64,000 nucleotides of DNA from Elusimicrobia bacterium RIFOXYA12_FULL_51_18. GTDB taxonomy: Bacteria > Elusimicrobiota > Elusimicrobia > Elusimicrobiales > UBA9959. Shown here one piece after another: positions 1 through 64,000 of this stretch (its first letter is position 1; each line of letters starts with the position of its first letter). The notes below the pieces were generated by a model. That model had not been told where the DNA came from, searched no databases, and saw nothing but the letters and a program-made list of their open reading frames with translations. The stretch covers positions 2,702-66,701 of the forward strand of contig MGVA01000008.1 of assembly GCA_001800245.1 (NCBI GenBank), read 5' to 3'. The position numbers and the translations under genes were made by a program.

Positions 1-1
1 G

Positions 2-1408
2 TTTTTTACCGGATGGTCGGAAGGCGCCACCGCCTTCGCGCAGTCCCTGATCCTTCTTTCCGCCGCCACGGCCCTGCTTCATGGATCGTCCTGGAAACAA
101 GGTTTAAAACCGGCGGCGATAATCTCCTTATCCTATCTATTGCTTATACTTTTCAACTATAAGCCGCAAAGTCTGTACGTGGACCATGTGCTCGGCTTTT
201 TATTCGGCGCGTCCATAGCATCCTGCCTGCTTTCAGACACCGGGGACTCCTGGGCTATTGTCAGGATCATCCCCACCCTGCTTATTCTGCCGATAGTTAA
301 AGCCGCGGGACTTCTCCTTGCGCTGACAGCCGCTGTTGCCATAGCGACCAACCACCTCATCGGACTCTCCGCCGCAACCCGGCGGGAAAACGGTAAAAGA
401 CAACTTTGGCCCTCTATAGCCCTCTGCATTGTGATCCTCTTGTCGCCGCTGCTCACGGCAAAAAGCTGGAACCAAAGGGTGAAGGAATTGGGACTCGCAA
501 AAACCTTTGAAACAAAGATAGCTCTGACGGATATTAAAAAAAGTTTTTCGGCCGCCGCTTCTAAAAGGGATACGACAACTATATCCATCTTCAAAAAAGC
601 CCTTATAGGCAACCAGGTGGGCAGGAGCCTTCCGCCGGTTTTCCTGATATTAATACTGGCGTTAGCCGCCTTCGCCGCGGCCGGAAAAGAAAGGCGAGGC
701 ACGGAAAATCTCCAGATCCGCGCCGTTTTTCTCTGGATACTTGCCGGATTCGTCGTTTACGCTTCCGGGCTCCTTATGCTTTATCTTTATTCCTTTTCAA
801 ATTATGAAGGCCCCAGACTTGCCTCTTTCGGCCGCTATATGGGGGTATTCTTCATCGGCTGGAGTCTTGTAACTGCGTCCTTCTTTCTACGCCTCCCCCC
901 CCCGGCGGGCCCGGCCCGCTTCATGCGTTACGCTAAGCCGCTCATTATCCTGGCCGCCGCGGCGGCCCTGGCCTCCGCGCTATTCAAAAAGGACAGCGCT
1001 GAAAAAGCGCGGCTTCACAAAGATATCAGGGAGAAGGCGGAGTATGCCTTGTCAAAAACGCCGGCTGATTCCAGGATCTATATCGTCTGGCAGGCCAGCG
1101 ACGGCTTCGAACCGCAGGTAATGGCTTATGAACTGGCTCCGCGCATAACCAGCACCCGGGGAGGCGGCTGGTCCCTGGGAAAACCATATTACCCCGGCGA
1201 CGTATGGACTACCGACGTCCCGGCCAAAGACTGGCAGGGGATACTGAAAAATTATGATTTTGTAATGCTTGGGAACGCGGATAAGGTCTTCTGGGAAAGA
1301 TTCAGCCGGCTTTTTGAAAACCCGGAAAAGGTCCGCGACGAGTATCTTTTTAAAGTGACGATTAAAAACAGCGGCCTAAAGCTGCGATCTGTTTCCCCCG
1401 TCCTGTAA
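2..1408 (+). CDS. Polytopic membrane protein with hydrophilic C-terminal domain; 5' end cut by window edge (possible GT-C-type glycan-modifying enzyme)
   Basis: Track ORF 140..1408 starts at TTG. The same frame has no stop back to nt 2 (FFTGWSEGATAFAQSLILLSAATALL...), so the gene probably begins upstream of the window. Many hydrophobic segments are followed by a ~130-aa soluble tail. Family not recognised. Confidence 0.55.
   Translation, partial: FFTGWSEGATAFAQSLILLSAATALLHGSSWKQGLKPAAIISLSYLLLILFNYKPQSLYVDHVLGFLFGASIASCLLSDTGDSWAIVRIIPTLLILPIVKAAGLLLALTAAVAIATNHLIGLSAATRRENGKRQLWPSIALCIVILLSPLLTAKSWNQRVKELGLAKTFETKIALTDIKKSFSAAASKRDTTTISIFKKALIGNQVGRSLPPVFLILILALAAFAAAGKERRGTENLQIRAVFLWILAGFVVYASGLLMLYLYSFSNYEGPRLASFGRYMGVFFIGWSLVTASFFLRLPPPAGPARFMRYAKPLIILAAAAALASALFKKDSAEKARLHKDIREKAEYALSKTPADSRIYIVWQASDGFEPQVMAYELAPRITSTRGGGWSLGKPYYPGDVWTTDVPAKDWQGILKNYDFVMLGNADKVFWERFSRLFENPEKVRDEYLFKVTIKNSGLKLRSVSPVL
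895..903. repeat. C9 homopolymer inside the coding sequence of the first membrane protein
   Basis: ctc ccc ccc ccg encodes LPPP at residues 252-255 of the track ORF. Confidence 0.9.
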
Positions 1409-1442
1409 CCCCCAGACACCCGGAATGCGAGTTCGCCTGCGG

Positions 1443-1474
1443 GCTATGCCTGTGCCGTAACAGCGCCTATGGCC
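1443..1474. repeat. Junction repeat copies (gctatgcctgtgccgtaac and cctatggcc) at a convergent gene end
   Basis: Near-identical to the 5.4-kb and 50.4-kb units. The second unit contains the TAG stop of 1467..2858. Confidence 0.6.
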
Positions 1475-2858
1475 TTCCGATGGCCTCGTCCCGCTGAAAG
1501 ATGCGCCGGACGGTGCGCATCATTATTCCGATATCCAGCGCCAAAGTCATGTTCTTGACATAATAAAGGTCGTAATGCAGCTTCTCCAGTGAGTCCTGCT
1601 TGTTGGCTGTAGCGCGGAAATTTATCTGGGCCCAGCCGCTCATCCCGGGCTTCACCAGGTGCCGTAGATGATAATGAGGGATGCTCAGTTCAAGGATACG
1701 CACTTCTTTTATCCATTCCGGGCGAGGCCCGACCAGGGACATATCGCCTTTCAGGATGTTCCAGAGCTGGGGGATTTCGTCCATCCGGGTCAGCCTTAAA
1801 AGCCTGCCTACGCGGGTTATCCGGCTGTCATCAGCCGAAGCCTCATAGAGCGGCCCGGCCTTGTCGGCCCCCTGAACCATAGTCCGAAATTTCCAGATAA
1901 TAAATTTGCCGCCCAGATAACCGATCCTTTTCTGAAAGAAAAAAGCCGGCTTGTCCCAGCCATCCGAAAATTTCAGCGCAAGGTAAGCGGCCGCGAAAAC
2001 CGGGGAAAGTAGAAGCAGACCGAATAAAGCGGCCAGAATATCCAATCCCCTCTTCACCACAATGTAAAAGCTGTTGCTTTTATGCAGAACATTGCTGAAT
2101 AGCCAGCTGGGCTTGGCGGCATGCTCTGGAGGGATTTTATCGTAAAGTTCCTCGTAAAAATCCAGGTGCGTTATAATGGGTATCTCGTCCATTACCGCCG
2201 CGGAAAGCGCCGCGCTTTCCTGGAATGGATTTTTCTCGGCATCTTCCGCGTCCACAACCAGCAGATCGACATGAGCTGAGAGCTCTCCGCCGGTTTTCCC
2301 CCGAGGAAGCCAGTATTCATCCCGGTTTTTCTGCCGCAAGGCGAGGTCCGGCAGGGGAACCACCGTAAAACCCAGGTGCGGATTTTTAGCCAGTTCTCCT
2401 TTGATCTCTTCCACAAGGCGGTTGCTGCCTAAGAACGCCACCCGCTGGGTAAGCAGTTTAAAAAGGAAGAACCGCGTCCATACGCGCCGGCAAAGAGCGG
2501 CAAAGCTGTGAAGAAAGATGAGGGTCAGCACCAGGTGGGTCTTAGGCGTTATGACCAGCTGCGCGGAAAAAATATAAAAGAGCACCGTTACGGCGGCGAA
2601 GTTTACCGCGAACGCCAGCAGGGCATAATTTATCAGGTTGACCGTTTTGTTTATGCGCCGCAGGTCATAAAGACCGACGATGTAAAAAGTGCCGGCCCAG
2701 ATGGGAATGAACAGGGAAAATATTCTGGCGTGCTGAACAAAAAAATCGAAATGAGGGAACCCCCACCGGCGGACAGTTAAGGCCAAAGCCAGGGAAAAAT
2801 AAAAAAGAAACGCGTCACCCAGGAACAGTACCAGACGCCGCCATCGGAATATGAACAT
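1467..2858 (-). CDS. Polyprenyl-phosphate sugar phosphotransferase (WbaP/PglC-type 'bacterial sugar transferase'), initiating enzyme
   Basis: N-terminal TM segments. The C-terminal domain carries KRGLDILAALFGLLLLSP, FFFQKRIG, DEIPQLWNILKGDMSLVGPRPE and KPGMSGWAQI, typical of the exopolysaccharide polyprenyl glycosylphosphotransferase family. Confidence 0.9.
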   Translation of the reverse strand: MFIFRWRRLVLFLGDAFLFYFSLALALTVRRWGFPHFDFFVQHARIFSLFIPIWAGTFYIVGLYDLRRINKTVNLINYALLAFAVNFAAVTVLFYIFSAQLVITPKTHLVLTLIFLHSFAALCRRVWTRFFLFKLLTQRVAFLGSNRLVEEIKGELAKNPHLGFTVVPLPDLALRQKNRDEYWLPRGKTGGELSAHVDLLVVDAEDAEKNPFQESAALSAAVMDEIPIITHLDFYEELYDKIPPEHAAKPSWLFSNVLHKSNSFYIVVKRGLDILAALFGLLLLSPVFAAAYLALKFSDGWDKPAFFFQKRIGYLGGKFIIWKFRTMVQGADKAGPLYEASADDSRITRVGRLLRLTRMDEIPQLWNILKGDMSLVGPRPEWIKEVRILELSIPHYHLRHLVKPGMSGWAQINFRATANKQDSLEKLHYDLYYVKNMTLALDIGIMMRTVRRIFQRDEAIGRP

Positions 2859-2883
2859 TTATCTGACCTCGCCAACAATTATA

Positions 2884-4125
2884 CTAATTACCTCTCGCTT
2901 CCGCCTCGGCCCACAGATCCGCTTCAAGCAGTGAAGACATGGCCTCCGTTATCCTGGTCCTATCATATACGGTTTCCAGGAGAACTTTCGAGTTTCCAGC
3001 GAACGTCTGAAGTCCCCCGTCTTTCAGGGCGTAGAATTTCAGAAAACCCTCGTTTATCCCGTTCAGATCCCCCGGAGCAGAGCATAGCCCGGTCTTATAC
3101 TTCTCAACTATCCGCCGGACTTCACCGTTCATTACGCAGAAAACCGGTTTTGAAAAAGCCAGATATGCCTGAAACTTGGCCGGAACTGTGATATTAAAGA
3201 CGGGGTCGTCGTTCAGGGACACCACCATGACATCGCTGGCATTGAAATAAGCCGGCATTTCCGATTGTCTCTTTCTGCCCCAAAACACCACGTTATTGAT
3301 CTTTCCATCCGTAACCAGCTCTTTCAGCCGTTCCAAATTCGACCCGTCCCCTATGATATTAAGCTGAATGCCACTATTTTGAGCCGAGGCGAGTCCGAAT
3401 CCCCGTATCACGTTCTCCAGGTTCTGAACCTTTCCGATATTGCCCGCGAACGTGAAATTAAATTTATCGGACATTTTTACCGGACTGACAAGCGTCTCTC
3501 CGGAGGGCGCGATTGTGGGCCAATTAGGAAAGTGATATATCCGCCTTCCCGGAGCGTACTGGAGTATTTTTTCACGAAATCCTTCACAGGAAACGAATAT
3601 CTGTGCACAGTTCCGGTAAATAAAGGCCACAAGTTTATCAAGAAACCAGGAAAGAATTCCGGTCTTTTTGAAGCCATATGCGTACACCGTATCGGGCCAG
3701 ACGTCCTGGGTCCAGATCGTGACGGGTTTATTGCGCGCAAGACCGGCCAAAACCGCCGGAAGAGCCACCGTCAGCGGCCCCGTCTGATAAACGAAGATAC
3801 GATCATATCGCCCGGCTATGAACAAGGCGATGAGGCTGCCGGTAAAAATAAAACTGAAATAATTAAGTATCTTCAACGCTAAGGAATCCCGGTAACCGGT
3901 GATAGTAAAAAAGCGTCGTACACGGATATTCCGCCACAATTCTTCCGAGTAAAAACGGTTGACATAGCCCTGAAAAACCCTGCCGAAGGGATAGCTTGGA
4001 ACCTGGGTGAGAACTTCCGTTTCAAAACCACGCTCCGCCCATTGGCCAGCCAAGTCGTTTATAATGAATTCTTCCGGGTAGAAGCGTTCTGTAATGATGA
4101 GTATTTTGGATTTTGGACCGGGCAT
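2884..4125 (-). CDS. Glycosyltransferase family 4, WbuB/WcaI-like (candidate L-hexosamine transferase)
   Basis: The internal ATG at 4125 gives the N-terminus MPGPKSKILIITERFYPEEFIINDLA, typical of WbuB-like GT-B enzymes. The track extension to 4221 is probably spurious. The gene sits just downstream of the CapE/reductase/2-epimerase genes, as wbuB does in L-FucNAc loci. Confidence 0.75.
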   Translation of the reverse strand: MPGPKSKILIITERFYPEEFIINDLAGQWAERGFETEVLTQVPSYPFGRVFQGYVNRFYSEELWRNIRVRRFFTITGYRDSLALKILNYFSFIFTGSLIALFIAGRYDRIFVYQTGPLTVALPAVLAGLARNKPVTIWTQDVWPDTVYAYGFKKTGILSWFLDKLVAFIYRNCAQIFVSCEGFREKILQYAPGRRIYHFPNWPTIAPSGETLVSPVKMSDKFNFTFAGNIGKVQNLENVIRGFGLASAQNSGIQLNIIGDGSNLERLKELVTDGKINNVVFWGRKRQSEMPAYFNASDVMVVSLNDDPVFNITVPAKFQAYLAFSKPVFCVMNGEVRRIVEKYKTGLCSAPGDLNGINEGFLKFYALKDGGLQTFAGNSKVLLETVYDRTRITEAMSSLLEADLWAEAEARGN

Positions 4126-4265
4126 GGTAGCGGAAAACCTTAAGCGCTCGCAACAAAATAATGGCGTCATCCGGCGGAACCTGTTTTTGAGCGGGCCGAA
4201 GCGGTGTAAAGCGCCGCGCACTACACATATTCTAGCGTAAAGCGGCGCAGCCTAATAAACACAGT

Positions 4266-5399
4266 TCATGCCGACTTGCGCCAGACGGTGCGGTTTATGT
4301 AATCGGTGTAACTCATTATAATGCGCAGGACTTTCTTGGACACGTTGTCGGTATCATAATCCTGCACGAGGCGGAACTGGCGGCTCCCCTTGGAATGCTG
4401 GCTAACCACTATATCCACGGATTCCAGGACCCTTTCGGTCTTAAGACCGCACATTATAAGCGTGCCCTCGTCCATTCCCTCAGGTCTTTCATGCGCCTGG
4501 CGGACGGTCACGGCGGGCACATTCAAAATAGTGGATTCTTCGGTTATAGTTCCACTGTCCGACACCACGCAGAAAGCGTTAAGCTGCAGCATGACATAGT
4601 CGTAAAAACCAAGCGGCTTCAGAAAGCTTATTCTTTTATCCAGGCCTTTAACTCCGAGTTCTTCAAGCTTTTTCCGGGTACGGGGATGCGTGGAAACGAT
4701 CACGGGCATAGAATATTTTTTCGCCAGCGCGTTAAGCGAGTCCAGCAGATTCCTGAAATTTTCTCCGCTGTCTATATTTTCTTCGCGATGAGCGCTGACC
4801 ACGAAATAGCCGTTCTTTTCAAGTTTCAGGCGCTTAAGCGCTCCGGACTTGAGAATTTTAGGCATATAATGCGCCAAAACTTCTTTCATAGGGGAACCGG
4901 TCTTAATGACGGTTTCCGGGCGCAGGCCTTCGCTTATAAGATAGCGCCGGGCGTGTTCGGTAAGCGTCATATTGATATCGCTCAAATGGTCCACGACTTT
5001 GCGGTTGAGTTCTTCCGGCACGCGCTGGTCGAAAGACCTGTTGCCGGCCTCCATGTGGAAAACCGGTATTTTGCGGCGCTTGGCGGGAAGCACTGAAAGG
5101 CAGCTATTGGTATCGCCGTAAAGCAAAATAGCGTCGGGCTTCTCCTTCTCCATGACCTCGTCGGCCTTGGCGATAATATTGCCGATGGTCCGAGCGAGGG
5201 TGTCCCCGACCGAATCCAGAAAGTGGTCCGGCCTGCGTATGCCAAGTTCCTTAAAGAAGATTTCGTTCAGCTCATAATCGTAGTTCTGCCCGGTATGAAC
5301 TATCACGTGTTCCAGGTATTTCTCCGCCTCGGCCATCACGCGGCTGAGCTTTATGATCTCCGGCCTGGTGCCGACTATCGTCATCAATTTTAAAGGCAT
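4266..5399 (-). CDS. UDP-N-acetylglucosamine 2-epimerase, non-hydrolysing (WecB/FnlC/WbvD family)
   Basis: MTIVGTRPEIIKLSRV..., HTGQNYDYELN, LLYGDTNS, FHMEAGNR and VVSDSGTITEE are hallmark motifs of the family. Confidence 0.9.
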   Translation of the reverse strand: MPLKLMTIVGTRPEIIKLSRVMAEAEKYLEHVIVHTGQNYDYELNEIFFKELGIRRPDHFLDSVGDTLARTIGNIIAKADEVMEKEKPDAILLYGDTNSCLSVLPAKRRKIPVFHMEAGNRSFDQRVPEELNRKVVDHLSDINMTLTEHARRYLISEGLRPETVIKTGSPMKEVLAHYMPKILKSGALKRLKLEKNGYFVVSAHREENIDSGENFRNLLDSLNALAKKYSMPVIVSTHPRTRKKLEELGVKGLDKRISFLKPLGFYDYVMLQLNAFCVVSDSGTITEESTILNVPAVTVRQAHERPEGMDEGTLIMCGLKTERVLESVDIVVSQHSKGSRQFRLVQDYDTDNVSKKVLRIIMSYTDYINRTVWRKSA

Positions 5400-5418
5400 A
5401 AATTAACTCCCCTGTTTG

Positions 5419-5512
5419 CTAGCCTATGGCTGTGCCGTTTTAGACCTATGGTCATGCCGCACCAAGAGCTATGCTCATCAAGCGGCCAAGACCTATGTTC
5501 CTCGGACGGCCT
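5419..5512. repeat. Tandem array of four degenerate ~22-24-nt junction repeats
   Basis: Plus strand: agcctatggctgtgccgtttt / agacctatggtcatgccgcacca / agagctatgctcatcaagcggcca / agacctatgttcctcggacggcc. The array fills the 112-nt spacer between 5512..6522 and 4266..5399. Coordinates +/-1 nt. Confidence 0.7.
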
Positions 5513-6522
5513 TATTTCAACTCCGCGGCCACTTCCGGCAGTTTTAAAAGCACTTCCTTAACTTCTTGTACGTTCAGCCGCTGCGTGTTGTGTGAGGTAT
5601 AGTCGGAAAGCTTCGCCTCCTTTTTATCTCCCTCGGTAAAATACTTATTATAGTTCAGGTCCCTGTCGTCCATGCTTACCCTGAAATAATCCCCCATATC
5701 CTCAGCCCTGCGCAGTTCTTCAATAGTGGCGAGGGTTTCATAGATCTTCTCGCCGTGGCGGATGCCGATACTTTTAACCGGGACGTCGGAATTAAAGAGT
5801 TCTTTCAACGCCTGAGCCAGATCCCCCACGGTGCAGGCCGGAGATTTCCTGATAAAAATATCCCCCTGCTTCGCGTTGGAAAAAGCGAACAACACGAGTT
5901 TTATCGCCTCGTTCAGCGGCAACAGGAACCGGGTCATCCCCGCTTCGGTGACAGTTATGGGTTTCTTTTCTTTGATCTGTTTTATGAACAGCGGGATGAC
6001 GGATCCGCGCGAGCACATGACATTCCCATACCTGACGCAGGAGATCCGAGTATCCTTTTCGCTCAAACCGCGGCAGGCGGCCTGGGTGACCTTCTCCATA
6101 AGGGCCTTGGTCATACCCATGGCGTTCACCGAGTAAACAGCCTTATCCGTGCCCAAGCAGACCAGGCTTTTCACTTTGTGCCGGATCGCGGATTCAACCA
6201 CATTGCTGCTGCCCAGAATATTCGTCATCACCGCCTGCATAGGAAAAAACTCGCACGAAGGCACCTGCTTCAGAGCCGCCGCGTGGAAAACCATATCCAC
6301 GCCTTTCATAGCCTGGTCCATGCCGTGCCTGTCCCGCACGTCACCGATGTAAAACTTTATTCTGGAATCATTAAGCTGGATGCGCATATGCTCCTGCTTA
6401 AGTTCGTCGCGGCTGAAAATGCGGACCTCTTTAAAATCCTCCCTAATTATGGTTTGTAGGAGCTCATGCCCGAAAGATCCGGTGCCGCCGGTAATAAGCA
6501 CGGTTTTATCTTGAAAAAACAT
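5512..6522 (-). CDS. UDP-GlcNAc 4,6-dehydratase/5-epimerase (CapE/FnlA/WbjB/WbvB family)
   Basis: KTVLITGGTGSFG, IFSRDELKQEHMR, KFYIGDVRD, FHAAALKQVPSCEF and TDKAVYSVNAMGMTKALMEK closely match the CapE/FnlA sequences I remember. Confidence 0.9.
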   Translation of the reverse strand: MFFQDKTVLITGGTGSFGHELLQTIIREDFKEVRIFSRDELKQEHMRIQLNDSRIKFYIGDVRDRHGMDQAMKGVDMVFHAAALKQVPSCEFFPMQAVMTNILGSSNVVESAIRHKVKSLVCLGTDKAVYSVNAMGMTKALMEKVTQAACRGLSEKDTRISCVRYGNVMCSRGSVIPLFIKQIKEKKPITVTEAGMTRFLLPLNEAIKLVLFAFSNAKQGDIFIRKSPACTVGDLAQALKELFNSDVPVKSIGIRHGEKIYETLATIEELRRAEDMGDYFRVSMDDRDLNYNKYFTEGDKKEAKLSDYTSHNTQRLNVQEVKEVLLKLPEVAAELK

Positions 6523-6523
6523 A

Positions 6524-7411
6524 TTATTTCCTCCACTCGCCGTAGGGCGTGGGATCGGCGGCCATATCCGTCATCATAGCCTGCCATGAAGGACACTTGA
6601 ATCCTGTGGCCTCCGCAAACCTGCCGCCGTCCAGATCGCGCCTGCATTCAAATTTATCGTCCGCCGTTATCTCCGTGTCCACCCGGTACGCTTCCTTAAT
6701 TAGCTTCAAAAGCTCGTATTTGGACACCTTCTCGCTGGAGACGTGGTAAAGGCCGTTCAGAGCCGGAAACTTCTCTATAAGTTTCCCCACCAGTTCAGCG
6801 AGGCGGTTGGAAGTCAGACCGGTAAAGATCGCTTTGCGGAATCCCTGTACTTTATTTCCGCCCTGCGCCAGAAACCACTCCAACAATTCCGTCCCGCCGA
6901 AGATCTCTCTGCCGATAAAAGAAGACCTGAGGGTCAAAGCGCAAGGCGACGATACATCTCCAAGGGCCTTGGTCATGCCGTAAAGGTCGCCGGCATTCGG
7001 CAGGTCATCCTCGGTATAATTGCCGGTCTTGCCGTCAAATACGCAGACCGTACTAAAATGGATGAGGCGGGAACCGTGCTTCCCGCACCACTCCGCCAGC
7101 TTGTGCGGAAGCAGGGCGTTTACCGAAATGGCTGAAACCTTATCCAGGGCTTCCTTGCTGCGCAAGGTCACGCCGGCAGCATTGATCACTACGGAGGGCC
7201 TCAAGTCGTCCAGCACCTCATTAAGACGGGCGAAATCGCGCAGATCAAGGTTATCAATGACATTCGAACCGGCAAAAAGCCCGCATTTGGCGTAATAGGA
7301 CTTGGGCTTACGGATGAAAACGAAAGTCTCCGGGAATTTGGCCGGCAAAAGTTGCCAGAGCTTGTGCCCCAATGTCCCCCCGCCACCCAATATCAGAATC
7401 CGTTCACTCAT
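6524..7411 (-). CDS. RmlD-like SDR 4-reductase (WbvR-like rather than FnlB/Cap5F-like)
   Basis: 295 aa with ILILGGGGTLG and YGMTKALGD (YxxxK). The size and layout match the dTDP-4-dehydrorhamnose reductase substrate-binding family. The gene is immediately upstream of, and 1 nt from, the CapE homolog. Confidence 0.7.
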   Translation of the reverse strand: MSERILILGGGGTLGHKLWQLLPAKFPETFVFIRKPKSYYAKCGLFAGSNVIDNLDLRDFARLNEVLDDLRPSVVINAAGVTLRSKEALDKVSAISVNALLPHKLAEWCGKHGSRLIHFSTVCVFDGKTGNYTEDDLPNAGDLYGMTKALGDVSSPCALTLRSSFIGREIFGGTELLEWFLAQGGNKVQGFRKAIFTGLTSNRLAELVGKLIEKFPALNGLYHVSSEKVSKYELLKLIKEAYRVDTEITADDKFECRRDLDGGRFAEATGFKCPSWQAMMTDMAADPTPYGEWRK

Positions 7412-7451
7412 GCCGCTTATGCTCTCCAGTCACGCCTAAACAGCGGCATGA
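7408..7451 (-). promoter_or_regulatory. Perfect 10-bp inverted repeat able to sequester the start codon of the 6524..7411 gene
   Basis: tcatgccgct (7408-7417, includes the ATG on the minus strand) pairs with agcggcatga (7442-7451). The 24-nt loop contains the GGAGAG Shine-Dalgarno. Confidence 0.35.
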
Positions 7452-7536
7452 CGCTCCGCCGGTTCCTTCAGAACCGTCTTAATATACTAATAATAACAAA
7501 TTTTGCCCATCCGGTTCTGCCTGTGGCTTATATGGC

Positions 7537-8685
7537 CTATGGCTTGCGGCTTGGCACGGGGTTCGCGGCTTCCAGGAGGGTTTCTATGGTCTGGGCGGCG
7601 GTGACGGCCCAGGAGAAATCGGCGCTGCGCGCTCTAACCTGTTCACGAACGGCCTGACTTTCAGCGGGGGACCTGTCAACCACCTCAAATACTTTATGCG
7701 TCAGTTCAACATGGTCCCCAGGCGGATAGTGCTCGGCACTGCCTCCGAAAGCCTCCGGCAACGGCGGGTTATCCGTGGAAACACACTGGCAACCGTGAGC
7801 CAGGGCCTCAAGCACCACTACCGCGAATGCTTCCACCCGGCTGGTCATCAGGAAGACAGAACAGTTATTGTAACACCAAGTCATTTCTTCCGCCGAAAGC
7901 TGGCCCGCCCAGCACAAATCGTCAGAGACACCCATTTTATTCGCAAACGCTTTCAGCCGCATATGGTAAGGAATCATGGCTTTCCTGGCGCTACCTCCGA
8001 TAACTATTTTCAGGGGCCGCCCGCAGACGGTCCGGGCATGAGCCGCGCAAAGGATAACATCCTCAAGTCCGCGGTACTGTTCCACGGACCCGGCGGTGAA
8101 CAGGAAATTATCCCACCCCTTCGCGGGGATCAACGCGGGACGGATGGGATTTTCAGAGGGTTTGGAATTTCCGAAATAAATAAGGCGCACTTTTTCTTCC
8201 GGCACACCCCATTCTTTCAGCAAAAACTGCCGGACGAAGTCGGACATTGCTACGACTTTTACCGCTTTGCGCACGGCGATCCGTGTTTCCAACCATTGCG
8301 CGCCAAGGGCGGCGAATTCTTTTAATCCCGACCAGGCGCCCGAGACCAGGGGCGCCATGTTCTGTATCATGGTAACGGTCGGCACGTCACGGAACCGTAT
8401 ATGCCGTGAAACCGGGACAAATATCACATCAGGACCAAACGCGGCCAACTCCTTTTCCAGTTCCGCATCCGGCTTGTGTCTGAGGAATCTGAAGGGCTGG
8501 CATTCTACGAACCGGATCTTCGCATGAGAGCATACCCAATCCTCGATGTTAAAGGCGCGAGGCGAGGCGCAAAGAACCGCGTCTATACGCCGGTCCTCCG
8601 CAAATAACGGAAGCACGTTCTGAAGGTATTTCTTATATCCGCCGCTTATGCCTGAACCCGTAAGGTTCAGAATCGCTACCCGCAT
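7537..8685 (-). CDS. Glycosyltransferase family 4 (GT-B)
   Basis: MRVAILNLTGSGISGGYKKY N-terminus and a C-terminal SRVEAFAVVVLEALAHGCQCV (E-x7-E-type region). Confidence 0.8.
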   Translation of the reverse strand: MRVAILNLTGSGISGGYKKYLQNVLPLFAEDRRIDAVLCASPRAFNIEDWVCSHAKIRFVECQPFRFLRHKPDAELEKELAAFGPDVIFVPVSRHIRFRDVPTVTMIQNMAPLVSGAWSGLKEFAALGAQWLETRIAVRKAVKVVAMSDFVRQFLLKEWGVPEEKVRLIYFGNSKPSENPIRPALIPAKGWDNFLFTAGSVEQYRGLEDVILCAAHARTVCGRPLKIVIGGSARKAMIPYHMRLKAFANKMGVSDDLCWAGQLSAEEMTWCYNNCSVFLMTSRVEAFAVVVLEALAHGCQCVSTDNPPLPEAFGGSAEHYPPGDHVELTHKVFEVVDRSPAESQAVREQVRARSADFSWAVTAAQTIETLLEAANPVPSRKP

Positions 8686-8706
8686 GGGATCATCTCCTAA
8701 GGTCTG

Positions 8707-9507
8707 TCATCGGCGCATACCCGACACATCCCCCAACTTCCGCCTGATTATGGAAGCCGAAAGAAGCGCTGCCGCTTCGATAAAGTTAAAGAAGCCGGCA
8801 CTCTTACGATGTTTCACGATCAACATGAACGCGCGCTTAAATTTCACGGTATATCCCTGTGAAACATTCGCGTTATGAACCCTGTACAGGAAAAGAGGGA
8901 CCTCTGAGGCGCATTGGATGCGGCCGCCCATGGCGATCCTGAGCCAGAGATCCGCGTCCTCCACCGCCACCATTGCGGGGGCCTCGTTAAATCCGCCCGC
9001 CCGCTCTAAAACATCTCTCCTCGCCATTACTCCGGAACACGCGATGAAGTGCTTTAGGTACAGGGTTCTGAAGATATTTCCGCTGACGCATATTTCAACT
9101 TTCGGGAGGACCTCTCCGGATACCGCCTCGCCCGTTATCGTCCTAAAACGCGAATAGACCATGGCGACATTACCCTCGCGGCTAAAGCCCTCCAGTTGCG
9201 CAGCCAATTTTTCCGGCAGCCAGAGGTCATCGGAATCCAGGAACGCCACATATTCCCCTTTGGCCAAACCTATCCCGTAATTTCTCGCCGCCGCTATTAT
9301 CCCTTTGTTTAAGAATTTCACATATCGTATCCGTGGATCGCCACAGGCCGTCACCACCGCTTCCGTATTGTCACCTGAATAGTTGTCAACTATGATAAGC
9401 TCAAAATTGGAATAAGTCTGGTTAAGCACCGATCCGATCGCGCCGCCGATAAAGGCGGCGTGGTTGTAGGTCGGCATCACTACTGAGATGAGTTTCGGTT
9501 CTGCCAT
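8707..9507 (-). CDS. Glycosyltransferase family 2
   Basis: The ATG at 9507 gives MAEPKLISVVMPTYNHAAFIGGAIGSVLNQTY. Also IIVDNYSGDNT and FLDSDD (DxD). The track TTG extension to 9555 is unlikely. Confidence 0.85.
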   Translation of the reverse strand: MAEPKLISVVMPTYNHAAFIGGAIGSVLNQTYSNFELIIVDNYSGDNTEAVVTACGDPRIRYVKFLNKGIIAAARNYGIGLAKGEYVAFLDSDDLWLPEKLAAQLEGFSREGNVAMVYSRFRTITGEAVSGEVLPKVEICVSGNIFRTLYLKHFIACSGVMARRDVLERAGGFNEAPAMVAVEDADLWLRIAMGGRIQCASEVPLFLYRVHNANVSQGYTVKFKRAFMLIVKHRKSAGFFNFIEAAALLSASIIRRKLGDVSGMRR

Positions 9508-9579
9508 AAGCACAATATCAAGACGGACAAGGCGCGGGGAGCAAGCCGGCGGCAAGAGGCGCGGTTGCCCGGTCCCGGA

Positions 9580-10356
9580 TTACTGACGCTTCCCGGCTTC
9601 CGACTTCCTTTCATCCCGCCAAAGAACGGCGGAAAATCCCGCAAAAAGCCCAAGCAGTGCGAACGCTATCATAGCCTGCGCGGGCGAAGGCCCCTCCGGC
9701 AGATCTGAAACTGCGGGAGCGGCGACCATCCTTATCCGGAAAGCATACTGGGTCTGGCCGTCCGTAATCACGCTCGCGTATTCCCGCAGCGTATCGGACA
9801 GATCCCCGACCCAGGCCGTCAGGTCTCCCGACACGCTCTTCATTTCGGGAGAAAGCGCCGCATTCCTGAGGCGCAGATCTATATCTATTTTCGCCTTCTC
9901 AAGGCGTTGCGCCCCCTCTACCGCCAGGGACACTTTTCTGGAGTATGAGGCATCTTCCGCCGGGAATTCTTCATTCAGGACTTCCGGCATAGCGTTGAGC
10001 GCCTTTTTTGTCTTTTCAATGTCCCGTGAAGGCGCAAAAACATATACCTTTATCAACTGTGTTTGAAACAGCACCTTCGCCCGCATTTTTGGGAGACTCG
10101 CCCGCCCTTTTAAGCCGGACTTCTCCGCGATCTTGGCGTTCAGCACTCCGCTCTCTATGGCCTGCCGGATGGTACTGGCCACAGATACGCTGTAGGGTCC
10201 GATCATGCTTGACTTAACTTCCAACAATGTCGAAACCTCATAAACCTCTGGAGTCAGAAGAACGACCGCCGCCCCGGAAATGAGCGCCGCGATGAACACC
10301 GCCGTCACAAGCGCGGCTCTGGCACGGATCAAATCTAAAAATCTCAACATTCTCAT
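9580..10356 (-). CDS. Short Wzz-like polysaccharide co-polymerase (chain-length regulator), copy 1
   Basis: N-terminal TM followed by TPEVYEVSTLL (P-x-Y motif), a coiled-coil middle, and a Pro-rich LPEGPSPAQAMIAFALLGLFAG motif entering a C-terminal TM. Strong SD (GGAGGAG) upstream. Confidence 0.7.
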   Translation of the reverse strand: MRMLRFLDLIRARAALVTAVFIAALISGAAVVLLTPEVYEVSTLLEVKSSMIGPYSVSVASTIRQAIESGVLNAKIAEKSGLKGRASLPKMRAKVLFQTQLIKVYVFAPSRDIEKTKKALNAMPEVLNEEFPAEDASYSRKVSLAVEGAQRLEKAKIDIDLRLRNAALSPEMKSVSGDLTAWVGDLSDTLREYASVITDGQTQYAFRIRMVAAPAVSDLPEGPSPAQAMIAFALLGLFAGFSAVLWRDERKSEAGKRQ

Positions 10357-10367
10357 TCAACTCCTCC

Positions 10368-11723
10368 TCACGCGCGGCCGGGGACGTTCCGCGCGCACAT
10401 GGAATAAAGGCAAAGCAATAGATAGAAAGGAACGGCGAACCTGACCGCATCCACCACGAACCAGTCAATACCGAAAGAACCGAGAAAATAAGTGTAGAAA
10501 ACAACCAGGACGGTGGCTCTGAGCGCGGCCTGCTTAAAAGGCTCCCTGTAGGCCAGCGAACGATACACTTTCTGAAAAAGAAAGGAGATTAGAAATATGC
10601 CAACCAGCCCCGCTACCGGGCCGAACAAAGCGTATGCCTCCCCATAAACAGTCATAATATCAGACTGGTAATTAACACTCACGGCCTGAAGGGAACTTTC
10701 CGACACACCGTTGTAGATGAATGAAAGCAAATTCGCCGCCTTGGGAGTGTCGAAAACGTTAAACCCGGGGGTAAGGCCGCTATCAATTATGCTTTTAAAA
10801 TAGTGCTGGAAATTTATAACACCGCTGTACTTAATACTGCTGGAAATAACTTCCGCCCCCATATCCAGCAGCCCCAGCCGGTCAAAAATAATTCTGAACG
10901 GCACGGTGGCATACATCTTGCGCACAACAAGACTAGTCAGGACAAATAGGGAGACAGCCAGCGGAACCATGGCAGTCAGGACTATATACGCCCTTTTTTT
11001 GAGCGCGATCCGCCCGTTGACGGCGAACCAGGCGCAAAATGAATAAAAGAACAGCGACAATATGGCCGACCGGCTCCCGACATATGTCCTGGACACCACG
11101 AAGACAAGTCCCATGCAAAATACGAGAATTTTCTGCCATTTATCCAGCGCCCCGTAATACAGGGCGACAAAAACAAGGCCAAAGAGCAGCACAATATCCG
11201 TGTTGAAGACTATCCAGATATATCCCTTGAGAAAGTTTAATGGCCGGAAATTAAGGTTTAGCACGACTCCCAACAAAAAGAACAAGATCGGCGGGAACAA
11301 CCACACGGAAACGACCCCGAAGTTCTCTCTTTGACGGGGTTCAAAACCGTTCTCGGCGAACGTATCGACGCCTAGAAAAATAAAGCAGTTAGCCAGGATG
11401 ACATACAGTAGCCCGTTGCTCAAGTCCGCCGCCGCGAAGGCACTGCGCACCAACACAGTAGACCACGGTTCCCACAAAAGAGTAGCGACCCTGAACTCGT
11501 AAAAAAATACCGAATACATAACGAGAAGCAGCAGGAACGGATTTGGACGACGTTTTGTTACCAGGAGAAAAAAATAGTTCTGGGCGGCAAAAGCAAGACA
11601 AAGATAGACCGTATAAGCATTCACGTATGCGTTCGTGCCGCGATAAATGAACAGTACAAGTATCCCCGCGGCTATAACCGCGTTAACAGCCGCCAGAAAT
11701 GAGCTAAAATCTAATTTTGACAT
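10368..11723 (-). CDS. Wzy-like polytopic membrane protein (candidate O-unit polymerase), copy 1
   Basis: About 10-12 hydrophobic segments. GSRSAILSLFFYSFCAW, IIDSGLTPGFNVFDTPKAAN and YQSDIMTVYGEAY are shared with the two paralogs. Paired with a Wzz-like gene. Confidence 0.55.
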   Translation of the reverse strand: MSKLDFSSFLAAVNAVIAAGILVLFIYRGTNAYVNAYTVYLCLAFAAQNYFFLLVTKRRPNPFLLLLVMYSVFFYEFRVATLLWEPWSTVLVRSAFAAADLSNGLLYVILANCFIFLGVDTFAENGFEPRQRENFGVVSVWLFPPILFFLLGVVLNLNFRPLNFLKGYIWIVFNTDIVLLFGLVFVALYYGALDKWQKILVFCMGLVFVVSRTYVGSRSAILSLFFYSFCAWFAVNGRIALKKRAYIVLTAMVPLAVSLFVLTSLVVRKMYATVPFRIIFDRLGLLDMGAEVISSSIKYSGVINFQHYFKSIIDSGLTPGFNVFDTPKAANLLSFIYNGVSESSLQAVSVNYQSDIMTVYGEAYALFGPVAGLVGIFLISFLFQKVYRSLAYREPFKQAALRATVLVVFYTYFLGSFGIDWFVVDAVRFAVPFYLLLCLYSMCARNVPGRA

Positions 11724-11756
11724 AAATACCGCGATCCGAACATTTAAAAACTGGCG

Positions 11757-12539
11757 CTACCCCCCGGCAACATCTTTCCTTCCGGAATCGTGTCCATCAA
11801 CCCACAGGGCGGCGGTCAAGCCTATAAACAAACCAAGTAAACCGAAAGCTATCAGGACCTGCGGCCGCGAGGGCCCAGCCGGGATGTCTGCGACTGAAGG
11901 CTGCAGGATCATGCGCATATTGAAAGCGTTAAGCGTTTGGGCATCACGCCTAAGTTTCTCCGATGATCCCACAAGTTCGCCGATAGACCGCGACATCCTC
12001 ACAATTTCCGCGGCCGGTTTTGCCTGCTCCGGAGAAAGTTTGGCGCGCTCCAGTTTTAGATCAAGATCGCGCCTTACGGCCTGAAAACGTTCCAATTCTT
12101 TTTTTAAAATGTCGATCTGCTGGAAATAGTCATTGTTTTCACTGGGGAACTCCTTATTCAGGACCTTGAGCACGGAATAAAAGACTGTCTTAGTTCGTTC
12201 CACTTGTTCACCGGGAACAAAGGTATAGATCTTTAAGAACTGGGTATAAAAACCGATTCCCGCCTTTAATTTCGGCAGGGAAGCGGCCCCATCCAATCCG
12301 GCCTCTTTTACGATCTTCTTGTCCAAAGCCCCGGAATCAATGACCTTTTTTACAAGCGCCGGCAAAGTTTCATCATAAGCTCCCGTTATTTTCGCGCGGA
12401 CCTCCACCAGCATCGAAACTTCATACAGAGGAGGCTGGAAGGAAAAAACAGCCATTCCGAGGATAACCGAGATCAATATCGCTCCCAAGACCAGTCCCGC
12501 CCGGGAACGGCATATCGTAAAGAATCCCGACAATATCAT
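11757..12539 (-). CDS. Short Wzz-like polysaccharide co-polymerase, copy 2
   Basis: Alignable by eye with 9580..10356 over its full length (QPPLYEVSMLVEV, SLPKLKA, IPAGPSRPQVLIAFGLLGLFIG). ATGA overlap with the upstream Wzy-like gene. Confidence 0.7.
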   Translation of the reverse strand: MILSGFFTICRSRAGLVLGAILISVILGMAVFSFQPPLYEVSMLVEVRAKITGAYDETLPALVKKVIDSGALDKKIVKEAGLDGAASLPKLKAGIGFYTQFLKIYTFVPGEQVERTKTVFYSVLKVLNKEFPSENNDYFQQIDILKKELERFQAVRRDLDLKLERAKLSPEQAKPAAEIVRMSRSIGELVGSSEKLRRDAQTLNAFNMRMILQPSVADIPAGPSRPQVLIAFGLLGLFIGLTAALWVDGHDSGRKDVAGG

Positions 12540-13942
12540 AGAAGCTCCCCCGGAATCCGGTCAGGACGACGCTGCGCATATTTAGAAACCACATACAGAA
12601 GGATAAAATAAGGAACGATTCCCCTGACAATAAACACCACCAGCCAATCCATACCTAAAGACTCAAGGAAATAGGTGTAAAAGATGACCAGGATCGCGGC
12701 CCTGAGAGCGGCCGACCTGAACGGATCACCGCCGTCCAGCCGCCGGTAGACAGCCTGAAAAAGAAAAGAAAGCGCGAATATCCATGCCAGCCCCGCGAGC
12801 GGACCGAATAAAATATACGCCTCACCGTAAAGGGTCAGCATATCCGATTGATAGAGGGAGGTCACCGCCTTAAGGGACAATCCCGGCTTTTCTCTGTAGA
12901 CATAAGAAATGGCATTAGCGGCCTTAGGGGCGTCAAAGATATTAAACCCGGGGGTAAGCCCGTTATCGATAATACTTTTGAAATAATATTCAAAGTTAAC
13001 GACTTGGCCGTACCTTAGACTATTCGCGATCATATCGGTGCTCATATCGAGAAAACCGATACGGTCAAGTATCGTCTGGTAACGTACAGGTTTCCGCTGC
13101 GAATAGGGAACGGAAGAATAACCTGGGCGCATAAGCGTAGCAGGGATAAAGAGCAGCACGGAACACAAAACGGCTATCGCAACTGCCGCATATAATTTCT
13201 TTTTAAAGACAACGTGGCCTTTTACGGCGAACCAGGCGCAAAACGAAAAGAATAAAAACAGCAATATGGCCGAGCGGCTGCCCGTAGAAGCACGGCAGGC
13301 AATAAAGCCCAAAACAACGCAAAGAATAAGTATTTTCTGCCAGCGGCTCATTGCGCCGTAATATAGTATCAGAAGCACGATAGAAAACAACAGCATGACT
13401 TCCGAATTGAGAACAACACCCAAATACCCATTAAGTCCTTCGAGCGCCTTAAACCCGGGTTCAAGGATGATCGCGATAAAGAATAGAAAAACCGGAACAA
13501 ATACGCGCACGGACGCATTAGCGGACGGCCGCGAAGAAATCGTCTCCTGAGAGTTATCCGGCCGGATGGCCAGTCCCAGGAATACCGCCATGTTCGCCAT
13601 GATCACAAAGATCAGGCAATCATTCAGGTCCGCCGCCGATAAAGGATTTCGGACCAGGACCATCGACCACGGATCCCATAAAAGTGTCGCGACCCTGAAC
13701 TCATAGAAACATATCGCGTGGATAACCAGCAGCAGCAAAAAAGGATCCGGACTTTTTCTTGTTACCGAAAGGAAAAAGTGAGTTTGCGCGGCAAAGGCCA
13801 GCGACAAGCAAGCCGTATACACATTAACATAGTCATTCTGCCCGCGAAAAAAGAACAAAACAAGGATAGCTGCGGCCACAGCCGCATTCCCCCACATAAG
13901 GAATGAGCTGAAATCTATCTCATCCGATTTATCGGCCGGCAT
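12536..13942 (-). CDS. Wzy-like polytopic membrane protein, copy 2
   Basis: Paralog of 10368..11723 (EIDFSSFL..., FYEFRVATLLWDPWSMVLVR, GSRSAILLFLFFSFCAW, IIDNGLTPGFNIFDAPKAAN, YQSDMLTLYGEAY). The ATG at 13942 aligns with the paralog's start. The track start at 13993 overlaps the upstream gene. Confidence 0.55.
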   Translation of the reverse strand: MPADKSDEIDFSSFLMWGNAAVAAAILVLFFFRGQNDYVNVYTACLSLAFAAQTHFFLSVTRKSPDPFLLLLVIHAICFYEFRVATLLWDPWSMVLVRNPLSAADLNDCLIFVIMANMAVFLGLAIRPDNSQETISSRPSANASVRVFVPVFLFFIAIILEPGFKALEGLNGYLGVVLNSEVMLLFSIVLLILYYGAMSRWQKILILCVVLGFIACRASTGSRSAILLFLFFSFCAWFAVKGHVVFKKKLYAAVAIAVLCSVLLFIPATLMRPGYSSVPYSQRKPVRYQTILDRIGFLDMSTDMIANSLRYGQVVNFEYYFKSIIDNGLTPGFNIFDAPKAANAISYVYREKPGLSLKAVTSLYQSDMLTLYGEAYILFGPLAGLAWIFALSFLFQAVYRRLDGGDPFRSAALRAAILVIFYTYFLESLGMDWLVVFIVRGIVPYFILLYVVSKYAQRRPDRIPGELL

Positions 13943-14912
13943 CAGATTTGCCTTTAAATTGCTCACAAAGCTCCAAAGTCCTTTCGATTTCACTCTGCAT
14001 ATCGCCTGTAAGGCGATAGCCTGTCTTAAGCAGTTTATCTATTCGATAATCGACAAAATCCGGGGCAGGTGAACCGGATTTATCCGCCACCACAGTAAGC
14101 TCGCCAGGTTCCTTACCGTACTTTTGCCGGTAGCCCCGCTCTATTTTCCGCACAACATCCAGGACGGATATTGACCGGCCGCCGCCAAGGTTGTACAGCC
14201 CACCCGCCCAATTGTCCGGGATTGAGAAGAGAAAATGCCTTACAGCTTCGGCCGCGTCCCCAAGGGATATGAAATCCCGCAACTGTTTGCCGGATGACCT
14301 AAGAACGATCTTCCCGGTACTCATAAGCTGACGGCAAAGGTCGTTAAAAACAAGCGACCATGTGTCCACCTCTTTATGCATCGGATATCCGTAACCGTTA
14401 GACATCCTGAAGACCAGAGTCTTCATGCCGTGATAATGCCTGAAGTAGCTCACAAGGTCTTCGGCCGCCCGGTGGGTTATAGCGTAAGGATGAACGGGCC
14501 TGGTCGGACTTTCTTCGGTGATGGTCCCGGCCAAAGAGGGACCGTACGCATGTATCGTGGAAAAATAGACAAAGCGTCCGACCCCGTGCTTTTTGGCGCA
14601 TTCCAGCAGCCGGTATGTTCCGTTGGTGTTTACCTCCAAAGCTGATCCAGGGTCTTTGGCCGACTCGATATCGTTCATGGCCGCAAGGTGAATTACAACG
14701 TCTATTTTCTTCCCCTCAAGGCAGGCGTCTATGGACCCGCTGTCGCGCACGTCCAACCGCGCCACGGGAAAGCCCCGGGCCCATGAGGGGAGTTCTTTTT
14801 TTTCGTTCCGCGTCGTCAGGAATATGTTGGCCCCGGGCGCGCTCCTACGAAGATGGTCCGCCACGCGCCCCCCCACATAGCCCAGGCCGCCGGTTATCAA
14901 AATGTTCTTCAT
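13929..14912 (-). CDS. NAD-dependent epimerase/dehydratase family SDR
   Basis: ILITGGLGYVGG Rossmann motif, extended-SDR length, overlaps the upstream cupin gene by 4 nt. Confidence 0.75.
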   Translation of the reverse strand: MKNILITGGLGYVGGRVADHLRRSAPGANIFLTTRNEKKELPSWARGFPVARLDVRDSGSIDACLEGKKIDVVIHLAAMNDIESAKDPGSALEVNTNGTYRLLECAKKHGVGRFVYFSTIHAYGPSLAGTITEESPTRPVHPYAITHRAAEDLVSYFRHYHGMKTLVFRMSNGYGYPMHKEVDTWSLVFNDLCRQLMSTGKIVLRSSGKQLRDFISLGDAAEAVRHFLFSIPDNWAGGLYNLGGGRSISVLDVVRKIERGYRQKYGKEPGELTVVADKSGSPAPDFVDYRIDKLLKTGYRLTGDMQSEIERTLELCEQFKGKSDAGR

Positions 14913-15358
14913 TTATGTTTCAAAGCCCAATCGTACGGGATACGCTTGTTAAAAGGGTCCAACCGATCTATTTCGCCGGAGGAATGCGGCACCGATGCAA
15001 GATTGGCCACTACGGCCATTTCAGTCCCCATCCCCTTAAATCCGTTCCAAACCAGCGGCGGGATCTTCACCAGCGAGTAATTCTCGGAACCCAGGAATAT
15101 TTCCTGCAGTTCCCCTTTTGTCTCGGATTTATCCCTGTCGTCGTATAGCACGAGCTTGATCATTCCATGGACTACCGCATAATTAAGGGTCATTTCCTTA
15201 TGAATATGCCAGCCCTTGATCGCGCCGGGATAAACAGTGGAAAAATATATTTCGCCGAACTTTTCAAATTCCGGGCTGTCGGCGCGCAACATATGCATTA
15301 TGGTACCGCGCTCATCGGGTATTTTTTTCAGGGGTTTTATCAAAACTCCGTCGATCAT
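14909..15358 (-). CDS. RmlC-like cupin sugar 3,5-epimerase/ketoisomerase
   Basis: The ATG at 15358 gives MIDGVLIKPLKKIPDERGTIMHML...IKGWHIHKEM, resembling small dTDP-4-dehydrorhamnose 3,5-epimerase-like cupins. Confidence 0.6.
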   Translation of the reverse strand: MIDGVLIKPLKKIPDERGTIMHMLRADSPEFEKFGEIYFSTVYPGAIKGWHIHKEMTLNYAVVHGMIKLVLYDDRDKSETKGELQEIFLGSENYSLVKIPPLVWNGFKGMGTEMAVVANLASVPHSSGEIDRLDPFNKRIPYDWALKHK

Positions 15359-15425
15359 ATAATAAGTCCTCCAAGCTATAGCTATAGCAGCTCTTGTCTT
15401 TCCGCCAAAGCGCGCCCACAAACTG

Positions 15426-16730
15426 TCAGGCCGGCAGCCCTTCCATAAGTCTATGGTAGAGAGCCTCGTAATTACCTATCGCTTTTTCATATGAAAATCT
15501 GGACTCAAATCTCTCCCGGCCTTTGCGGCCCATTTCAGAGCGAGTCGCCGCATCCCCGAGCAGACGTAAAATAGCCCCGGCCAGAGCCCCGGCGTCCGAC
15601 GGGGCGACCACAAGTCCGGTCTCACCGTCGAGTATTTGTTCCGGAATGCCGGCGATCCTGGTACCAATAACCGGTTTCCCAAAACTCATAGCCTCAAGGA
15701 TCACGTTTGGAAAATCTTCATATCCTATCGAAGACAGGATAAACACGTCAAATATGCGCATTATATCGAACACATTCGCTTCTCTTCCAAGGAACCGCAC
15801 ATTTTCCTTTATCCCCAGGCCCGCCGCAAGTTTTTCAAGCCGTTCCCTTTCACTTCCCACGCCTTCTATAACAAGCAACACTTTGGAAAAGTCCGGGGAT
15901 TTATCCCTTATTATCGCCATTGCCTCCAGAAGGTACTTATGACCTTTTCTGGGCTCAAGGATTGCCACATTCCCCAAAACCGTAATCCCTTCGAATATCC
16001 TCAGTCGTTCCCTCACGGCCTCCGCGGATTCTTTCATCGGGCGGACGGAGATGCCGTTGGGAATAGTCAAGAAACTACCCGCTGCAGATTTAAACACCTC
16101 ACGGATCCTGGTTCCGGAATATTCCGAACCCGTGACAAAAACAGAGACATTCCGGGCAACAAAGCCGTCTATGGGTTTCTCCAATTTTCTACCAAAACTG
16201 GAATACGGAACTGGAAGGCTGTTGACCACGAATATCACCCGTTGGACCCCGGCCAATTTTGCCGCGAAAACCGCGGAAATACAGGTATGGGCCGCGGGAT
16301 ACCCCCCGTTATTTATATGAAGAATATCCGGACGAACCTTCTTAAAAAGAAAAAACAATACCGCTACGGCATGAAGAGCGAAAAGATATTTTAATAAAGT
16401 AAAAAACCCGGTCAACCGCAGAATTATGGACACTATAGCCAATCCGGGCCGGTCCAACGCGGTTAAAACCCCATCGGTACTAAAAACTCTCACCGGAATA
16501 GTTCCGGCTTCAGGAGCAACCCTGGAACTAAGCCCGTCCGCATATTTAGGGCTATACCGGTATGCAAACATGACATCGAACTTACGGCCGATCTCCGGGC
16601 TTCCCAATAAAGTGACCGGCATATTTTCACAACCGGCAAAAAACGAACAATCCGAATAAACCAGGATCCTGGGTCGTTTTACGGTCACAGCCCCCAAAGC
16701 ACCCGGACTATAGGCTGGTTTTGTCAGCAT
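15426..16730 (-). CDS. Glycosyltransferase family 4
   Basis: RILVYSDCSFFAGCENM N-terminal region and SSIGYEDFPNVILEAMSFGKPVIGTRIAGIPE C-terminal motif. Confidence 0.8.
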   Translation of the reverse strand: MLTKPAYSPGALGAVTVKRPRILVYSDCSFFAGCENMPVTLLGSPEIGRKFDVMFAYRYSPKYADGLSSRVAPEAGTIPVRVFSTDGVLTALDRPGLAIVSIILRLTGFFTLLKYLFALHAVAVLFFLFKKVRPDILHINNGGYPAAHTCISAVFAAKLAGVQRVIFVVNSLPVPYSSFGRKLEKPIDGFVARNVSVFVTGSEYSGTRIREVFKSAAGSFLTIPNGISVRPMKESAEAVRERLRIFEGITVLGNVAILEPRKGHKYLLEAMAIIRDKSPDFSKVLLVIEGVGSERERLEKLAAGLGIKENVRFLGREANVFDIMRIFDVFILSSIGYEDFPNVILEAMSFGKPVIGTRIAGIPEQILDGETGLVVAPSDAGALAGAILRLLGDAATRSEMGRKGRERFESRFSYEKAIGNYEALYHRLMEGLPA

Positions 16731-17668
16731 CTTCTATCCATATAGCCTTTAAGGGTCAGTTTCAACCCTTCTTCAAGTCCGGTCACCGGAGTCCAGCCCA
16801 GTATCTTCCTTGCCCTTGAAATATCGGCGTAGTATTCCATTATTTCAGCGGTCCGATAGTTTTTCCCGCCCACATCCAGTAAGGGTTCTTTTTTCAAGAG
16901 CGCGGCTATTTTACACGCGACGTCTTTTATTTTATACGGGGTCCCGGACCCGATATTGAACACTTCACCGAATCCGCTTTCGGCAATTCCCGCCTTCAAG
17001 TAGGCGTCGACAAGATCATCGACATAAATGAAATCCCTTGTCTGCTCCCCATGGGTCATTGAAAATTTCTCTCCCCGCATAAGGGCCGTTATAAGCGCGG
17101 GGATGAACATCCCCGGTTCCTGGACAGGGCCATAGGCAAGCGTCGGCCTCAGGACAATAACGGGCAAATGATACACCTTGAAAAACATGCTTGCGAGATA
17201 TGAAACGCAGATCTTTGAAAACGAATACGGACCCACGGGATCTTCCCGGTACGATTCAAGGAACGGCGGCAGGGCTCTCCCGTATTCTTCGGCGGTACCG
17301 GAAACCACAATAGACCGGCAGGAAGGAACCGTCCTGAGGGATCCGAACAAATTTACCGCGCCAAAGAGGTTCACCTCCAGCATCGGCTTGATCAGCGCCG
17401 GATCCTGGGCCCGGTCGACACGGGCCGCCAGATGGAAAACGATTTCAGGCGAAATACCGGAAACCGCGGCGTTCAAGGCTTCGGCGTTACGGATATCACA
17501 CTGTATCTCATTGGGCGTTTGAGCCGCCGCGGGCCTGTTATCCAGGGAATAGACTACGGCCCCAATCTGCAAAAGACGTTTTTTAAGCCGGCCCCCGATA
17601 AATCCGGAGCCGCCGGTCAAGAGGACCTTTTTATTCAGATACTTTTTCTCGAAAGAAGAATCGGTCAT
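16724..17668 (-). CDS. NAD-dependent epimerase/dehydratase family SDR
   Basis: VLLTGGSGFIGG and YSFSKICVSYL (YxxxK). Confidence 0.8.
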   Translation of the reverse strand: MTDSSFEKKYLNKKVLLTGGSGFIGGRLKKRLLQIGAVVYSLDNRPAAAQTPNEIQCDIRNAEALNAAVSGISPEIVFHLAARVDRAQDPALIKPMLEVNLFGAVNLFGSLRTVPSCRSIVVSGTAEEYGRALPPFLESYREDPVGPYSFSKICVSYLASMFFKVYHLPVIVLRPTLAYGPVQEPGMFIPALITALMRGEKFSMTHGEQTRDFIYVDDLVDAYLKAGIAESGFGEVFNIGSGTPYKIKDVACKIAALLKKEPLLDVGGKNYRTAEIMEYYADISRARKILGWTPVTGLEEGLKLTLKGYMDRRC

Positions 17669-18210
17669 TTAGGGTTTGGGCCCTTACAGGTTTCAAGATA
17701 ATATGTCAGCGTGTTTAGCGGAAATAACATTGATAATCTAGCTTCATAAAAAATGGGGTATTTATTGGCAAACCTCTTAAGGAGGTTCCCGGACAAACAA
17801 TGCGTCATCCCCTCATCGAACACTACCCGCTTGACCCTGAAATGACACCGGGAATACTTATAGTACCGGTTAAAATCTTTGTCCGGATCAAAATAGTCAA
17901 AACTCCGCACGGTAAAAAAATGCCTATGCGTGGGATCGATGAACGCGTAGTGACTGCGGAAGAACGGGACAATAACCTTTATAAAGGCTCCGTTCTTTGT
18001 GATCCGATGGAGTTCCTCTATTACTTTTATGACATCGTCCAGATGCTCCAGGACATTGTCGGCCTGTACATAATCGAACTGATCATCGGTAAAAGCATAA
18101 GGGAACTTGTTCAGATCATGTACCACATCGGCATCCGAATCCGGAGAGATATCTATGCCTATAGAACCTTCCAGCTTTCTCTTGCCGCACCCCAAGTCCA
18201 ACATTTTCAT
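17665..18210 (-). CDS. Class I SAM-dependent methyltransferase
   Basis: MLDLGCGKRKLEGSIGIDI (motif I) and ADNVLEHLDD. Confidence 0.8.
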   Translation of the reverse strand: MKMLDLGCGKRKLEGSIGIDISPDSDADVVHDLNKFPYAFTDDQFDYVQADNVLEHLDDVIKVIEELHRITKNGAFIKVIVPFFRSHYAFIDPTHRHFFTVRSFDYFDPDKDFNRYYKYSRCHFRVKRVVFDEGMTHCLSGNLLKRFANKYPIFYEARLSMLFPLNTLTYYLETCKGPNPK

Positions 18211-18369
18211 ATGCCAGCCTCATTCAATATCAACAGCGCACTAATTATAAATGATACTTAACTAACCCTTAAAATACGGTACAGTCACAAGATCAGATTG
18301 TTTTTCGTCAAAACCCGCTCTTTTTCAACCCTTGCCATTATTTTAGCAAATCATATCATTCCGGACTCT

Positions 18370-19923
18370 TTATTTGATTTTTTGAAAGGCTGATAACTTA
18401 AGTTTTTCAGCGTAGCCGCGGAGCTCATCCCGGTCCATTCCAATAAGCCAAGGCATGCCCCATACGATAGCCGCTGCAGCAACAAGGTATAAACACCCTG
18501 AGATAAGAAAAGGCGGCAGCAAATGGAACTTATCGGCCGCAGCCATCCCGACAAAAACCGAAGCCATACACAATTTCGTCAGGTAACCGGTGATCAGCAT
18601 GGCTCCAAGCCCCACTATTTGATATACGTAGTCAAATTTCCAGCCGTTATCGCGGGCTATGACCCAAAGCATCACATTTACCGCGCAGATATTGAGAACA
18701 ACCATTTTCGCGGCCATTCCCAACGCCCCGAGATTTAAGCCCGGTACCAACACCCCCTCGGACGGAGCCTGTATAAGATAGGAGATCGGCAGGCTTATGA
18801 GCATGAACAGACCGGAAACGGCCAGGTACTGTTTGGTCCGTTCGCCGGCCAGCATCATAGTGCCGGTTATCTGCCCCAGCGACTGGTGCACCGGAAAAAG
18901 CAGGACCAAACACAAAACCGGCCCCGCCGGAGCATACACTTTTCCAAGGAACACGCTGATTATCTGTCCGCTCCACGGGATAAGGAATCCCGATAGGACC
19001 GCACCGAACATATAAAGGCCCCTGGACACTTTACGAAAGATCCGTGATATCCGTTCCGTATTTTTCAGTTTAGCGGCCTCGGCTATTTCCTTCCAGAAAA
19101 TATTGAGGATGGAAGCCGTTGCGAGAACGCTTATGGTGGCGAACTGATAGGCTACCTGATAAAAGCCCTGCTGATTGGCGCCCCCAAAATGCTGGAGCAT
19201 CCATTTATCGGAAAAGTCATAGAGAAAACTGACCACCGACAGAGCCGCCAGAGGAGCGCAGTAAGCCCGGTACTCCGCGAACATCTGTCCGAAGGTGGTC
19301 TCTCCGGACGCGGTTTCAGGCGCCGGCGCTAACGGACCAAGAACCCAAACAGCCGCCAGAGAAGCCGCAAGATACTGCAGAACAAGCAAAAGCAGGACGG
19401 CGCGCACCGAGATATGTCCGGACCTGACCATCAGGAAAGCCGCAGCCAGATACAGGATGGCCAGGGCGATATTCAAATACTGGACCCTTACTGTTTTTCT
19501 GGCGGCTTCGCCTATTTGAGCTATGGTAAGCCATATCTGCTGCTGGAAAAATGAGGCCGCGAACGCCAGCAGTATAATGGAACGTCCGTGCCCCAGCCAG
19601 ATCTTATCCAGCAAAGAGGCGGGCATAAGGAAAGCGACGACAGTTATCGTAAACAGGAATTGAAAAGCCAGCCAGAAACCGTAATAGGAATAGTACCGGA
19701 CGGGGCGGCGCACCTGTGAGATAAAGGTGTAGAACGCGTTAGATGTACCCAAGTCCATCAAAGAGCGGATAGCCCCAAAACTGCCCAGCAAAAAAGTCAG
19801 CTCTCCGTAACCTGCCGGAGTAAGTCCCCTGGCGATCACCAGGCCGGTAAGGAAACTGAACACCGCCCGGAGACCGTTTGACACGAGAGAGACGAAAAAA
19901 CGTTTTTTAACGGAGTGGGGCAT
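18370..19923 (-). CDS. wzx: Wzx-type oligosaccharide flippase (MOP superfamily), copy 1
   Basis: 517 aa with ~12-14 TM segments. The N-terminus KKRFFVSLVSNGLRAVFSFLTGLVIARGLTPAGYGELTF is typical of polysaccharide biosynthesis/flippase proteins. Confidence 0.75.
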   Translation of the reverse strand: MPHSVKKRFFVSLVSNGLRAVFSFLTGLVIARGLTPAGYGELTFLLGSFGAIRSLMDLGTSNAFYTFISQVRRPVRYYSYYGFWLAFQFLFTITVVAFLMPASLLDKIWLGHGRSIILLAFAASFFQQQIWLTIAQIGEAARKTVRVQYLNIALAILYLAAAFLMVRSGHISVRAVLLLLVLQYLAASLAAVWVLGPLAPAPETASGETTFGQMFAEYRAYCAPLAALSVVSFLYDFSDKWMLQHFGGANQQGFYQVAYQFATISVLATASILNIFWKEIAEAAKLKNTERISRIFRKVSRGLYMFGAVLSGFLIPWSGQIISVFLGKVYAPAGPVLCLVLLFPVHQSLGQITGTMMLAGERTKQYLAVSGLFMLISLPISYLIQAPSEGVLVPGLNLGALGMAAKMVVLNICAVNVMLWVIARDNGWKFDYVYQIVGLGAMLITGYLTKLCMASVFVGMAAADKFHLLPPFLISGCLYLVAAAAIVWGMPWLIGMDRDELRGYAEKLKLSAFQKIK

Positions 19924-19933
19924 ACAGCGGCTT

Positions 19934-21322
19934 TTATGTCTGCCTAAAGCCCCGGAAATCGGAGTTACTCTCCAAGTACAGTTTACGGGCTTCTTCCAGC
20001 GCCTGTTTTGTCTTATTGCCGAAATAGTTAGAGATTAGGACCTTGTTCGCCTCAAAAAGCATGGTATGCAGTTCTTTATCCGATACCTGAGTAAAGTTAA
20101 CGGATATCAGATCCGAATTCTTATGTTTATTCTCGTAAAAATCTTCACAATCTTTCAGCAATCCGGTTTCTATGGCATGGTAATAAAGCGGGGATCCGGG
20201 ATATGGCGTCACCGGCCTTATAGTCCGGAGCTGCGCGCCGTCATCATACTCAAGAAGGAATTTTACAGCTTTGTCCAGAGTCGCTTTAGTGTCTCCGATA
20301 TTGCCGAACAGGATATTGAACCCGGGGCTGACGCCCGCTTTCAAGGTCGCCTCTATTCCTTTTACGATCTGCTCCACCTTAAGCGCTTTATTCATTTTAG
20401 CCAGGACGCCGTTGTCCATAGACTCTATGCCGTAGTTAATAAAAACACAGCCGGCCTGCTTCATCAGCTTAAGCACATCCGGCTTCGCGTAATTCAGTCT
20501 GCCGTTGCAATGCCATTTGACGTTAAGTTTTTTGCGTATAAAGGCTTTGCATATCTCCTCTGTCCTTGCCACGGAAGACATAAGCAGTTCATCGAAAAAC
20601 GCCACATAATTAATGCCGTAGTCGGCCTTCAAAAGTTTGATCTCTTCTATTATCCCCTCCGCGGACCTGGGCCTGAATCCCTTATCCATCCGATAGCAGA
20701 AGGTGCATTTAAAAGTACATCCCCGGCCCGATATCATGGGCAGGACGAAATCGGTGTTCGTACAATTAGGTTCCCTTAATAACCGGTAGTATTTTATCGG
20801 AAAAATATCATAGGCGGGCATCGGGATGGAATCGATATCCTGTATAAGTTCCCTTCTTTCGTTTATTATGGTCTTCCCCTGCTGTCTGTAAGCTATACCT
20901 TTTACGGAGGCCAGCGGCTTTTTCGCCGCCACAGCCTTCAGCAGTTCTATTATGGTCACTTCCCCTTCGCCGATAATCGCGACATCGGCCTGGGTTTTGC
21001 GCAGGAAAAAATCAGGCTCAGGAGAGGGACCGTGGCCCGCGATCACATAAAACGGCCTATGCTTTGACCGGTTGATCGCTTCGGAGATACGCAACAGTTT
21101 TCTGTATTGGTAATAACCGCCGATAACACCGACGCCTACAACATCAAAACGGTTTTTATCCAGGTAGTCCACGAGATGGCTTTCGGGATAATGATGAATA
21201 TCCTGACTATATATCTCCACCTCAAAACCTTCTTTTCGAAGGACGGAAGCTATGTAAGCCAATCCGATGGGAAAGGTGTGTATGTACATTCCACTATCAT
21301 AAGCTATGAGCAATATTTTCAT
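19934..21322 (-). CDS. B12-binding (class B) radical SAM enzyme, candidate C-methyltransferase
   Basis: N-terminal cobalamin-binding-like Rossmann region (KILLIAYDSGMYIHTFPIGLAYIASVLRKEGFEV...) followed by SGRGCTFKCTFCY (CxxxCxxC). Confidence 0.8.
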   Translation of the reverse strand: MKILLIAYDSGMYIHTFPIGLAYIASVLRKEGFEVEIYSQDIHHYPESHLVDYLDKNRFDVVGVGVIGGYYQYRKLLRISEAINRSKHRPFYVIAGHGPSPEPDFFLRKTQADVAIIGEGEVTIIELLKAVAAKKPLASVKGIAYRQQGKTIINERRELIQDIDSIPMPAYDIFPIKYYRLLREPNCTNTDFVLPMISGRGCTFKCTFCYRMDKGFRPRSAEGIIEEIKLLKADYGINYVAFFDELLMSSVARTEEICKAFIRKKLNVKWHCNGRLNYAKPDVLKLMKQAGCVFINYGIESMDNGVLAKMNKALKVEQIVKGIEATLKAGVSPGFNILFGNIGDTKATLDKAVKFLLEYDDGAQLRTIRPVTPYPGSPLYYHAIETGLLKDCEDFYENKHKNSDLISVNFTQVSDKELHTMLFEANKVLISNYFGNKTKQALEEARKLYLESNSDFRGFRQT

Positions 21323-21363
21323 AAGTTTAGACCTTGAGTTATATTCGGAACCGCATCACTGCG

Positions 21364-22041
21364 CTATTTATCAGCGTTTTCAGGCTTAACACCATACCCC
21401 ACCAGCATCAGTTCGCGTGACCATTTAAGGAACGGGGTCCGGGCACGGACAGGGATGAATGGCGACAACAGACCACACACATAGCCGAGAACCGGATATT
21501 TCCATACCAACGGAAGCTGCCGGAATTTGAACGTCCTTATATCCCTGAAATCAAATATGCGGTAAATATCAGTGAGAGCGTAGAGACTGAACGGCGTTCG
21601 GTGCGTGTAATCGTCAAAATAGACTTTATAACAAGACTCCCAGTCCGGAACCAGGGTTATAAGCATGCCGCCCGGTTTAAGCACCCGTCGCGCTTCCTGA
21701 AAGTAGGCCCCCGGATCTCGAAGGTGTTCAATAAACGACTTTGAATATACCACATCAAAACAATCGTCCGGATAAGGCATGGGGGATTTTTCGATGTCAC
21801 ACACCCCGATCTCAATTTCAGGATTTTGGAGTTTAGCTTCTTCTGAAATATCCAACCCCACAGTTTGCAGCCCCAGTTTTTTAAAATTTATCAGAAATTC
21901 ACCGCGGCCGCATCCGACTTCCAGGAATTTCATGCCGGACTTTAAATCAAATCTGGAAAAGAGATGCTTTGCCAGTTTTTCCGGGTAGTCGGTTTTAGGA
22001 CGGACATTTTCGTCGTACACAACTTTAAGGTAGTCGTTCAT
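21364..22041 (-). CDS. Class I SAM-dependent methyltransferase
   Basis: FLEVGCGRGEF (motif I), FDVVYSKSFIEHL, LKPGGMLI. Confidence 0.8.
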   Translation of the reverse strand: MNDYLKVVYDENVRPKTDYPEKLAKHLFSRFDLKSGMKFLEVGCGRGEFLINFKKLGLQTVGLDISEEAKLQNPEIEIGVCDIEKSPMPYPDDCFDVVYSKSFIEHLRDPGAYFQEARRVLKPGGMLITLVPDWESCYKVYFDDYTHRTPFSLYALTDIYRIFDFRDIRTFKFRQLPLVWKYPVLGYVCGLLSPFIPVRARTPFLKWSRELMLVGYGVKPENADK

Positions 22042-22047
22042 AATAGA

Positions 22048-22890
22048 TTATAGCGAGAACGAAGCGATGACTGTGTCGGTAAGGCCAAGGGACGCCAGCT
22101 GCTTTTCATACGCGGCGTGAAGTTCCGGGGAATCCAAAAAGCTCCATTTTTGATGGCCGCCCGGCAAACCTTTTGAAAGCCAGTGAAGATGGTTGGAAAC
22201 GGGATATCTCTGGATACCTTTGATATAATCCACTTTAAGCCCGGCTTTATCCGCAAGAAGTCGCAGGGTGTCGCGGTTGAAAAGGAACAGGTGGCAGCTC
22301 CAGTAGGTAAAGTGGGAAAAGGGCTCGGACTCGTATAGCTTCAGCATGGCGTCATCGGAGCTGGGAACTTCCAATATAAGGTGTCCGCCTTTTTTCAAAA
22401 AGCAGGCAAGACGCCGCAACTCTTTCGCGGGATCAGGGAGGTGCTCCACTACGTGAAACGCCGTAATCAGGTCGAATTTGCAGTCAACTTCGCTTAAAGC
22501 TTTAAAAACCTTCAGTCCCCGCGACTCGTAATGAGGCGTAAGTCTTGTTTCCAGTTCCAGGCCGACAGCCCTGGCAGCCGCAGCTTTTGCCGCGACCAGA
22601 AATCCCCCGTTCCCGCATCCGAAATCAAGCAGGTCCCTGTTTTCCATGGCCGAAGCGAGGAATTTAAACCGGCGTTCATCATCCCATCGCGTGGTTTTAC
22701 ACCAGGCCTCAACTTCGGGCATCGTGTCATGCATTTTTGAGTTCTGGTAAAACTTTTCCGTTATATGACTAAACGAGGAGAGAAAGACCAAGCCGCAGGA
22801 ATGGCACTCATGCACGCTCAATTTTGAATTGTCCCGCACTTTCCCCGGCCTTTTCCCGAATTTTTTACCACCGCATATATAACATCTCAT
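22048..22890 (-). CDS. Class I SAM-dependent methyltransferase with N-terminal zinc ribbon
   Basis: The ATG at 22890 gives MRCYICGGKKF...HECHSCGLVFL (CxxC...CxxC). Then LLDFGCGNGGF, FHVVEHLPDP, LKKGGHLI. Confidence 0.8.
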   Translation of the reverse strand: MRCYICGGKKFGKRPGKVRDNSKLSVHECHSCGLVFLSSFSHITEKFYQNSKMHDTMPEVEAWCKTTRWDDERRFKFLASAMENRDLLDFGCGNGGFLVAAKAAAARAVGLELETRLTPHYESRGLKVFKALSEVDCKFDLITAFHVVEHLPDPAKELRRLACFLKKGGHLILEVPSSDDAMLKLYESEPFSHFTYWSCHLFLFNRDTLRLLADKAGLKVDYIKGIQRYPVSNHLHWLSKGLPGGHQKWSFLDSPELHAAYEKQLASLGLTDTVIASFSL

Positions 22891-22979
22891 AATTCTTTCC
22901 CGGTTGAGTTTTAAGATAGAACCCTTTACAACCCCTGCAGCCCCGCGAATACCGCGCATTTCGTTATCACAGAAGCGGC

Positions 22980-23429
22980 CTATTTTATTTCCTGCACAAG
23001 CTCCAGTATTATGCCGTCCGGATCGTGCGCGTACATCACCTTAACCTTTCCATCCGGCGACACTTGCGGCTTACTGTTACAGGCGAACCCTTCCGCGGTA
23101 AGCTTCTCATAAAGCGGGTCAATATCGTTAACCGTAAAAGCCACATGCGAACATCCCAACCTATTGGATCTGGCCGGTGCGGAGGCCGAAGAGGTGTCCG
23201 GGTGTGAGATATAATTCAACAGCTCTATAATGTAGCCGTCTTGCGTTCGCAGTTTTATCCACTCAAGTTCAACGCCCTTTATTCCCACGACCGAATCTAT
23301 ATACGGACCTTTTTCCTTCTTCCGTCCGACAACCTCGAGCCCCAATACGCCGCTGTAAAAATCAAGCGAACGGTTTAGGTTTGAAACCACAAGCCCGGTA
23401 TGACGGGCGGATCTAACTACTTTTTGCAT
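22980..23429 (-). CDS. VOC (glyoxalase/bleomycin-resistance/dioxygenase) family protein
   Basis: The ATG at 23429 gives MQKVVRSARHTGLVVSNLNRSLDFYSGVLGLEV... and ...HVAFTV, HDPDGIILELVQ, typical of VOC paired beta-alpha-beta-beta-beta modules. Confidence 0.7.
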   Translation of the reverse strand: MQKVVRSARHTGLVVSNLNRSLDFYSGVLGLEVVGRKKEKGPYIDSVVGIKGVELEWIKLRTQDGYIIELLNYISHPDTSSASAPARSNRLGCSHVAFTVNDIDPLYEKLTAEGFACNSKPQVSPDGKVKVMYAHDPDGIILELVQEIK

Positions 23430-24153
23430 AAGAATCCAGATATGATTTAAGCGGGTGTCCGCCGCGCGCGACCTCGAACTCAAGCAGTTCAAAATCCTCT
23501 AAAATATCCACCTCGACGCATCGCGGAGAAATAAAAGCCTTCATCGCGTCTCCATGAAGGTTCCCGGCCCGTTTCAGATGCGAAACGCGGATAACGTCGA
23601 CATAACCGTCAGGGACGTAAGCCGTGAGGAAGTTCTGGCGCGGTTGGTTCGCATCATCGCAAGTGAGGCCGGACATAAGCGGCAGAAAACACCCCTTTGC
23701 GGTCCGCCTGAACCACTTAAAGGGAGATTCCGGAGCCTCATGAGCGGAGCGGAGAGATGTGGATGCGAGGTCATCTTCCATAAGGTCCACGGCTTTATCG
23801 ATGGCCTCTGGATCACGCAGTGGCGTGGTAGGCCTGAGGTGGACGATAAGGTCCGGGGTTCGTTTCTCGGAGCGTTCGAGCCAGTTTACCACATGATGCA
23901 TCACTTCATAATCGGTTGAATTATCCGCCGCGAGTTCCGGCGGGCGCATAAACGGCGCCTCGGCGCCATACATCCGGGCTATTTCCGCTATTTCCGGGGA
24001 ATCGGTAGAGATCAGTATACGGGATATTTTCGCCGCCTGTTTGGCCGCGGCTATTGAATAGGCGATCAACGGGTGACCGCCCACGGGTTTTATGTTCTTT
24101 CCGGGGACGCCTTTAGAACCGCCCCTCGCCGGAATAACGGCATATGTGATCAT
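23413..24153 (-). CDS. Acylneuraminate cytidylyltransferase family (CMP-ulosonic acid synthetase), copy 1
   Basis: AVIPARGGSKGVPGKNIKPVGGHPLIAYSI N-terminal signature. Confidence 0.85.
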   Translation of the reverse strand: MITYAVIPARGGSKGVPGKNIKPVGGHPLIAYSIAAAKQAAKISRILISTDSPEIAEIARMYGAEAPFMRPPELAADNSTDYEVMHHVVNWLERSEKRTPDLIVHLRPTTPLRDPEAIDKAVDLMEDDLASTSLRSAHEAPESPFKWFRRTAKGCFLPLMSGLTCDDANQPRQNFLTAYVPDGYVDVIRVSHLKRAGNLHGDAMKAFISPRCVEVDILEDFELLEFEVARGGHPLKSYLDSYAKSS

Positions 24154-24187
24154 GTTATAAAAACCTGCGGGAAACCCCGGGCCAAGT

Positions 24188-24197
24188 CCCCCCCCCC
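24188..24197. repeat. C10 (G10 on the coding strand) homopolymer in the 78-nt spacer between the NeuB-like gene and the cytidylyltransferase gene
   Basis: The length is confirmed by the antisense track ORF 24073..24354, which reads ...AKSPPPG (tcc ccc ccc ccg). Confidence 0.9.
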
Positions 24198-24231
24198 GGG
24201 AGCAGGGCCAGCTTTTCCGGCACCTTTCTTA

Positions 24232-25071
24232 TTAGCTTTGGAAGATATGACCGCGCAGTTTTTGGCTGATAGGCACTTCTTTGGGATGAACGGAGACCTT
24301 CCCGTCGCCCATAGACTTTTCTATTTTTCGCACCGCGCCGACCAAAGCGTTTAGACCGGCCGGCTCCAAGGAAGCCGCTTGGTCCGAGCCATACATGGAC
24401 CTGTCCAACGTTATATGCCTTTCCAAGGAGGTTATCCCCAGAGCGGCAGCCGCGTACGAAACTGCCAGACCGGTTTCATGTCCGCTATATCCGACATCGC
24501 ACTTATAGCGTTCTTTGAGCGTTTTAATGCAGTTCAGGTTGGCGTCCTCGTCTTCCATGGGATATGTGGATTTTGTGTGCATCAGTTCAAATGGGCAGCC
24601 GGCATTTTTAAATATCTCGACCGCTTTGTCCACCTGCTCCAACGTACTCATACCCGTGGAAATAAAAGCATGCTTTTTTTCGGAAGCTATTTCTTTAAGC
24701 AGGCCCAGATCCACGATCATAGCCGAAGCCACTTTATTGTATTTGCAGTTGAACTGCCTCAGAAATTTTTGGCTGTCCACGTCCCACGCGGAAGCGAACC
24801 ACTCGATTCCAAGCTCCTTGCAATAACGGTCTATCTCTTTGTACTCCGTAAGTCCGAACTCAAGCGCCTCTTTTTGCGCTCTCTGGGTCTTGCCCCATGG
24901 AGACTCTCTCGGAGAATCAAGCAGCTCCTTGGTGTAAACCTTGTTTATGGTGCGTTTCTGGAATTTAACAGCGTCGCACCCGGAGAGTTTGGCCAGTTTT
25001 ATAAGTTCTTTAGCGATATTTATATCGCCGTTGTGATTTATTCCCACTTCAGCAATGATGAATATAGACAT
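24232..25071 (-). CDS. NeuB-family ulosonic acid synthase lacking the C-terminal SAF domain
   Basis: The ATG at 25071 (SD GGAGAAAAA) gives MSIFIIAEVGINHNGDINIAKELIKLAKLSGCDAVKFQKR. Also YSGHETG. The product is only ~279 aa, whereas the second NeuB (46446..47453, 335 aa) keeps the SAF-like tail. Confidence 0.8.
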   Translation of the reverse strand: MSIFIIAEVGINHNGDINIAKELIKLAKLSGCDAVKFQKRTINKVYTKELLDSPRESPWGKTQRAQKEALEFGLTEYKEIDRYCKELGIEWFASAWDVDSQKFLRQFNCKYNKVASAMIVDLGLLKEIASEKKHAFISTGMSTLEQVDKAVEIFKNAGCPFELMHTKSTYPMEDEDANLNCIKTLKERYKCDVGYSGHETGLAVSYAAAALGITSLERHITLDRSMYGSDQAASLEPAGLNALVGAVRKIEKSMGDGKVSVHPKEVPISQKLRGHIFQS

Positions 25072-25087
25072 TTTTTCTCCTTTTATT

Positions 25088-25939
25088 TCAACCCCGGGGA
25101 ACTCCCCAGTAATGGCATTTCCCGCACAACTTAAGAGTATCGCGCCTGCCCTCGATATGGGCGCGGACATATTCCCGCCTTTTGGGGGAATTCCAGATGT
25201 CCGCGAGGGCTTCCCGCCCCGCATTCCCTATCACGCCATCCCGCTCAGGATCGAACCGCACGCAAAATGAAACATCGCCTTCCGTATTAATGGCCATATG
25301 GTTCATTATCTCGATACAGAACCCCACTTCGGGAATTACGGTCCGCTTCGTATACCCAAAACTGCCATCCGGAGAATGAAGCACGCGCGGGACCATCAGA
25401 CAACCGGTTTGCCGGTAAAGGGAAAGACGTTCTTCACCTATTTCCCCAAGGCAGCGGATCACTATTCGCGGCGACGCCGCGCCTTTAAGCTTCAGGAACT
25501 CTCGCAGAATTTTGAATTGATCTTCCCATTCCTCATCGCGCTCGAAAGTCGAAACTGTAACCGTATCTAACCGGCCTATGATATCGCCCGCCCGCTGAAC
25601 AAGCAGTTTGCCGTTAGTATCGAAGCATCTAACCTGTTTCTTGAAATAGTCCAGTGCTTTAGGCAGCTCCGCGTAGAGGAGCGGATCGCCATTGTTATGG
25701 AACTGCACCACGATGTCCGGCGGAAGCTGGCGGGCTATCTTCTCCACAAGCGAAAGGGCCATATCAAGGTCGAACACCATTTTTCCCGGATTATCGGCCT
25801 CGATCTTACGACGCCCGCACATCCAGCACCGCTTATTACAGCGGTTGGTAAGTTCCAGATTGACGGTGGTCAGACCGTTCAAGCGGCTTTTATCAGCGGG
25901 CGGAATACTATTCATGAAGATTTGGCAATGCCTTTTCAC
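25088..25939 (-). CDS. Radical SAM protein with C-terminal Cys-rich (SPASM/twitch-like) region
   Basis: LELTNRCNKRCWMCGRR (CxxxCxxC) and C-terminal FCIE...FCVRF...LCGKCHYWG. Start may be the ATG at 25915. Confidence 0.75.
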   Translation of the reverse strand: MKRHCQIFMNSIPPADKSRLNGLTTVNLELTNRCNKRCWMCGRRKIEADNPGKMVFDLDMALSLVEKIARQLPPDIVVQFHNNGDPLLYAELPKALDYFKKQVRCFDTNGKLLVQRAGDIIGRLDTVTVSTFERDEEWEDQFKILREFLKLKGAASPRIVIRCLGEIGEERLSLYRQTGCLMVPRVLHSPDGSFGYTKRTVIPEVGFCIEIMNHMAINTEGDVSFCVRFDPERDGVIGNAGREALADIWNSPKRREYVRAHIEGRRDTLKLCGKCHYWGVPRG

Positions 25940-26019
25940 ACACGAACAAAGTCATAAAACCGGTAAATATTATACCTTTTGTTATCGCACAGTTAAAAGC
26001 GGCATCAGCGTCAAAAGGC

Positions 26020-26601
26020 TCAACCGCCGAACAGTTCCTGCTCAACTATTTCACATAAAGCATGCCCTATGAGGATATGCATTTCCTGTACCCTTGGAGT
26101 GCAGGAGGAGGGAACGCTTATGCAGCAGTCCGCCTGATCATACAAAGAGCATTTCTTGTTGCCGCCTATAAAAGTTATAGTTTTAAGCCCCATCTTACGG
26201 GCGGTCGCTACGGCTTTCATCACATTCTTGGACGTTCCGCTGGTCGATATCCCAAGCAGCACGTCCCCCTTCCGGCCCTTCGCCTCTACCTGTCTGGAGA
26301 AAACCTTTTCAAAATCATAATCGTTGCCTATCGCGGTAAGGGAGGAGGTGTTTATAGTGAGCGCTTCGGCATCCAACGCGCGGCGCTCCATAAAGAACCG
26401 GCTTACGAATTCGGTCGCCAGATGCTGGGAATCGGCTGCGCTGCCGCCATTGCCGCAGATCAGCAGGCGGGCGTTCCTTTTAAAAGCCGAAACCAGAATT
26501 TTAGCCGCTTTATCCATCCGCCCATGCAGGCCGGGATCGGAGGCGACATGTTTCGCCAAATCCAGATGTTCAGATAATATTTTTTCAGTGCGAACGCTCA
26601 T
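26020..26601 (-). CDS. gmhA: D-sedoheptulose-7-phosphate isomerase (SIS domain)
   Basis: LLICGNGGSAADSQHLATEFVSRF, AIGNDYDFEKVFSRQVEA, LLGISTSGTSKNV and QEMHILIGHALCE match GmhA closely. Confidence 0.85.
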   Translation of the reverse strand: MSVRTEKILSEHLDLAKHVASDPGLHGRMDKAAKILVSAFKRNARLLICGNGGSAADSQHLATEFVSRFFMERRALDAEALTINTSSLTAIGNDYDFEKVFSRQVEAKGRKGDVLLGISTSGTSKNVMKAVATARKMGLKTITFIGGNKKCSLYDQADCCISVPSSCTPRVQEMHILIGHALCEIVEQELFGG

Positions 26602-26655
26602 ATTGTATTCCTCCGAGAGCGACTCCGGCTTTGGATATCGAATATTTTAACCGCC

Positions 26656-28476
26656 TTATTTCTTCAGCACGCGGTTGATCTCCGCGCTCCATTCGTCCGC
26701 CCAATCGGCCGACGCTCTGCCAAAATGCGACAAAAACGATCTTACCGCATCCTGGCGTTTTTTATCTCCCCACCAGGCATCGACATTATCATATATCTCC
26801 CCGATCTTTTTTGAAGCGAGTATAGGGTCATCGAACAGGATATCGGCTTCTTTAAGTTTGTCCCAATAAGGTTTTGCTTCCTCGTTGAAACGGTTCGCCG
26901 CGAATTTCGGATTATAAAAAAGCATAGTGGGCTTATTATTGACAAGCGCCTCAATAAAAGTCGTCGAATAACAGGGATGGTCGCAGACCAATATACGGCA
27001 CTTCAACATTCGTTTACTGAACGGAACTTCCCAACCCTCTATCCGCGCATCGGGGACCAGATCCGCGAACCTGGATACGGAATCCCAGCCAAAATCTTCG
27101 ATATGAGGACGGATCACAAGATGCTCCCTGACGGCCTGCGGGATGTTGGACAGGAACAACTTCTGCCCATGGAAATAATCGCTCCAATAATCCATTGTCA
27201 ACGGGTACTGCAGCAGCCATCTGAGCCACGTTGTGGTGACATAAAGTATGCCGTGTGCCTGTTTATCGCCGCTCTTGCGCATTTTGTAGGAAAATTTAGA
27301 AGCCGGCATAGGTTTTACCTCGGAGCGACAGCCGCTTTTGCTCCATCCCCATGAGTAATAATTATCAACGATTCCCAGCTCGTAGTCTTCCTGGAAAAGG
27401 TATTTCAAGCTCCCATAATTGCCGCCATGCTGAAGCCCCAGCAAAACGGTTCCGTGTTCCGCGGCTTCAGCCGCATATACCTTGAAGACGTCGTTAAGGT
27501 GCCAGGAGATCGCGCTCAGAAGCGCTTTGGGCGCCGGAACAAATTCTTTTTTAACGCGTTCCCGTATATTCCCGAAACTTTCCACGAAACTCCGGGGCAA
27601 ATCACCCGCGATAAGCGGCATCAGAATGCGTTCGAATTCGGTATTCCCGAATTTTACCCCTCCGATCTTGTCCCTGAGACCATGATCGATGCACGCGGCT
27701 TCCGGGGTTTCAAAGCCGCACGACAAAGGCCAGAATCCGCCCCCGGTCTTGAGAAACAGCCTTATAGCCGCTGAAACGGAAAAATAGGCGCCGATAAAAA
27801 AAACTTTATCCCCGTTCCGGGAAATCCGCCCCAGCGACGCCAACCGGCCTTCCAGAACCTTCCTTACACGCCGCAACGCGGACGACAAAGCGCTTGAACG
27901 CTCCGCTCCTATCCCGACCTCGACCTTTTTTTCAGGGAACTTGTAATTCAAGGCGCGTAAGATCTTGCTGCATATCTGGAGATTATACTGGTCGCCTTTC
28001 ATATGCCCGATAAATTCAAACGTGTTCTGGGGCGTCACAAAGCAGCTTGCGTCAAGACATATAGTGGTAAATTCAGGATATCGCTCTTTGACGCGCAAGA
28101 TCCCGTGGTATTTATCGTGCAAGATATGCAGATAGTACATCAGCCACGGACCTATTACGATCCGCCAGGATCTGATGGGCAGATCCGTGCCATGTGCGGC
28201 GTTCAGCCGTTCCGCCAATACCGGCAACAATCTCTCATGGACTTGTTTTAAATAGGCGACTATTTCGAAGGTTTTATCATCGTCGGCCCCGAAGCCCGGC
28301 GTTTCGCTCTTGAAGCTTTCCCAATAAGCCCGCCTGCTGTACCGTTTACAACCTTCGCTCAGGAAAACTATCGGATATGAAACATCCCAAAAATCTTCCA
28401 GCGCCGTGGTCGCAAGAAAAACCCCGGCTCGGCTCACATCCGCCATTTTTGGGGATAAAATGTTCATAAAAACCAT
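26656..28476 (-). CDS. Large uncharacterised putative transferase (possibly LIC12162/TIGR04331-like)
   Basis: About 600 aa, no TM segments. GVFLATTALEDFWD near the N-terminus and a C-terminal GT-B-like ILVCDHPCYSTTFIEALVNNKPTMLFYNP. I recall this family as associated with sialic-acid loci; the family assignment is unverified. Start at 28476 or 28467. Confidence 0.45.
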   Translation of the reverse strand: MVFMNILSPKMADVSRAGVFLATTALEDFWDVSYPIVFLSEGCKRYSRRAYWESFKSETPGFGADDDKTFEIVAYLKQVHERLLPVLAERLNAAHGTDLPIRSWRIVIGPWLMYYLHILHDKYHGILRVKERYPEFTTICLDASCFVTPQNTFEFIGHMKGDQYNLQICSKILRALNYKFPEKKVEVGIGAERSSALSSALRRVRKVLEGRLASLGRISRNGDKVFFIGAYFSVSAAIRLFLKTGGGFWPLSCGFETPEAACIDHGLRDKIGGVKFGNTEFERILMPLIAGDLPRSFVESFGNIRERVKKEFVPAPKALLSAISWHLNDVFKVYAAEAAEHGTVLLGLQHGGNYGSLKYLFQEDYELGIVDNYYSWGWSKSGCRSEVKPMPASKFSYKMRKSGDKQAHGILYVTTTWLRWLLQYPLTMDYWSDYFHGQKLFLSNIPQAVREHLVIRPHIEDFGWDSVSRFADLVPDARIEGWEVPFSKRMLKCRILVCDHPCYSTTFIEALVNNKPTMLFYNPKFAANRFNEEAKPYWDKLKEADILFDDPILASKKIGEIYDNVDAWWGDKKRQDAVRSFLSHFGRASADWADEWSAEINRVLKK

Positions 28477-28553
28477 GTTCCCGCCATTATCCCGGGCAAT
28501 AAAGCCCGGCTCAGGTAAAAGGCCGTGTTTTGTATGCGAACGCACCTTTTAGC

Positions 28554-28832
28554 TTATTGACCTACGCATAAGTAATGGAAATGCTGGCCGGGCGAGTTTG
28601 GAGCGAAACAAGGAACAAATCGAGCGACATAGCTGGGCTATGTAAGCGATTTGTGACGCAGTTGCAGCCCAAAAGCGCCCGGCCATTTTCCGAAGGAAAA
28701 GGGAGGCTTGCCTTTGAGCGACTGCTTCGTTGCTCCTCGCTCACAGATCAAAGGTATGCTCGTTCGTCGCGCCTTGCATTCATCTCAAATCCAAGCCTCC
28801 AGAAATTCCATTACTTATGCGTAGGTCAATAA
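28554..28832. mobile_element. 279-bp MITE-like / highly structured element with perfect 27-bp terminal inverted repeats
   Basis: ttattgacctacgcataagtaatggaa (28554-28580) is the exact reverse complement of 28806-28832. There are two nested ~99-nt hairpins: ggccgggcg 28586-28594 with cgcccggcc 28676-28684, and ggaggcttg 28702-28710 with caagcctcc 28792-28800. Each hairpin has further internal stems. Confidence 0.6.
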
Positions 28833-28972
28833 TTCCGAACTAATCGAATACCAAGGAGCCGGAATAAGCCTGCCGTCGATAAAAAGGCCCACTGATTTAG
28901 TACATTTTAGCACAAATCCCTTCTTCCACACCAACGGTGGAATTCTCATGTATGCGCCAGACATCGTGATAA

Positions 28973-28981
28973 TGATATAAT
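28973..28981 (+). promoter_or_regulatory. Extended -10 promoter (TGaTATAAT) positioned for a leaderless or near-leaderless transcript of 28989..29963
   Basis: tgatataat at 28973-28981. Only 7 nt separate the -10 from the ATG at 28989, and no SD is present. Confidence 0.4.
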
Positions 28982-28988
28982 TCATAAA

Positions 28989-29963
28989 ATGACGAAATAT
29001 ATCGCACTCACTTCAATACAGCCGCCGACGGGCGCGGTAAGAAAGTTCGCGGCGCTCAAGGATTTCAGGCTTATTGTCTCCGGGGACAGAAAAACTCCGG
29101 CGACCTGGAAATGCGGGAACGCCGTCTTTCTTTCAATTGCTGACCAGGCGAAGCTGGGATACAGGCTGACGAAAAGTCTGCCATACGATCATTATTGCAG
29201 GAAAATGACCGCCTACATATACGCCGCGAAGAACGGCGCCGACATGATAGTCGATACGGATGACGACAACATTCCGTTGTCCGGGTGGACCTTCCCGGAA
29301 TTCAACGGTCGTTTCCAGGCAACCCAGGATGATCTCGGATTTATAAATATTTACAGGTCCTTCACCAAGCAAAACATCTGGCCGCGCGGACTGCCTTTAA
29401 AACTTGTCGCCGCAAAACAGCCGCCGCTCAAGACATCCCGCCTTCCGGTCAGGATTGGGGTCTGGCAAGGGCTTGCCGATGAAGACCCCGATGTTGACGC
29501 GATATACAGGCTCACTATAAATAAGCCTTGTTATTTTTCCAGGCGCGCCCCCGTAGTCCTGGGCAAAGGGACGGTCTCCCCGTTCAATTCGCAGAACACC
29601 ATGTTCCGCAAAGAGCTTTTTCCGCTCATGTACCTGCCGGCCCACGTCACGTTCCGGTTTACCGACATTCTTCGGGGCCTGATCGCCCAGCCGATCATGT
29701 GGGCCGCCGGATACCGGCTCGGTTTTACTGGAGCCACCGTGATACAGAAGCGCAACCCTCACGACTACATGAAAGATTTCGAGTCCGAGATCCCCTGTTA
29801 TCTTAAGTGTGAAAAGGTCGTAAACATCGCGACGGAGGCGGTAAAAAAAGCTCGGCCGGTGGCTGACAACCTTTACTCTGTCTACAGTTCCCTCACTAAA
29901 AACGGCATAGTTGAAGGGCGCGAATTGCGGCTCTTGGAACTTTGGCTTAAGGATATTGCCTGA
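28989..29963 (+). CDS. Putative glycosyltransferase, STELLO/DUF288-like
   Basis: MTKYIALTSIQPPTGAVRKFA N-terminus and an IVDTDDDNIP acidic motif. Family assignment is from memory only. Confidence 0.4.
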   Translation: MTKYIALTSIQPPTGAVRKFAALKDFRLIVSGDRKTPATWKCGNAVFLSIADQAKLGYRLTKSLPYDHYCRKMTAYIYAAKNGADMIVDTDDDNIPLSGWTFPEFNGRFQATQDDLGFINIYRSFTKQNIWPRGLPLKLVAAKQPPLKTSRLPVRIGVWQGLADEDPDVDAIYRLTINKPCYFSRRAPVVLGKGTVSPFNSQNTMFRKELFPLMYLPAHVTFRFTDILRGLIAQPIMWAAGYRLGFTGATVIQKRNPHDYMKDFESEIPCYLKCEKVVNIATEAVKKARPVADNLYSVYSSLTKNGIVEGRELRLLELWLKDIA

Positions 29964-30940
29964 TGCCGGCGCCCTTTATCTCCGTAATAGTCCCCTCCTT
30001 CAACCAGGGCCGTTTCATAGAAAGAACCCTGCTCAGCGTACTCCGGCAAAAATACTCCGGCCGTTTCGAACTGATCGTGTCGGATGGCGGATCGACGGAC
30101 GAAACCGTTGACATACTCAAAAAATATTCCGACAGGATCACATGGTGGTCGGAAAAAGACAAAGGTTTCGCCGATGCAGTCAATAAAGGGGTCAAGGCGG
30201 CTAAAGGCGAGGTCCTGGGGATACAAAGCAGCGATGATTTTTATCTTGAGAACACTTTTGAGAACATAGTGTCGGGATTCAACGCGCACGGAGACGCCGG
30301 TTTTATCTCCGGCCGCGACCTGGGGATAGACCTGGAAGGCAGGGTTTTATGGGCCAGGAGGCAAAACGGGAAACTGACCCCGAAGAGCGTTTTGCTTGGG
30401 CCCGAATCAATATGCCAGCACGCCAGCTTCATCAAAAGATCCCTCTACGAACGCATCGGCGGCCTGAAAACCGACATTGACATGTGCGCGGACATGGACC
30501 TCTGGTACAGGGCGTCACATTTCCAGCCGGGATACTTCATCAGTTCCCAGGCAGGCGTCTACCAGGTACAGCCGGCTCAAAGGACGCAGACGTCTAAAAA
30601 ATTTTACGAAAATCTGGTGCGGATGGTGGAATCCTGCGAGGCATCACCGGAATATGCAGCCGTTTCCCGGCTTTCCCCCGAAGAAAAAAGAAGCCTTTTT
30701 TTGTTCTGGGAAATAGTTTACACGTTGAATTACGACAAGGCTACGGGGATATCCATAGCCAGGAAGAATATAGGGAACATGGCCGGCCTGGATAAGCGGA
30801 CCTCCGCCCTCATCGCAAAATACGCGAAAAACCCCGTAGATCACACCCTGCATCTCCTGAGATCGGGCGGATTTATCAGCGCGGTAGCGGATAAATTGTA
30901 CGCCAAGACCTCAAAAGCGAACCTGGATTGGTGGAAATAA
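29963..30940 (+). CDS. Glycosyltransferase family 2
   Basis: ISVIVPSFNQGRFIERTLLSVLRQ, LIVSDGGSTDET, IQSSDDFY. Confidence 0.85.
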   Translation: MPAPFISVIVPSFNQGRFIERTLLSVLRQKYSGRFELIVSDGGSTDETVDILKKYSDRITWWSEKDKGFADAVNKGVKAAKGEVLGIQSSDDFYLENTFENIVSGFNAHGDAGFISGRDLGIDLEGRVLWARRQNGKLTPKSVLLGPESICQHASFIKRSLYERIGGLKTDIDMCADMDLWYRASHFQPGYFISSQAGVYQVQPAQRTQTSKKFYENLVRMVESCEASPEYAAVSRLSPEEKRSLFLFWEIVYTLNYDKATGISIARKNIGNMAGLDKRTSALIAKYAKNPVDHTLHLLRSGGFISAVADKLYAKTSKANLDWWK

Positions 30941-30980
30941 GCACGGATTGCCTATACTTCGCCCGGCGTAACCCAGGGGG

Positions 30981-32354
30981 TTAACTTCCTTCGGTTACAC
31001 ACTCGTCCAAACTTTCCCTCAATATCCGTATCCCTTCCACTAAAGCGTCATCGGGGATGATCAGCGGCGGCCCTAATTTCAAAGTACCGGAGCAGGTCCG
31101 GATCGATAAGAGGCCTTTCTGCATTCCTTTTTCGATGATCCGGTCTACCAAGTCGATATCCAGTTTTTTGGTCTTGGGATCACGGATAAAAATTCCCCAC
31201 AGAAGCCCCGCGCCAAATATTTCGCATACATATTCAGGGCGGTCCTTTCTCCACTTTTCCAGCTCCGCCTTCACCAGTTCGCCTTTCCTGGCGCTTTCAC
31301 TTATAAGATTTTCGCGCTGCAAAACCTCTATCGAGGCCAGGGAGGCCGCCATCCCGATGGGGTTTCCGCCGTGCGTGCTGTTTAAAGAAGGGTCCACATC
31401 CAGCACTTTCGCGCTTGCGATCACCGCCGAGACGGGAATGCTGGAGGAAAGCGCTTTCGCGCAGCAGATTATATCCGGCGTAACTCCGAAGTGCTCGAAA
31501 CCGAACATCTTGCCCGTGCGCCCAAAACCGGCCTGCACTTCATCAAAGGCCAGCAAAGCCTGATGTTTGGAACACCACTCACGCATGGCGGCCATATAAT
31601 CGACCGGAAAGAATACCGCGCACCAGCCCTGGTAAGGCTCCGCGATGAACCCGGCGATCTCTTCCAATTTAACCCCTTTTTCAGAAAGCCTCTGCAAACT
31701 GTGACTAAAGAATTGCGCCCCGGTCATCTTCATTTCAGACAACACCCAGGGATAAGGGTAGTCCAGGTGAACTACGCGCGGATGGAAATATTTTATCCAC
31801 GCTTTTCCTCCTGGCTTCCCGCCCAGGGTCTGAGCGCCCATGGTTTTCCCGTGAAAGGAGCCTTCAAAAGCCACGACAATATCCTTCTCCGGACTGATCT
31901 TCCTACCGTGCATCATCGTGATCTTGGCCGCAACTTCGGTAGTCTCGGCGCCTGTTGAAAGGAAAAGAACTTTATTCAGGCCGGGCGGCACCAGACCTAA
32001 TATTTTTTTCGCCAAGCGGGAACGGATCTCCGTAGGGTAATAATACGCGTTAAGGAGGCTTCTTCCCGCCATATCCGTGATCGCCTTGACGACCTGCGGG
32101 TGCGAATGCCCCACATTCGCTACGAAGATAGTAGAGGTAAAATCGATCCAGCAATTTCCCGAAGCGTCGAAGACCTGGTAGGCTTTCGCCCTGTCCCAAA
32201 CCACCGGCAGTTCGGAATTCATCGAGGCCGGTTCACACCGCATCAGCTCCTCTATAACGGGCAAGGTAGCCGGGTTCGGGATCGCGGTCTTAATTCTCCG
32301 GTGCCTAGTTTCAATTTGGGGGACTGCTTTTGGGGTTAGTGAAAAGGCGGCCAT
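30981..32354 (-). CDS. Class III (aspartate aminotransferase family) PLP-dependent aminotransferase
   Basis: FLSTGAETTEVAAK, AFDEVQAGFGRTGKMF, CCAKALSS (catalytic Lys). Confidence 0.85.
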   Translation of the reverse strand: MAAFSLTPKAVPQIETRHRRIKTAIPNPATLPVIEELMRCEPASMNSELPVVWDRAKAYQVFDASGNCWIDFTSTIFVANVGHSHPQVVKAITDMAGRSLLNAYYYPTEIRSRLAKKILGLVPPGLNKVLFLSTGAETTEVAAKITMMHGRKISPEKDIVVAFEGSFHGKTMGAQTLGGKPGGKAWIKYFHPRVVHLDYPYPWVLSEMKMTGAQFFSHSLQRLSEKGVKLEEIAGFIAEPYQGWCAVFFPVDYMAAMREWCSKHQALLAFDEVQAGFGRTGKMFGFEHFGVTPDIICCAKALSSSIPVSAVIASAKVLDVDPSLNSTHGGNPIGMAASLASIEVLQRENLISESARKGELVKAELEKWRKDRPEYVCEIFGAGLLWGIFIRDPKTKKLDIDLVDRIIEKGMQKGLLSIRTCSGTLKLGPPLIIPDDALVEGIRILRESLDECVTEGS

Positions 32355-32470
32355 TTTTCATCTTCCTTTATCTTATCCGTCTAAGCTTTCATAAAATTCT
32401 ACAAAATTTATATTTAGATTTCAGTAAGACGTGGCCTTCCTAAACTCAATCCGGCATTTGCCGCATAGTG

Positions 32471-33913
32471 CTATGTAACTCCCGGGATTAAAATTCCGGC
32501 GGCCTTCCTAAATAGGAAAAAAGAAAGAAATATAGCCAGCACCTCTGCAGCCATCCAGTCCAGTCCGAACCCGTTCACCCAGTTTGCAAAAACCGTAAGG
32601 AGCAGCACCCTTTGCACACACCCGAAAATGTCGCCGCGCGCCCCCATCAGCGCATAGATATTGCGGAAGACGGCAGCCAGAATATAAAACAGCAGGAGTG
32701 AAAAGTACGGCCCGGACAGAACATACAGATCGCCATAGCCGGTAAACATATCTGCTTGGTACATACACCTTACTTCGGCGTGGGTAGGCAGCGGCAGGCC
32801 CATGTACAGGAAGCGCAGCGCGTTCGCGGCTTTAGGCGCATGGAAGACCTCGAAACCGGGGGTTAGGGCGTTATCTACCACGCTTTTGAAATAGTAAGCG
32901 GGATTTATAACGGCGGAATATTTAGCCGCGTTCGCCATTAGATCCACCGTGCTGTCCAGGAAACCTATCCGGCTGAAAGCCTTAAGCGGGGAGATGTATG
33001 GCAGGTAGATCCTGTACTTCACCAGGTTCTCCGACTTGAGCGCTCCGCCGTAAGTATTACCCCACCTGAAATACGTCCCTACCGAAAAAGCGAGAAACCC
33101 GAACAAGATCACCCCGCCGGCCGCAAAAAGAGTTTTTTTCCTGAACAAGAACGGTTTATCCCCCGCCAGGAACACGAACAGCACGGTCATCAGTGCGGAC
33201 AGGAGTACGGACCGACTGCCGGCGACGGTCTGCAGGGCGAGATACGCTGTCACTCCCCAAAGGAAGGCCTTTTTATATACGCCGTAAAAGGTCTCTGAAT
33301 ACACCCAGACCACAGCGGCCGCACTGATAAGAACATTACCATTAAAAAGAATTCCCGCGTATCCTTTAAGGCGGAGCGCGGTCGTGTTGGATGACACATC
33401 GCCGAGGGAAATTATTAAAAGGGTATAGAGAGCCCCAAGCCAGACGGCTGAGATAGCCACAAACGGCTCTGAACCGTGAAAACTTATCTTGCGCGGCCCA
33501 ATCGGAAACGCCTTAATAAAATCCGAACAGAGTCCTCCCACAATAAAAAAATTGGCGGCTATTATATACAAAATCGTTTTTAAAATAGCCGCCGAAGCGG
33601 CAGCGTTATACTGAAATATAGGAGAGTAAGGAATTATCAGCAGCGTTGTCACTCTGCCTGCGTAGAAAAAAAGCACCAATAAACTGAAAAGCAGCAGAAA
33701 CGGATTTTTACACCGGCTTTCCAGCAACAGCATAAGGAACACCTGCACATACAGCACAGACCCTGCCGCCACCGAAGAAAAAGAGGAGTACTGATTCCCG
33801 CCCAGGAAGATGAAAATAGCAGCGTTCAGAATTAGCCCGGAAATAGCCGCAACCCTGAGGATAGCGTTAAGCGAATATCCCTGGCTTTCAGTGGAAGGCA
33901 TGCATCTTAACAT
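32471..33913 (-). CDS. Wzy-like polytopic membrane protein, copy 3 (no adjacent Wzz-like gene)
   Basis: Shares NPFLLLFSLLVLFFYAGRVTTLL, GSRSVLLSALMTVLFVF, VVDNALTPGFEVFHAPKAANAL and YQADMFTGYGDLY with copies 1 and 2. Confidence 0.55.
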   Translation of the reverse strand: MLRCMPSTESQGYSLNAILRVAAISGLILNAAIFIFLGGNQYSSFSSVAAGSVLYVQVFLMLLLESRCKNPFLLLFSLLVLFFYAGRVTTLLIIPYSPIFQYNAAASAAILKTILYIIAANFFIVGGLCSDFIKAFPIGPRKISFHGSEPFVAISAVWLGALYTLLIISLGDVSSNTTALRLKGYAGILFNGNVLISAAAVVWVYSETFYGVYKKAFLWGVTAYLALQTVAGSRSVLLSALMTVLFVFLAGDKPFLFRKKTLFAAGGVILFGFLAFSVGTYFRWGNTYGGALKSENLVKYRIYLPYISPLKAFSRIGFLDSTVDLMANAAKYSAVINPAYYFKSVVDNALTPGFEVFHAPKAANALRFLYMGLPLPTHAEVRCMYQADMFTGYGDLYVLSGPYFSLLLFYILAAVFRNIYALMGARGDIFGCVQRVLLLTVFANWVNGFGLDWMAAEVLAIFLSFFLFRKAAGILIPGVT

Positions 33914-34083
33914 AAGACAAGTTGTTCGACATCCTCACGGCATGCTATAGATTTTAGAAGACACAAGATCAGTTACTCCAAAATGTTATCCACCTCTGAC
34001 TGGCTCACAACTTTTAACCCACAACTTCACCCCTAGGAAGATCTTGCGACTGGTTTAGACACTCCCGCCTGTCACAGAGGTGT

Positions 34084-35463
34084 TCAACTAATCAGATCAA
34101 AAGAGATACCCACAACCTTATCGACATATAATTTGTCCTGGCAGACGTAGCTCGAGTAGTCTAGCTCCTGGTCACGCAGCTTGCGAATAAAGCCACAGAA
34201 CTGTTTTGAATCACCTGCTACGAACTCAATATTCAGCTCGGCGAACGGGGTATTAAAGCAGGAATTCCCGGAAAGATTAAGCAATGCCACTTTCTTGCCA
34301 AGCGCTATTGATTCAAAAGCCAAGGTTGATATCACGCATACGACAAAAGACGCGGAATGCGCGGCAGCGTATACAGATTGTTTGTCCCTGTCTATATAGG
34401 TTACTTTCTCTGAAAAGACCCCGTACTTTTTTAGCAGCTCTGGTTCAGTTGTGAAAAGTGGATGGTATGCAATTCGCAGCCCTTCCTTTTCGGCAAGATC
34501 TTTGTACATTTGAAGGGTTTTCAGTTCGGCTGAAAGAGAGAAACAAACGGAAGTACTGCCTGGGGTGTCGAAATAACATAGCAAACCTGTTGAAATGCAG
34601 AGGATGTCATATTGTTGTCTGACATTTTTAGACTCCATAGAGTGTAGGTAGTTGTACAACCGAAGTGATCCAAGATAAGAGATCTTCTTAAACATGCATC
34701 CCATCTGGACCATAAGAGCTGTGGGTTGCTTTTCGCCCAATGCGACATAATGGTCGGCGAATCTGAAGCAGGTGTCTGCATAATGCGGCCTATATGCATT
34801 CTGAATCAAAAGCAACGGAACCCCGGCCGCTTTTGCCTTAATAGTAGGGCAGCCGTTATCATGGCCGGAGAGGACTAATTTTGGGGAAACCCCATTTAAA
34901 CAATTACCGGTCATCAGATCAATAAAAAATCTGTATACAAACCGCCGTAAATCAAGTCCGTGGACTCGCAAGATTCCGGCACACAAGGACAGGGCATGTA
35001 TGTATTTCCCGGAGTACTTGAGCAGAAGCCCGGGGGGAACCATATCCAACTTGCGCAGGTCGAGACACAGCGTTTTGTGTCTGTTCTCCAGCTTGCTTAT
35101 GAGTTCCTTTCCGTAAAAACTCTCGGCAGCCCCCGGATACCAGCCGTCTATGATGATTTCAGCTTTGATCCCTTTCTTTAGCCGCCCCTCCCGCTTGAAA
35201 GACTTGAATAGCAGGGCAAAAGGCAAAAATAAATGCTTCCAGTCTTTCCGAATGGAGCCGGGATAAAACTGCTGGCAACTCATCAGATACTTTTTAATCT
35301 CAAGATTTATGATTGATTTATGCAACCCAGATGCGGCCGCCAAATGGGTCACAAGCCTATCAAAGGAAAGATCGGAGTCTATTGCATCAATCTGACCGTA
35401 GTTGTGGAAGTATATTCCGGGGTATTCTTGCGGGGTAGTGTATCGCTTAAGGGTGATAGGCAT
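34084..35463 (-). CDS. Hypothetical protein, GT-B-like, lower GC; candidate CMP-ulosonic-acid transferase
   Basis: The ATG at 35463 gives MPITLKRYTTPQEY; an alternative ATG is at 35583, and the track start at 35709 overlaps the divergent gene. Contains RIAYHP followed ~40 aa later by VCVISTLAFESIALGKKV. No family recognised. Confidence 0.4.
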   Translation of the reverse strand: MPITLKRYTTPQEYPGIYFHNYGQIDAIDSDLSFDRLVTHLAAASGLHKSIINLEIKKYLMSCQQFYPGSIRKDWKHLFLPFALLFKSFKREGRLKKGIKAEIIIDGWYPGAAESFYGKELISKLENRHKTLCLDLRKLDMVPPGLLLKYSGKYIHALSLCAGILRVHGLDLRRFVYRFFIDLMTGNCLNGVSPKLVLSGHDNGCPTIKAKAAGVPLLLIQNAYRPHYADTCFRFADHYVALGEKQPTALMVQMGCMFKKISYLGSLRLYNYLHSMESKNVRQQYDILCISTGLLCYFDTPGSTSVCFSLSAELKTLQMYKDLAEKEGLRIAYHPLFTTEPELLKKYGVFSEKVTYIDRDKQSVYAAAHSASFVVCVISTLAFESIALGKKVALLNLSGNSCFNTPFAELNIEFVAGDSKQFCGFIRKLRDQELDYSSYVCQDKLYVDKVVGISFDLIS

Positions 35464-35678
35464 TATGTCTTGCTGGTTCTTTATCGATGTGGAACTATTG
35501 GACGAAGAGCATCTATGCCTACCTGAATCGCCTGAAGGCTCAATTGTTTCCGAAACAAACTTGCGGCCCGCGTAAACCCTCATATCCCTGGCAAAAGAAT
35601 CGTTTACTCTATATTTGCATATTATATAACATATAAGATTGACGGGTCGGTCGTTCCCATTGCCCATACTTGACGGAA

Positions 35679-37160
35679 ATGCCCACGACAAAACATCGTT
35701 TTCTAACAAGCGTACTCTATTATACCGCGGCGCCGTTCCTCAGGAACGCGCTAACTTTCCTGACGTTGCCTGTTTTGACAAGGCATCTGCTTCCGGAAGA
35801 CTATGGAACGATAAACCTCATAACTGCTGTCAGCATGTTCGGCACGATACTTGTGGCTGGAGTGACGAACTCCTCGGGCAGATTTTACTTCAAGTATAAA
35901 GACAAAGACGATCTCCTGGGAAGCATGTTGTTTTCCAATCTTCTGTTCATGATCCTGAGTTCCCTGCTGTACATATTTTTTTTAACCGTACTTTTCGGCC
36001 TTATAAACAACCAAGTGTTCCATGGAAACATGAGCCTGTCCTGGCTGATGGTGGCAGCAGCCCAATACCTTCTTATTTATATCAACTCGACCAATCAGAC
36101 GCTGCTGCAGAATATGCACGAAAGCCGGGGATGGTTCGCCAATGAGGCGGCGGCTACGATCTCATATGTCCTGCTTTCGCTCGGATTAGTGATTTCCACG
36201 GATCTCACCTGGCAGGCGCTTTTGATCGCCGGAGTCGCAAGCGAGACGTTAAAGGCATGCGTATCATTTACCAGGGTCCGGCACATTTACAGACGCGTCT
36301 TCAGTTGGGGGCTGCTAAAAGAATCCCTGCTCTATTGCTGGCCGCAGATACCCTCATCTATACTGGCTTTTTTTTATCAGTATTTTGATAAATTCGCCAT
36401 GAATCGTTTTAAAGGCATGCAGCAGGTCGGAATACTCGACATGAGCAACAGGTTCGGGCTCATACTTAAAATGGCCATGGACGGTATCGGCGGGGCCCTT
36501 TCGCCCGTCACAATGGACCTCCTGACCGCGAACACCGGTGAAGCCAGGGGCAAACTCGCCGAGCTGCAGCTGAAAGTGATCGCCGTAGTTTTAATGCTGG
36601 GGCTGGGACTTATTCTTATATCAAAGGAACTGATAATGCTGCTGACCGTTCCGGCGTATTACGAGGCCATACGCGTAATACCGCTTTATATTTATTACCA
36701 CGTATTCGGCGCGCTGGGAATGATCTCATATTGGCTCATCTACCATAACCCGGCAAAAACATTTTACCAGATACCCATCAATGCCTTCGGGTTGCTGCTC
36801 TCCACAGCCGCCAACATCGTTCTTATTCCGCGTTTTGGGCTTATGGGCGCCGCTTTCGCCATGTTCCTGTCCATGGGCATATTGCAATTCGCCCAGCTTG
36901 TCATCGGATTCCGCCTTACGCCTCTCCCTCTCGATAAGCGAAAAACAGCCGTTCTTTTCACACTGATGTTCGCGGAAACAGGTTTTTTGTATTATATATA
37001 CGGGCTGAACATGTCGCATATAGGCGAAATTATCATTAAAAGCGTAATGTTCTCGCTTTTTCCGGCCGCATGCGTTCTTATGCGGATCATAGAAAAAAAA
37101 GACCTAAGCTTTGCCTACAACCTGGCAGCCGACAAATTCAACCGGCAAATTAGCAGTTAG
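35679..37160 (+). CDS. wzx: Wzx-type oligosaccharide flippase (MOP superfamily), copy 2
   Basis: The ATG at 35679 gives MPTTKHRFLTSVLYYTAAPFLRNALTFLTLPVLTRHLLPEDYG. About 12-14 TM segments. Confidence 0.75.
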   Translation: MPTTKHRFLTSVLYYTAAPFLRNALTFLTLPVLTRHLLPEDYGTINLITAVSMFGTILVAGVTNSSGRFYFKYKDKDDLLGSMLFSNLLFMILSSLLYIFFLTVLFGLINNQVFHGNMSLSWLMVAAAQYLLIYINSTNQTLLQNMHESRGWFANEAAATISYVLLSLGLVISTDLTWQALLIAGVASETLKACVSFTRVRHIYRRVFSWGLLKESLLYCWPQIPSSILAFFYQYFDKFAMNRFKGMQQVGILDMSNRFGLILKMAMDGIGGALSPVTMDLLTANTGEARGKLAELQLKVIAVVLMLGLGLILISKELIMLLTVPAYYEAIRVIPLYIYYHVFGALGMISYWLIYHNPAKTFYQIPINAFGLLLSTAANIVLIPRFGLMGAAFAMFLSMGILQFAQLVIGFRLTPLPLDKRKTAVLFTLMFAETGFLYYIYGLNMSHIGEIIIKSVMFSLFPAACVLMRIIEKKDLSFAYNLAADKFNRQISS

Positions 37161-37177
37161 GGTTATAACAACACCAT

Positions 37178-38281
37178 ATGCGCGTTCTTAACGTAATAAT
37201 GACCCTGGATGACGTAAAGGGAGGAGGCACGGTCGAGAGGACGGTGCAGATGACCCGTCATCTTTCGGCCGCCGGCGTCGACTGTGAAATACTCACAACA
37301 ACGTCTCCCGAAAAGAAGTCCCGGGAACTGACCGGAATCAAAGTCACGGCTTTGAAATGCGTCTGGGAACGTTTTTATTTTCCCCTCCCTGACATGGGAA
37401 AAATAAAAGCGGCCGTAAAGCGGGCGGACGTCATCCATATAATGAACCATTGGTGCCTGCTTAATGCATTTGTTTATCTTACGGCCCAGCTCCAGCATAA
37501 GCCTTATGTTGTCTGTCCAGCCGGCGCGCTGCCGATATTCGGTCGTTCAAAAACCCTCAAACGCCTATACAACATGATTATAGGCAAGGCGATCATACTC
37601 AGGGCGGCCCATTGTATCGCTATCACAAAAAATGAAGTTCCGCATTTTCTGAGCTATGGAGTGAAGCCGGAAAAGATCTCTATCATCCCTAACGGCATTG
37701 ATATCGAACCGGTGAAGCATTCAAAAATCCCCGCTGTTCCTTCCGGGCCATACATAACTTTTCTGGGCCGACTCAACAACATAAAAGGCCCCGATATGCT
37801 ATTGGACGCGTTCATAGCCCTTAAAAACGCCCTTCCTTACAGCCTTGTCTTTCTTGGGCCGGATAATGGCATGCTCCAAGTCCTGAGAGCCACGGCGGAA
37901 AAACACGGCGTAGCCGACAGGACGCATTTTGCCGGTTTTGTGGACCAGGAAACAAAGTCCGCCTTTCTTTCCGGCTGCGAGTTTCTTGTCATTCCCTCAA
38001 GGCAGGAAGCGATGTCCATAGTCGTCTTGGAAGCCGCCATGGCTTCAAAACCGGTGCTTCTTACGGACCAGTGCGGTATTAACGAGGTTGAAGAACAGGG
38101 CGGAGGATTTGTCGTTCCCGCTACTGTGGAAGGGTTAAGGAACGGATTACTGAAGATGTATGCCTGCAGAGGCTTTTTTGTGGAAATGGGGGCCGAACTT
38201 AACGTTTTTGCGGAGAAGAACTACGCCTGGGAAGTCATCACCAAAAAATTCACCGACCTTTACGCTTCGCTTATCGGTTAA
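37178..38281 (+). CDS. Glycosyltransferase family 4
   Basis: MRVLNVIMTLDDVKGGGTVERTV N-terminus and IPSRQEAMSIVVLEAAMASKPVLLTDQCG C-terminal motif. Confidence 0.8.
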   Translation: MRVLNVIMTLDDVKGGGTVERTVQMTRHLSAAGVDCEILTTTSPEKKSRELTGIKVTALKCVWERFYFPLPDMGKIKAAVKRADVIHIMNHWCLLNAFVYLTAQLQHKPYVVCPAGALPIFGRSKTLKRLYNMIIGKAIILRAAHCIAITKNEVPHFLSYGVKPEKISIIPNGIDIEPVKHSKIPAVPSGPYITFLGRLNNIKGPDMLLDAFIALKNALPYSLVFLGPDNGMLQVLRATAEKHGVADRTHFAGFVDQETKSAFLSGCEFLVIPSRQEAMSIVVLEAAMASKPVLLTDQCGINEVEEQGGGFVVPATVEGLRNGLLKMYACRGFFVEMGAELNVFAEKNYAWEVITKKFTDLYASLIG

Positions 38282-39842
38282 CCTTCACCTCAACCGCGCT
38301 TACTTTGACCACATTTTTCACTCTTTCTTTAAATGTCGACGGAGACAGCCATTCGGCGCGCAATAGCCGCGCCATTTCCCCGACATCGAGGTTTCCATCC
38401 CCTTTTTCAATTATTAATCTGACCTGAGGAGGAACAGGCCGATAATCCCTGGTGTTGAACCTCTCCCTGCCAAAAGCCCGGATCTTGGTTATACTGTCAA
38501 TATCTCCGGGCAAATAAAAAGCTATACGGGTCTGTTCCCCATAGATCGCCCTGAAAAATCCGGCAAATTCATAGAAGGCCAGTTCATACGGTATCGGGTG
38601 CATGTACACTGTACGATCCGCTACCAGGAAAGTACTATGGTTTTTTATTTCCTCCGAAGCTTTGAGATACTCCATCAACGCGGTTTTTTTGTACCAGAAG
38701 CGCTGATACGCGATCGCCGTTCTCATATTGCCGGCAATAAAGGCCAGCAAGATGAGAATAACTATCGGGCGCGAGAGACGCCCAAGGAGCAGCTTAAGCC
38801 CATAATAGACCATGATGCTGGATCCCAGTGGCAGGAGAAGCTGAAATCTGTCCACGGAGCCCGGCATGGGATTTTTACCTATAACGATATATGGGAAAGC
38901 GGCCGCCGCGAACGCCAGTATGCCCACCAGGAACATTTTCAGTTCGTTACCGGTAAACTCGTTTTTCACCCGCCCGTGTAAGACCAGTAACCGCAAAACG
39001 GCGGCGATCAAAATGAAAAGAAGGAAAAACGCCCCATGACCGAAAAACGATTCCCTCAAAACACACACAACATTAACCCAGAAACTTTTGACCATGATAA
39101 GCGGGGCCATAAGCGCCCTGAGCGGATCTATTGCGTTATAGTTCTCAGCCGCATATTCGCCCAAGGGCGGGAAAAAATACTTGTTCAGAAGAAAGACAAC
39201 CAACGGCAATATGAAAAAATCGAAGTATTTTATGGGTATCCGTAACAACCGGCCGCCGTCCCTGTAAACTATATAGGCCGCGACCAGTATATAAAACACC
39301 AGGAATGATCTAGTAGTACACGCGGCAAAGAACAACACGACAGCAAGCAGTCTGCGCCACAGCTTCCCCCCGTAGAAATATCCGGCTAAAAGGTAAAATG
39401 CGGCAAAGAAAAAACCGTAACACAAGGTATAGTGCAGCGTCCCGATTGCTATCCGGAAAGTAAAAAACGGGAAAACCGAGAACAGCAGGACGATAAGGAG
39501 CCGGGCCTCCCGCTCCAGCTCCTTTATGGTCGCAAGAACTCCATTGAGGCAAAAAGCGGCGGTCAAAAACGATATAAAAGTCACGGACCTGCAGATCAGG
39601 GCCGGAGCCGCAAATTGGCCGACAAATCCGTACAAATACCCCGGCCAGGACATAAAAAAACCCAGATCACGAAAAAAATAAATATTGTCGGCCGCGGTAT
39701 GATTATAGATCAGCCAGTCCTCCCAATAGATGCCTCTATTCAACAACATAAGGCCATACGATGCCGTATAGGCCAGAAAAATAAGCGAATAATCCCTTTG
39801 AAGAACAGCCGGGATCCGGTCAGCCCACGTTTTAAGGTTCAC
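38271..39842 (-). CDS. Polytopic membrane protein, candidate GT-C fold (ArnT/PMT-like) glycosyltransferase
   Basis: About 11 TM segments, an acidic WEDW motif in the first predicted loop, and a ~130-aa soluble C-terminal domain. GTGA overlap with the upstream gene. Its 3' end overlaps the convergent 37178..38281 by 11 nt. Confidence 0.4.
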   Translation of the reverse strand: MNLKTWADRIPAVLQRDYSLIFLAYTASYGLMLLNRGIYWEDWLIYNHTAADNIYFFRDLGFFMSWPGYLYGFVGQFAAPALICRSVTFISFLTAAFCLNGVLATIKELEREARLLIVLLFSVFPFFTFRIAIGTLHYTLCYGFFFAAFYLLAGYFYGGKLWRRLLAVVLFFAACTTRSFLVFYILVAAYIVYRDGGRLLRIPIKYFDFFILPLVVFLLNKYFFPPLGEYAAENYNAIDPLRALMAPLIMVKSFWVNVVCVLRESFFGHGAFFLLFILIAAVLRLLVLHGRVKNEFTGNELKMFLVGILAFAAAAFPYIVIGKNPMPGSVDRFQLLLPLGSSIMVYYGLKLLLGRLSRPIVILILLAFIAGNMRTAIAYQRFWYKKTALMEYLKASEEIKNHSTFLVADRTVYMHPIPYELAFYEFAGFFRAIYGEQTRIAFYLPGDIDSITKIRAFGRERFNTRDYRPVPPQVRLIIEKGDGNLDVGEMARLLRAEWLSPSTFKERVKNVVKVSAVEVKVNR

Positions 39843-40996
39843 TTTATAGCGCCTCGCGAGAGAAATTCCTGTATTATATCCACGTTAAGGCGGGCCTCGC
39901 ACTCCGGTGAAGTAAGATACCTATACTTATACGCGAGATATCTGGAGGCATCGACCCGGGGGATTACCGGCGTCACGTCCGACCGTTCGATATCATACGC
40001 CTGCGTGCCGAACGCGTCCGCGCACAAAAACGGATAGAGGTTATATTTTATGGACATATACTTTTTAAGTATTTCACTGGTATATATAAAAAACAAAGGC
40101 TTATTATAGATCGCGGCAAAACCGGACGAGTTACTGCCTACGGAAAACGCGAAATCACAATATCTGACTAGCCGGCGAGTCAGATATCGGAAAGTTTTGC
40201 GCCCGTTAAAAGTATTTTCCGCATATTCCGATTTCGGATGGGCCGCTATTACCACACGCGACCCGGACGCCGCCTCCAGCCTTTCAAAAAAATCATTCAG
40301 CTCCTTATAGTATTTCACGGGATCTATAAGGTCAAGGCCCAGCATTTTCAGATCGGGATGCCCGGCCAGATTTTCGTCGAGAAACACGCAATATTTCCCA
40401 TCGACAAGCCGCTCTTCTTCGCCGGAATGCGCCAGGGAACTATCATAGTCGTAGTGGTTGATCTTAACCACTGCCGCCGCGTTGCCGGCATTAAGGCCGC
40501 AGGCGGCCGCCCCCGCCGCAAAAACAACATCATATTTTTTAATATAGCCCAGCCGCTTAAGAACAGCGCAGGCCTTATATGCCAGGAAGGATGACAATTC
40601 CGCCCAACTGACAAGATAATGCAATTTCCCCCATATCCGGCTGATGAAGCCCCCTGAAGGCTGAGGTGACAGTCCGACAGCCATATGCCCTATTTCCACA
40701 TTGTGCCTGGTAAGCATCCTCATCAAGGAAAGCAGGCGCGGTTCAAACGCCACCACTGTGAGTACAAAGACCTCCCCGGCTCTTGGAACAAGATAAGTCT
40801 CAAGGTCCTCCAATGAGGTAAATTTTCTGACGCACGGGGCGCTAATTTCTCCCGGCATCTGAAAATCTTCAACATAGATGGCAGTGATATCCCAATATTC
40901 GAATTCCAACCCCCGCGCCGACATTAGATCCATGCCGAGATACCGCTTATAATTTTCAGTCAGGGGGATATGACCCAGGAATATCAGTTTTTTCAT
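39839..40996 (-). CDS. Hypothetical protein, GT-B-like; candidate CMP-ulosonic-acid transferase
   Basis: No TM segments. VVIAAHPKSEY (H-P) followed ~35 aa later by FSVGSNSSGFAAIYNKPLFFIY. Sits between the amidotransferase and the GT-C-like gene. Confidence 0.35.
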   Translation of the reverse strand: MKKLIFLGHIPLTENYKRYLGMDLMSARGLEFEYWDITAIYVEDFQMPGEISAPCVRKFTSLEDLETYLVPRAGEVFVLTVVAFEPRLLSLMRMLTRHNVEIGHMAVGLSPQPSGGFISRIWGKLHYLVSWAELSSFLAYKACAVLKRLGYIKKYDVVFAAGAAACGLNAGNAAAVVKINHYDYDSSLAHSGEEERLVDGKYCVFLDENLAGHPDLKMLGLDLIDPVKYYKELNDFFERLEAASGSRVVIAAHPKSEYAENTFNGRKTFRYLTRRLVRYCDFAFSVGSNSSGFAAIYNKPLFFIYTSEILKKYMSIKYNLYPFLCADAFGTQAYDIERSDVTPVIPRVDASRYLAYKYRYLTSPECEARLNVDIIQEFLSRGAIK

Positions 40997-40998
40997 TA

Positions 40999-42228
40999 TC
41001 AGGCCGCGGAATCGTCGATGCCGTCATTGTTCACAGTATGGCGGAGTTTCCAGCCAGACGGGGTCTTTTGCCAAAGATGAGGTGAACGGAACTTGTCGCA
41101 CAAGTCCATAAAATATTCAGGTTTCATTTCAAGATACCCCATTATCTCGCCGAAATACTTATCGGGGAACTCTCCGTCGAATCGTTTTACCAGTGCCTTC
41201 CCCTCATCTCGTGTAATATGCCGGTTCCGTATCTCCTGTGAAGCGTCGTAAGTAGCCCGTCCGATCCCGAATTTAATGAAGGTAGTGTAAAAGTGAAGGT
41301 CATCTATTTTGTCATCTATACCATTATATTTGCTGTAAGTACCCTGTGTGCGGAAAGGCCGGGCTTTGAATCCCGTGTTTTCCACTGCGTAATAATAAAC
41401 TTCCTGGGGGACCCATTTTAAATAATAACCGAGATAATGAACCTCTACGGATCTATCCTTGATCTCTTCGGCGGCGGGAGGCAGGAAAGCCATGAGGTCG
41501 TTAAGCTGAAGGCCGTACTTCTCCTTTAGTTCCTTCATACTAACTCCAGCCAGACAAATTTCATCCGTATTTTTCATCGTGTAGTACGATTTATCCCTCA
41601 AAGATGTGGTCGTATCGGCAATGGGATTGCCATACTCCGCCTCATTCTCGCCATAGAACACCAGCGGGATATTATATCGGAGTGAAATTTTCGGGGCCAG
41701 ATTTTTCTGTCCCAGAATGAAAGTCTGGAACGGATGCAGCAGATTTTCTATCGAAAGCTTAGTAAGCAGCTTCATGGCCCGGCCGTTGGGTTTGAAGGTA
41801 ATATTGTCGAAGCCCCCGATCTCTATCCAATTCTTCCAATTCCGATACCCGTAATCGGTATACATTAGCGGCGGCCAGGTTATTGTAAGCGGGTGCATGC
41901 CGTATTTAGATTTCAACACATGGGCCTGAAAAGCGCTGTCCTTGCCGCCGCTCCCGGGCACTATGCAGTCATAGCCGCCGTCACACCTGCGGTGTTTAGC
42001 CAGCAATTTAAGCAATTCCTCTTCGCGTTTTTTCCAATTTATGTTCTCTTTCCCCTCCGCCACGCAGCAGGCGTCGCAGACCCCCTCATCGTTTATAACC
42101 AGGGTCTTCTTTTTACTGTTTATGGTGTGTTTAAACTCAGTGGCCGACGTCGGTCGCTGGTTTGACATCACACACTTTTTGCAGAAAACCACTTTTTGAG
42201 GCAACCCATACTTAGCTTCAAGATGCAT
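40999..42228 (-). CDS. N-acetyl sugar amidotransferase (WbuX/PseA/LfnA-like, PP-loop ATP pyrophosphatase)
   Basis: N-terminal Cys pairs (FCKKCVMSNQRP...CDACC) and the PP-loop IVPGSGGKDSAFQAHVL. The ATG at 42228 is preferred over the GTG at 42240. Confidence 0.8.
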   Translation of the reverse strand: MHLEAKYGLPQKVVFCKKCVMSNQRPTSATEFKHTINSKKKTLVINDEGVCDACCVAEGKENINWKKREEELLKLLAKHRRCDGGYDCIVPGSGGKDSAFQAHVLKSKYGMHPLTITWPPLMYTDYGYRNWKNWIEIGGFDNITFKPNGRAMKLLTKLSIENLLHPFQTFILGQKNLAPKISLRYNIPLVFYGENEAEYGNPIADTTTSLRDKSYYTMKNTDEICLAGVSMKELKEKYGLQLNDLMAFLPPAAEEIKDRSVEVHYLGYYLKWVPQEVYYYAVENTGFKARPFRTQGTYSKYNGIDDKIDDLHFYTTFIKFGIGRATYDASQEIRNRHITRDEGKALVKRFDGEFPDKYFGEIMGYLEMKPEYFMDLCDKFRSPHLWQKTPSGWKLRHTVNNDGIDDSAA

Positions 42229-42229
42229 A

Positions 42230-42880
42230 TCAGGCTCCACCTACTCTTTTCTTAAAATTCGCATACACTTTCAGACCGGTCCATGCGCTTTTTTCCGGAT
42301 GGAACTGGCATCCAAAAACATTACCAACGGAAATACTTGAGCAATAATCTATGCCCGCGTAAACAGTGCGGGAACATTTTATCCCGCTGTCCTCCGGTTG
42401 GACATAAAAAGAGTGGACAAAATACATGTAATCCGTTTCGCATATCCCCTCAAACATGGTACCCTTCCACTCTCCGCCGGGATACTTAAGCACCGAGTTC
42501 CAGCCCATTTGCGGTATTTTGGCGCCTTCGCTGTTTTTTACCGGAAATTTTTTAACGCTCCCCCTGATGATGTTCAACCCGGGGGCAGACCCGAACTCCT
42601 CGCTTTCGCTCATAAGGAGCTGGAAGCCCAGGCAGATGCCCATGAAGGGCTTTCCTGACGCGATAACATCCGCCAGAGGTGCGGCAAGATCAAGCTTCTG
42701 CAGATTTTCCATCGCGTTGCCGAACGCGCCTACGCCGGGCAATATGACGGAACCCGCGTTTAATATCGCGCTTTTATCGCTGGCAATGACAACGTCGAGG
42801 CCTACATGCTCGCATGCCCGTTTGACACTGAACAGATTCCCCATCCCATAATCGATTATTACCGTTTTTTTATCAGGCAT
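42230..42880 (-). CDS. HisH-like glutamine amidotransferase subunit (WbuY-like)
   Basis: VIIDYGMGNLFSVKRA, LPGVGAFG, GICLGFQLL (catalytic Cys), CQFHPEKS. Confidence 0.85.
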   Translation of the reverse strand: MPDKKTVIIDYGMGNLFSVKRACEHVGLDVVIASDKSAILNAGSVILPGVGAFGNAMENLQKLDLAAPLADVIASGKPFMGICLGFQLLMSESEEFGSAPGLNIIRGSVKKFPVKNSEGAKIPQMGWNSVLKYPGGEWKGTMFEGICETDYMYFVHSFYVQPEDSGIKCSRTVYAGIDYCSSISVGNVFGCQFHPEKSAWTGLKVYANFKKRVGGA

Positions 42881-43733
42881 TGCACCCGGCCCCGCGCCTG
42901 CAAGGAATAGAGCATGAACTCAAATACTCCTTTATACCGCTTATTTCAAGCTCTTTTATGTTCGGAAGAGCTTTTCTGCCGCTCCTCACAAATTCCGTAT
43001 TGCCCTCTCCGGTTATTGAGTCGGCACGTTTGCGGGCAACCGCATAGTGAAGAACGGAGGCCATTGATACAGCGTCGGCCCGCCCCTCCTTTATCACATT
43101 TGATATATCAGCAAGATCGCCGCAGCCGCCGCAGGCGATTACCGGAATCGAGACCGCCGCGGATATTTTCCTGGTCAGTTCAACGTCAAATCCCTCACCC
43201 GTCCCTTCTCTGTCTATTGAAGTCAGCAGGATCTCGCCGGCGCCCAGCTCCTCAGCTTTTTTTGCCCAGCCCATGGCCTCAACTCCCGTATATTCGCGGC
43301 CATTATCGGTATAAACCAGGTATCGTCCATTTTCGCACAAGGCCTCGATAGAGAGGACGATAGTCGAAGAGCCGAACATCCTGGAAGCCGTTCGTATAAA
43401 CTCCGGATCTTTGATCGCCGCGGTATTGATCGCCACCTTGTCCGCGCCTGCACGAAGAACTTCCCTTATATCTTCTATCGTACGGATACCGCCAGCTACG
43501 GTAAGGGGAATAAATATCTCTTCCGCGGTCCTGGAAACCAGTTCCTTAAGACTGTTACGCTGATAAAGACTCGCCACCACATCAACATATATCAACTCAT
43601 CCGCCCCGTTCTCATAGTAATGCCTGGCGAATTCCCAGGGCTGGCCAAGCACGCGCAGGCCTTCCAGGTGGATTCCTTTGACCAAATCGGGGCCTTTGAT
43701 ATCAAGCCTGGGGATAACACGTACGTTCTTCAT
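42873..43733 (-). CDS. HisF-like cyclase subunit (WbuZ-like)
   Basis: RVIPRLDIKG, PLTVAGGIR, ADKVAINTAA, TSIDREGTGEGFD and ACGGCG are the TIM-barrel HisF signature. Confidence 0.85.
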   Translation of the reverse strand: MKNVRVIPRLDIKGPDLVKGIHLEGLRVLGQPWEFARHYYENGADELIYVDVVASLYQRNSLKELVSRTAEEIFIPLTVAGGIRTIEDIREVLRAGADKVAINTAAIKDPEFIRTASRMFGSSTIVLSIEALCENGRYLVYTDNGREYTGVEAMGWAKKAEELGAGEILLTSIDREGTGEGFDVELTRKISAAVSIPVIACGGCGDLADISNVIKEGRADAVSMASVLHYAVARKRADSITGEGNTEFVRSGRKALPNIKELEISGIKEYLSSCSIPCRRGAGCNA

Positions 43734-43746
43734 AGCGGGTGCGGAA

Positions 43747-44535
43747 TCAGACGATAGACCATCCTCCGTCTACCATTAAAGTATCGCCGGTAACATAAGC
43801 AGCCAGGCCGGAAGCCGCAAAAAGAACGCAGCCGGCCACATCTTCGGAATTCGCCATGCGCTTTAACGGAGTTTTCTCCGCATAATTGCGCACGAATTTC
43901 ATGTTCTGCCCATCGAACACGCCGCCGGGGCACACAGTATTCACCCTTATACCGTAAGGCCCGAAATAAGCCGCCAGATAACGGGTGAGGTTGATAACGC
44001 CGCCTTTTATAGCCGAATAAGCCATAGGAAGGGACAAGCCGGTATTCTTATAAACCCTTGCGTCCGGCCCTTGTACCCCGTAAATGGAGCCGATGTTGAT
44101 CACGCTACCGCCCCTTTTGCGCATCAGCAGGCAGGCCTTCCTGCTGAGCCACGCATAGGAATTAAGCTGCATATCAATATTCTTCCGCCATGAAGCAAGC
44201 TTCAAGGCCTCGGGACGCGCCGCCCAATCTTTGGTGCGGGGATACGCGTTATTGACAAACACATCGACATAGCCATATTTGGACCGCAGGGCGTCCATAG
44301 CCGCGTCAAGACGCTCCAGCTTCGCCAGATCGATATTCTCATAATTGACGTCCAATCCGGCCGTTCTGAGGCCTTTTTCAAAGGCCCGGCCGTTGACCCT
44401 GGCGATATCAACGGCTATAACTTTCGCGCCGGCCTGCGCCAAGGCCATACATATCTCGCGGCCTATCAGCCCCAATCCGCCGGTAACCACGGCCACCTTT
44501 CCGTCAAGTCTCATTTTGGCGATATAATCATTCAT
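43747..44535 (-). CDS. Classical short-chain dehydrogenase/reductase
   Basis: The ATG at 44535 (ATGAATGA overlap with the upstream stop). GKVAVVTGGLGLIG, NNAY, YSAIKGGV (YxxxK). Confidence 0.8.
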   Translation of the reverse strand: MNDYIAKMRLDGKVAVVTGGLGLIGREICMALAQAGAKVIAVDIARVNGRAFEKGLRTAGLDVNYENIDLAKLERLDAAMDALRSKYGYVDVFVNNAYPRTKDWAARPEALKLASWRKNIDMQLNSYAWLSRKACLLMRKRGGSVINIGSIYGVQGPDARVYKNTGLSLPMAYSAIKGGVINLTRYLAAYFGPYGIRVNTVCPGGVFDGQNMKFVRNYAEKTPLKRMANSEDVAGCVLFAASGLAAYVTGDTLMVDGGWSIV

Positions 44536-45244
44536 AATCAAATCCCCAGACGCCCTCTTTGACAAGATATTCGATGAAACGGAAATCCTCTTCCGTATCT
44601 ATGTCGTGCCCTGATATGCGGTCCATCACGTATATACCGGTATTCTCCGTAAAATAGGTCACGGGGTCAGTTTCAAAAAACGCCCGTTTACAAACATAAA
44701 TAGAGGCGTTCATGTCATACACCGCGGGAGCGTCCTGCCTGCGCAGTATCGGCGAGGCCGGCTTTTTGGAAAGACGGGCTATCCCCTCAGCGTCAAGCTC
44801 CACCATGTTGAAATAAGGGCTTTTATGAGCGGGCACGACGCTGAACAGCACTTGTTTTTTTTCGGCTACGGCTTTATTAAAGGCCAAGTCTATATCTGTG
44901 ACTTTGCGCAGCGGCGCGGTAGCGTCCAAATCTATGACATAATCGTATTTTTCGCCGTACAACTCTTCACATTTACGTACAGCATGGGCGATGACAGGGA
45001 TCTTCCCCGCGGCATCACCGGCAAGCTCCGCGGGCCGCATAAACGGCGCCAGCGCCCCCGCCTTGACCGCCGCGGCGGCTATATCCGGAGAATCGGTCGA
45101 CACCACCACCCTGGCGGCTTTCCCCCACTTAAGCGCCTGCAATACGGTATGAGCGATAAGAGGCTTCCCGCAAAGGCTGCGGATATTCTTGTTCTTTACC
45201 CCTTTTGACCCGCCTCTGGCGGCTATTGTAATGAGAATTTTCAT
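44528..45244 (-). CDS. legF: Acylneuraminate cytidylyltransferase family, CMP-legionaminic-acid synthetase-like
   Basis: ILITIAARGGSKGVKNKNIRSLCGKPLIAHTV. The gene lies at the end of the Leg-type gene set. Confidence 0.7.
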   Translation of the reverse strand: MKILITIAARGGSKGVKNKNIRSLCGKPLIAHTVLQALKWGKAARVVVSTDSPDIAAAAVKAGALAPFMRPAELAGDAAGKIPVIAHAVRKCEELYGEKYDYVIDLDATAPLRKVTDIDLAFNKAVAEKKQVLFSVVPAHKSPYFNMVELDAEGIARLSKKPASPILRRQDAPAVYDMNASIYVCKRAFFETDPVTYFTENTGIYVMDRISGHDIDTEEDFRFIEYLVKEGVWGFDYE

Positions 45245-45250
45245 GATCGT

Positions 45251-46420
45251 TCAGGGTCTTAAGTCGTAAAAAACCTTTTTAAGATCCGCCCCTTTTCTAA
45301 TACGTGCTTTCAGCACAGCAAATATCCGGGGGGAAGCTTTGCCGTCTCCATATGGATTTTTTGAAACACCGCATTTCTTAAGGAATCCGATAGTCAAACC
45401 TCTTTTTATCGCCGCCGCTATGTCCGCGGACCTGGGCGCGCAATCAATAACCGTCGGGCCCTGAACGCGTCCCCTCTGCCTGTCGCCGATGTTGACGGTG
45501 GGGATCCGGAAGGAAGGGGCCTCGATTATTCCGCTGGAAGAGTTGCCTATTACGATAGCGGCATGCTTCAGCAATGAAAGGTAACCTAATTGCCCGAGGG
45601 AAATAAAAGCCCGGGCCCTTTTGGAATTAGCGCGGACATAGCGTTTAACAAGTTTAACTATTTCACCGCGGCCGGTATCAGCGTTCGGCATGGTAAACAC
45701 CAGCTTAAGATCCGGGAAAAGGTCCAGCGCGTTCAAGAGAGCCAAAAATTGTTCCCCGGCAGACCCGGACTCGAGAGTAGCGGGATGGAACGTCACCGCG
45801 GCGACCGGCCCGTCAAAGACGATCCCCAGCCGGCGCTCCAGATCCGGTTTCTCCAGCAGTTTAAGCGTGCGTACGCTATCAAGACCGACGGCGCCGACCT
45901 TGAACACTCTAGACGGCTCTTCACCAAGTTGTATAACCCTTTTGCGGTATTTTTCCGTAGATGTAAAATGAAGCCAGCTCATCTTAGTTATGGAATGCCG
46001 GATAGATTCATCTATCACACCGAACGTTGATTCCCCTCCATGCAAATGTATTATCGGGATCCGCATCAGAACGGACGCTATGGCGGCGGAAAGGGCCTCG
46101 AATCTATCCCCCAGGATAACAACAGCGTCCGGTCCCAGTCGATCATAGGCGCGAGCAATACTCACAAGCCCGTCCGACATAGCGGCACAGAGGCCTGCCG
46201 GAGAATCGTTGCCCACCCTCATACGGGCTTTCATATCGATCTTGAAACCATCTTTAAGTATTTCCCGGTATGTCAGGCCGAACTTCGGTGAAAGGTGCGT
46301 TCCGGACGCAATCACCTGCAGCAAGGAGTCTTTATCGGCGCGTATCAGGCGCATCAGGGGCCTCAACAAGCCATATTCGGCCCGTGTGCCGGTAAAAACA
46401 CATATTTTAAACCGTCTCAT
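45251..46420 (-). CDS. legG: UDP/GDP-N-acetylhexosamine 2-epimerase (hydrolysing), NeuC/LegG-like
   Basis: The ATG at 46420 gives MRRFKICVFTGTRAEYGLLRPLM. Also IIHLHGGE and GNSSSGIIEAPSF. Confidence 0.75.
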   Translation of the reverse strand: MRRFKICVFTGTRAEYGLLRPLMRLIRADKDSLLQVIASGTHLSPKFGLTYREILKDGFKIDMKARMRVGNDSPAGLCAAMSDGLVSIARAYDRLGPDAVVILGDRFEALSAAIASVLMRIPIIHLHGGESTFGVIDESIRHSITKMSWLHFTSTEKYRKRVIQLGEEPSRVFKVGAVGLDSVRTLKLLEKPDLERRLGIVFDGPVAAVTFHPATLESGSAGEQFLALLNALDLFPDLKLVFTMPNADTGRGEIVKLVKRYVRANSKRARAFISLGQLGYLSLLKHAAIVIGNSSSGIIEAPSFRIPTVNIGDRQRGRVQGPTVIDCAPRSADIAAAIKRGLTIGFLKKCGVSKNPYGDGKASPRIFAVLKARIRKGADLKKVFYDLRP

Positions 46421-46445
46421 GCGGCTTCCTTCATAAAGACAAGCT

Positions 46446-47453
46446 TCACAATTTAACTTTTTCACCCGGCTTAAAACAACGAGGGGCCGGACGTCCTATG
46501 ACTTTATCCCATAGCATGGGCGACATCCCCCCGGCGGGCCGCATGGGAGCTATATTTTCCGCGGAAAACGCCTCACCTTTATTTATAGTCTTTATCGCCG
46601 TCAAACTTTTACGGACCACTTTGGCGTTACGCAACTCGCAAAGAGACGGCTTTTTAATTCCGGTTCCAAGAACCGCTTCGATATTCCTTACGGCTTTTAC
46701 CATGTCCCGGAACTCCCGGGGCTCCAGGCTTGCCTTGTGATCCGGACCTTTCATTTTCCGGTCAAGTGTAAGATGTTTCTCTATAACTTTTGCGCCAAGC
46801 GCCGCCGCCGCTAGAGAGACCTCTATACCTTCCGTATGATCAGAATACCCCACCCTGACCTTAAATTTCTTCGCTATGGTAAGCATAGCCGACAGATTCA
46901 CGTCTTTCATCGGGGCCGGATATTCGGTGCTGCAATGCAGCAAGACAATGTTTCGCCTGGTCGTACCGGCGGTTGTAAGAACTTTAAGAGCGGCGCCTAT
47001 CTCTTTCAGGGTCGCCATGCCGGTAGACAGGATGACCTTTCTGCGGGCGGCGCCGACTTTCCTGAGGTAGGGCAGGTTCGTTATCTCCCCGGAAGGGACC
47101 TTAATGATGCTCAGGCCTAGTTTCAGGAGAAAATCGACGCTTTCCGGGTCAAACGGAGAGGAGAGGAACCGTATCCCCAATTTACGGCAGTATGCCGACA
47201 GTATCCGGTGCGCAGGGCCGCTCAATTCTAGTTTTTTAAGCATCTGGAATTGGGAATCGGACAAGCCGGTGGTTTTTATCTGGTACGCCGCTTTTGGGGC
47301 AAAAGGTGTGACTAAACTGGAGGCCTTGAATGTCTGGAACTTAACGGCGTCAGCGCCGGCCATTTTGGCCGCAGCGGCCAGCTTTTTCGCGACAGCCAGG
47401 GAACCGTTATGGTTAACGCCCGCTTCGGCCACGATAAATACGCGTTTCTTCAT
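46446..47453 (-). CDS. legI: N-acetylneuraminate synthase family with SAF domain, LegI-like
   Basis: FIVAEAGVNHNGSLAVAKKL, AVKFQTF, YSDHTEG, and a C-terminal SAF-like segment (...INKGEAFSAENIAPMRP...KPGEKV). Confidence 0.8.
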   Translation of the reverse strand: MKKRVFIVAEAGVNHNGSLAVAKKLAAAAKMAGADAVKFQTFKASSLVTPFAPKAAYQIKTTGLSDSQFQMLKKLELSGPAHRILSAYCRKLGIRFLSSPFDPESVDFLLKLGLSIIKVPSGEITNLPYLRKVGAARRKVILSTGMATLKEIGAALKVLTTAGTTRRNIVLLHCSTEYPAPMKDVNLSAMLTIAKKFKVRVGYSDHTEGIEVSLAAAALGAKVIEKHLTLDRKMKGPDHKASLEPREFRDMVKAVRNIEAVLGTGIKKPSLCELRNAKVVRKSLTAIKTINKGEAFSAENIAPMRPAGGMSPMLWDKVIGRPAPRCFKPGEKVKL

Positions 47454-48091
47454 TTATTTTTAATTTTTTTAGCGGGATTTCCACAACAGATCACGCGGGC
47501 GGGAATATCCCTGACAACAATGCTGCCGGCCCCCACTACCGAATCAGCGCCTATTTTCAAATACTGCATGACCGCGCAACCAGTGCCTATATGAGCCCGG
47601 TTACCCACTTGCACTCCGCCGCTAAGCGCGGCGCCGGGCGCTATATGCGCGAAATCGCCTATGTTGCAGTCGTGCTCTATAATGGAGCCGGTGTTAAGTA
47701 TGCAGTGATCCCCTATCAAAGCACCGGGATTAACCACCGCCATCGGGCCGATATAATTACCGCAGCCCAGTGCCGCATATTCTGACACGACGGCGGACGG
47801 ATGAATAATATTCGGGAATTGAAAACCCGCTTTTTGCGCCAGGGTCCGGAGCTTTATCCGTCCTGAAGGGTCGCCGGTGCTGCCCAGGGTTATGCAGCAA
47901 AATCTGACGCCGCGGTCGAAATACGCGGTAAGATCGCTATCGCAGCCGGTTATGGGAACATCCAATACTTTTTGACCGACCCGGGCCTTAACATCCAGTA
48001 TGCCGGCCGGCGCGTAGACACCGGAGAGGCGTAAAGCGTTTATCACGCATTTCGCATGCCCGCCGCCGCCAAGAAGAAGGATCGGTTTCAT
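47450..48091 (-). CDS. legH: NeuD/PglD-family hexapeptide N-acetyltransferase, LegH-like
   Basis: ILLLGGGGHAKCVINAL N-terminal Rossmann-like domain followed by left-handed beta-helix repeats (IGDHCILNTGSIIEHDCNIGDFAHIAPG...). Confidence 0.75.
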   Translation of the reverse strand: MKPILLLGGGGHAKCVINALRLSGVYAPAGILDVKARVGQKVLDVPITGCDSDLTAYFDRGVRFCCITLGSTGDPSGRIKLRTLAQKAGFQFPNIIHPSAVVSEYAALGCGNYIGPMAVVNPGALIGDHCILNTGSIIEHDCNIGDFAHIAPGAALSGGVQVGNRAHIGTGCAVMQYLKIGADSVVGAGSIVVRDIPARVICCGNPAKKIKNK

Positions 48092-48093
48092 CG

Positions 48094-49155
48094 CTATTTA
48101 ACGCCAAGCCGCGCAAGGGTTTCCTGCAGTTGTTCCCATTGCCCGGTGTCGACCCAGGATTTGTCCGAGATCGGATAAACCCCCGTCTTAACGCCTTTTG
48201 CAAGACATTTATCTAGAAGTTCCGTCATGTGCATAAATGAGTTATCCGGGATTAGCTTCAAAATCCCGGGCTCCACCAGATACATGCCCGTATTCACCAG
48301 AAAATCATACTCCGGCTTTTCCCTGACGGCCGCCAAAGCCCCGCCCTTTTTTATATCGCAGACACCGTACGGGATGGTAAAATGCTTCATTGAACCCACA
48401 ATAGTTATTTTATTCCCGCTCTCCCGATGGAAACTAAGTATATCCGAATAATCCGCGTCGATAATAACGTCGCAGTTGCTGAGAAAAAAAGTAGTTTTTA
48501 TCTTTTGCCTGAGCAGATAAAGACTCCCGGCCGTTCCCAGCGGTTTAGGTTCTTCGATGAACTTAAGGTCGTAATCGCCCCGGACATCGCTGAAATACGC
48601 TTTTATCAGGTTGGCCCTAAAATTTATGGACATGTAAATATCGCGGCAGCCGTACTGGGAGAAACGCTGTATGATACATTGCGTCATCGTACTGTCGCCT
48701 ATCGGCATCAGAGGTTTTGGGAGTATATTGGTCAAGGGGGCCAGCCGCACGCCCTTCCCTCCGGCCATAATAACAACCGGCAGGTTCAGCTTATGAGTCT
48801 TATGCGCCTTATCCTTCAGGAAATCGAACCACCAGACGGCATTCTTCACGTGGCGCTGCCTGTCCACGACCGGAACGCACGCGAAGCGCTGTTCAACCAA
48901 CATAGCTTTGGCGGCCTCCTGTGAATACCCCTCTTCAAGGCAGTGAGGAGCCGGGTTCATTACGGAAGGGACTTTGGCGGTCAACCGTCCGCCTTTAAGT
49001 ATCCAGCGCCTTATATCCCCGTCGGAAAGGGACCCCAGCAGGATGTTCTGCGGGCCGATGACAAACACAATCTTCTCCCCGCCTTCATCCATCTTTTTCA
49101 GCGCCTGCTTAACCGTGAGCTCCGGGCTGATCAGTATTTTTTTTATCTTCTGCAT
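48094..49155 (-). CDS. ptmE: CBS-pair + sugar-phosphate nucleotidyltransferase, PtmE-like
   Basis: The ATG at 49155 gives MQKIKKILISPELTVKQALKKMDEGG (CBS). Then VVIMAGGKGVRLAPLTNILPKPL (NTP-transferase G-loop). Confidence 0.65.
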   Translation of the reverse strand: MQKIKKILISPELTVKQALKKMDEGGEKIVFVIGPQNILLGSLSDGDIRRWILKGGRLTAKVPSVMNPAPHCLEEGYSQEAAKAMLVEQRFACVPVVDRQRHVKNAVWWFDFLKDKAHKTHKLNLPVVIMAGGKGVRLAPLTNILPKPLMPIGDSTMTQCIIQRFSQYGCRDIYMSINFRANLIKAYFSDVRGDYDLKFIEEPKPLGTAGSLYLLRQKIKTTFFLSNCDVIIDADYSDILSFHRESGNKITIVGSMKHFTIPYGVCDIKKGGALAAVREKPEYDFLVNTGMYLVEPGILKLIPDNSFMHMTELLDKCLAKGVKTGVYPISDKSWVDTGQWEQLQETLARLGVK

Positions 49156-50333
49156 AATTTTCCCAAAAACCCGCAAACCCGCCTGATATCCCCGCCTGTC
49201 AGAGAAACGCTGCAGGGCAGATTCAAAGTCCTCTCCCAAAACCATAAAGCCCGGCTTATTTTATAAGCCTGGTTGCGGGAATACGGCTTTTGCAGGTGGT
49301 TCAAACGCCAGACCGGACGGGTCTGTATGCCGACGCGTTCAAGCCCTACCATCAGACTTTCCCTGTCGCGGCCATACGCCGCCTTATCCACAAGCACGGA
49401 ATAGAACCAGTGATTGGGCGAGGTATGCTCCGGAGCGCCCAGAAATGTTATCCCGTCTATATCGCTTAAATGTTCCGCGTAACTGCGGTAATTCCTTTTT
49501 TTGATCTCAATAAAGGCATGAAGCTGCTCCATCTGGGCCACTCCCAAAGCGGCCTGCAAATTTGTAAGCCGGAAATTATAGCCGATCTCGTTGTGGACAT
49601 AGCGGACAGCATCGTCTTTTGCCTGGGTCGTAAGATACTTGGCCCTGTCGGCCATGGCTTTGCTGCCTGTAACTATCATTCCCCCGCCGCCGGTCGTTAT
49701 TATTTTATTGCCGTTAAATGAAAACACTCCGAAGTCGCCGATCGTTCCAGTAAACCGGTTTTTGCAGGGCCCGTCCGTATAGTAAGAGCCAAGGCTTTCG
49801 GTCGCATCCTCTACGACTTTCAAGCGGTGCTTGCGGGCGAGCCGCATGATCGCGGCAATGTCGCAGGGATTACCGAAGACATGGACAAGCAATATCGCTT
49901 TTATCCGCCTGCCGGTTCTCCTGTTTACAACCCCGGATTTTTCCGTCCGGCATTGGGTTTCTAAAAAATCCTCAAGCTTTACCGGGTCAAGATTCATGAA
50001 ATTGTCGCAGTCCATGAAAACCGGCTCGGCGCCAAGATATTTGACAGCGTTAACAGGAGCTATAAAGGTCAGCGTAGGGACCAATACCTCATCCCCCTGT
50101 TTCACTCCGCACAACTTTAAACTTACGTATATTCCGACCGTCCCGTTCGAAACCGCCACCGCATGCTTGCCCTTTGTATATCCGCATATTTTCCGCTCGA
50201 AAACCCCGACATATTTTCCGGCGGCGGAAACCCAGCCGGTATCCAGGCAGTCCTTAACATATTTCCATGCGTTCCCCGTTATGCATGGCACGGACAATGG
50301 TATTGCCGCGGTTTTAGGCGGTCTAATGGGCAT
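49143..50333 (-). CDS. legC: DegT/DnrJ/EryC1-family aminotransferase, LegC-like
   Basis: IPLSVPCITGNAWKYVKDCLDTGWVSAAGKYV resembles the LegC N-terminal signature. FSFNGNKIITTGGGGM contains the catalytic Lys region. Confidence 0.75.
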   Translation of the reverse strand: MPIRPPKTAAIPLSVPCITGNAWKYVKDCLDTGWVSAAGKYVGVFERKICGYTKGKHAVAVSNGTVGIYVSLKLCGVKQGDEVLVPTLTFIAPVNAVKYLGAEPVFMDCDNFMNLDPVKLEDFLETQCRTEKSGVVNRRTGRRIKAILLVHVFGNPCDIAAIMRLARKHRLKVVEDATESLGSYYTDGPCKNRFTGTIGDFGVFSFNGNKIITTGGGGMIVTGSKAMADRAKYLTTQAKDDAVRYVHNEIGYNFRLTNLQAALGVAQMEQLHAFIEIKKRNYRSYAEHLSDIDGITFLGAPEHTSPNHWFYSVLVDKAAYGRDRESLMVGLERVGIQTRPVWRLNHLQKPYSRNQAYKISRALWFWERTLNLPCSVSLTGGDIRRVCGFLGKLCRR

Positions 50334-50397
50334 AGCGGGACCCCTTCCCGGGGAATTTACCCACAGGTGGACACCGTAGCGCGGTTTCCCCTACCTC

Positions 50398-50420
50398 GTT
50401 ACGGCACAGCCATAGGCTAG
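50398..50420. repeat. Junction repeat copy gttacggcacagccataggctag (inverted copy of the 5.4-kb unit)
   Basis: Its reverse complement ctagcctatggctgtgccgt is identical over 20 nt to about 5419-5438. It overlaps the TAG stop of the 50417..51415 gene. Confidence 0.8.
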
Positions 50421-51415
50421 ACATTATATGCATCCCATTTATAGTTCTTTATGTTTTCGGGATCCTTGAACCAGTCGATCGTTGCGGAAAGTCCTTTTTC
50501 CAGCGAGACGGCCGGCTTCCAGCCTGTAAGTTCCTTGATCCGCCCGTTATCGCACAAAAGTCTTTCCACCTCGCTGTTTTCGGGCCGTTTGCGCAGATCG
50601 TCCGGAATTATGTCGGCTTTTTTACCCATCGCGGAAATAATAAGTTCCGCTAAAGCTTTTATCGTTATCTCCCGACCGGAACCTATATTTACGGTTTTCC
50701 CAATAGCCGGATCGCATTTTGCCAACGCTATGAATCCGGCGCAGATGTCCGACACATAATTAAGGTCCCGCGTGGGATGCAGTGCGCCAAGCTTGATCTC
50801 TTTGGAACCTTTGACCAACTGGGTTATAATGGTCGGAATAATGGCTCTGGCCGACTGCCTGGGCCCGTAAGTGTTAAATGGCCTGGCGGTAACAACAGGC
50901 AATTTAAACGAGAGATAAAAGGACTCGGCTATTTTATCGGCCCCGATCTTACTGGCGGAATATGGAGACTGTCCCTGCAAGGGGTGTTTTTCGTCTATCG
51001 GCGCATATTTAGCCGTGCCATAGACTTCCGAGGTGGATGTTATTATGACCCGTCCGGTATTAAAATCACGGGCCGCCTGGAGCACGTTCAGCGTCCCTTT
51101 TACGTTCGTATCTATGTACGAGTCAGGTGAATGATAGGAGAATGGTATACCGATAAGGGCGGCGAGATGAAAAACGGCGTCAACCCCCTTCATCGCCGAA
51201 CGTACGCCATTCGGGTCCCGGATATCTCCTGAAAAGATCTCCACGCTTTTCAGTTTTTCCTTAGGGAACGTGTCCAGCCAGCCGCATGAACTGAATGAGT
51301 TGTAATAAACAAAAGCTTTTACCCTGGCTCCCTCTTCCAAAAGCGCCTCGACCAGGTGGCTGCCTATAAAACCGTCCGCTCCGGTGACAAGAACTTCTCG
51401 ATTTTTTAAGTCCAT
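50417..51415 (-). CDS. legB: NAD-dependent NDP-N-acetylglucosamine 4,6-dehydratase, LegB-like
   Basis: VLVTGADGFIGSHLVEALLEEGARVKAFVYYNSFSSCGWLD, YSASKIGADK. Confidence 0.75.
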   Translation of the reverse strand: MDLKNREVLVTGADGFIGSHLVEALLEEGARVKAFVYYNSFSSCGWLDTFPKEKLKSVEIFSGDIRDPNGVRSAMKGVDAVFHLAALIGIPFSYHSPDSYIDTNVKGTLNVLQAARDFNTGRVIITSTSEVYGTAKYAPIDEKHPLQGQSPYSASKIGADKIAESFYLSFKLPVVTARPFNTYGPRQSARAIIPTIITQLVKGSKEIKLGALHPTRDLNYVSDICAGFIALAKCDPAIGKTVNIGSGREITIKALAELIISAMGKKADIIPDDLRKRPENSEVERLLCDNGRIKELTGWKPAVSLEKGLSATIDWFKDPENIKNYKWDAYNV

Positions 51416-51432
51416 AATTTAAGCCCTGAGCC

Positions 51433-52482
<1,050 letters not shown>

Positions 52483-52595
52483 TTAACGGAACTAAACCGA
52501 TACCGCTTTTTGACTGGATATATAAAGCGGTCAATATGTCCTGAAAAGCGGCAAGTTTTCTCCTGCTTTTATCAGATCTTATCCTGATCTGGGTT

Positions 52596-53078
52596 TCAGA
52601 GGTCAAACTCGCTTTTTTTGCCTATAACCATGATCTTCGCCAATGTCACCATCCTGGCCATCAGAAGCACCGCGGATTTGCCGGTAAAATAGCGGCCGCC
52701 GTGCGAAAGTATCTGCCCGTTTTTGAGCAGCCTTGCCATTCTTACCGCCAAGATCTCCCTACTATTATATCTTCGCAGTATTTCGGGTTCCGAAAGGCCT
52801 TCGAGACGCTCATAAAGCTCTCTAACCAGCCTTATCCGGCGGGCTGTCTCGCCCAGATTTAAAAAATGGAAATAGCAATACCCGAAAGCGCCATAACACA
52901 GAATATCGCCCGGAAGCCGGGCGGTGAACCCGGAAAAACATATAACCGGCACAAGGCCGGCGGCAAAGCCCGCGAAAATGGAACGCAGCAGCGAACTAAA
53001 CGCCCTGGAAAGCGCGACCTGCACAAAAACATTTATAAGCAGGCCGAACACCGGAAGCAGCGCGCCCATAATAGTCAT
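52596..53078 (-). CDS. Small membrane protein B (3-4 TM plus basic C-terminal tail), paralog of 53075..53599
   Basis: Hydrophobic N-terminal half, then ARRIRLVRELYE...GGRYFTGKSAVLLMARM. 4-nt overlap with the upstream paralog. Confidence 0.55.
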   Translation of the reverse strand: MTIMGALLPVFGLLINVFVQVALSRAFSSLLRSIFAGFAAGLVPVICFSGFTARLPGDILCYGAFGYCYFHFLNLGETARRIRLVRELYERLEGLSEPEILRRYNSREILAVRMARLLKNGQILSHGGRYFTGKSAVLLMARMVTLAKIMVIGKKSEFDL

Positions 53079-53599
53079 CCGCCCTTCCCCCTGCCCAGCA
53101 GTGCCCTGTAAAAAATGAATAGCCTGGCGAATATAACGCCTTTGGAAGTCAGACGATATTTGCCGTTATCCATATAAGCCATCTTATCCAGGACCAGGTC
53201 CCTGATCCTCGGCTTCACAAGCTTGTCGTCGTTGACAAATTCGTTGAATTCGCTTTCCGCCATCCCCCCTGGCCCCGCTCCGGCCACCGTCATGGCGATG
53301 ACCAGCGAAGGACTGTCGGCTTCCAGAGCCGAGTAGGTTATCATGTAGGAAAGGATGAGCGAAATATCAAGCAGCGCCAGGTGCAGGTAATCGCCGGCGG
53401 TCACGGGGCAGGGTAAACCATAAAGCCAGGCCAGGGAACTGCCATAGGCCCGGAGCAACAGCAATACCGCGCCAAGCGCGCAGAACATGATCAGCAGGAG
53501 GGTTTTTGTCTGTCTTTTCGGGAGTTTTATCCGCCAGACCGCCAGGTGTATGAAAAACGAAACCAGAAAGGCCCCGCCCCCCCATATCAAAGTGGCCAT
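53075..53599 (-). CDS. Small membrane protein A (3-4 TM plus basic C-terminal tail)
   Basis: Hydrophobic N-terminal half, then KPRIRDLVLDKM...NGKYRLTSKGVIFARL. Starts 3 nt after the stop of the radical SAM gene. Confidence 0.55.
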   Translation of the reverse strand: MATLIWGGGAFLVSFFIHLAVWRIKLPKRQTKTLLLIMFCALGAVLLLLRAYGSSLAWLYGLPCPVTAGDYLHLALLDISLILSYMITYSALEADSPSLVIAMTVAGAGPGGMAESEFNEFVNDDKLVKPRIRDLVLDKMAYMDNGKYRLTSKGVIFARLFIFYRALLGRGKGG

Positions 53600-53602
53600 A
53601 TT

Positions 53603-54709
53603 TTAGATAAAGTTCTTATGCATAGGCTCTTCCTTGGGACTAGGGGGAAGCCTCCCCCCTTTTTCCTTCACTTCCCAGAGGAATTCGTTGACCTTATGCT
53701 GGAGGCAAAGCGTGCCGCACATGGTGCGGGCGTCGAATTTTTCGGAGGCTATCAAGTCCATGACCTCCCAATACCTGTCGCTCTTCCAGATATCCTTAAA
53801 ACGTTTTTCAGCGATATTCCCAATGTGGTACTTCATATATTTATCATTGAAGAGCATACCGCAGGGCGCGACCAGCCCGGAACCCGAAAGCTGGATTATA
53901 AAAGGAGGGCCGAAACATTTGGAATAGCACCGGCCGCCGCCGCTCATGATCTTGGACCATTTGGCCTTGACCAGGTATTTTTCGGTCGAAAGCGCTTCGG
54001 CCTCTTTAAGCAGGCCTTCCATGGCGAAATATTTGGAGTAATCCACATTCAGTACGCCGGTCTCGTCGTCGCTGCAGTGCTTTATGACCAGGTAATCCAC
54101 TCCCAGTTCCTTCCCGAGGCGCGCCAGCGGCAGGACCTGGTCGGCGAACTGCGGCATGAGCACCATCTGCAGCCCTATAGTGACGGGGAGGCGGCGTTTT
54201 TTCTTAACGGCCACGCATTTGCGGATAGTTTCCAGGACCTTATCGTAAGCCTCGGGCTTGCAACCCATTATTTCGGCATAACGCGCGCGCTCGCCGGCCG
54301 AGATATTGAACCGCAGGTAGGTCAGGTCCGGGAGCAACTCGTCCAGCTTGTCGTCCCTGAGCAGGTATCCGTTGGTGCCCAGCGCCATATCAAGGCCTTT
54401 TGCTTTGCCGTACGCTACGGCGTCGTACAGGTGCGGTGAGCAGGTGGATTCTCCGTCGCTTACAAAACTTATGGCTTTCACGCCTATTTCGGCGGCGTCG
54501 TCCAGAAAATTAAAAATTACTTCTTTGGTCATTTTCTTCACGTCGTTGGTCTGCAGTTGGCCGTAGCAATAGACGCATTTATAATTGCAGGCCCGTGTCA
54601 GAGAACAGTCCATTGTGATAGGCGCTATGCGTTCGCCGCGCAGCCATGCCTCAACCCTTTCGCAATGCCAGGCGAGCTTGTGTCCGTCCAGGATCATATT
54701 TTCAGTCAT
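53603..54709 (-). CDS. Radical SAM protein, paralog of 57571..58638
   Basis: DGHKLAWHCERVEAWLRGERIAPI...LTRACNYKCVYCYG (CxxxCxxC), C-terminal Cys residues, ends ...MHKNFI. Confidence 0.75.
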   Translation of the reverse strand: MTENMILDGHKLAWHCERVEAWLRGERIAPITMDCSLTRACNYKCVYCYGQLQTNDVKKMTKEVIFNFLDDAAEIGVKAISFVSDGESTCSPHLYDAVAYGKAKGLDMALGTNGYLLRDDKLDELLPDLTYLRFNISAGERARYAEIMGCKPEAYDKVLETIRKCVAVKKKRRLPVTIGLQMVLMPQFADQVLPLARLGKELGVDYLVIKHCSDDETGVLNVDYSKYFAMEGLLKEAEALSTEKYLVKAKWSKIMSGGGRCYSKCFGPPFIIQLSGSGLVAPCGMLFNDKYMKYHIGNIAEKRFKDIWKSDRYWEVMDLIASEKFDARTMCGTLCLQHKVNEFLWEVKEKGGRLPPSPKEEPMHKNFI

Positions 54710-55496
54710 TTGTTTTCTCTCCGCGCCGCGCGGCAGTCTGGGAGTCCGCCGGGAATGCGGCTTCCCGCGCGGAACCGGACGCGCGCATATCTGCTACCAG
54801 ACGCAGATAACCCCGCACGACCTGTATAAAACTGGGGAAGCTCACGGCTTTGGATACCCCGCTTGAACGGGCGCCGAGCCGGTACGGGACTTCCGCAAAA
54901 AGATAGCCTTCTTTTACGGAGCGCACAAGGATATCCGTCTGAAAGAAAAACCCGGTGGAATGGCGCTTTAATCCGCGCAACATGGACCGTCTGTAGATCA
55001 CCGTGCCGTTGGTATAGTTGAAATTAACCAGGAACGTTGTATTGATGATGAACCGGTAAAAGAAGGACAGCGCATTGCGCGCCAGAGACCGCGCCTGTTT
55101 ATTAAACACGAAAGGGATCACGATATCCACATGCGTAAGAAGGGGATAATACCTGAATATCTCCCACGGATCATTTTCATTATCGCCGGGCAGCATTACC
55201 ACGGCGGAGCCGCGGGCGGCCTCCACGCCGTCCCAGAAAGACGCGCCTATGCCGCAGGGAGCCGGATGGTCTATCAGGCGCACCCGGGCGTCGCGGGAAG
55301 CCTGCTCCCGCACTATTTCGGAAGTGCGGTCCCGCGACCCGTCGTTTATGACCACAAGTTCGCCTTTTAGGGAACAATCATCCATGGCCAGCAGGGTATT
55401 GGCCATCGCGGCGCCGATATTGCGCTCCTCGTTGAGCGCGGGCATGATAACGCTTATCTCCGGGGCGTAGGCGTTTTCGTTCGGGGCGGTATTCAT
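54702..55496 (-). CDS. Glycosyltransferase family 2, DPM1/ArnC-like polyprenyl-phosphate glycosyltransferase
   Basis: The ATG at 55496 forms an ATGA overlap with the E1-beta stop. ISVIMPALNEERNIG, LVVINDGSRDRT, MLPGDNEND. No C-terminal TM segments. Confidence 0.75.
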   Translation of the reverse strand: MNTAPNENAYAPEISVIMPALNEERNIGAAMANTLLAMDDCSLKGELVVINDGSRDRTSEIVREQASRDARVRLIDHPAPCGIGASFWDGVEAARGSAVVMLPGDNENDPWEIFRYYPLLTHVDIVIPFVFNKQARSLARNALSFFYRFIINTTFLVNFNYTNGTVIYRRSMLRGLKRHSTGFFFQTDILVRSVKEGYLFAEVPYRLGARSSGVSKAVSFPSFIQVVRGYLRLVADMRASGSAREAAFPADSQTAARRGEKTND

Positions 55497-56530
55497 AATC
55501 TGCAAATCTCTCTGGCTGCGGCGACAATATCATCTTTGCCGCGGTAATAGGCGTTTTCCAGGACCTGGGAGGCAGGCACAGGCGTATCCGGCATGCACAC
55601 CAGGCGCACAGGCGCCTTAAGGTCGTGCCAGGCCTTCTCCGCGGCCGCGGCGGCGATATTGCAGGCGAACGAGCCGGTCCGGCTGCCGGTGTCGGCCACA
55701 ATAAGACGGCCGGTTTTCTTGATCGAAGCGAAGATCATCTCCTCGTCGAGCGGTTTTATGGTCCGGGGATCTATCACCTCAGCGTCGATGCCTTCCGCGG
55801 CAAGCTCCCGTGCCGCCTTGATGGCTTCGTAAACCATAAGCGAGAGCGCCACGATGGTGATATCTTTGCCTTCCCTGCGGACTACTCCCTTTCCCAGGGG
55901 AATAGCGTACTTTTCCGCCGGCACATAACCGGTAAAATCGTAAAGCCATCTATGCTCAAAACAAAGCACCGGATTCCCGTCGGCCGAAGCGGAAATGAGC
56001 AGGCCCTTGGCGTCATACGGCACCGCCGGCATTATCACCTTAAGGCCGGGGATATGGGCGAATAAAGCGTGCAGAGCCTGGGAATGCTGGGCTGCGGAGC
56101 CCCACCCCCTTCCGGTTATGCTCCTGATGATCATCGGCACGCCCACCTTCCCGCCGGTCATATAACTCCATTTGGCGGCGTGATTGACTATCAGGTCCAT
56201 GCACATGGGCAGAAAATCAACGCGCATATGAATAAAAATAGGCCGCATACCGGCTATGGCCGCGCCCATGGCTATGCCAGTAAGGCCGTTCTCCGCGATG
56301 GGCATATCGAGAACGCGCCCGGGAAATTTACGATGCAGGTTAAGTGTTGAGCCGAATACCCCGCCGGGATCGTCTATCCCTTCTCCGATAAGGAAAACGG
56401 AAGGATCCGACTCCAGCAGCTGTTCCTGGCCTTCGCGCAAAGCGTCGCGATAGGACAGACCTCTCAGCCCCTGTTTCCCCAGGGTATCTTCGAAGTCGGA
56501 CTTATCGATGAGCACTTTTGTCCAGGGCAT
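55493..56530 (-). CDS. TPP-dependent 2-oxoacid dehydrogenase E1 component, beta subunit (transketolase-like)
   Basis: FLIGEGIDDPGGVFGST, DMPIAENGLTGIAMGAAIAGMRPI, HSQALHALFAHIPGLKV. Confidence 0.85.
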   Translation of the reverse strand: MPWTKVLIDKSDFEDTLGKQGLRGLSYRDALREGQEQLLESDPSVFLIGEGIDDPGGVFGSTLNLHRKFPGRVLDMPIAENGLTGIAMGAAIAGMRPIFIHMRVDFLPMCMDLIVNHAAKWSYMTGGKVGVPMIIRSITGRGWGSAAQHSQALHALFAHIPGLKVIMPAVPYDAKGLLISASADGNPVLCFEHRWLYDFTGYVPAEKYAIPLGKGVVRREGKDITIVALSLMVYEAIKAARELAAEGIDAEVIDPRTIKPLDEEMIFASIKKTGRLIVADTGSRTGSFACNIAAAAAEKAWHDLKAPVRLVCMPDTPVPASQVLENAYYRGKDDIVAAAREICRL

Positions 56531-57543
56531 CAGAATATTCCTTGGCGGTATACGTCCTTATAAAGGTCTTCCGGCAGCGGCATCTTCTCCGCCAAGGCCG
56601 CGCGCCAGGCGGCGGCTATCTCGGCGTCTATTTCTTTAAGCATGGCGTCTAAAACCGGGACCGAAAGGACGCCGCTCTTTAAAAGCGCGTTCTTAAAAAG
56701 TTTGACCGGGCAGCGTTCCATCCACTGGTCCAGTTCTTCTTTCGGCCGGCAACCCTTAAGATGGTCGCAGTCCGGCCCCACGTGGCCCTTCCAGCGGTAA
56801 GTTTTGCACTCAAGGAAAAACGGGCCGGCGCCGGAGCGGACATGGGCTATAGCCTCCACCGCCGCCTTGTGCACGGCCAGCACGTCGTTACCGTCTACTA
56901 TTACGCTCGGGATGCAATAGGCTCCGGCATGGCGAGCGATATCGGAGTGGGCCTGCCGGGCGCACAGCCGGGAATTGGTCGCATAGCCGTTGTTCTCGCA
57001 GACGAAAAGCGCAGGCAGCTTTTTAAGCGAAGAGAAATTAAGGGTTTCATGGAACAGCCCTTCCTCCGAAGCTCCGTCGCCGAAGAAGGAAACCGAGATC
57101 CTGCCGTCCCCGCGCAGAAAGGAAGCAAGCGCCGCGCCCGCGCCCAGCGGAATGGAGCCTCCGACAATGGCGGAGGTGCCCAGACAGGAGACCGACGGAT
57201 CCACCATATGCATGGACCCGCCTTTGCCTCCGGAACAGCCTCCTGCGCGGCCGTACATCTCTGCCACCATGGACGCCATCGCGGCGCCTTTCACCAGCAA
57301 ATGACCGTGGTTGCGGTGAGTGCTGAACACGTAATCTTCCCGCTTGAGATTAAGGCACACTCCGGCGGCCACAGCTTCCTGGCCGATGGAAAGATGAACC
57401 GGAGTTTTCATCTCCTGCGCGCCGTAAACCTCCACGATCTTCTCCTCGAAGCGGCGGACGCGCAGCATGGCGCGCATAAGCGCGAGTTCGGTTTCGCGCG
57501 GGACGGGATCGGCTGGAAGTTTTTTGTTTTTACTTTGCGGCAT
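56530..57543 (-). CDS. TPP-dependent 2-oxoacid dehydrogenase E1 component, alpha subunit
   Basis: RRFEEKIVEVYG, HLSIGQEAVAAG, HRNHGHLL, GGKGGSMH, FFGDGASEEGLFHETLNF...FVCENNGYA (TPP motif). Start is the ATG at 57543 or the TTG at 57561. Confidence 0.85.
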   Translation of the reverse strand: MPQSKNKKLPADPVPRETELALMRAMLRVRRFEEKIVEVYGAQEMKTPVHLSIGQEAVAAGVCLNLKREDYVFSTHRNHGHLLVKGAAMASMVAEMYGRAGGCSGGKGGSMHMVDPSVSCLGTSAIVGGSIPLGAGAALASFLRGDGRISVSFFGDGASEEGLFHETLNFSSLKKLPALFVCENNGYATNSRLCARQAHSDIARHAGAYCIPSVIVDGNDVLAVHKAAVEAIAHVRSGAGPFFLECKTYRWKGHVGPDCDHLKGCRPKEELDQWMERCPVKLFKNALLKSGVLSVPVLDAMLKEIDAEIAAAWRAALAEKMPLPEDLYKDVYRQGIF

Positions 57544-57570
57544 AAATACGGTACGAGCCAAACAACCTGG

Positions 57571-58638
57571 CTATATAAAATTCACGTGCTCGGGTGGATG
57601 GCGCAAGTCCCAAAGATAACTGTTTACCTCATCCATCCGGCAGTTAACGCGGCACTTTGAAGTATCCAGACGGTTAGCCACCATCCGGAGGGAGCGTTTA
57701 CGCTTCTCGCTTTCCCAAACCTTTTTAAAAGACGATTCCATGATGTTCCCATAGAGGAACTCTTTCTTGCCCAGGAACATGCTGCATCCCCAGACATTCC
57801 CCCCCGCGTCGATGTAGGTCCAGAACGGCAGGGCGCAGCATTTGCCGTAATGTTTGGCGGCGGCATCCCATTTCTGCATGGTTTTCATACGGAATACGAC
57901 GCTGAATGCAGGGGAAGAGTATTTTTGCAGCCGCTTGGACAACGCTTCATAATCCGCATACCGTATATTACGGTATTTGTCGGTTTTACTCTGCGGATGC
58001 TGGGAATACGGTTTAACTATCAGGTAATCCATACCTGCGGCCCTGGCGCGTTCGGCGAGGAGTTCCACTTCGCCCGCGTTTTCGGGAAGAAGCACAAGCT
58101 GCATACCGAGGGTCGTCTTATAACCCTTTCTGCGCCGCAGCCCGTCGGCATATTTCATATTGGCGAAAACTTTTTCAAAATCTTCCTGCCTGCACCCGTG
58201 GATCTTCGCGTATGTTTTTGCCGTGCCGCCGTTTATGCTTACCTTTATCCATTCCACGCTCTTAAGGCACTCATCCGCTATGGCGGGCTTGAAAAGCGCC
58301 GCGTTGGTGGTAAAAGAAACATCGATCCCGGCGGCTTTGGTTGCGTTAGTGATCTCCGCCATCCGAGGGTGGAGGAAAGGCTCCCCCTCGCCGGCATACA
58401 TTATGCTTTTCAGCCCGAGTTTCCCCATTTCGCCAAGCCGCTTTATAAGAATGCCGGCATCCAGGAACCGGGGCTTATATTCCATAAAATCAAGCGCGCA
58501 GTAAACGCACCGGTGGTTACAGGCTCCGGACGGAGAGAGCTCGGCATATATGGGATAAATATTGCGGCCGGCCAACCAATCAGTCACTCTGCCCGGATGG
58601 TAAATGAGTTTGTGCGAATCAATACGGTACTTATCCAT
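57571..58638 (-). CDS. Radical SAM protein, paralog of 53603..54709
   Basis: DSHKLIYHPGRVTDWLAGRNIYPI...SPSGACNHRCVYCALD (CxxxCxxC), C-terminal Cys residues, ends ...EHVNFI. Confidence 0.75.
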   Translation of the reverse strand: MDKYRIDSHKLIYHPGRVTDWLAGRNIYPIYAELSPSGACNHRCVYCALDFMEYKPRFLDAGILIKRLGEMGKLGLKSIMYAGEGEPFLHPRMAEITNATKAAGIDVSFTTNAALFKPAIADECLKSVEWIKVSINGGTAKTYAKIHGCRQEDFEKVFANMKYADGLRRRKGYKTTLGMQLVLLPENAGEVELLAERARAAGMDYLIVKPYSQHPQSKTDKYRNIRYADYEALSKRLQKYSSPAFSVVFRMKTMQKWDAAAKHYGKCCALPFWTYIDAGGNVWGCSMFLGKKEFLYGNIMESSFKKVWESEKRKRSLRMVANRLDTSKCRVNCRMDEVNSYLWDLRHPPEHVNFI

Positions 58639-58652
58639 AGTTTATCCGGAGA

Positions 58653-59225
58653 TCAGCGCGGCTTTATGAGCAGGTCGGAAAGATAGTGGCACAACACCGA
58701 GTGGGCAAGCTCGACCATACCGTAAGATCCGCTGTTAATGAAAATATTCACGTCCCCAAGGCGGCTTAACGGATTACCCTGCTTAAAGCCGGACATTGTA
58801 ACGCACCAGAGACCTTTAGCCTTGGCCTCCTCCACGGCGTGCAGGATATTTTCCGACCGACCCGAACTTGATACGGCCATGAGAATATCCCCTTTGTCGG
58901 AGAACATTTCCACGGGCTTGCGAAACACGTTCGGATAACCGTAATCATTGGCGACACAGGTCAGCAGCGAAGCGTCGGAGAATGATACCGCCCTGATATT
59001 GGCGTTATTCCAGAGATCGAGGACGAAATGATTAACCACCGCCGCCGAACCGCCGTTGCCGACGGCGATAACTTTAGCCGAAGTTCCGCGCAGCGCGGAG
59101 ATGCGTGCGACGACCCCGGAAACGGCGTCCGCGAAGGGCCTAGGCGCCCCGCTGTGGTCGGTGGTGACCGCCGCAGAAAGCAAAGTTCGCAGATCGGATG
59201 TATAAATGTCCAGAGAGGGAACCAT
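58653..59225 (-). CDS. SIS-domain sugar-phosphate isomerase, divergent GmhA-like
   Basis: VIAVGNGGSAAVVNHFVLDL, CVANDYGYPNVFRKPVE, LMAVSSSGRSENI. Confidence 0.7.
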   Translation of the reverse strand: MVPSLDIYTSDLRTLLSAAVTTDHSGAPRPFADAVSGVVARISALRGTSAKVIAVGNGGSAAVVNHFVLDLWNNANIRAVSFSDASLLTCVANDYGYPNVFRKPVEMFSDKGDILMAVSSSGRSENILHAVEEAKAKGLWCVTMSGFKQGNPLSRLGDVNIFINSGSYGMVELAHSVLCHYLSDLLIKPR

Positions 59226-59235
59226 AGCTGACGCC

Positions 59236-60774
59236 TCACTTTAGTATCGTAATAACCGATTTATAGAGCGGCACCGGGTCTATCGAAGACCGGTTACAGA
59301 CAATGCTTACCTTAAACGCGCCCACAAGGTTGCCCATAAGGCCGACAACCTCCATGGGAATCCCGGCAGCCACCATGGGGGCGGTTACCGAGAGAAAAGC
59401 GTCGCCAGCTCCGACGCGGTCAACAACTTTATCCGAAAAGACCGGGATCTCGAAAAAACCGGCGGAACTGTCGTACACCAGCGCGCCCAGATGTCCACGT
59501 GTGACTGCGACTTTTGCGCAACGCATATCCTTGGCGATGCGCTCTATGGCGGCTTGAATATCCCCGTATTTATCGCGCGCGGCATAGCGCATCTCCGGCT
59601 CGTCGATGCAGATATAATCCGCCCTCGGATATTTAGTAATCAGGTTATACCCGTTATTCGCCGAATTTGTCTGGGTATTTACGGCCAGGAAACGCGCCTT
59701 GCGGCAAAGCACTTCTATGATCTTATCGTCTATAAAGCCATGCCCGAAATCGGAAACAAGGACCATATCGTAACCGGCGACGGTATCCTCCAGGAAGCCC
59801 CGCACCTGGGAACTTATTTCCGGCGGCAGCGGATGGTCGTTGAAGAACTGGACCTCAAAAAGTTTATCAAGGAAGGCGGGGTCCACAAAGCGGCGTTTTG
59901 TGACGGTACAGGCGTCGGAACGGGTGAAAATTTTCGGCTCCACATTGGGTTTTAGATGGTCAAGAACATACTCCAGCTTGTCTTCCTCCGTGCCAAGGCA
60001 GGTTACCATTCTAACCTCTTTCACGAACCCCGCCGCGTGATTGGCGCAGGCAAGCACTCCGCCGGCAAAACGCTCTTCGCTGATAAACTTGGTGCAGATC
60101 ATGTTGTCTTTGGGGGCTTTTCCCAGACCGCGGCAGTAATGGTATTCATCAATAATGGTATCGCCCACCAGCAGTACCTTCATGGACGAAAGCTTCTGCA
60201 TGGCGCTTATAATGCCGTCCGCGGTGTGGGCGGCCTTGAATTTTTCCAGAAATTCTTTGGTTTGGGCCGGAAAAACGCTGAAAAATTTATTAAGCAGTTC
60301 CGTCGAACTGAAAGTGATCTCATCCGTGAAATGAAGCCGTCCGCCATTGCGTTCCACGGCCTCACGCTCATGCACAATGCCGCCGGTAATGTCCTTTTCC
60401 GGAGCAGCGTAGTCGGAACCCTTAATATAAACGCCGGGTTTAAGCAGATTGATGGTTTCCAGCGCCGTCGGCCAGGAATTGACGGCCACATAGTCAACGC
60501 ATGCCAGAGCCGCGATAGATTCCGCCCTCAAATGCTCGTTGAACACCGGCCGGCCGGGACCCTTGTTCACATACCGGTCCGGAGTGATGGTCACCACCAG
60601 AACATCGCCCTGGCCGCGTGCGGCCTCAAGGTGTTTAATATGGCCGGGATGCATCAGATCATATACGCCGTGACAATGCACCACCACTTTCCCGCCGTTT
60701 TTAAGCCGCTCTACTATGTGCGCAAGCTCTGCGATAGGGTGTATTTTAGCATGACCGCCGGAAGTGGATTTCAT
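59236..60774 (-). CDS. Bifunctional cytidylyl/adenylyl-transferase (N-terminal) + PfkB sugar kinase (C-terminal); HldE-like with reversed domain order
   Basis: N-terminal VVHCHGVYDLMHPGHIKHLEAA (HxGH nucleotidyltransferase). C-terminal ribokinase-like VLLVGDTIIDEY...DRVGAGDAF. Confidence 0.75.
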   Translation of the reverse strand: MKSTSGGHAKIHPIAELAHIVERLKNGGKVVVHCHGVYDLMHPGHIKHLEAARGQGDVLVVTITPDRYVNKGPGRPVFNEHLRAESIAALACVDYVAVNSWPTALETINLLKPGVYIKGSDYAAPEKDITGGIVHEREAVERNGGRLHFTDEITFSSTELLNKFFSVFPAQTKEFLEKFKAAHTADGIISAMQKLSSMKVLLVGDTIIDEYHYCRGLGKAPKDNMICTKFISEERFAGGVLACANHAAGFVKEVRMVTCLGTEEDKLEYVLDHLKPNVEPKIFTRSDACTVTKRRFVDPAFLDKLFEVQFFNDHPLPPEISSQVRGFLEDTVAGYDMVLVSDFGHGFIDDKIIEVLCRKARFLAVNTQTNSANNGYNLITKYPRADYICIDEPEMRYAARDKYGDIQAAIERIAKDMRCAKVAVTRGHLGALVYDSSAGFFEIPVFSDKVVDRVGAGDAFLSVTAPMVAAGIPMEVVGLMGNLVGAFKVSIVCNRSSIDPVPLYKSVITILK

Positions 60775-60897
60775 TTTTTAACGTCTCCTAAATATCGGTT
60801 TACTTTTCCTTTAAACCTTCATATTCTGTCAGACAATATCGCAGTAGATAAAAACGATTATTAAAAATCAGCCGTTATAAAATCGGGGAGAGTTCTC

Positions 60898-61779
60898 TTG
60901 CAAACAGATATAGATCTTTCCAAGCAAATAAAAGAGGTATTGAATAGAAATAATATTCAAATCGGCTCCATGAAGTTTGTTGATTCAGATACTAAGGAGA
61001 ATTTATTTGCGCAGCGCACCAAGGCAATAGTGCTGATTAACAACAAGGTGTTTGAGCGTAAAATCAATCCCCTGGCGGATGATCATACTCTTGACATCTT
61101 CGACACCCAACTGAATCCCTATCTTAAAAAAGGACAACCAGTCCTGGTTGTCCTGCCGACTGACGGCAAAAAACGCTATGTACTCCAGACTAAAATCGTC
61201 AACATTTTTATTGACCGCTTTCAACTCGTTGTCCTTGACCCAAGAGATGCAAAGCGTTTTTCTTTTTCTTCTCCGCTGGGGGTAAAAATCAGGGCCGTTT
61301 GTGAGGCGACCGCAATCCGGATTCAGACCGGCGAAGTTAGGCTCAGCCGACACATCGACGAGTCCTTGCTGGAGGTACCTGCCAGCGGGAACATACAAAG
61401 CGCACCGCCTTGCCAGGATCCACTTTTTTCAATCAAGGATATCCTTCTTAATGATGAAGGGAGCGATCAAGCCGACGATTTTGCCAAATTAGAAGGCCAA
61501 CACCCGATTGATGGCAATATCATTGATATATCCTGTGGCGGCATGTGCGTATCCTATCAGCATAGTGCAGGCGCAAGATTTTTTGTTCATCAGATGCTGG
61601 TCATGGAATGTTCCTTCGCTAATGGTTCGAAGGCCCATCCAGAAAATGAGCGGATCAATCTCTTTATTCTTGCTATCGTTAGGAGCATGAAAAGCAATCA
61701 GGACCATAAGCAGTTGAATCTGCAATTTCTTGCCGCCTTGCCTAAGACAATACAAAGCTATTGGCAATCAGAAAGCTGA
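60898..61779 (+). CDS. PilZ-domain protein (putative c-di-GMP receptor), non-canonical spacing
   Basis: TTG start with SD GGGGAGAG 5 nt upstream. RDAKR (RxxxR) at ~aa 116-120 and DISCGGMCV (DxSxxG) at ~aa 210-218. Confidence 0.55.
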   Translation: MQTDIDLSKQIKEVLNRNNIQIGSMKFVDSDTKENLFAQRTKAIVLINNKVFERKINPLADDHTLDIFDTQLNPYLKKGQPVLVVLPTDGKKRYVLQTKIVNIFIDRFQLVVLDPRDAKRFSFSSPLGVKIRAVCEATAIRIQTGEVRLSRHIDESLLEVPASGNIQSAPPCQDPLFSIKDILLNDEGSDQADDFAKLEGQHPIDGNIIDISCGGMCVSYQHSAGARFFVHQMLVMECSFANGSKAHPENERINLFILAIVRSMKSNQDHKQLNLQFLAALPKTIQSYWQSES

Positions 61780-62042
61780 CTTGTATTGATTAACTTGACG
61801 CAGGCGACTTGCTATCTGCACTCGTTTTCTCACGCTCTTGATTCATTAAGAATGTCGTTCCATACCTTTCTCAAAGGGAGTCTGGCCAGGAAGGAGTGAA
61901 TTAGCTATGCTGTATCAGGAATTCTCGGAGTCAGAAAATTCTTGAGCTGATTTTTCATCGTTCGACTGTCGGCAACATGAAATGGTGTGATATAGCGGTC
62001 ATGTTCGTTGATCTCGGAGCGGAAATCAGCGAAAGAGAAGGT

Positions 62043-63023
62043 TTACTTTTTCTCGCCCTGTTTTTGTACTTCGATTTTCTTTTTAAGCAAGTCATGGTCG
62101 CGGCGCAGGGCTTCATAGGTTTCCATGGCCTGTTTTTCCACCTCGCCCTGATTGTTTTTGTTCTGCTCTACTCGTTTCTTGATTTTTTCGGCTTTTATTA
62201 TCAGATCCTTAGTCCCGAAGATGGAAGAGGCAAGATATTTGCAGGAAAATTTCATCAGGGCGATGTCGTCGGTTTTTATTTTCGCCAGGGTCTCCTCGTC
62301 AACTTCATAAGTGGTCAGGAAAGAGCTGTTGAAAACAAAATCCCTGAATTTGTCAAGATCGGTGCTGGCCAGGAAAAACATCTTCTGGGCTGGTTCACTC
62401 AAGGTTGCTTGCAAGCCGAAGGATTTGCGTCGCATGACGATTTCCATCCATTCTCGGTTCATTTCATCTGACTCGTCAATTCCCTGATCCGCTCGCCACT
62501 CGCGGATAGTCTGCTTGTTGTCCTCTTCGTGCCCTTTGCAGTATGGTTCTTTGACGAGGAAATAAAATTCCTCCGCCGCAGTTCCTTCATTTCCTGCCGC
62601 ATGGAAATAAGACATCCCCACAGGATAATAACGGCAGGTTGTTGGCCGATAAGGATAGATGGTGCAACCTTTTTCCGTGACAAAAGGGCAGCGGCCATTT
62701 TCGTCGAGATGAATTTTAACTCCGGGAAGATCTGTCTTTTCAAGATAGACCGGGGTGGTGAAACGAAGGAGAAATTCTTCGGCGGACAGGTTTAGAGGCC
62801 GTCTGATGCGCAGGATATCATAAGGGGTTAGAATAATATTAATATTGCCGCAGCAGTTGGTAAAACAGGCAACTCCTGGGTGGCAACGGAATTTCAGGGT
62901 GCTGTCAGCCGTGAGTTTGGCGGGCATGATATTGCTTGGATTGTTGTCTGGAGCAAACAATGATTTGTTAAAGGAATTGGATGGTGGTGTTTGTTCTGAC
63001 TTGCTCATAATAGCGACCTTCAA
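62043..63023 (-). CDS. YkgJ-family Cys-cluster (CxxCxxCC-type Zn/Fe-chelating) protein with C-terminal coiled-coil extension
   Basis: FRCHPGVACFTNCCGN and CPFVTEKGCTIYPYRPTTCRYYP. Lys/Glu-rich tail. Confidence 0.7.
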   Translation of the reverse strand: MKVAIMSKSEQTPPSNSFNKSLFAPDNNPSNIMPAKLTADSTLKFRCHPGVACFTNCCGNINIILTPYDILRIRRPLNLSAEEFLLRFTTPVYLEKTDLPGVKIHLDENGRCPFVTEKGCTIYPYRPTTCRYYPVGMSYFHAAGNEGTAAEEFYFLVKEPYCKGHEEDNKQTIREWRADQGIDESDEMNREWMEIVMRRKSFGLQATLSEPAQKMFFLASTDLDKFRDFVFNSSFLTTYEVDEETLAKIKTDDIALMKFSCKYLASSIFGTKDLIIKAEKIKKRVEQNKNNQGEVEKQAMETYEALRRDHDLLKKKIEVQKQGEKK

Positions 63024-63319
63024 TAAATGTGTTATTGGGGCAGAAGAAGTGACCGCATTGTTACGGACAGAATTCTAAAAGGCATGACTTGTGGTTTTAA
63101 GGAGAGGAAATTTCTCCACTTATTTATGCTATTTTAATCAGTTGTCTCGACAAGTTGTGATGCGGTACAGGGCGATTTTGGCCACACAGTAACCACGAGA
63201 ATGCTTGGTGTCAAATTCATTTCTGCAGAGAAAAGCTGAGAGTCGGTAAACAAGAGGGGAATGGGGGATAAAGAGGCTGGGATTCAGGCCTGTGGGAGAA
63301 GATATACTAAGTTTTTTTC

Positions 63320-63348
63320 TTGACTTTTATCAGGTGAGAAATTATACA
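63320..63348 (+). promoter_or_regulatory. Candidate sigma70-type promoter for aprB(A): TTGACT-N17-TATACA
   Basis: ttgact at 63320-63325, a 17-nt spacer, tataca at 63343-63348. This would give a ~170-nt 5' UTR before the aprB SD (GAGGAGG) and the ATG at 63527. Confidence 0.35.
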
Positions 63349-63526
63349 CACCAAGTGTTATTGTAAATGAGCGGGTCTTCAGTTTTGTGTAAAGAGAAGA
63401 AAAAATACGTGTAATTGACCGCTTGGATGTGTGGCGGGAGAATAAACAGGTTGTCTTTGATAAGGTTAACGCGAATTTCGTAAGATCGGAGTTCGGAAAA
63501 TTCAATCCAAGTGAGGAGGTTAGTGA

Positions 63527-63955
63527 ATGCCAAGTTACGTAGATCCTTCTAAATGTGACGGCTGCAAGGGTGGTGACAAAACCGCCTGCATGTACATCTG
63601 CCCCAATGACCTGATGGTCTTGAACAAGGAGGAGATGAAGGCTTACAATCAGGAGCCTGATGCATGTTGGGAATGTTATTCTTGCGTCAAAATCTGTCCG
63701 CAGGGCGCTATTGCCGTTCGTGGCTACAATGACTTTGTCCCCATGGGCGGTCAGGTGCATCCGATGCGGAGTTCCGATTCCATCATGTGGACTGTTAAAT
63801 TCCGGAACGGCAACATGAAGCGTTTCAAGTTCCCTATTCGTACCACGGCTGAGGGTGCTGCCAATGCGTATCCCGCACTGAAATGCACAAACCTGGACGA
63901 TGAGTTGCTCTCCACCGAGAAGCAGTTGCCTTCACCGACCATGTTGGCCAAGTAA
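63527..63955 (+). CDS. aprB: Adenylylsulfate (APS) reductase beta subunit
   Basis: MPSYVDPSKCDGCKGGDKTACMYICPNDLM and CWECYSCVKICPQGAI (two ferredoxin-type clusters), plus IMWTVKFRNGNMKRFKFPIRTT. Closely matches the Desulfovibrio-type AprB I remember. aprA is expected just beyond the window. Confidence 0.9.
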   Translation: MPSYVDPSKCDGCKGGDKTACMYICPNDLMVLNKEEMKAYNQEPDACWECYSCVKICPQGAIAVRGYNDFVPMGGQVHPMRSSDSIMWTVKFRNGNMKRFKFPIRTTAEGAANAYPALKCTNLDDELLSTEKQLPSPTMLAK

Positions 63956-64000
63956 GTTTTTTTTTGGATAATTAAATTAACTGATTTCAATACAATTGCT

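Follow-up and report, generated by a model that had tools for sequence, protein, structure and literature searches.

Gene content and organization of the locus

The whole stretch of DNA analysed here (64,000 nt, hereafter the window) is a surface-glycan locus of ~60 kb, with Wzx genes, Wzy-like proteins and numerous glycosyltransferases (GTs) encoded within it. Nine minus-strand ORFs were confirmed at positions 52596-60774, with legionaminic-acid-type genes beside them in the present locus and the remnant of an SDR gene directly upstream:

60775..60798, minus strand: SDR remnant, last ~24-28 nt of the gene; locus breakpoint upstream of g1
59236..60774, minus strand: g1, nucleotidyltransferase (N-terminal) fused to a PfkB kinase (C-terminal), 512 aa; HldE-like with reversed domain order
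58653..59225, minus strand: g2, GmhA-like SIS sugar-phosphate isomerase, 190 aa (Pfam SIS_2)
57571..58638, minus strand: g3, radical SAM enzyme (rSAM-a), 355 aa; CX3CX2C and a C-terminal auxiliary-cluster domain
56530..57561, minus strand: g4, thiamine-diphosphate (ThDP) E1 alpha subunit; start TTG at 57561 or ATG at 57543
55493..56530, minus strand: g5, E1 beta subunit, 345 aa (Transket_pyr PF02779 and Transketolase_C PF02780)
54702..55496, minus strand: g6, TM-less DPM1/ArnC/GtrB-like GT2 (Glycos_transf_2 PF00535), 264 aa from ATG at 55496 or 267 aa from TTG at 55505
53603..54709, minus strand: g7, radical SAM enzyme (rSAM-b), 368 aa (PF04055 and PF13186)
53075..53599, minus strand: g8, membrane protein 1 (mem1), 174 aa; three TM helices and a cytoplasmic winged-helix-like domain
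52596..53078, minus strand: g9, membrane protein 2 (mem2), 160 aa; same architecture as g8

The genes are tightly packed by overlaps and short gaps, which bears out the single operon proposed in the initial annotation. The spacing is +10 nt at g1-g2, +14 nt at g2-g3, +9 nt at g3-g4 from the TTG start of g4 (+27 nt from the ATG at codon 7, the start chosen by gene callers) and +3 nt at g7-g8, and g4 and g5 overlap by 1 nt. The junctions singled out earlier also hold, i.e., the ATGA overlap of g5 and g6 at 55493-55496 (provided that g6 starts with the ATG at 55496), the 8-nt overlap of g6 and g7 at 54702-54709 and the 4-nt overlap of g8 and g9 at 53075-53078. A gap of 149 nt follows g9, and the operon GC content (0.566) is higher than that of the flanks. 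All domain predictions made at that stage were recovered in the Pfam scan of the nine genes, and with hundreds to thousands of homologues each the ORFs are judged from sequence to be genuine genes and not chance ORFs. In blastn comparison, window positions 49236-60798 are 100% identical to two other assemblies (L005 and L006), the match running to 24 nt upstream of the ATG of g1. An SDR gene (331 aa in L005-L008) precedes and overlaps g1 in the otherwise identical assemblies. At the present locus just the short remnant is left of this gene, which lies ahead of the operon in relatives.

Conservation of the cassette

The operon had been described as an orphan. That label does not hold: the cassette is widespread and horizontally spread, and its gene order recurs in relatives across phyla as the block rSAM-a, thiamine enzyme, GT2, rSAM-b, membrane protein 1, membrane protein 2. 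Carriers of the block include Elusimicrobiota, Omnitrophota, Nitrospirota, Nitrospinota, Planctomycetota, Desulfobacterota, CPR bacteria and DPANN archaea, with 60-79% identity among the cassette enzymes; about a dozen phyla are spanned, mostly uncultivated. Among 37 related loci fetched with the mem2 profile, each with at least 8 kb of upstream sequence, rSAM-b was found in 30, GT2 in 28, the ThDP enzyme in 23 and rSAM-a in 20; GT2, rSAM-b and the ThDP enzyme occur together in 21, and a B12-rSAM lies alongside mem1/mem2 in 16. Two fusion proteins join cassette members directly: E1beta-GT2 (Patescibacteria locus) and GT2-rSAM-b (P0123). No published description of the pathway was found in the literature.

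Putative sugar-activation module

Pfam analysis of g1 placed CTP_transf_like PF01467 (residues 35-159) before PfkB PF00294, in agreement with the earlier claim that the order is the reverse of HldE; the HxGH motif of the nucleotidyltransferase reads HPGH and the kinase carries GAGDAF. Its homologues, over 100 of them with 57-65% identity, come from several phyla. The resemblance to the heptose enzymes is that PfkB kinase and HxGH nucleotidyltransferase share one polypeptide in g1, and that the top solved relatives of g2 are phosphoheptose isomerases (GmhA enzymes) without exception (E 4e-23), with His, Asp-for-Glu, Glu and His of g2 aligned with what we take to be their metal and catalytic positions. 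The differences are the reversed domain order, scores far under the equivalog cut-offs (135 bits against 521 for g1 and NCBIfam HldE; 101.7 against 209 for g2 and gmhA TIGR00441), and the solved structures nearest to g1, which are ethanolamine-P cytidylyltransferase 3elb and HldA 4e84, its nucleotidyltransferase domain being nearest to cytidylyltransferases. Neither the cassette nor the rest of the window yielded a GmhB-type phosphatase, which leaves the canonical heptose route incomplete here. The fusion/SIS module lies beside the core in only 11 of the 37 well-covered loci, and the sugar may therefore differ among lineages. The heptose assignment is thus weaker than first claimed.

The thiamine-dependent E1 pair

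The g4 protein matches E1_dh PF00676 (E 1.9e-72), and its ThDP motif GDG...CENN is kept in orthologues. One could read g4 and g5 as a housekeeping E1, from pyruvate or acetoin dehydrogenase, whose place in the locus is fortuitous, given their strong similarity to PDH E1 models and human PDH E1alpha as the top solved relative of g4. We regard this as very improbable. Both subunits score under the NCBIfam cut-offs (g4, 325.6 bits against 393.85 for PDH_E1_alph_y; g5, 308 against 321 for NF006667), and the window ORFs scanned (nearly all those of at least 150 aa) contained neither an E2 nor an E3 domain, in line with the initial annotation. The chance reading is contradicted by the neighbourhood, which is conserved in many phyla: the pair holds the same cassette position in at least 16 of 37 loci, a split transketolase stands in for it in 12 loci, and the E1beta-GT2 fusion is known. 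The stand-alone pair accompanies the cassette in many phyla and is very probably not a housekeeping enzyme.

The replacement of E1 alpha/beta by a split transketolase in some lineages argues for thiamine-dependent C2 transfer, and in this respect the cassette resembles the AviB1/AviB2 systems and YerE, the latter acting in yersiniose biosynthesis. For AviB1/AviB2 and Pau11/Pau12, which are E1 alpha/beta-like, the proposed reaction is the addition of a pyruvate-derived C2 branch to a 4-keto sugar; as likened here by description, these too are stand-alone ThDP E1 pairs without E2/E3 in sugar-biosynthesis clusters (PMC4753412). The earlier idea of an AviB1/B2-like C2 transfer fits both the cassette linkage and the transketolase swap. 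The AviB1/AviB2-type systems differ in belonging to actinomycete antibiotic pathways that act on dTDP/NDP-deoxyhexoses, whereas the present cassette lies in a surface-glycan context and also has HldE-like activation enzymes, a pair of radical SAM proteins and a proposed loading step on a lipid carrier.

Radical SAM enzymes

The two radical SAM proteins are paralogous, as had been noted (29% identity, E 2e-56), and g3, like g7, contains Radical_SAM PF04055 and SPASM PF13186. rSAM-b is the most conserved cassette gene (71-79% identity across phyla). Its AF2 model (pLDDT 87.5) gave DesII (E 1.7e-15) and BlsE (E 3.9e-13) as top Foldseek matches, and profile searches ranked DesII, BlsE and the twitch region of BtrN highest; four additional conserved Cys form one set, as in a twitch-type auxiliary cluster. 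DesII acts on TDP-4-amino-4,6-dideoxyglucose and BlsE on cytosylglucuronic acid. The cassette enzymes differ from both in their low identity (just 15-18%), in an N-terminal extension of their own (HKLxWH...RV..WL) and in HxNF[IV], which is invariant at the C-terminus and conserved as HxNFI in g3.

Glycosyltransferase and membrane protein pair

The g6 protein groups with the polyprenyl-phosphate GT2 enzymes, as claimed earlier: its top solved relatives are 5mlz (DPMS), ArnC and GtrB. It keeps RxxG[VI]SK and has PGDNEND where DXD is expected, PGD replacing the first Asp; no TM helix or hydrophobic segment was detected in it. YfhO- or PMT_2-type GT-C genes adjoin the cassette or membrane pair in relatives, which backs the suggested logic of loading on polyprenyl phosphate followed by GT-C transfer, and an ORF of at least 450 aa with at least 8 TM-like segments lies within 6 kb in 18 of 38 mem2 loci versus 0 of 61 control loci. 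The GT-C candidates named earlier (38271-39842 and 2-1408) were not upheld: both encode polytopic membrane proteins, neither gave a family match even at E<=1, YfhO and PMT_2 included, and no YfhO/PMT_2 homologue or recognisable GT-C was identified in the window.

Membrane proteins g8 and g9 belong to a family without a Pfam model, and neither matched NCBIfam. The motif MITYSALEADSPS closes TM3 of g8, E93, D95, S96 and P97 are invariant, and all 239 homologues are annotated "hypothetical"; fold search with the AF2 model (pLDDT 85.8) gave MarR/YodB-type matches, all weak. For g9, with the motif GYCYFHFxNLGETARRIR (alignment A2), 1135 representative clusters were found at E<=1e-3, and mem2 directly follows a mem1 homologue in 63 of 64 loci. 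The two had been called paralogs; they show no BLASTP similarity, and kinship was detected only at profile level, between the C-terminal domains (hhalign probability 87%, E 3.9e-6). The supposed likeness to ArnE/F was dropped in view of the three TM helices plus winged-helix-like domain and the lack of EamA or GtrA similarity. A known mem2-SDR fusion protein implies that the mem2 C-terminus is cytoplasmic and able to tether a sugar-modifying enzyme. Some loci have mem1/mem2 without GT2, adjoining B12-rSAM and YfhO, and the role of the pair is thus not bound to GT2 alone. The pair may be a scaffold or anchor, instead of or besides a flippase. By analogy only, eukaryotic dolichol-phosphate-mannose synthase (DPM1/DPM2/DPM3) also combines a TM-less catalytic GT2 with two small membrane proteins as potential tethers; mem1/mem2 differ from DPM2/DPM3 in having winged-helix domains and in occurring also without GT2.

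Proposed pathway and alternatives

We propose, with a probability of roughly 0.5, that this operon is a single representative of a horizontally spread cassette for an unusual, modified sugar that is bound to polyprenyl phosphate and used in surface-polymer glycosylation outside the cytoplasmic membrane. Drawing on the gene assignments, their conservation and co-occurrence, the fusions and the fold matches described above, we infer the substrate, the product, the place of tailoring relative to lipid loading, and the flippase or scaffold role of the membrane pair, as follows. Together, the GmhA-like isomerase g2 and the reversed HldE-like fusion g1 would yield an NDP-activated heptose-type sugar, which in relatives might be oxidised or dehydrated by the SDR encoded directly upstream. 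A two-carbon unit would then be moved onto a sugar carbonyl by the stand-alone ThDP enzyme, which is E1 alpha/beta in this operon and a split transketolase elsewhere, and the two DesII/BlsE-like radical SAM enzymes, predicted to hold one auxiliary cluster each, might carry out radical redox, deoxygenation or epimerisation. The TM-less DPM1-like GT2 would pass the sugar to polyprenyl phosphate; the heterodimer-like mem1/mem2 pair might anchor the soluble enzymes, translocate the lipid-linked sugar, or both; and a GT-C, in relatives of the YfhO or PMT_2 type, would hand it to the acceptor. The surface-glycan setting of the window and the higher GC of the operon also speak for this proposal; points against it are the lack of a recognisable GT-C and of GmhB in the window, the missing SDR gene, PGD in place of the first Asp of DXD in GT2, a fusion/SIS module in just 11 of 37 loci, and mem1/mem2 pairs that occur without GT2.

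The system is best read as a variant of the three-component systems GtrA/GtrB/GtrX, CsbB/GtcA/YfhO and ArnC/ArnEF/ArnT, using a novel sugar. Shared with these and with the pentofuranose systems (PMC11127046) are a DPM1/GtrB/ArnC-type GT2, small membrane proteins adjoining it, YfhO- or PMT_2-type GT-C genes adjoining in relatives, and a place within a surface-polysaccharide locus. The cassette differs in its GT2 without TM helices, in mem1/mem2, which are unrelated to GtrA/GtcA, ArnE/F and MATE flippases, and in that no GT-C was identified in the present window. Its donor sugar would moreover be tailored by ThDP and radical SAM enzymes, and we know of no described system with such tailoring.

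A variant with another step order, in which the membrane pair is a scaffold, seems possible and is advanced tentatively: GT2 would load a simple sugar on polyprenyl phosphate, after which the ThDP enzyme and rSAM-b (in other genomes also B12-rSAM or SDR) would modify the lipid-linked sugar, held at the membrane by the cytoplasmic winged-helix domains of mem1/mem2. The E1beta-GT2, GT2-rSAM-b and mem2-SDR fusions are consistent with it, as are the TM-less GT2 and the B12-rSAM that accompanies the pair and, with YfhO, does so even without GT2. Lipid-stage tailoring has established precedents in ArnD and DprE1/E2. Epimerases acting at this stage are also on record (PMC11127046). However, DesII and BlsE, the nearest structural relatives of rSAM-b, use soluble nucleotide- or nucleoside-linked sugars, and fusions of adjacent overlapping genes are possibly assembly or frameshift artefacts.

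A modified NDP-sugar might instead be added by a Leloir GT2 directly to the Und-PP-linked repeat unit of the window's polysaccharide, the two membrane proteins having an unrelated or accessory role. We consider this rather unlikely: the Wzx, Wzy-like and GT complement of the locus, the lack of a detectable GT-C in the window and a GT2 without TM helices or canonical DXD would suit it, but GT2 has its best solved relatives exclusively among polyprenyl-phosphate GTs, with an alignment that spans the RxxGxSK acceptor-side motif, and in relatives GT2 adjoins mem1/mem2 and GT-C genes. Still more doubtful is a product other than a glycan decoration, either a modified lipid or other small molecule (e.g., a glycosylated isoprenoid or hopanoid-type lipid) or an E1 alpha/beta-made acyl donor for N-acylation of the neighbouring nonulosonic acid. 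Against it, acyl carrier, CoA ligase and E2 are all absent, and the cassette reaches CPR bacteria and DPANN archaea. Weak NCBIfam similarity of GT2 to HpnB and CruG and of the radical SAM enzymes to HpnH, together with the adjoining legionaminic-acid-type genes, points towards such a product, whereas many cassette loci are without NeuB genes and have Wzy/Wzz/Wza, YfhO or PMT_2.

Gene content and layout of the operon

Nine minus-strand ORFs, as read in the initial annotation, are packed into 52596-60774 with overlaps or short gaps throughout, and are given here from the 5' end with their Pfam domains.

g1, 59236-60774, minus strand: nucleotidyltransferase-PfkB fusion; CTP_transf_like (PF01467, residues 35-159), then PfkB (about 192-490)
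g2, minus strand: SIS isomerase; SIS_2
g3, minus strand: radical SAM enzyme rSAM-a; Radical_SAM (PF04055) and SPASM (PF13186), above cut-offs
g4, minus strand: E1 alpha; E1_dh (PF00676)
g5, minus strand: E1 beta; Transket_pyr (PF02779) and Transketolase_C (PF02780)
g6, minus strand: GT2 glycosyltransferase; Glycos_transf_2
g7, minus strand: radical SAM enzyme rSAM-b; Radical_SAM (PF04055) and SPASM (PF13186), above cut-offs
g8, minus strand: small membrane protein mem1; no Pfam or NCBIfam match
g9, 52596-53078, minus strand: small membrane protein mem2; no Pfam or NCBIfam match

The successive junctions from g1/g2 to g8/g9 measure +10, +14, +9 (or +27), -1, -4, -8, +3 and -4 nt, the -4 junction between g5 and g6 being an ATGA at 55493-55496 provided that g6 starts with the ATG at 55496; a 149-nt gap follows g9. 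All domains predicted earlier for g1 to g7 were thus recovered, and the expected lack of E2 and E3 partners held, with no lipoyl/E2 or E3 domain among the scanned ORFs of the window. The nearest NCBIfam models are HldE for g1, GmhA for g2 and the pyruvate dehydrogenase (PDH) E1 alpha and beta subunits for g4 and g5, every score lying below the curated cut-off. The promoter and terminator scan was uninformative. A strong terminator-like hairpin (61131-61154, minus strand; a 10-bp stem followed by a T-run) lies about 360 nt upstream of g1, within a weakly supported plus-strand ORF with a PilZ domain.

Distribution and gene order in relatives

The earlier description of these genes as an orphan operon does not stand, as homologues and conserved neighbourhoods occur in many phyla. 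Over 100 homologues of the g1 fusion were found at 57-65% identity (Elusimicrobiota, Nitrospirota, Brocadiales). For rSAM-b, identities among Elusimicrobiota, Omnitrophota, Nitrospirota, Brocadia, Desulfarculus and Patescibacteria are 71-79%; the 239 homologues of mem1 are all unnamed, and mem2 has 1135 representative clusters. The neighbourhood search found the same gene order in four annotated loci (a 2.2-Mb Elusimicrobia-like contig, a Desulfarculus MAG, a Nitrospiraceae contig and a Patescibacteria MAG): fusion, (SIS), rSAM-a, E1 alpha, E1 beta, GT2, rSAM-b, (TIM-barrel AP_endonuc_2), mem1, mem2. An initial genome scan with rSAM-b picked up mostly radical SAM genes of Acidobacteriota that share the pattern CNYKCVYC but are unrelated, and gave true orthologues only at loci L011-L018.

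A profile search with mem2 produced 64 loci in Elusimicrobiota, Nitrospirota, Nitrospinota, Omnitrophota, Planctomycetota (Scalindua), several Desulfobacterota, Latescibacterota, TA06, Levybacteria and a Woesearchaeote, and mem1 immediately precedes mem2 in 63 of the 64. Gene counts were taken over the 37 loci whose upstream sequence extends for 8 kb or more. GT2 was present in 28/37, rSAM-b in 30/37, a ThDP enzyme in 23/37 and all three in 21/37; rSAM-a was found in 20/37, a B12-radical SAM protein in 16/37 and the fusion in only 11/37. The cassette is therefore modular. Its activation module comprises the fusion, alone or accompanied by SIS, and one of two additions, namely an SDR or the combination of an ArgZ-like protein and a stand-alone nucleotidyltransferase. 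The core for tailoring and loading is made up of rSAM-a, the ThDP enzyme, GT2 and rSAM-b, and the membrane module of mem1 and mem2, often joined by the B12-radical SAM protein and a large polytopic protein.

Genes of the cassette are also found in DPANN archaea (L014, a Nanoarchaeota MAG; L099, a Woesearchaeota MAG), CPR bacteria (L016, L093, L096) and SAR11-type genomes (L017 and L018, Pelagibacterales), with rSAM-b at 55-70% identity. Their presence in these genomes implies wide horizontal transfer, across domains as well. When the full-text literature was searched for the gene combination, no description of the cassette was found.

Putative enzymes of sugar activation and tailoring

The reversed domain order noticed in g1 was confirmed. 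In HldE the kinase is N-terminal and the nucleotidyltransferase C-terminal, whereas g1 has them the other way round; with scores of 135.3 bits against a cut-off of 521 for NF008454, 92.5 against 345 for rfaE_dom_I and 99.3 against 181.5 for rfaE_dom_II, g1 fails as a true HldE on domain order and on equivalog score. Its catalytic motifs HPGH (HxGH) and GAGDAF are present and are kept in type-1 orthologues. A second fusion subtype has a degenerate HxGH motif (HPGI, HPGN or HPGL; L091, L092, L105, L108, L120, L123, L142, L152) and is usually preceded by a stand-alone CTP_transf_like protein and a protein with an ArgZ-like_C_2nd domain, which suggests from the motifs that the fused domain has been inactivated and that a separate enzyme may serve as its backup. 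The closest solved relatives of g2 are all GmhA (E 4e-23), and its gmhA score is 101.7 bits against a cut-off of 209. At the metal-binding and catalytic positions of GmhA, which we take to be His/Glu/Gln/His, the aligned residues of g2 are His, Asp (for Glu), Glu (for Gln) and His. Because g2 is GmhA-like and g1 is HldE-like, the donor sugar of this organism is probably heptose-derived. No GmhB-type (HAD) phosphatase was detected among the scanned ORFs of the window or in the annotated cassettes.

The g4/g5 pair matches PDH-type E1 in its domains and in the conserved ThDP motif (GDGASEEG...CENN in g4, where the YRWKGHVGP region of the cassette E1 alpha is conserved as well), but differs in its below-cut-off scores (325.6 bits against 393.85 for alpha, 308 against 321 for beta) and in having no E2 or E3. 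An E1 alpha/beta pair occupies the conserved cassette position in at least 16 of the 37 loci. In a Brocadiales MAG and 11 other loci its place is taken by a split transketolase (Transketolase_N, then Transket_pyr/C) at the same position. Oxidative decarboxylation feeding an E2 is disfavored relative to C2 transfer because carbanion/C2-transfer chemistry is all that the exchanged ThDP enzymes have in common, and this exchange, as read from gene content, supports a C2-transfer function for the cassette enzyme. A precedent is found in AviB1/AviB2 and Pau11/Pau12, which are proposed to attach a C-4 acetyl branch derived from pyruvate (PMC4753412); the likeness lies in an E1 alpha/beta pair without E2/E3 within a sugar pathway.

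The two radical SAM proteins are indeed paralogous (g3 against g7, 29% identity, E 2e-56). The cysteines of the CX3CX2C motif (C41/C45/C48) and C265/C283/C331/C335 are invariant, the paralogue included, and with only four invariant cysteines outside CX3CX2C in both paralogues a single auxiliary cluster of the twitch type would be expected. A C-terminal HxNF[IV] ends both paralogue families. When compared with solved structures, the single rSAM-b sequence had no match, and the rSAM-b profile matched DesII best (E 2.8e-11), its C-terminal region aligning with the twitch region of BtrN. In Foldseek the AlphaFold model of g7 (pLDDT 87.5) was closest to DesII (E 1.7e-15) and BlsE (E 3.9e-13). The substrate of DesII is a pyranose attached to a nucleotide. 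BlsE acts on a pyranose attached to a nucleoside (PMC3715490).

The assignment of g6 as an ArnC/DPM1-like GT2 was upheld by its closest solved relatives, Pyrococcus DPMS (5mlz), ArnC and GtrB, and by retention of RxxGxSK: in the alignment with 5mlz (residues 11-230) RSSGVSK pairs with RARGESK, and R..G[VI]SK is kept in 49 g6 orthologues. The DAD (canonical DXD) position is PGD in g6, and PGDNEND is kept in the orthologues. Bacterial and archaeal polyprenyl-phosphate GT2s have C-terminal TM helices; g6, in contrast, contains no hydrophobic segment and thus has no such helices, like eukaryotic DPM1. On these sequence features g6 is placed with the polyprenyl-phosphate GT2s, minus the TM helices and the first Asp of DXD. 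Two kinds of fusion protein were found, an E1beta-GT2 fusion of 608 aa in a Patescibacteria MAG and a GT2-rSAM-b fusion of 616 aa (cluster P0123, 15 members), and they suggest that the ThDP enzyme, GT2 and rSAM-b may form a complex; some of the fusions may be artefacts because the adjoining genes overlap.

The membrane pair and a possible GT-C partner

The products of g8 and g9 had been regarded as paralogues, and this is only partly so: they share no BLASTP similarity, and their C-terminal domains are homologous by profile comparison (probability 87%, E 3.9e-6). In the predicted model of mem1 (pLDDT 85.8), three TM helices lead into a helical domain with two strands; Foldseek gave no significant match for the model, only weak ones to the winged helices of MarR, HucR and YodB. 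Invariant residues lie at the cytoplasmic end of TM3 (YSALEADSPS in mem1, GYCYFHFxNLGETARRIR in mem2). A parallel with flippases of the ArnE/F type had been drawn earlier and must be given up, since the pair has no Pfam or NCBIfam match, the model combines three TM helices with a winged-helix-like domain, and no transporter fold was matched. ArnE and ArnF are four-TM EamA/SMR-like proteins and GtrA has the GtrA fold, whereas mem1 and mem2 are each assigned three TM helices with a winged-helix-like domain. No similarity to ArnE/F, GtrA or MATE flippases was detected; homology to ArnE/F, GtrA or DPM2/3 is therefore unsupported, given the lack of a significant Foldseek match for g8.

In one homologue, P0498 (462 aa), residues 7-166 form a mem2-family domain, which is joined to an NAD-dependent epimerase/dehydratase (SDR) domain; this architecture places the C-terminus of mem2 in the cytoplasm and shows that the mem2 module can tether a sugar-modifying enzyme. 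At seven loci (L098, L100, L110, L114, L117, L132, L134) mem1/mem2 occur without the GT2/rSAM-b/ThDP core and are adjoined by a conserved B12-binding radical SAM protein (about 515 aa) and a YfhO-family protein (826-852 aa). In these loci the membrane pair may be part of another type of system. L098 additionally contains a carbamoyltransferase and an ABC exporter. The B12-radical SAM protein of the window (19934-21322) scores 103 bits against the cassette-associated protein, compared with 360-400 bits among the orthologues themselves, and was left out of the system because of this weak match.

GT-C genes adjoin the cassette in several relatives (L003, L091, L092, L098, L117): a YfhO protein (779 aa) follows mem2 in Desulfarculus, a PMT_2 protein (611 aa) lies between rSAM-b and mem1 in Nitrospiraceae, and PMT_2 is found downstream of the cassette in Brocadiales. 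An ORF of at least 450 aa with at least 8 TM-like segments occurs within 6 kb of mem2 in 18/38 loci, versus 0/61 control loci. No GT-C was identified in the window, where phmmer searches with four YfhO or PMT_2 proteins from related loci found no counterpart. The two candidates put forward in the initial annotation (38271-39842 and 2-1408) are polytopic, yet match no family (Pfam at E<=1, noise only). Five polytopic proteins with about 7-11 hydrophobic segments each are encoded in the window (38271-39842, 32471-33913, 12536-13993, 10368-11723 and 140-1408); all are blank in Pfam even at E<=1, and a Wzy-, ligase- or GT-C-like nature is conceivable for them.

Proposed pathway

Three-component systems work with a GT2 that forms a sugar linked to polyprenyl phosphate, a small membrane component that takes this sugar to the other side of the membrane, and a GT-C for the final transfer (PMC11127046, PMC8035078). 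For the cassette, a variant of these extracytoplasmic glycosylation systems is the best reading, its functional likeness being to CsbB/GtcA/YfhO and ArnC/EF/T and, for the ThDP step, to AviB1/B2. An unusual donor sugar, probably heptose-derived in this organism, would be extended or branched by ThDP-dependent C2 transfer and then reworked by the two DesII-like radical SAM enzymes; mem1 and mem2 would translocate, scaffold, or both. Tailoring of the lipid-linked rather than the nucleotide sugar is a serious alternative, because of the fusion proteins and the tethering architecture. The window itself has no identified GT-C, no GmhB-type phosphatase and no upstream SDR.

Two undescribed protein families, mem1 and mem2, an uncharacterised combination of enzymes and a very wide range in poorly studied phyla are new here. 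The full proposal is more tentative, and we give it a probability of about 0.3: an undescribed surface-sugar route in which a ThDP enzyme and a DesII-like radical SAM enzyme work jointly and are physically coupled to a TM-less polyprenyl-phosphate GT2, with a new heterodimeric scaffold or translocator family (three TM helices and a winged helix) arranging them at the membrane, a C2-branched or chain-extended higher-carbon sugar unseen in glycans as its product, and horizontal spread through anaerobic and uncultivated lineages including CPR and DPANN. If true, the ThDP and radical SAM tailoring would be new chemistry in bacterial sugar biosynthesis, which would also gain one more membrane-protein family; thousands of "hypothetical" or "radical SAM protein" annotations in Elusimicrobiota, Omnitrophota, Nitrospirota/Nitrospinota, anammox Planctomycetota, Desulfobacterota, CPR bacteria and DPANN archaea would be accounted for, and an unknown surface sugar would be predicted in organisms with almost unstudied envelopes. 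Direct handles for biochemistry are offered by the fusion proteins and by rSAM-b, which is very highly conserved (71-79% across phyla).

Genomic surroundings and the 5' breakpoint

The window is essentially a single surface-glycan locus of about 60 kb. Apart from the operon it contains the following.

1467-2858: initiating Bac_transf phosphoglycosyltransferase
42230-52446: legionaminic-acid-type cluster that adjoins the operon on its downstream side (two SDRs, DegT aminotransferase, CBS-NTP-transferase, PglD-like acetyltransferase, NeuB, NeuC-like 2-epimerase, CMP-transferase, SDR, HisF/HisH-like genes)
elsewhere: FnlABC-like genes, several GT4 and GT2, two Wzx-type flippases, methyltransferases, one B12-radical SAM

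NeuB/CMP-transferase occur as two sets, one of them in the legionaminic-acid-like cluster, where the HisF/HisH-like genes suggest an acetamidino modification.

The GC content is 0.566 in the operon, 0.51 in the downstream flank and 0.45-0.47 in the upstream flank. Positions 49236-60798 are 100% identical to L005 and L006, loci from assemblies of the same project, and the match breaks off 24 nt before the g1 start codon. L005 and L006 carry a gene for a 331-aa SDR that runs into the start of g1, and upstream of this SDR gene another nonulosonic-acid cluster. Of the SDR gene the window retains just the final ~24-28 nt (60775-60798); beyond them, up to 64000, lie the PilZ-domain ORF and genes for a CxxCxxCC protein and AprB. 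Searches of two public collections, metagenome_contigs and genome_contigs, gave no match to the 36-nt junction upstream of g1. Given the identity break at 60798, the SDR remnant and the absence of the junction from both collections, either the first gene of the locus, the SDR, was lost here by rearrangement or the assembly is chimeric.

A second unusual gene set lies at 23413-26601 and consists of a SIS_2 protein (193 aa, 26020-26601), a short radical SAM/SPASM protein (283 aa, 25088-25939), the second NeuB (24232-25224) and the second CMP-transferase (23413-24153). It is followed by a glyoxalase-fold protein, two methyltransferases and the B12-radical SAM protein at 19934-21322.
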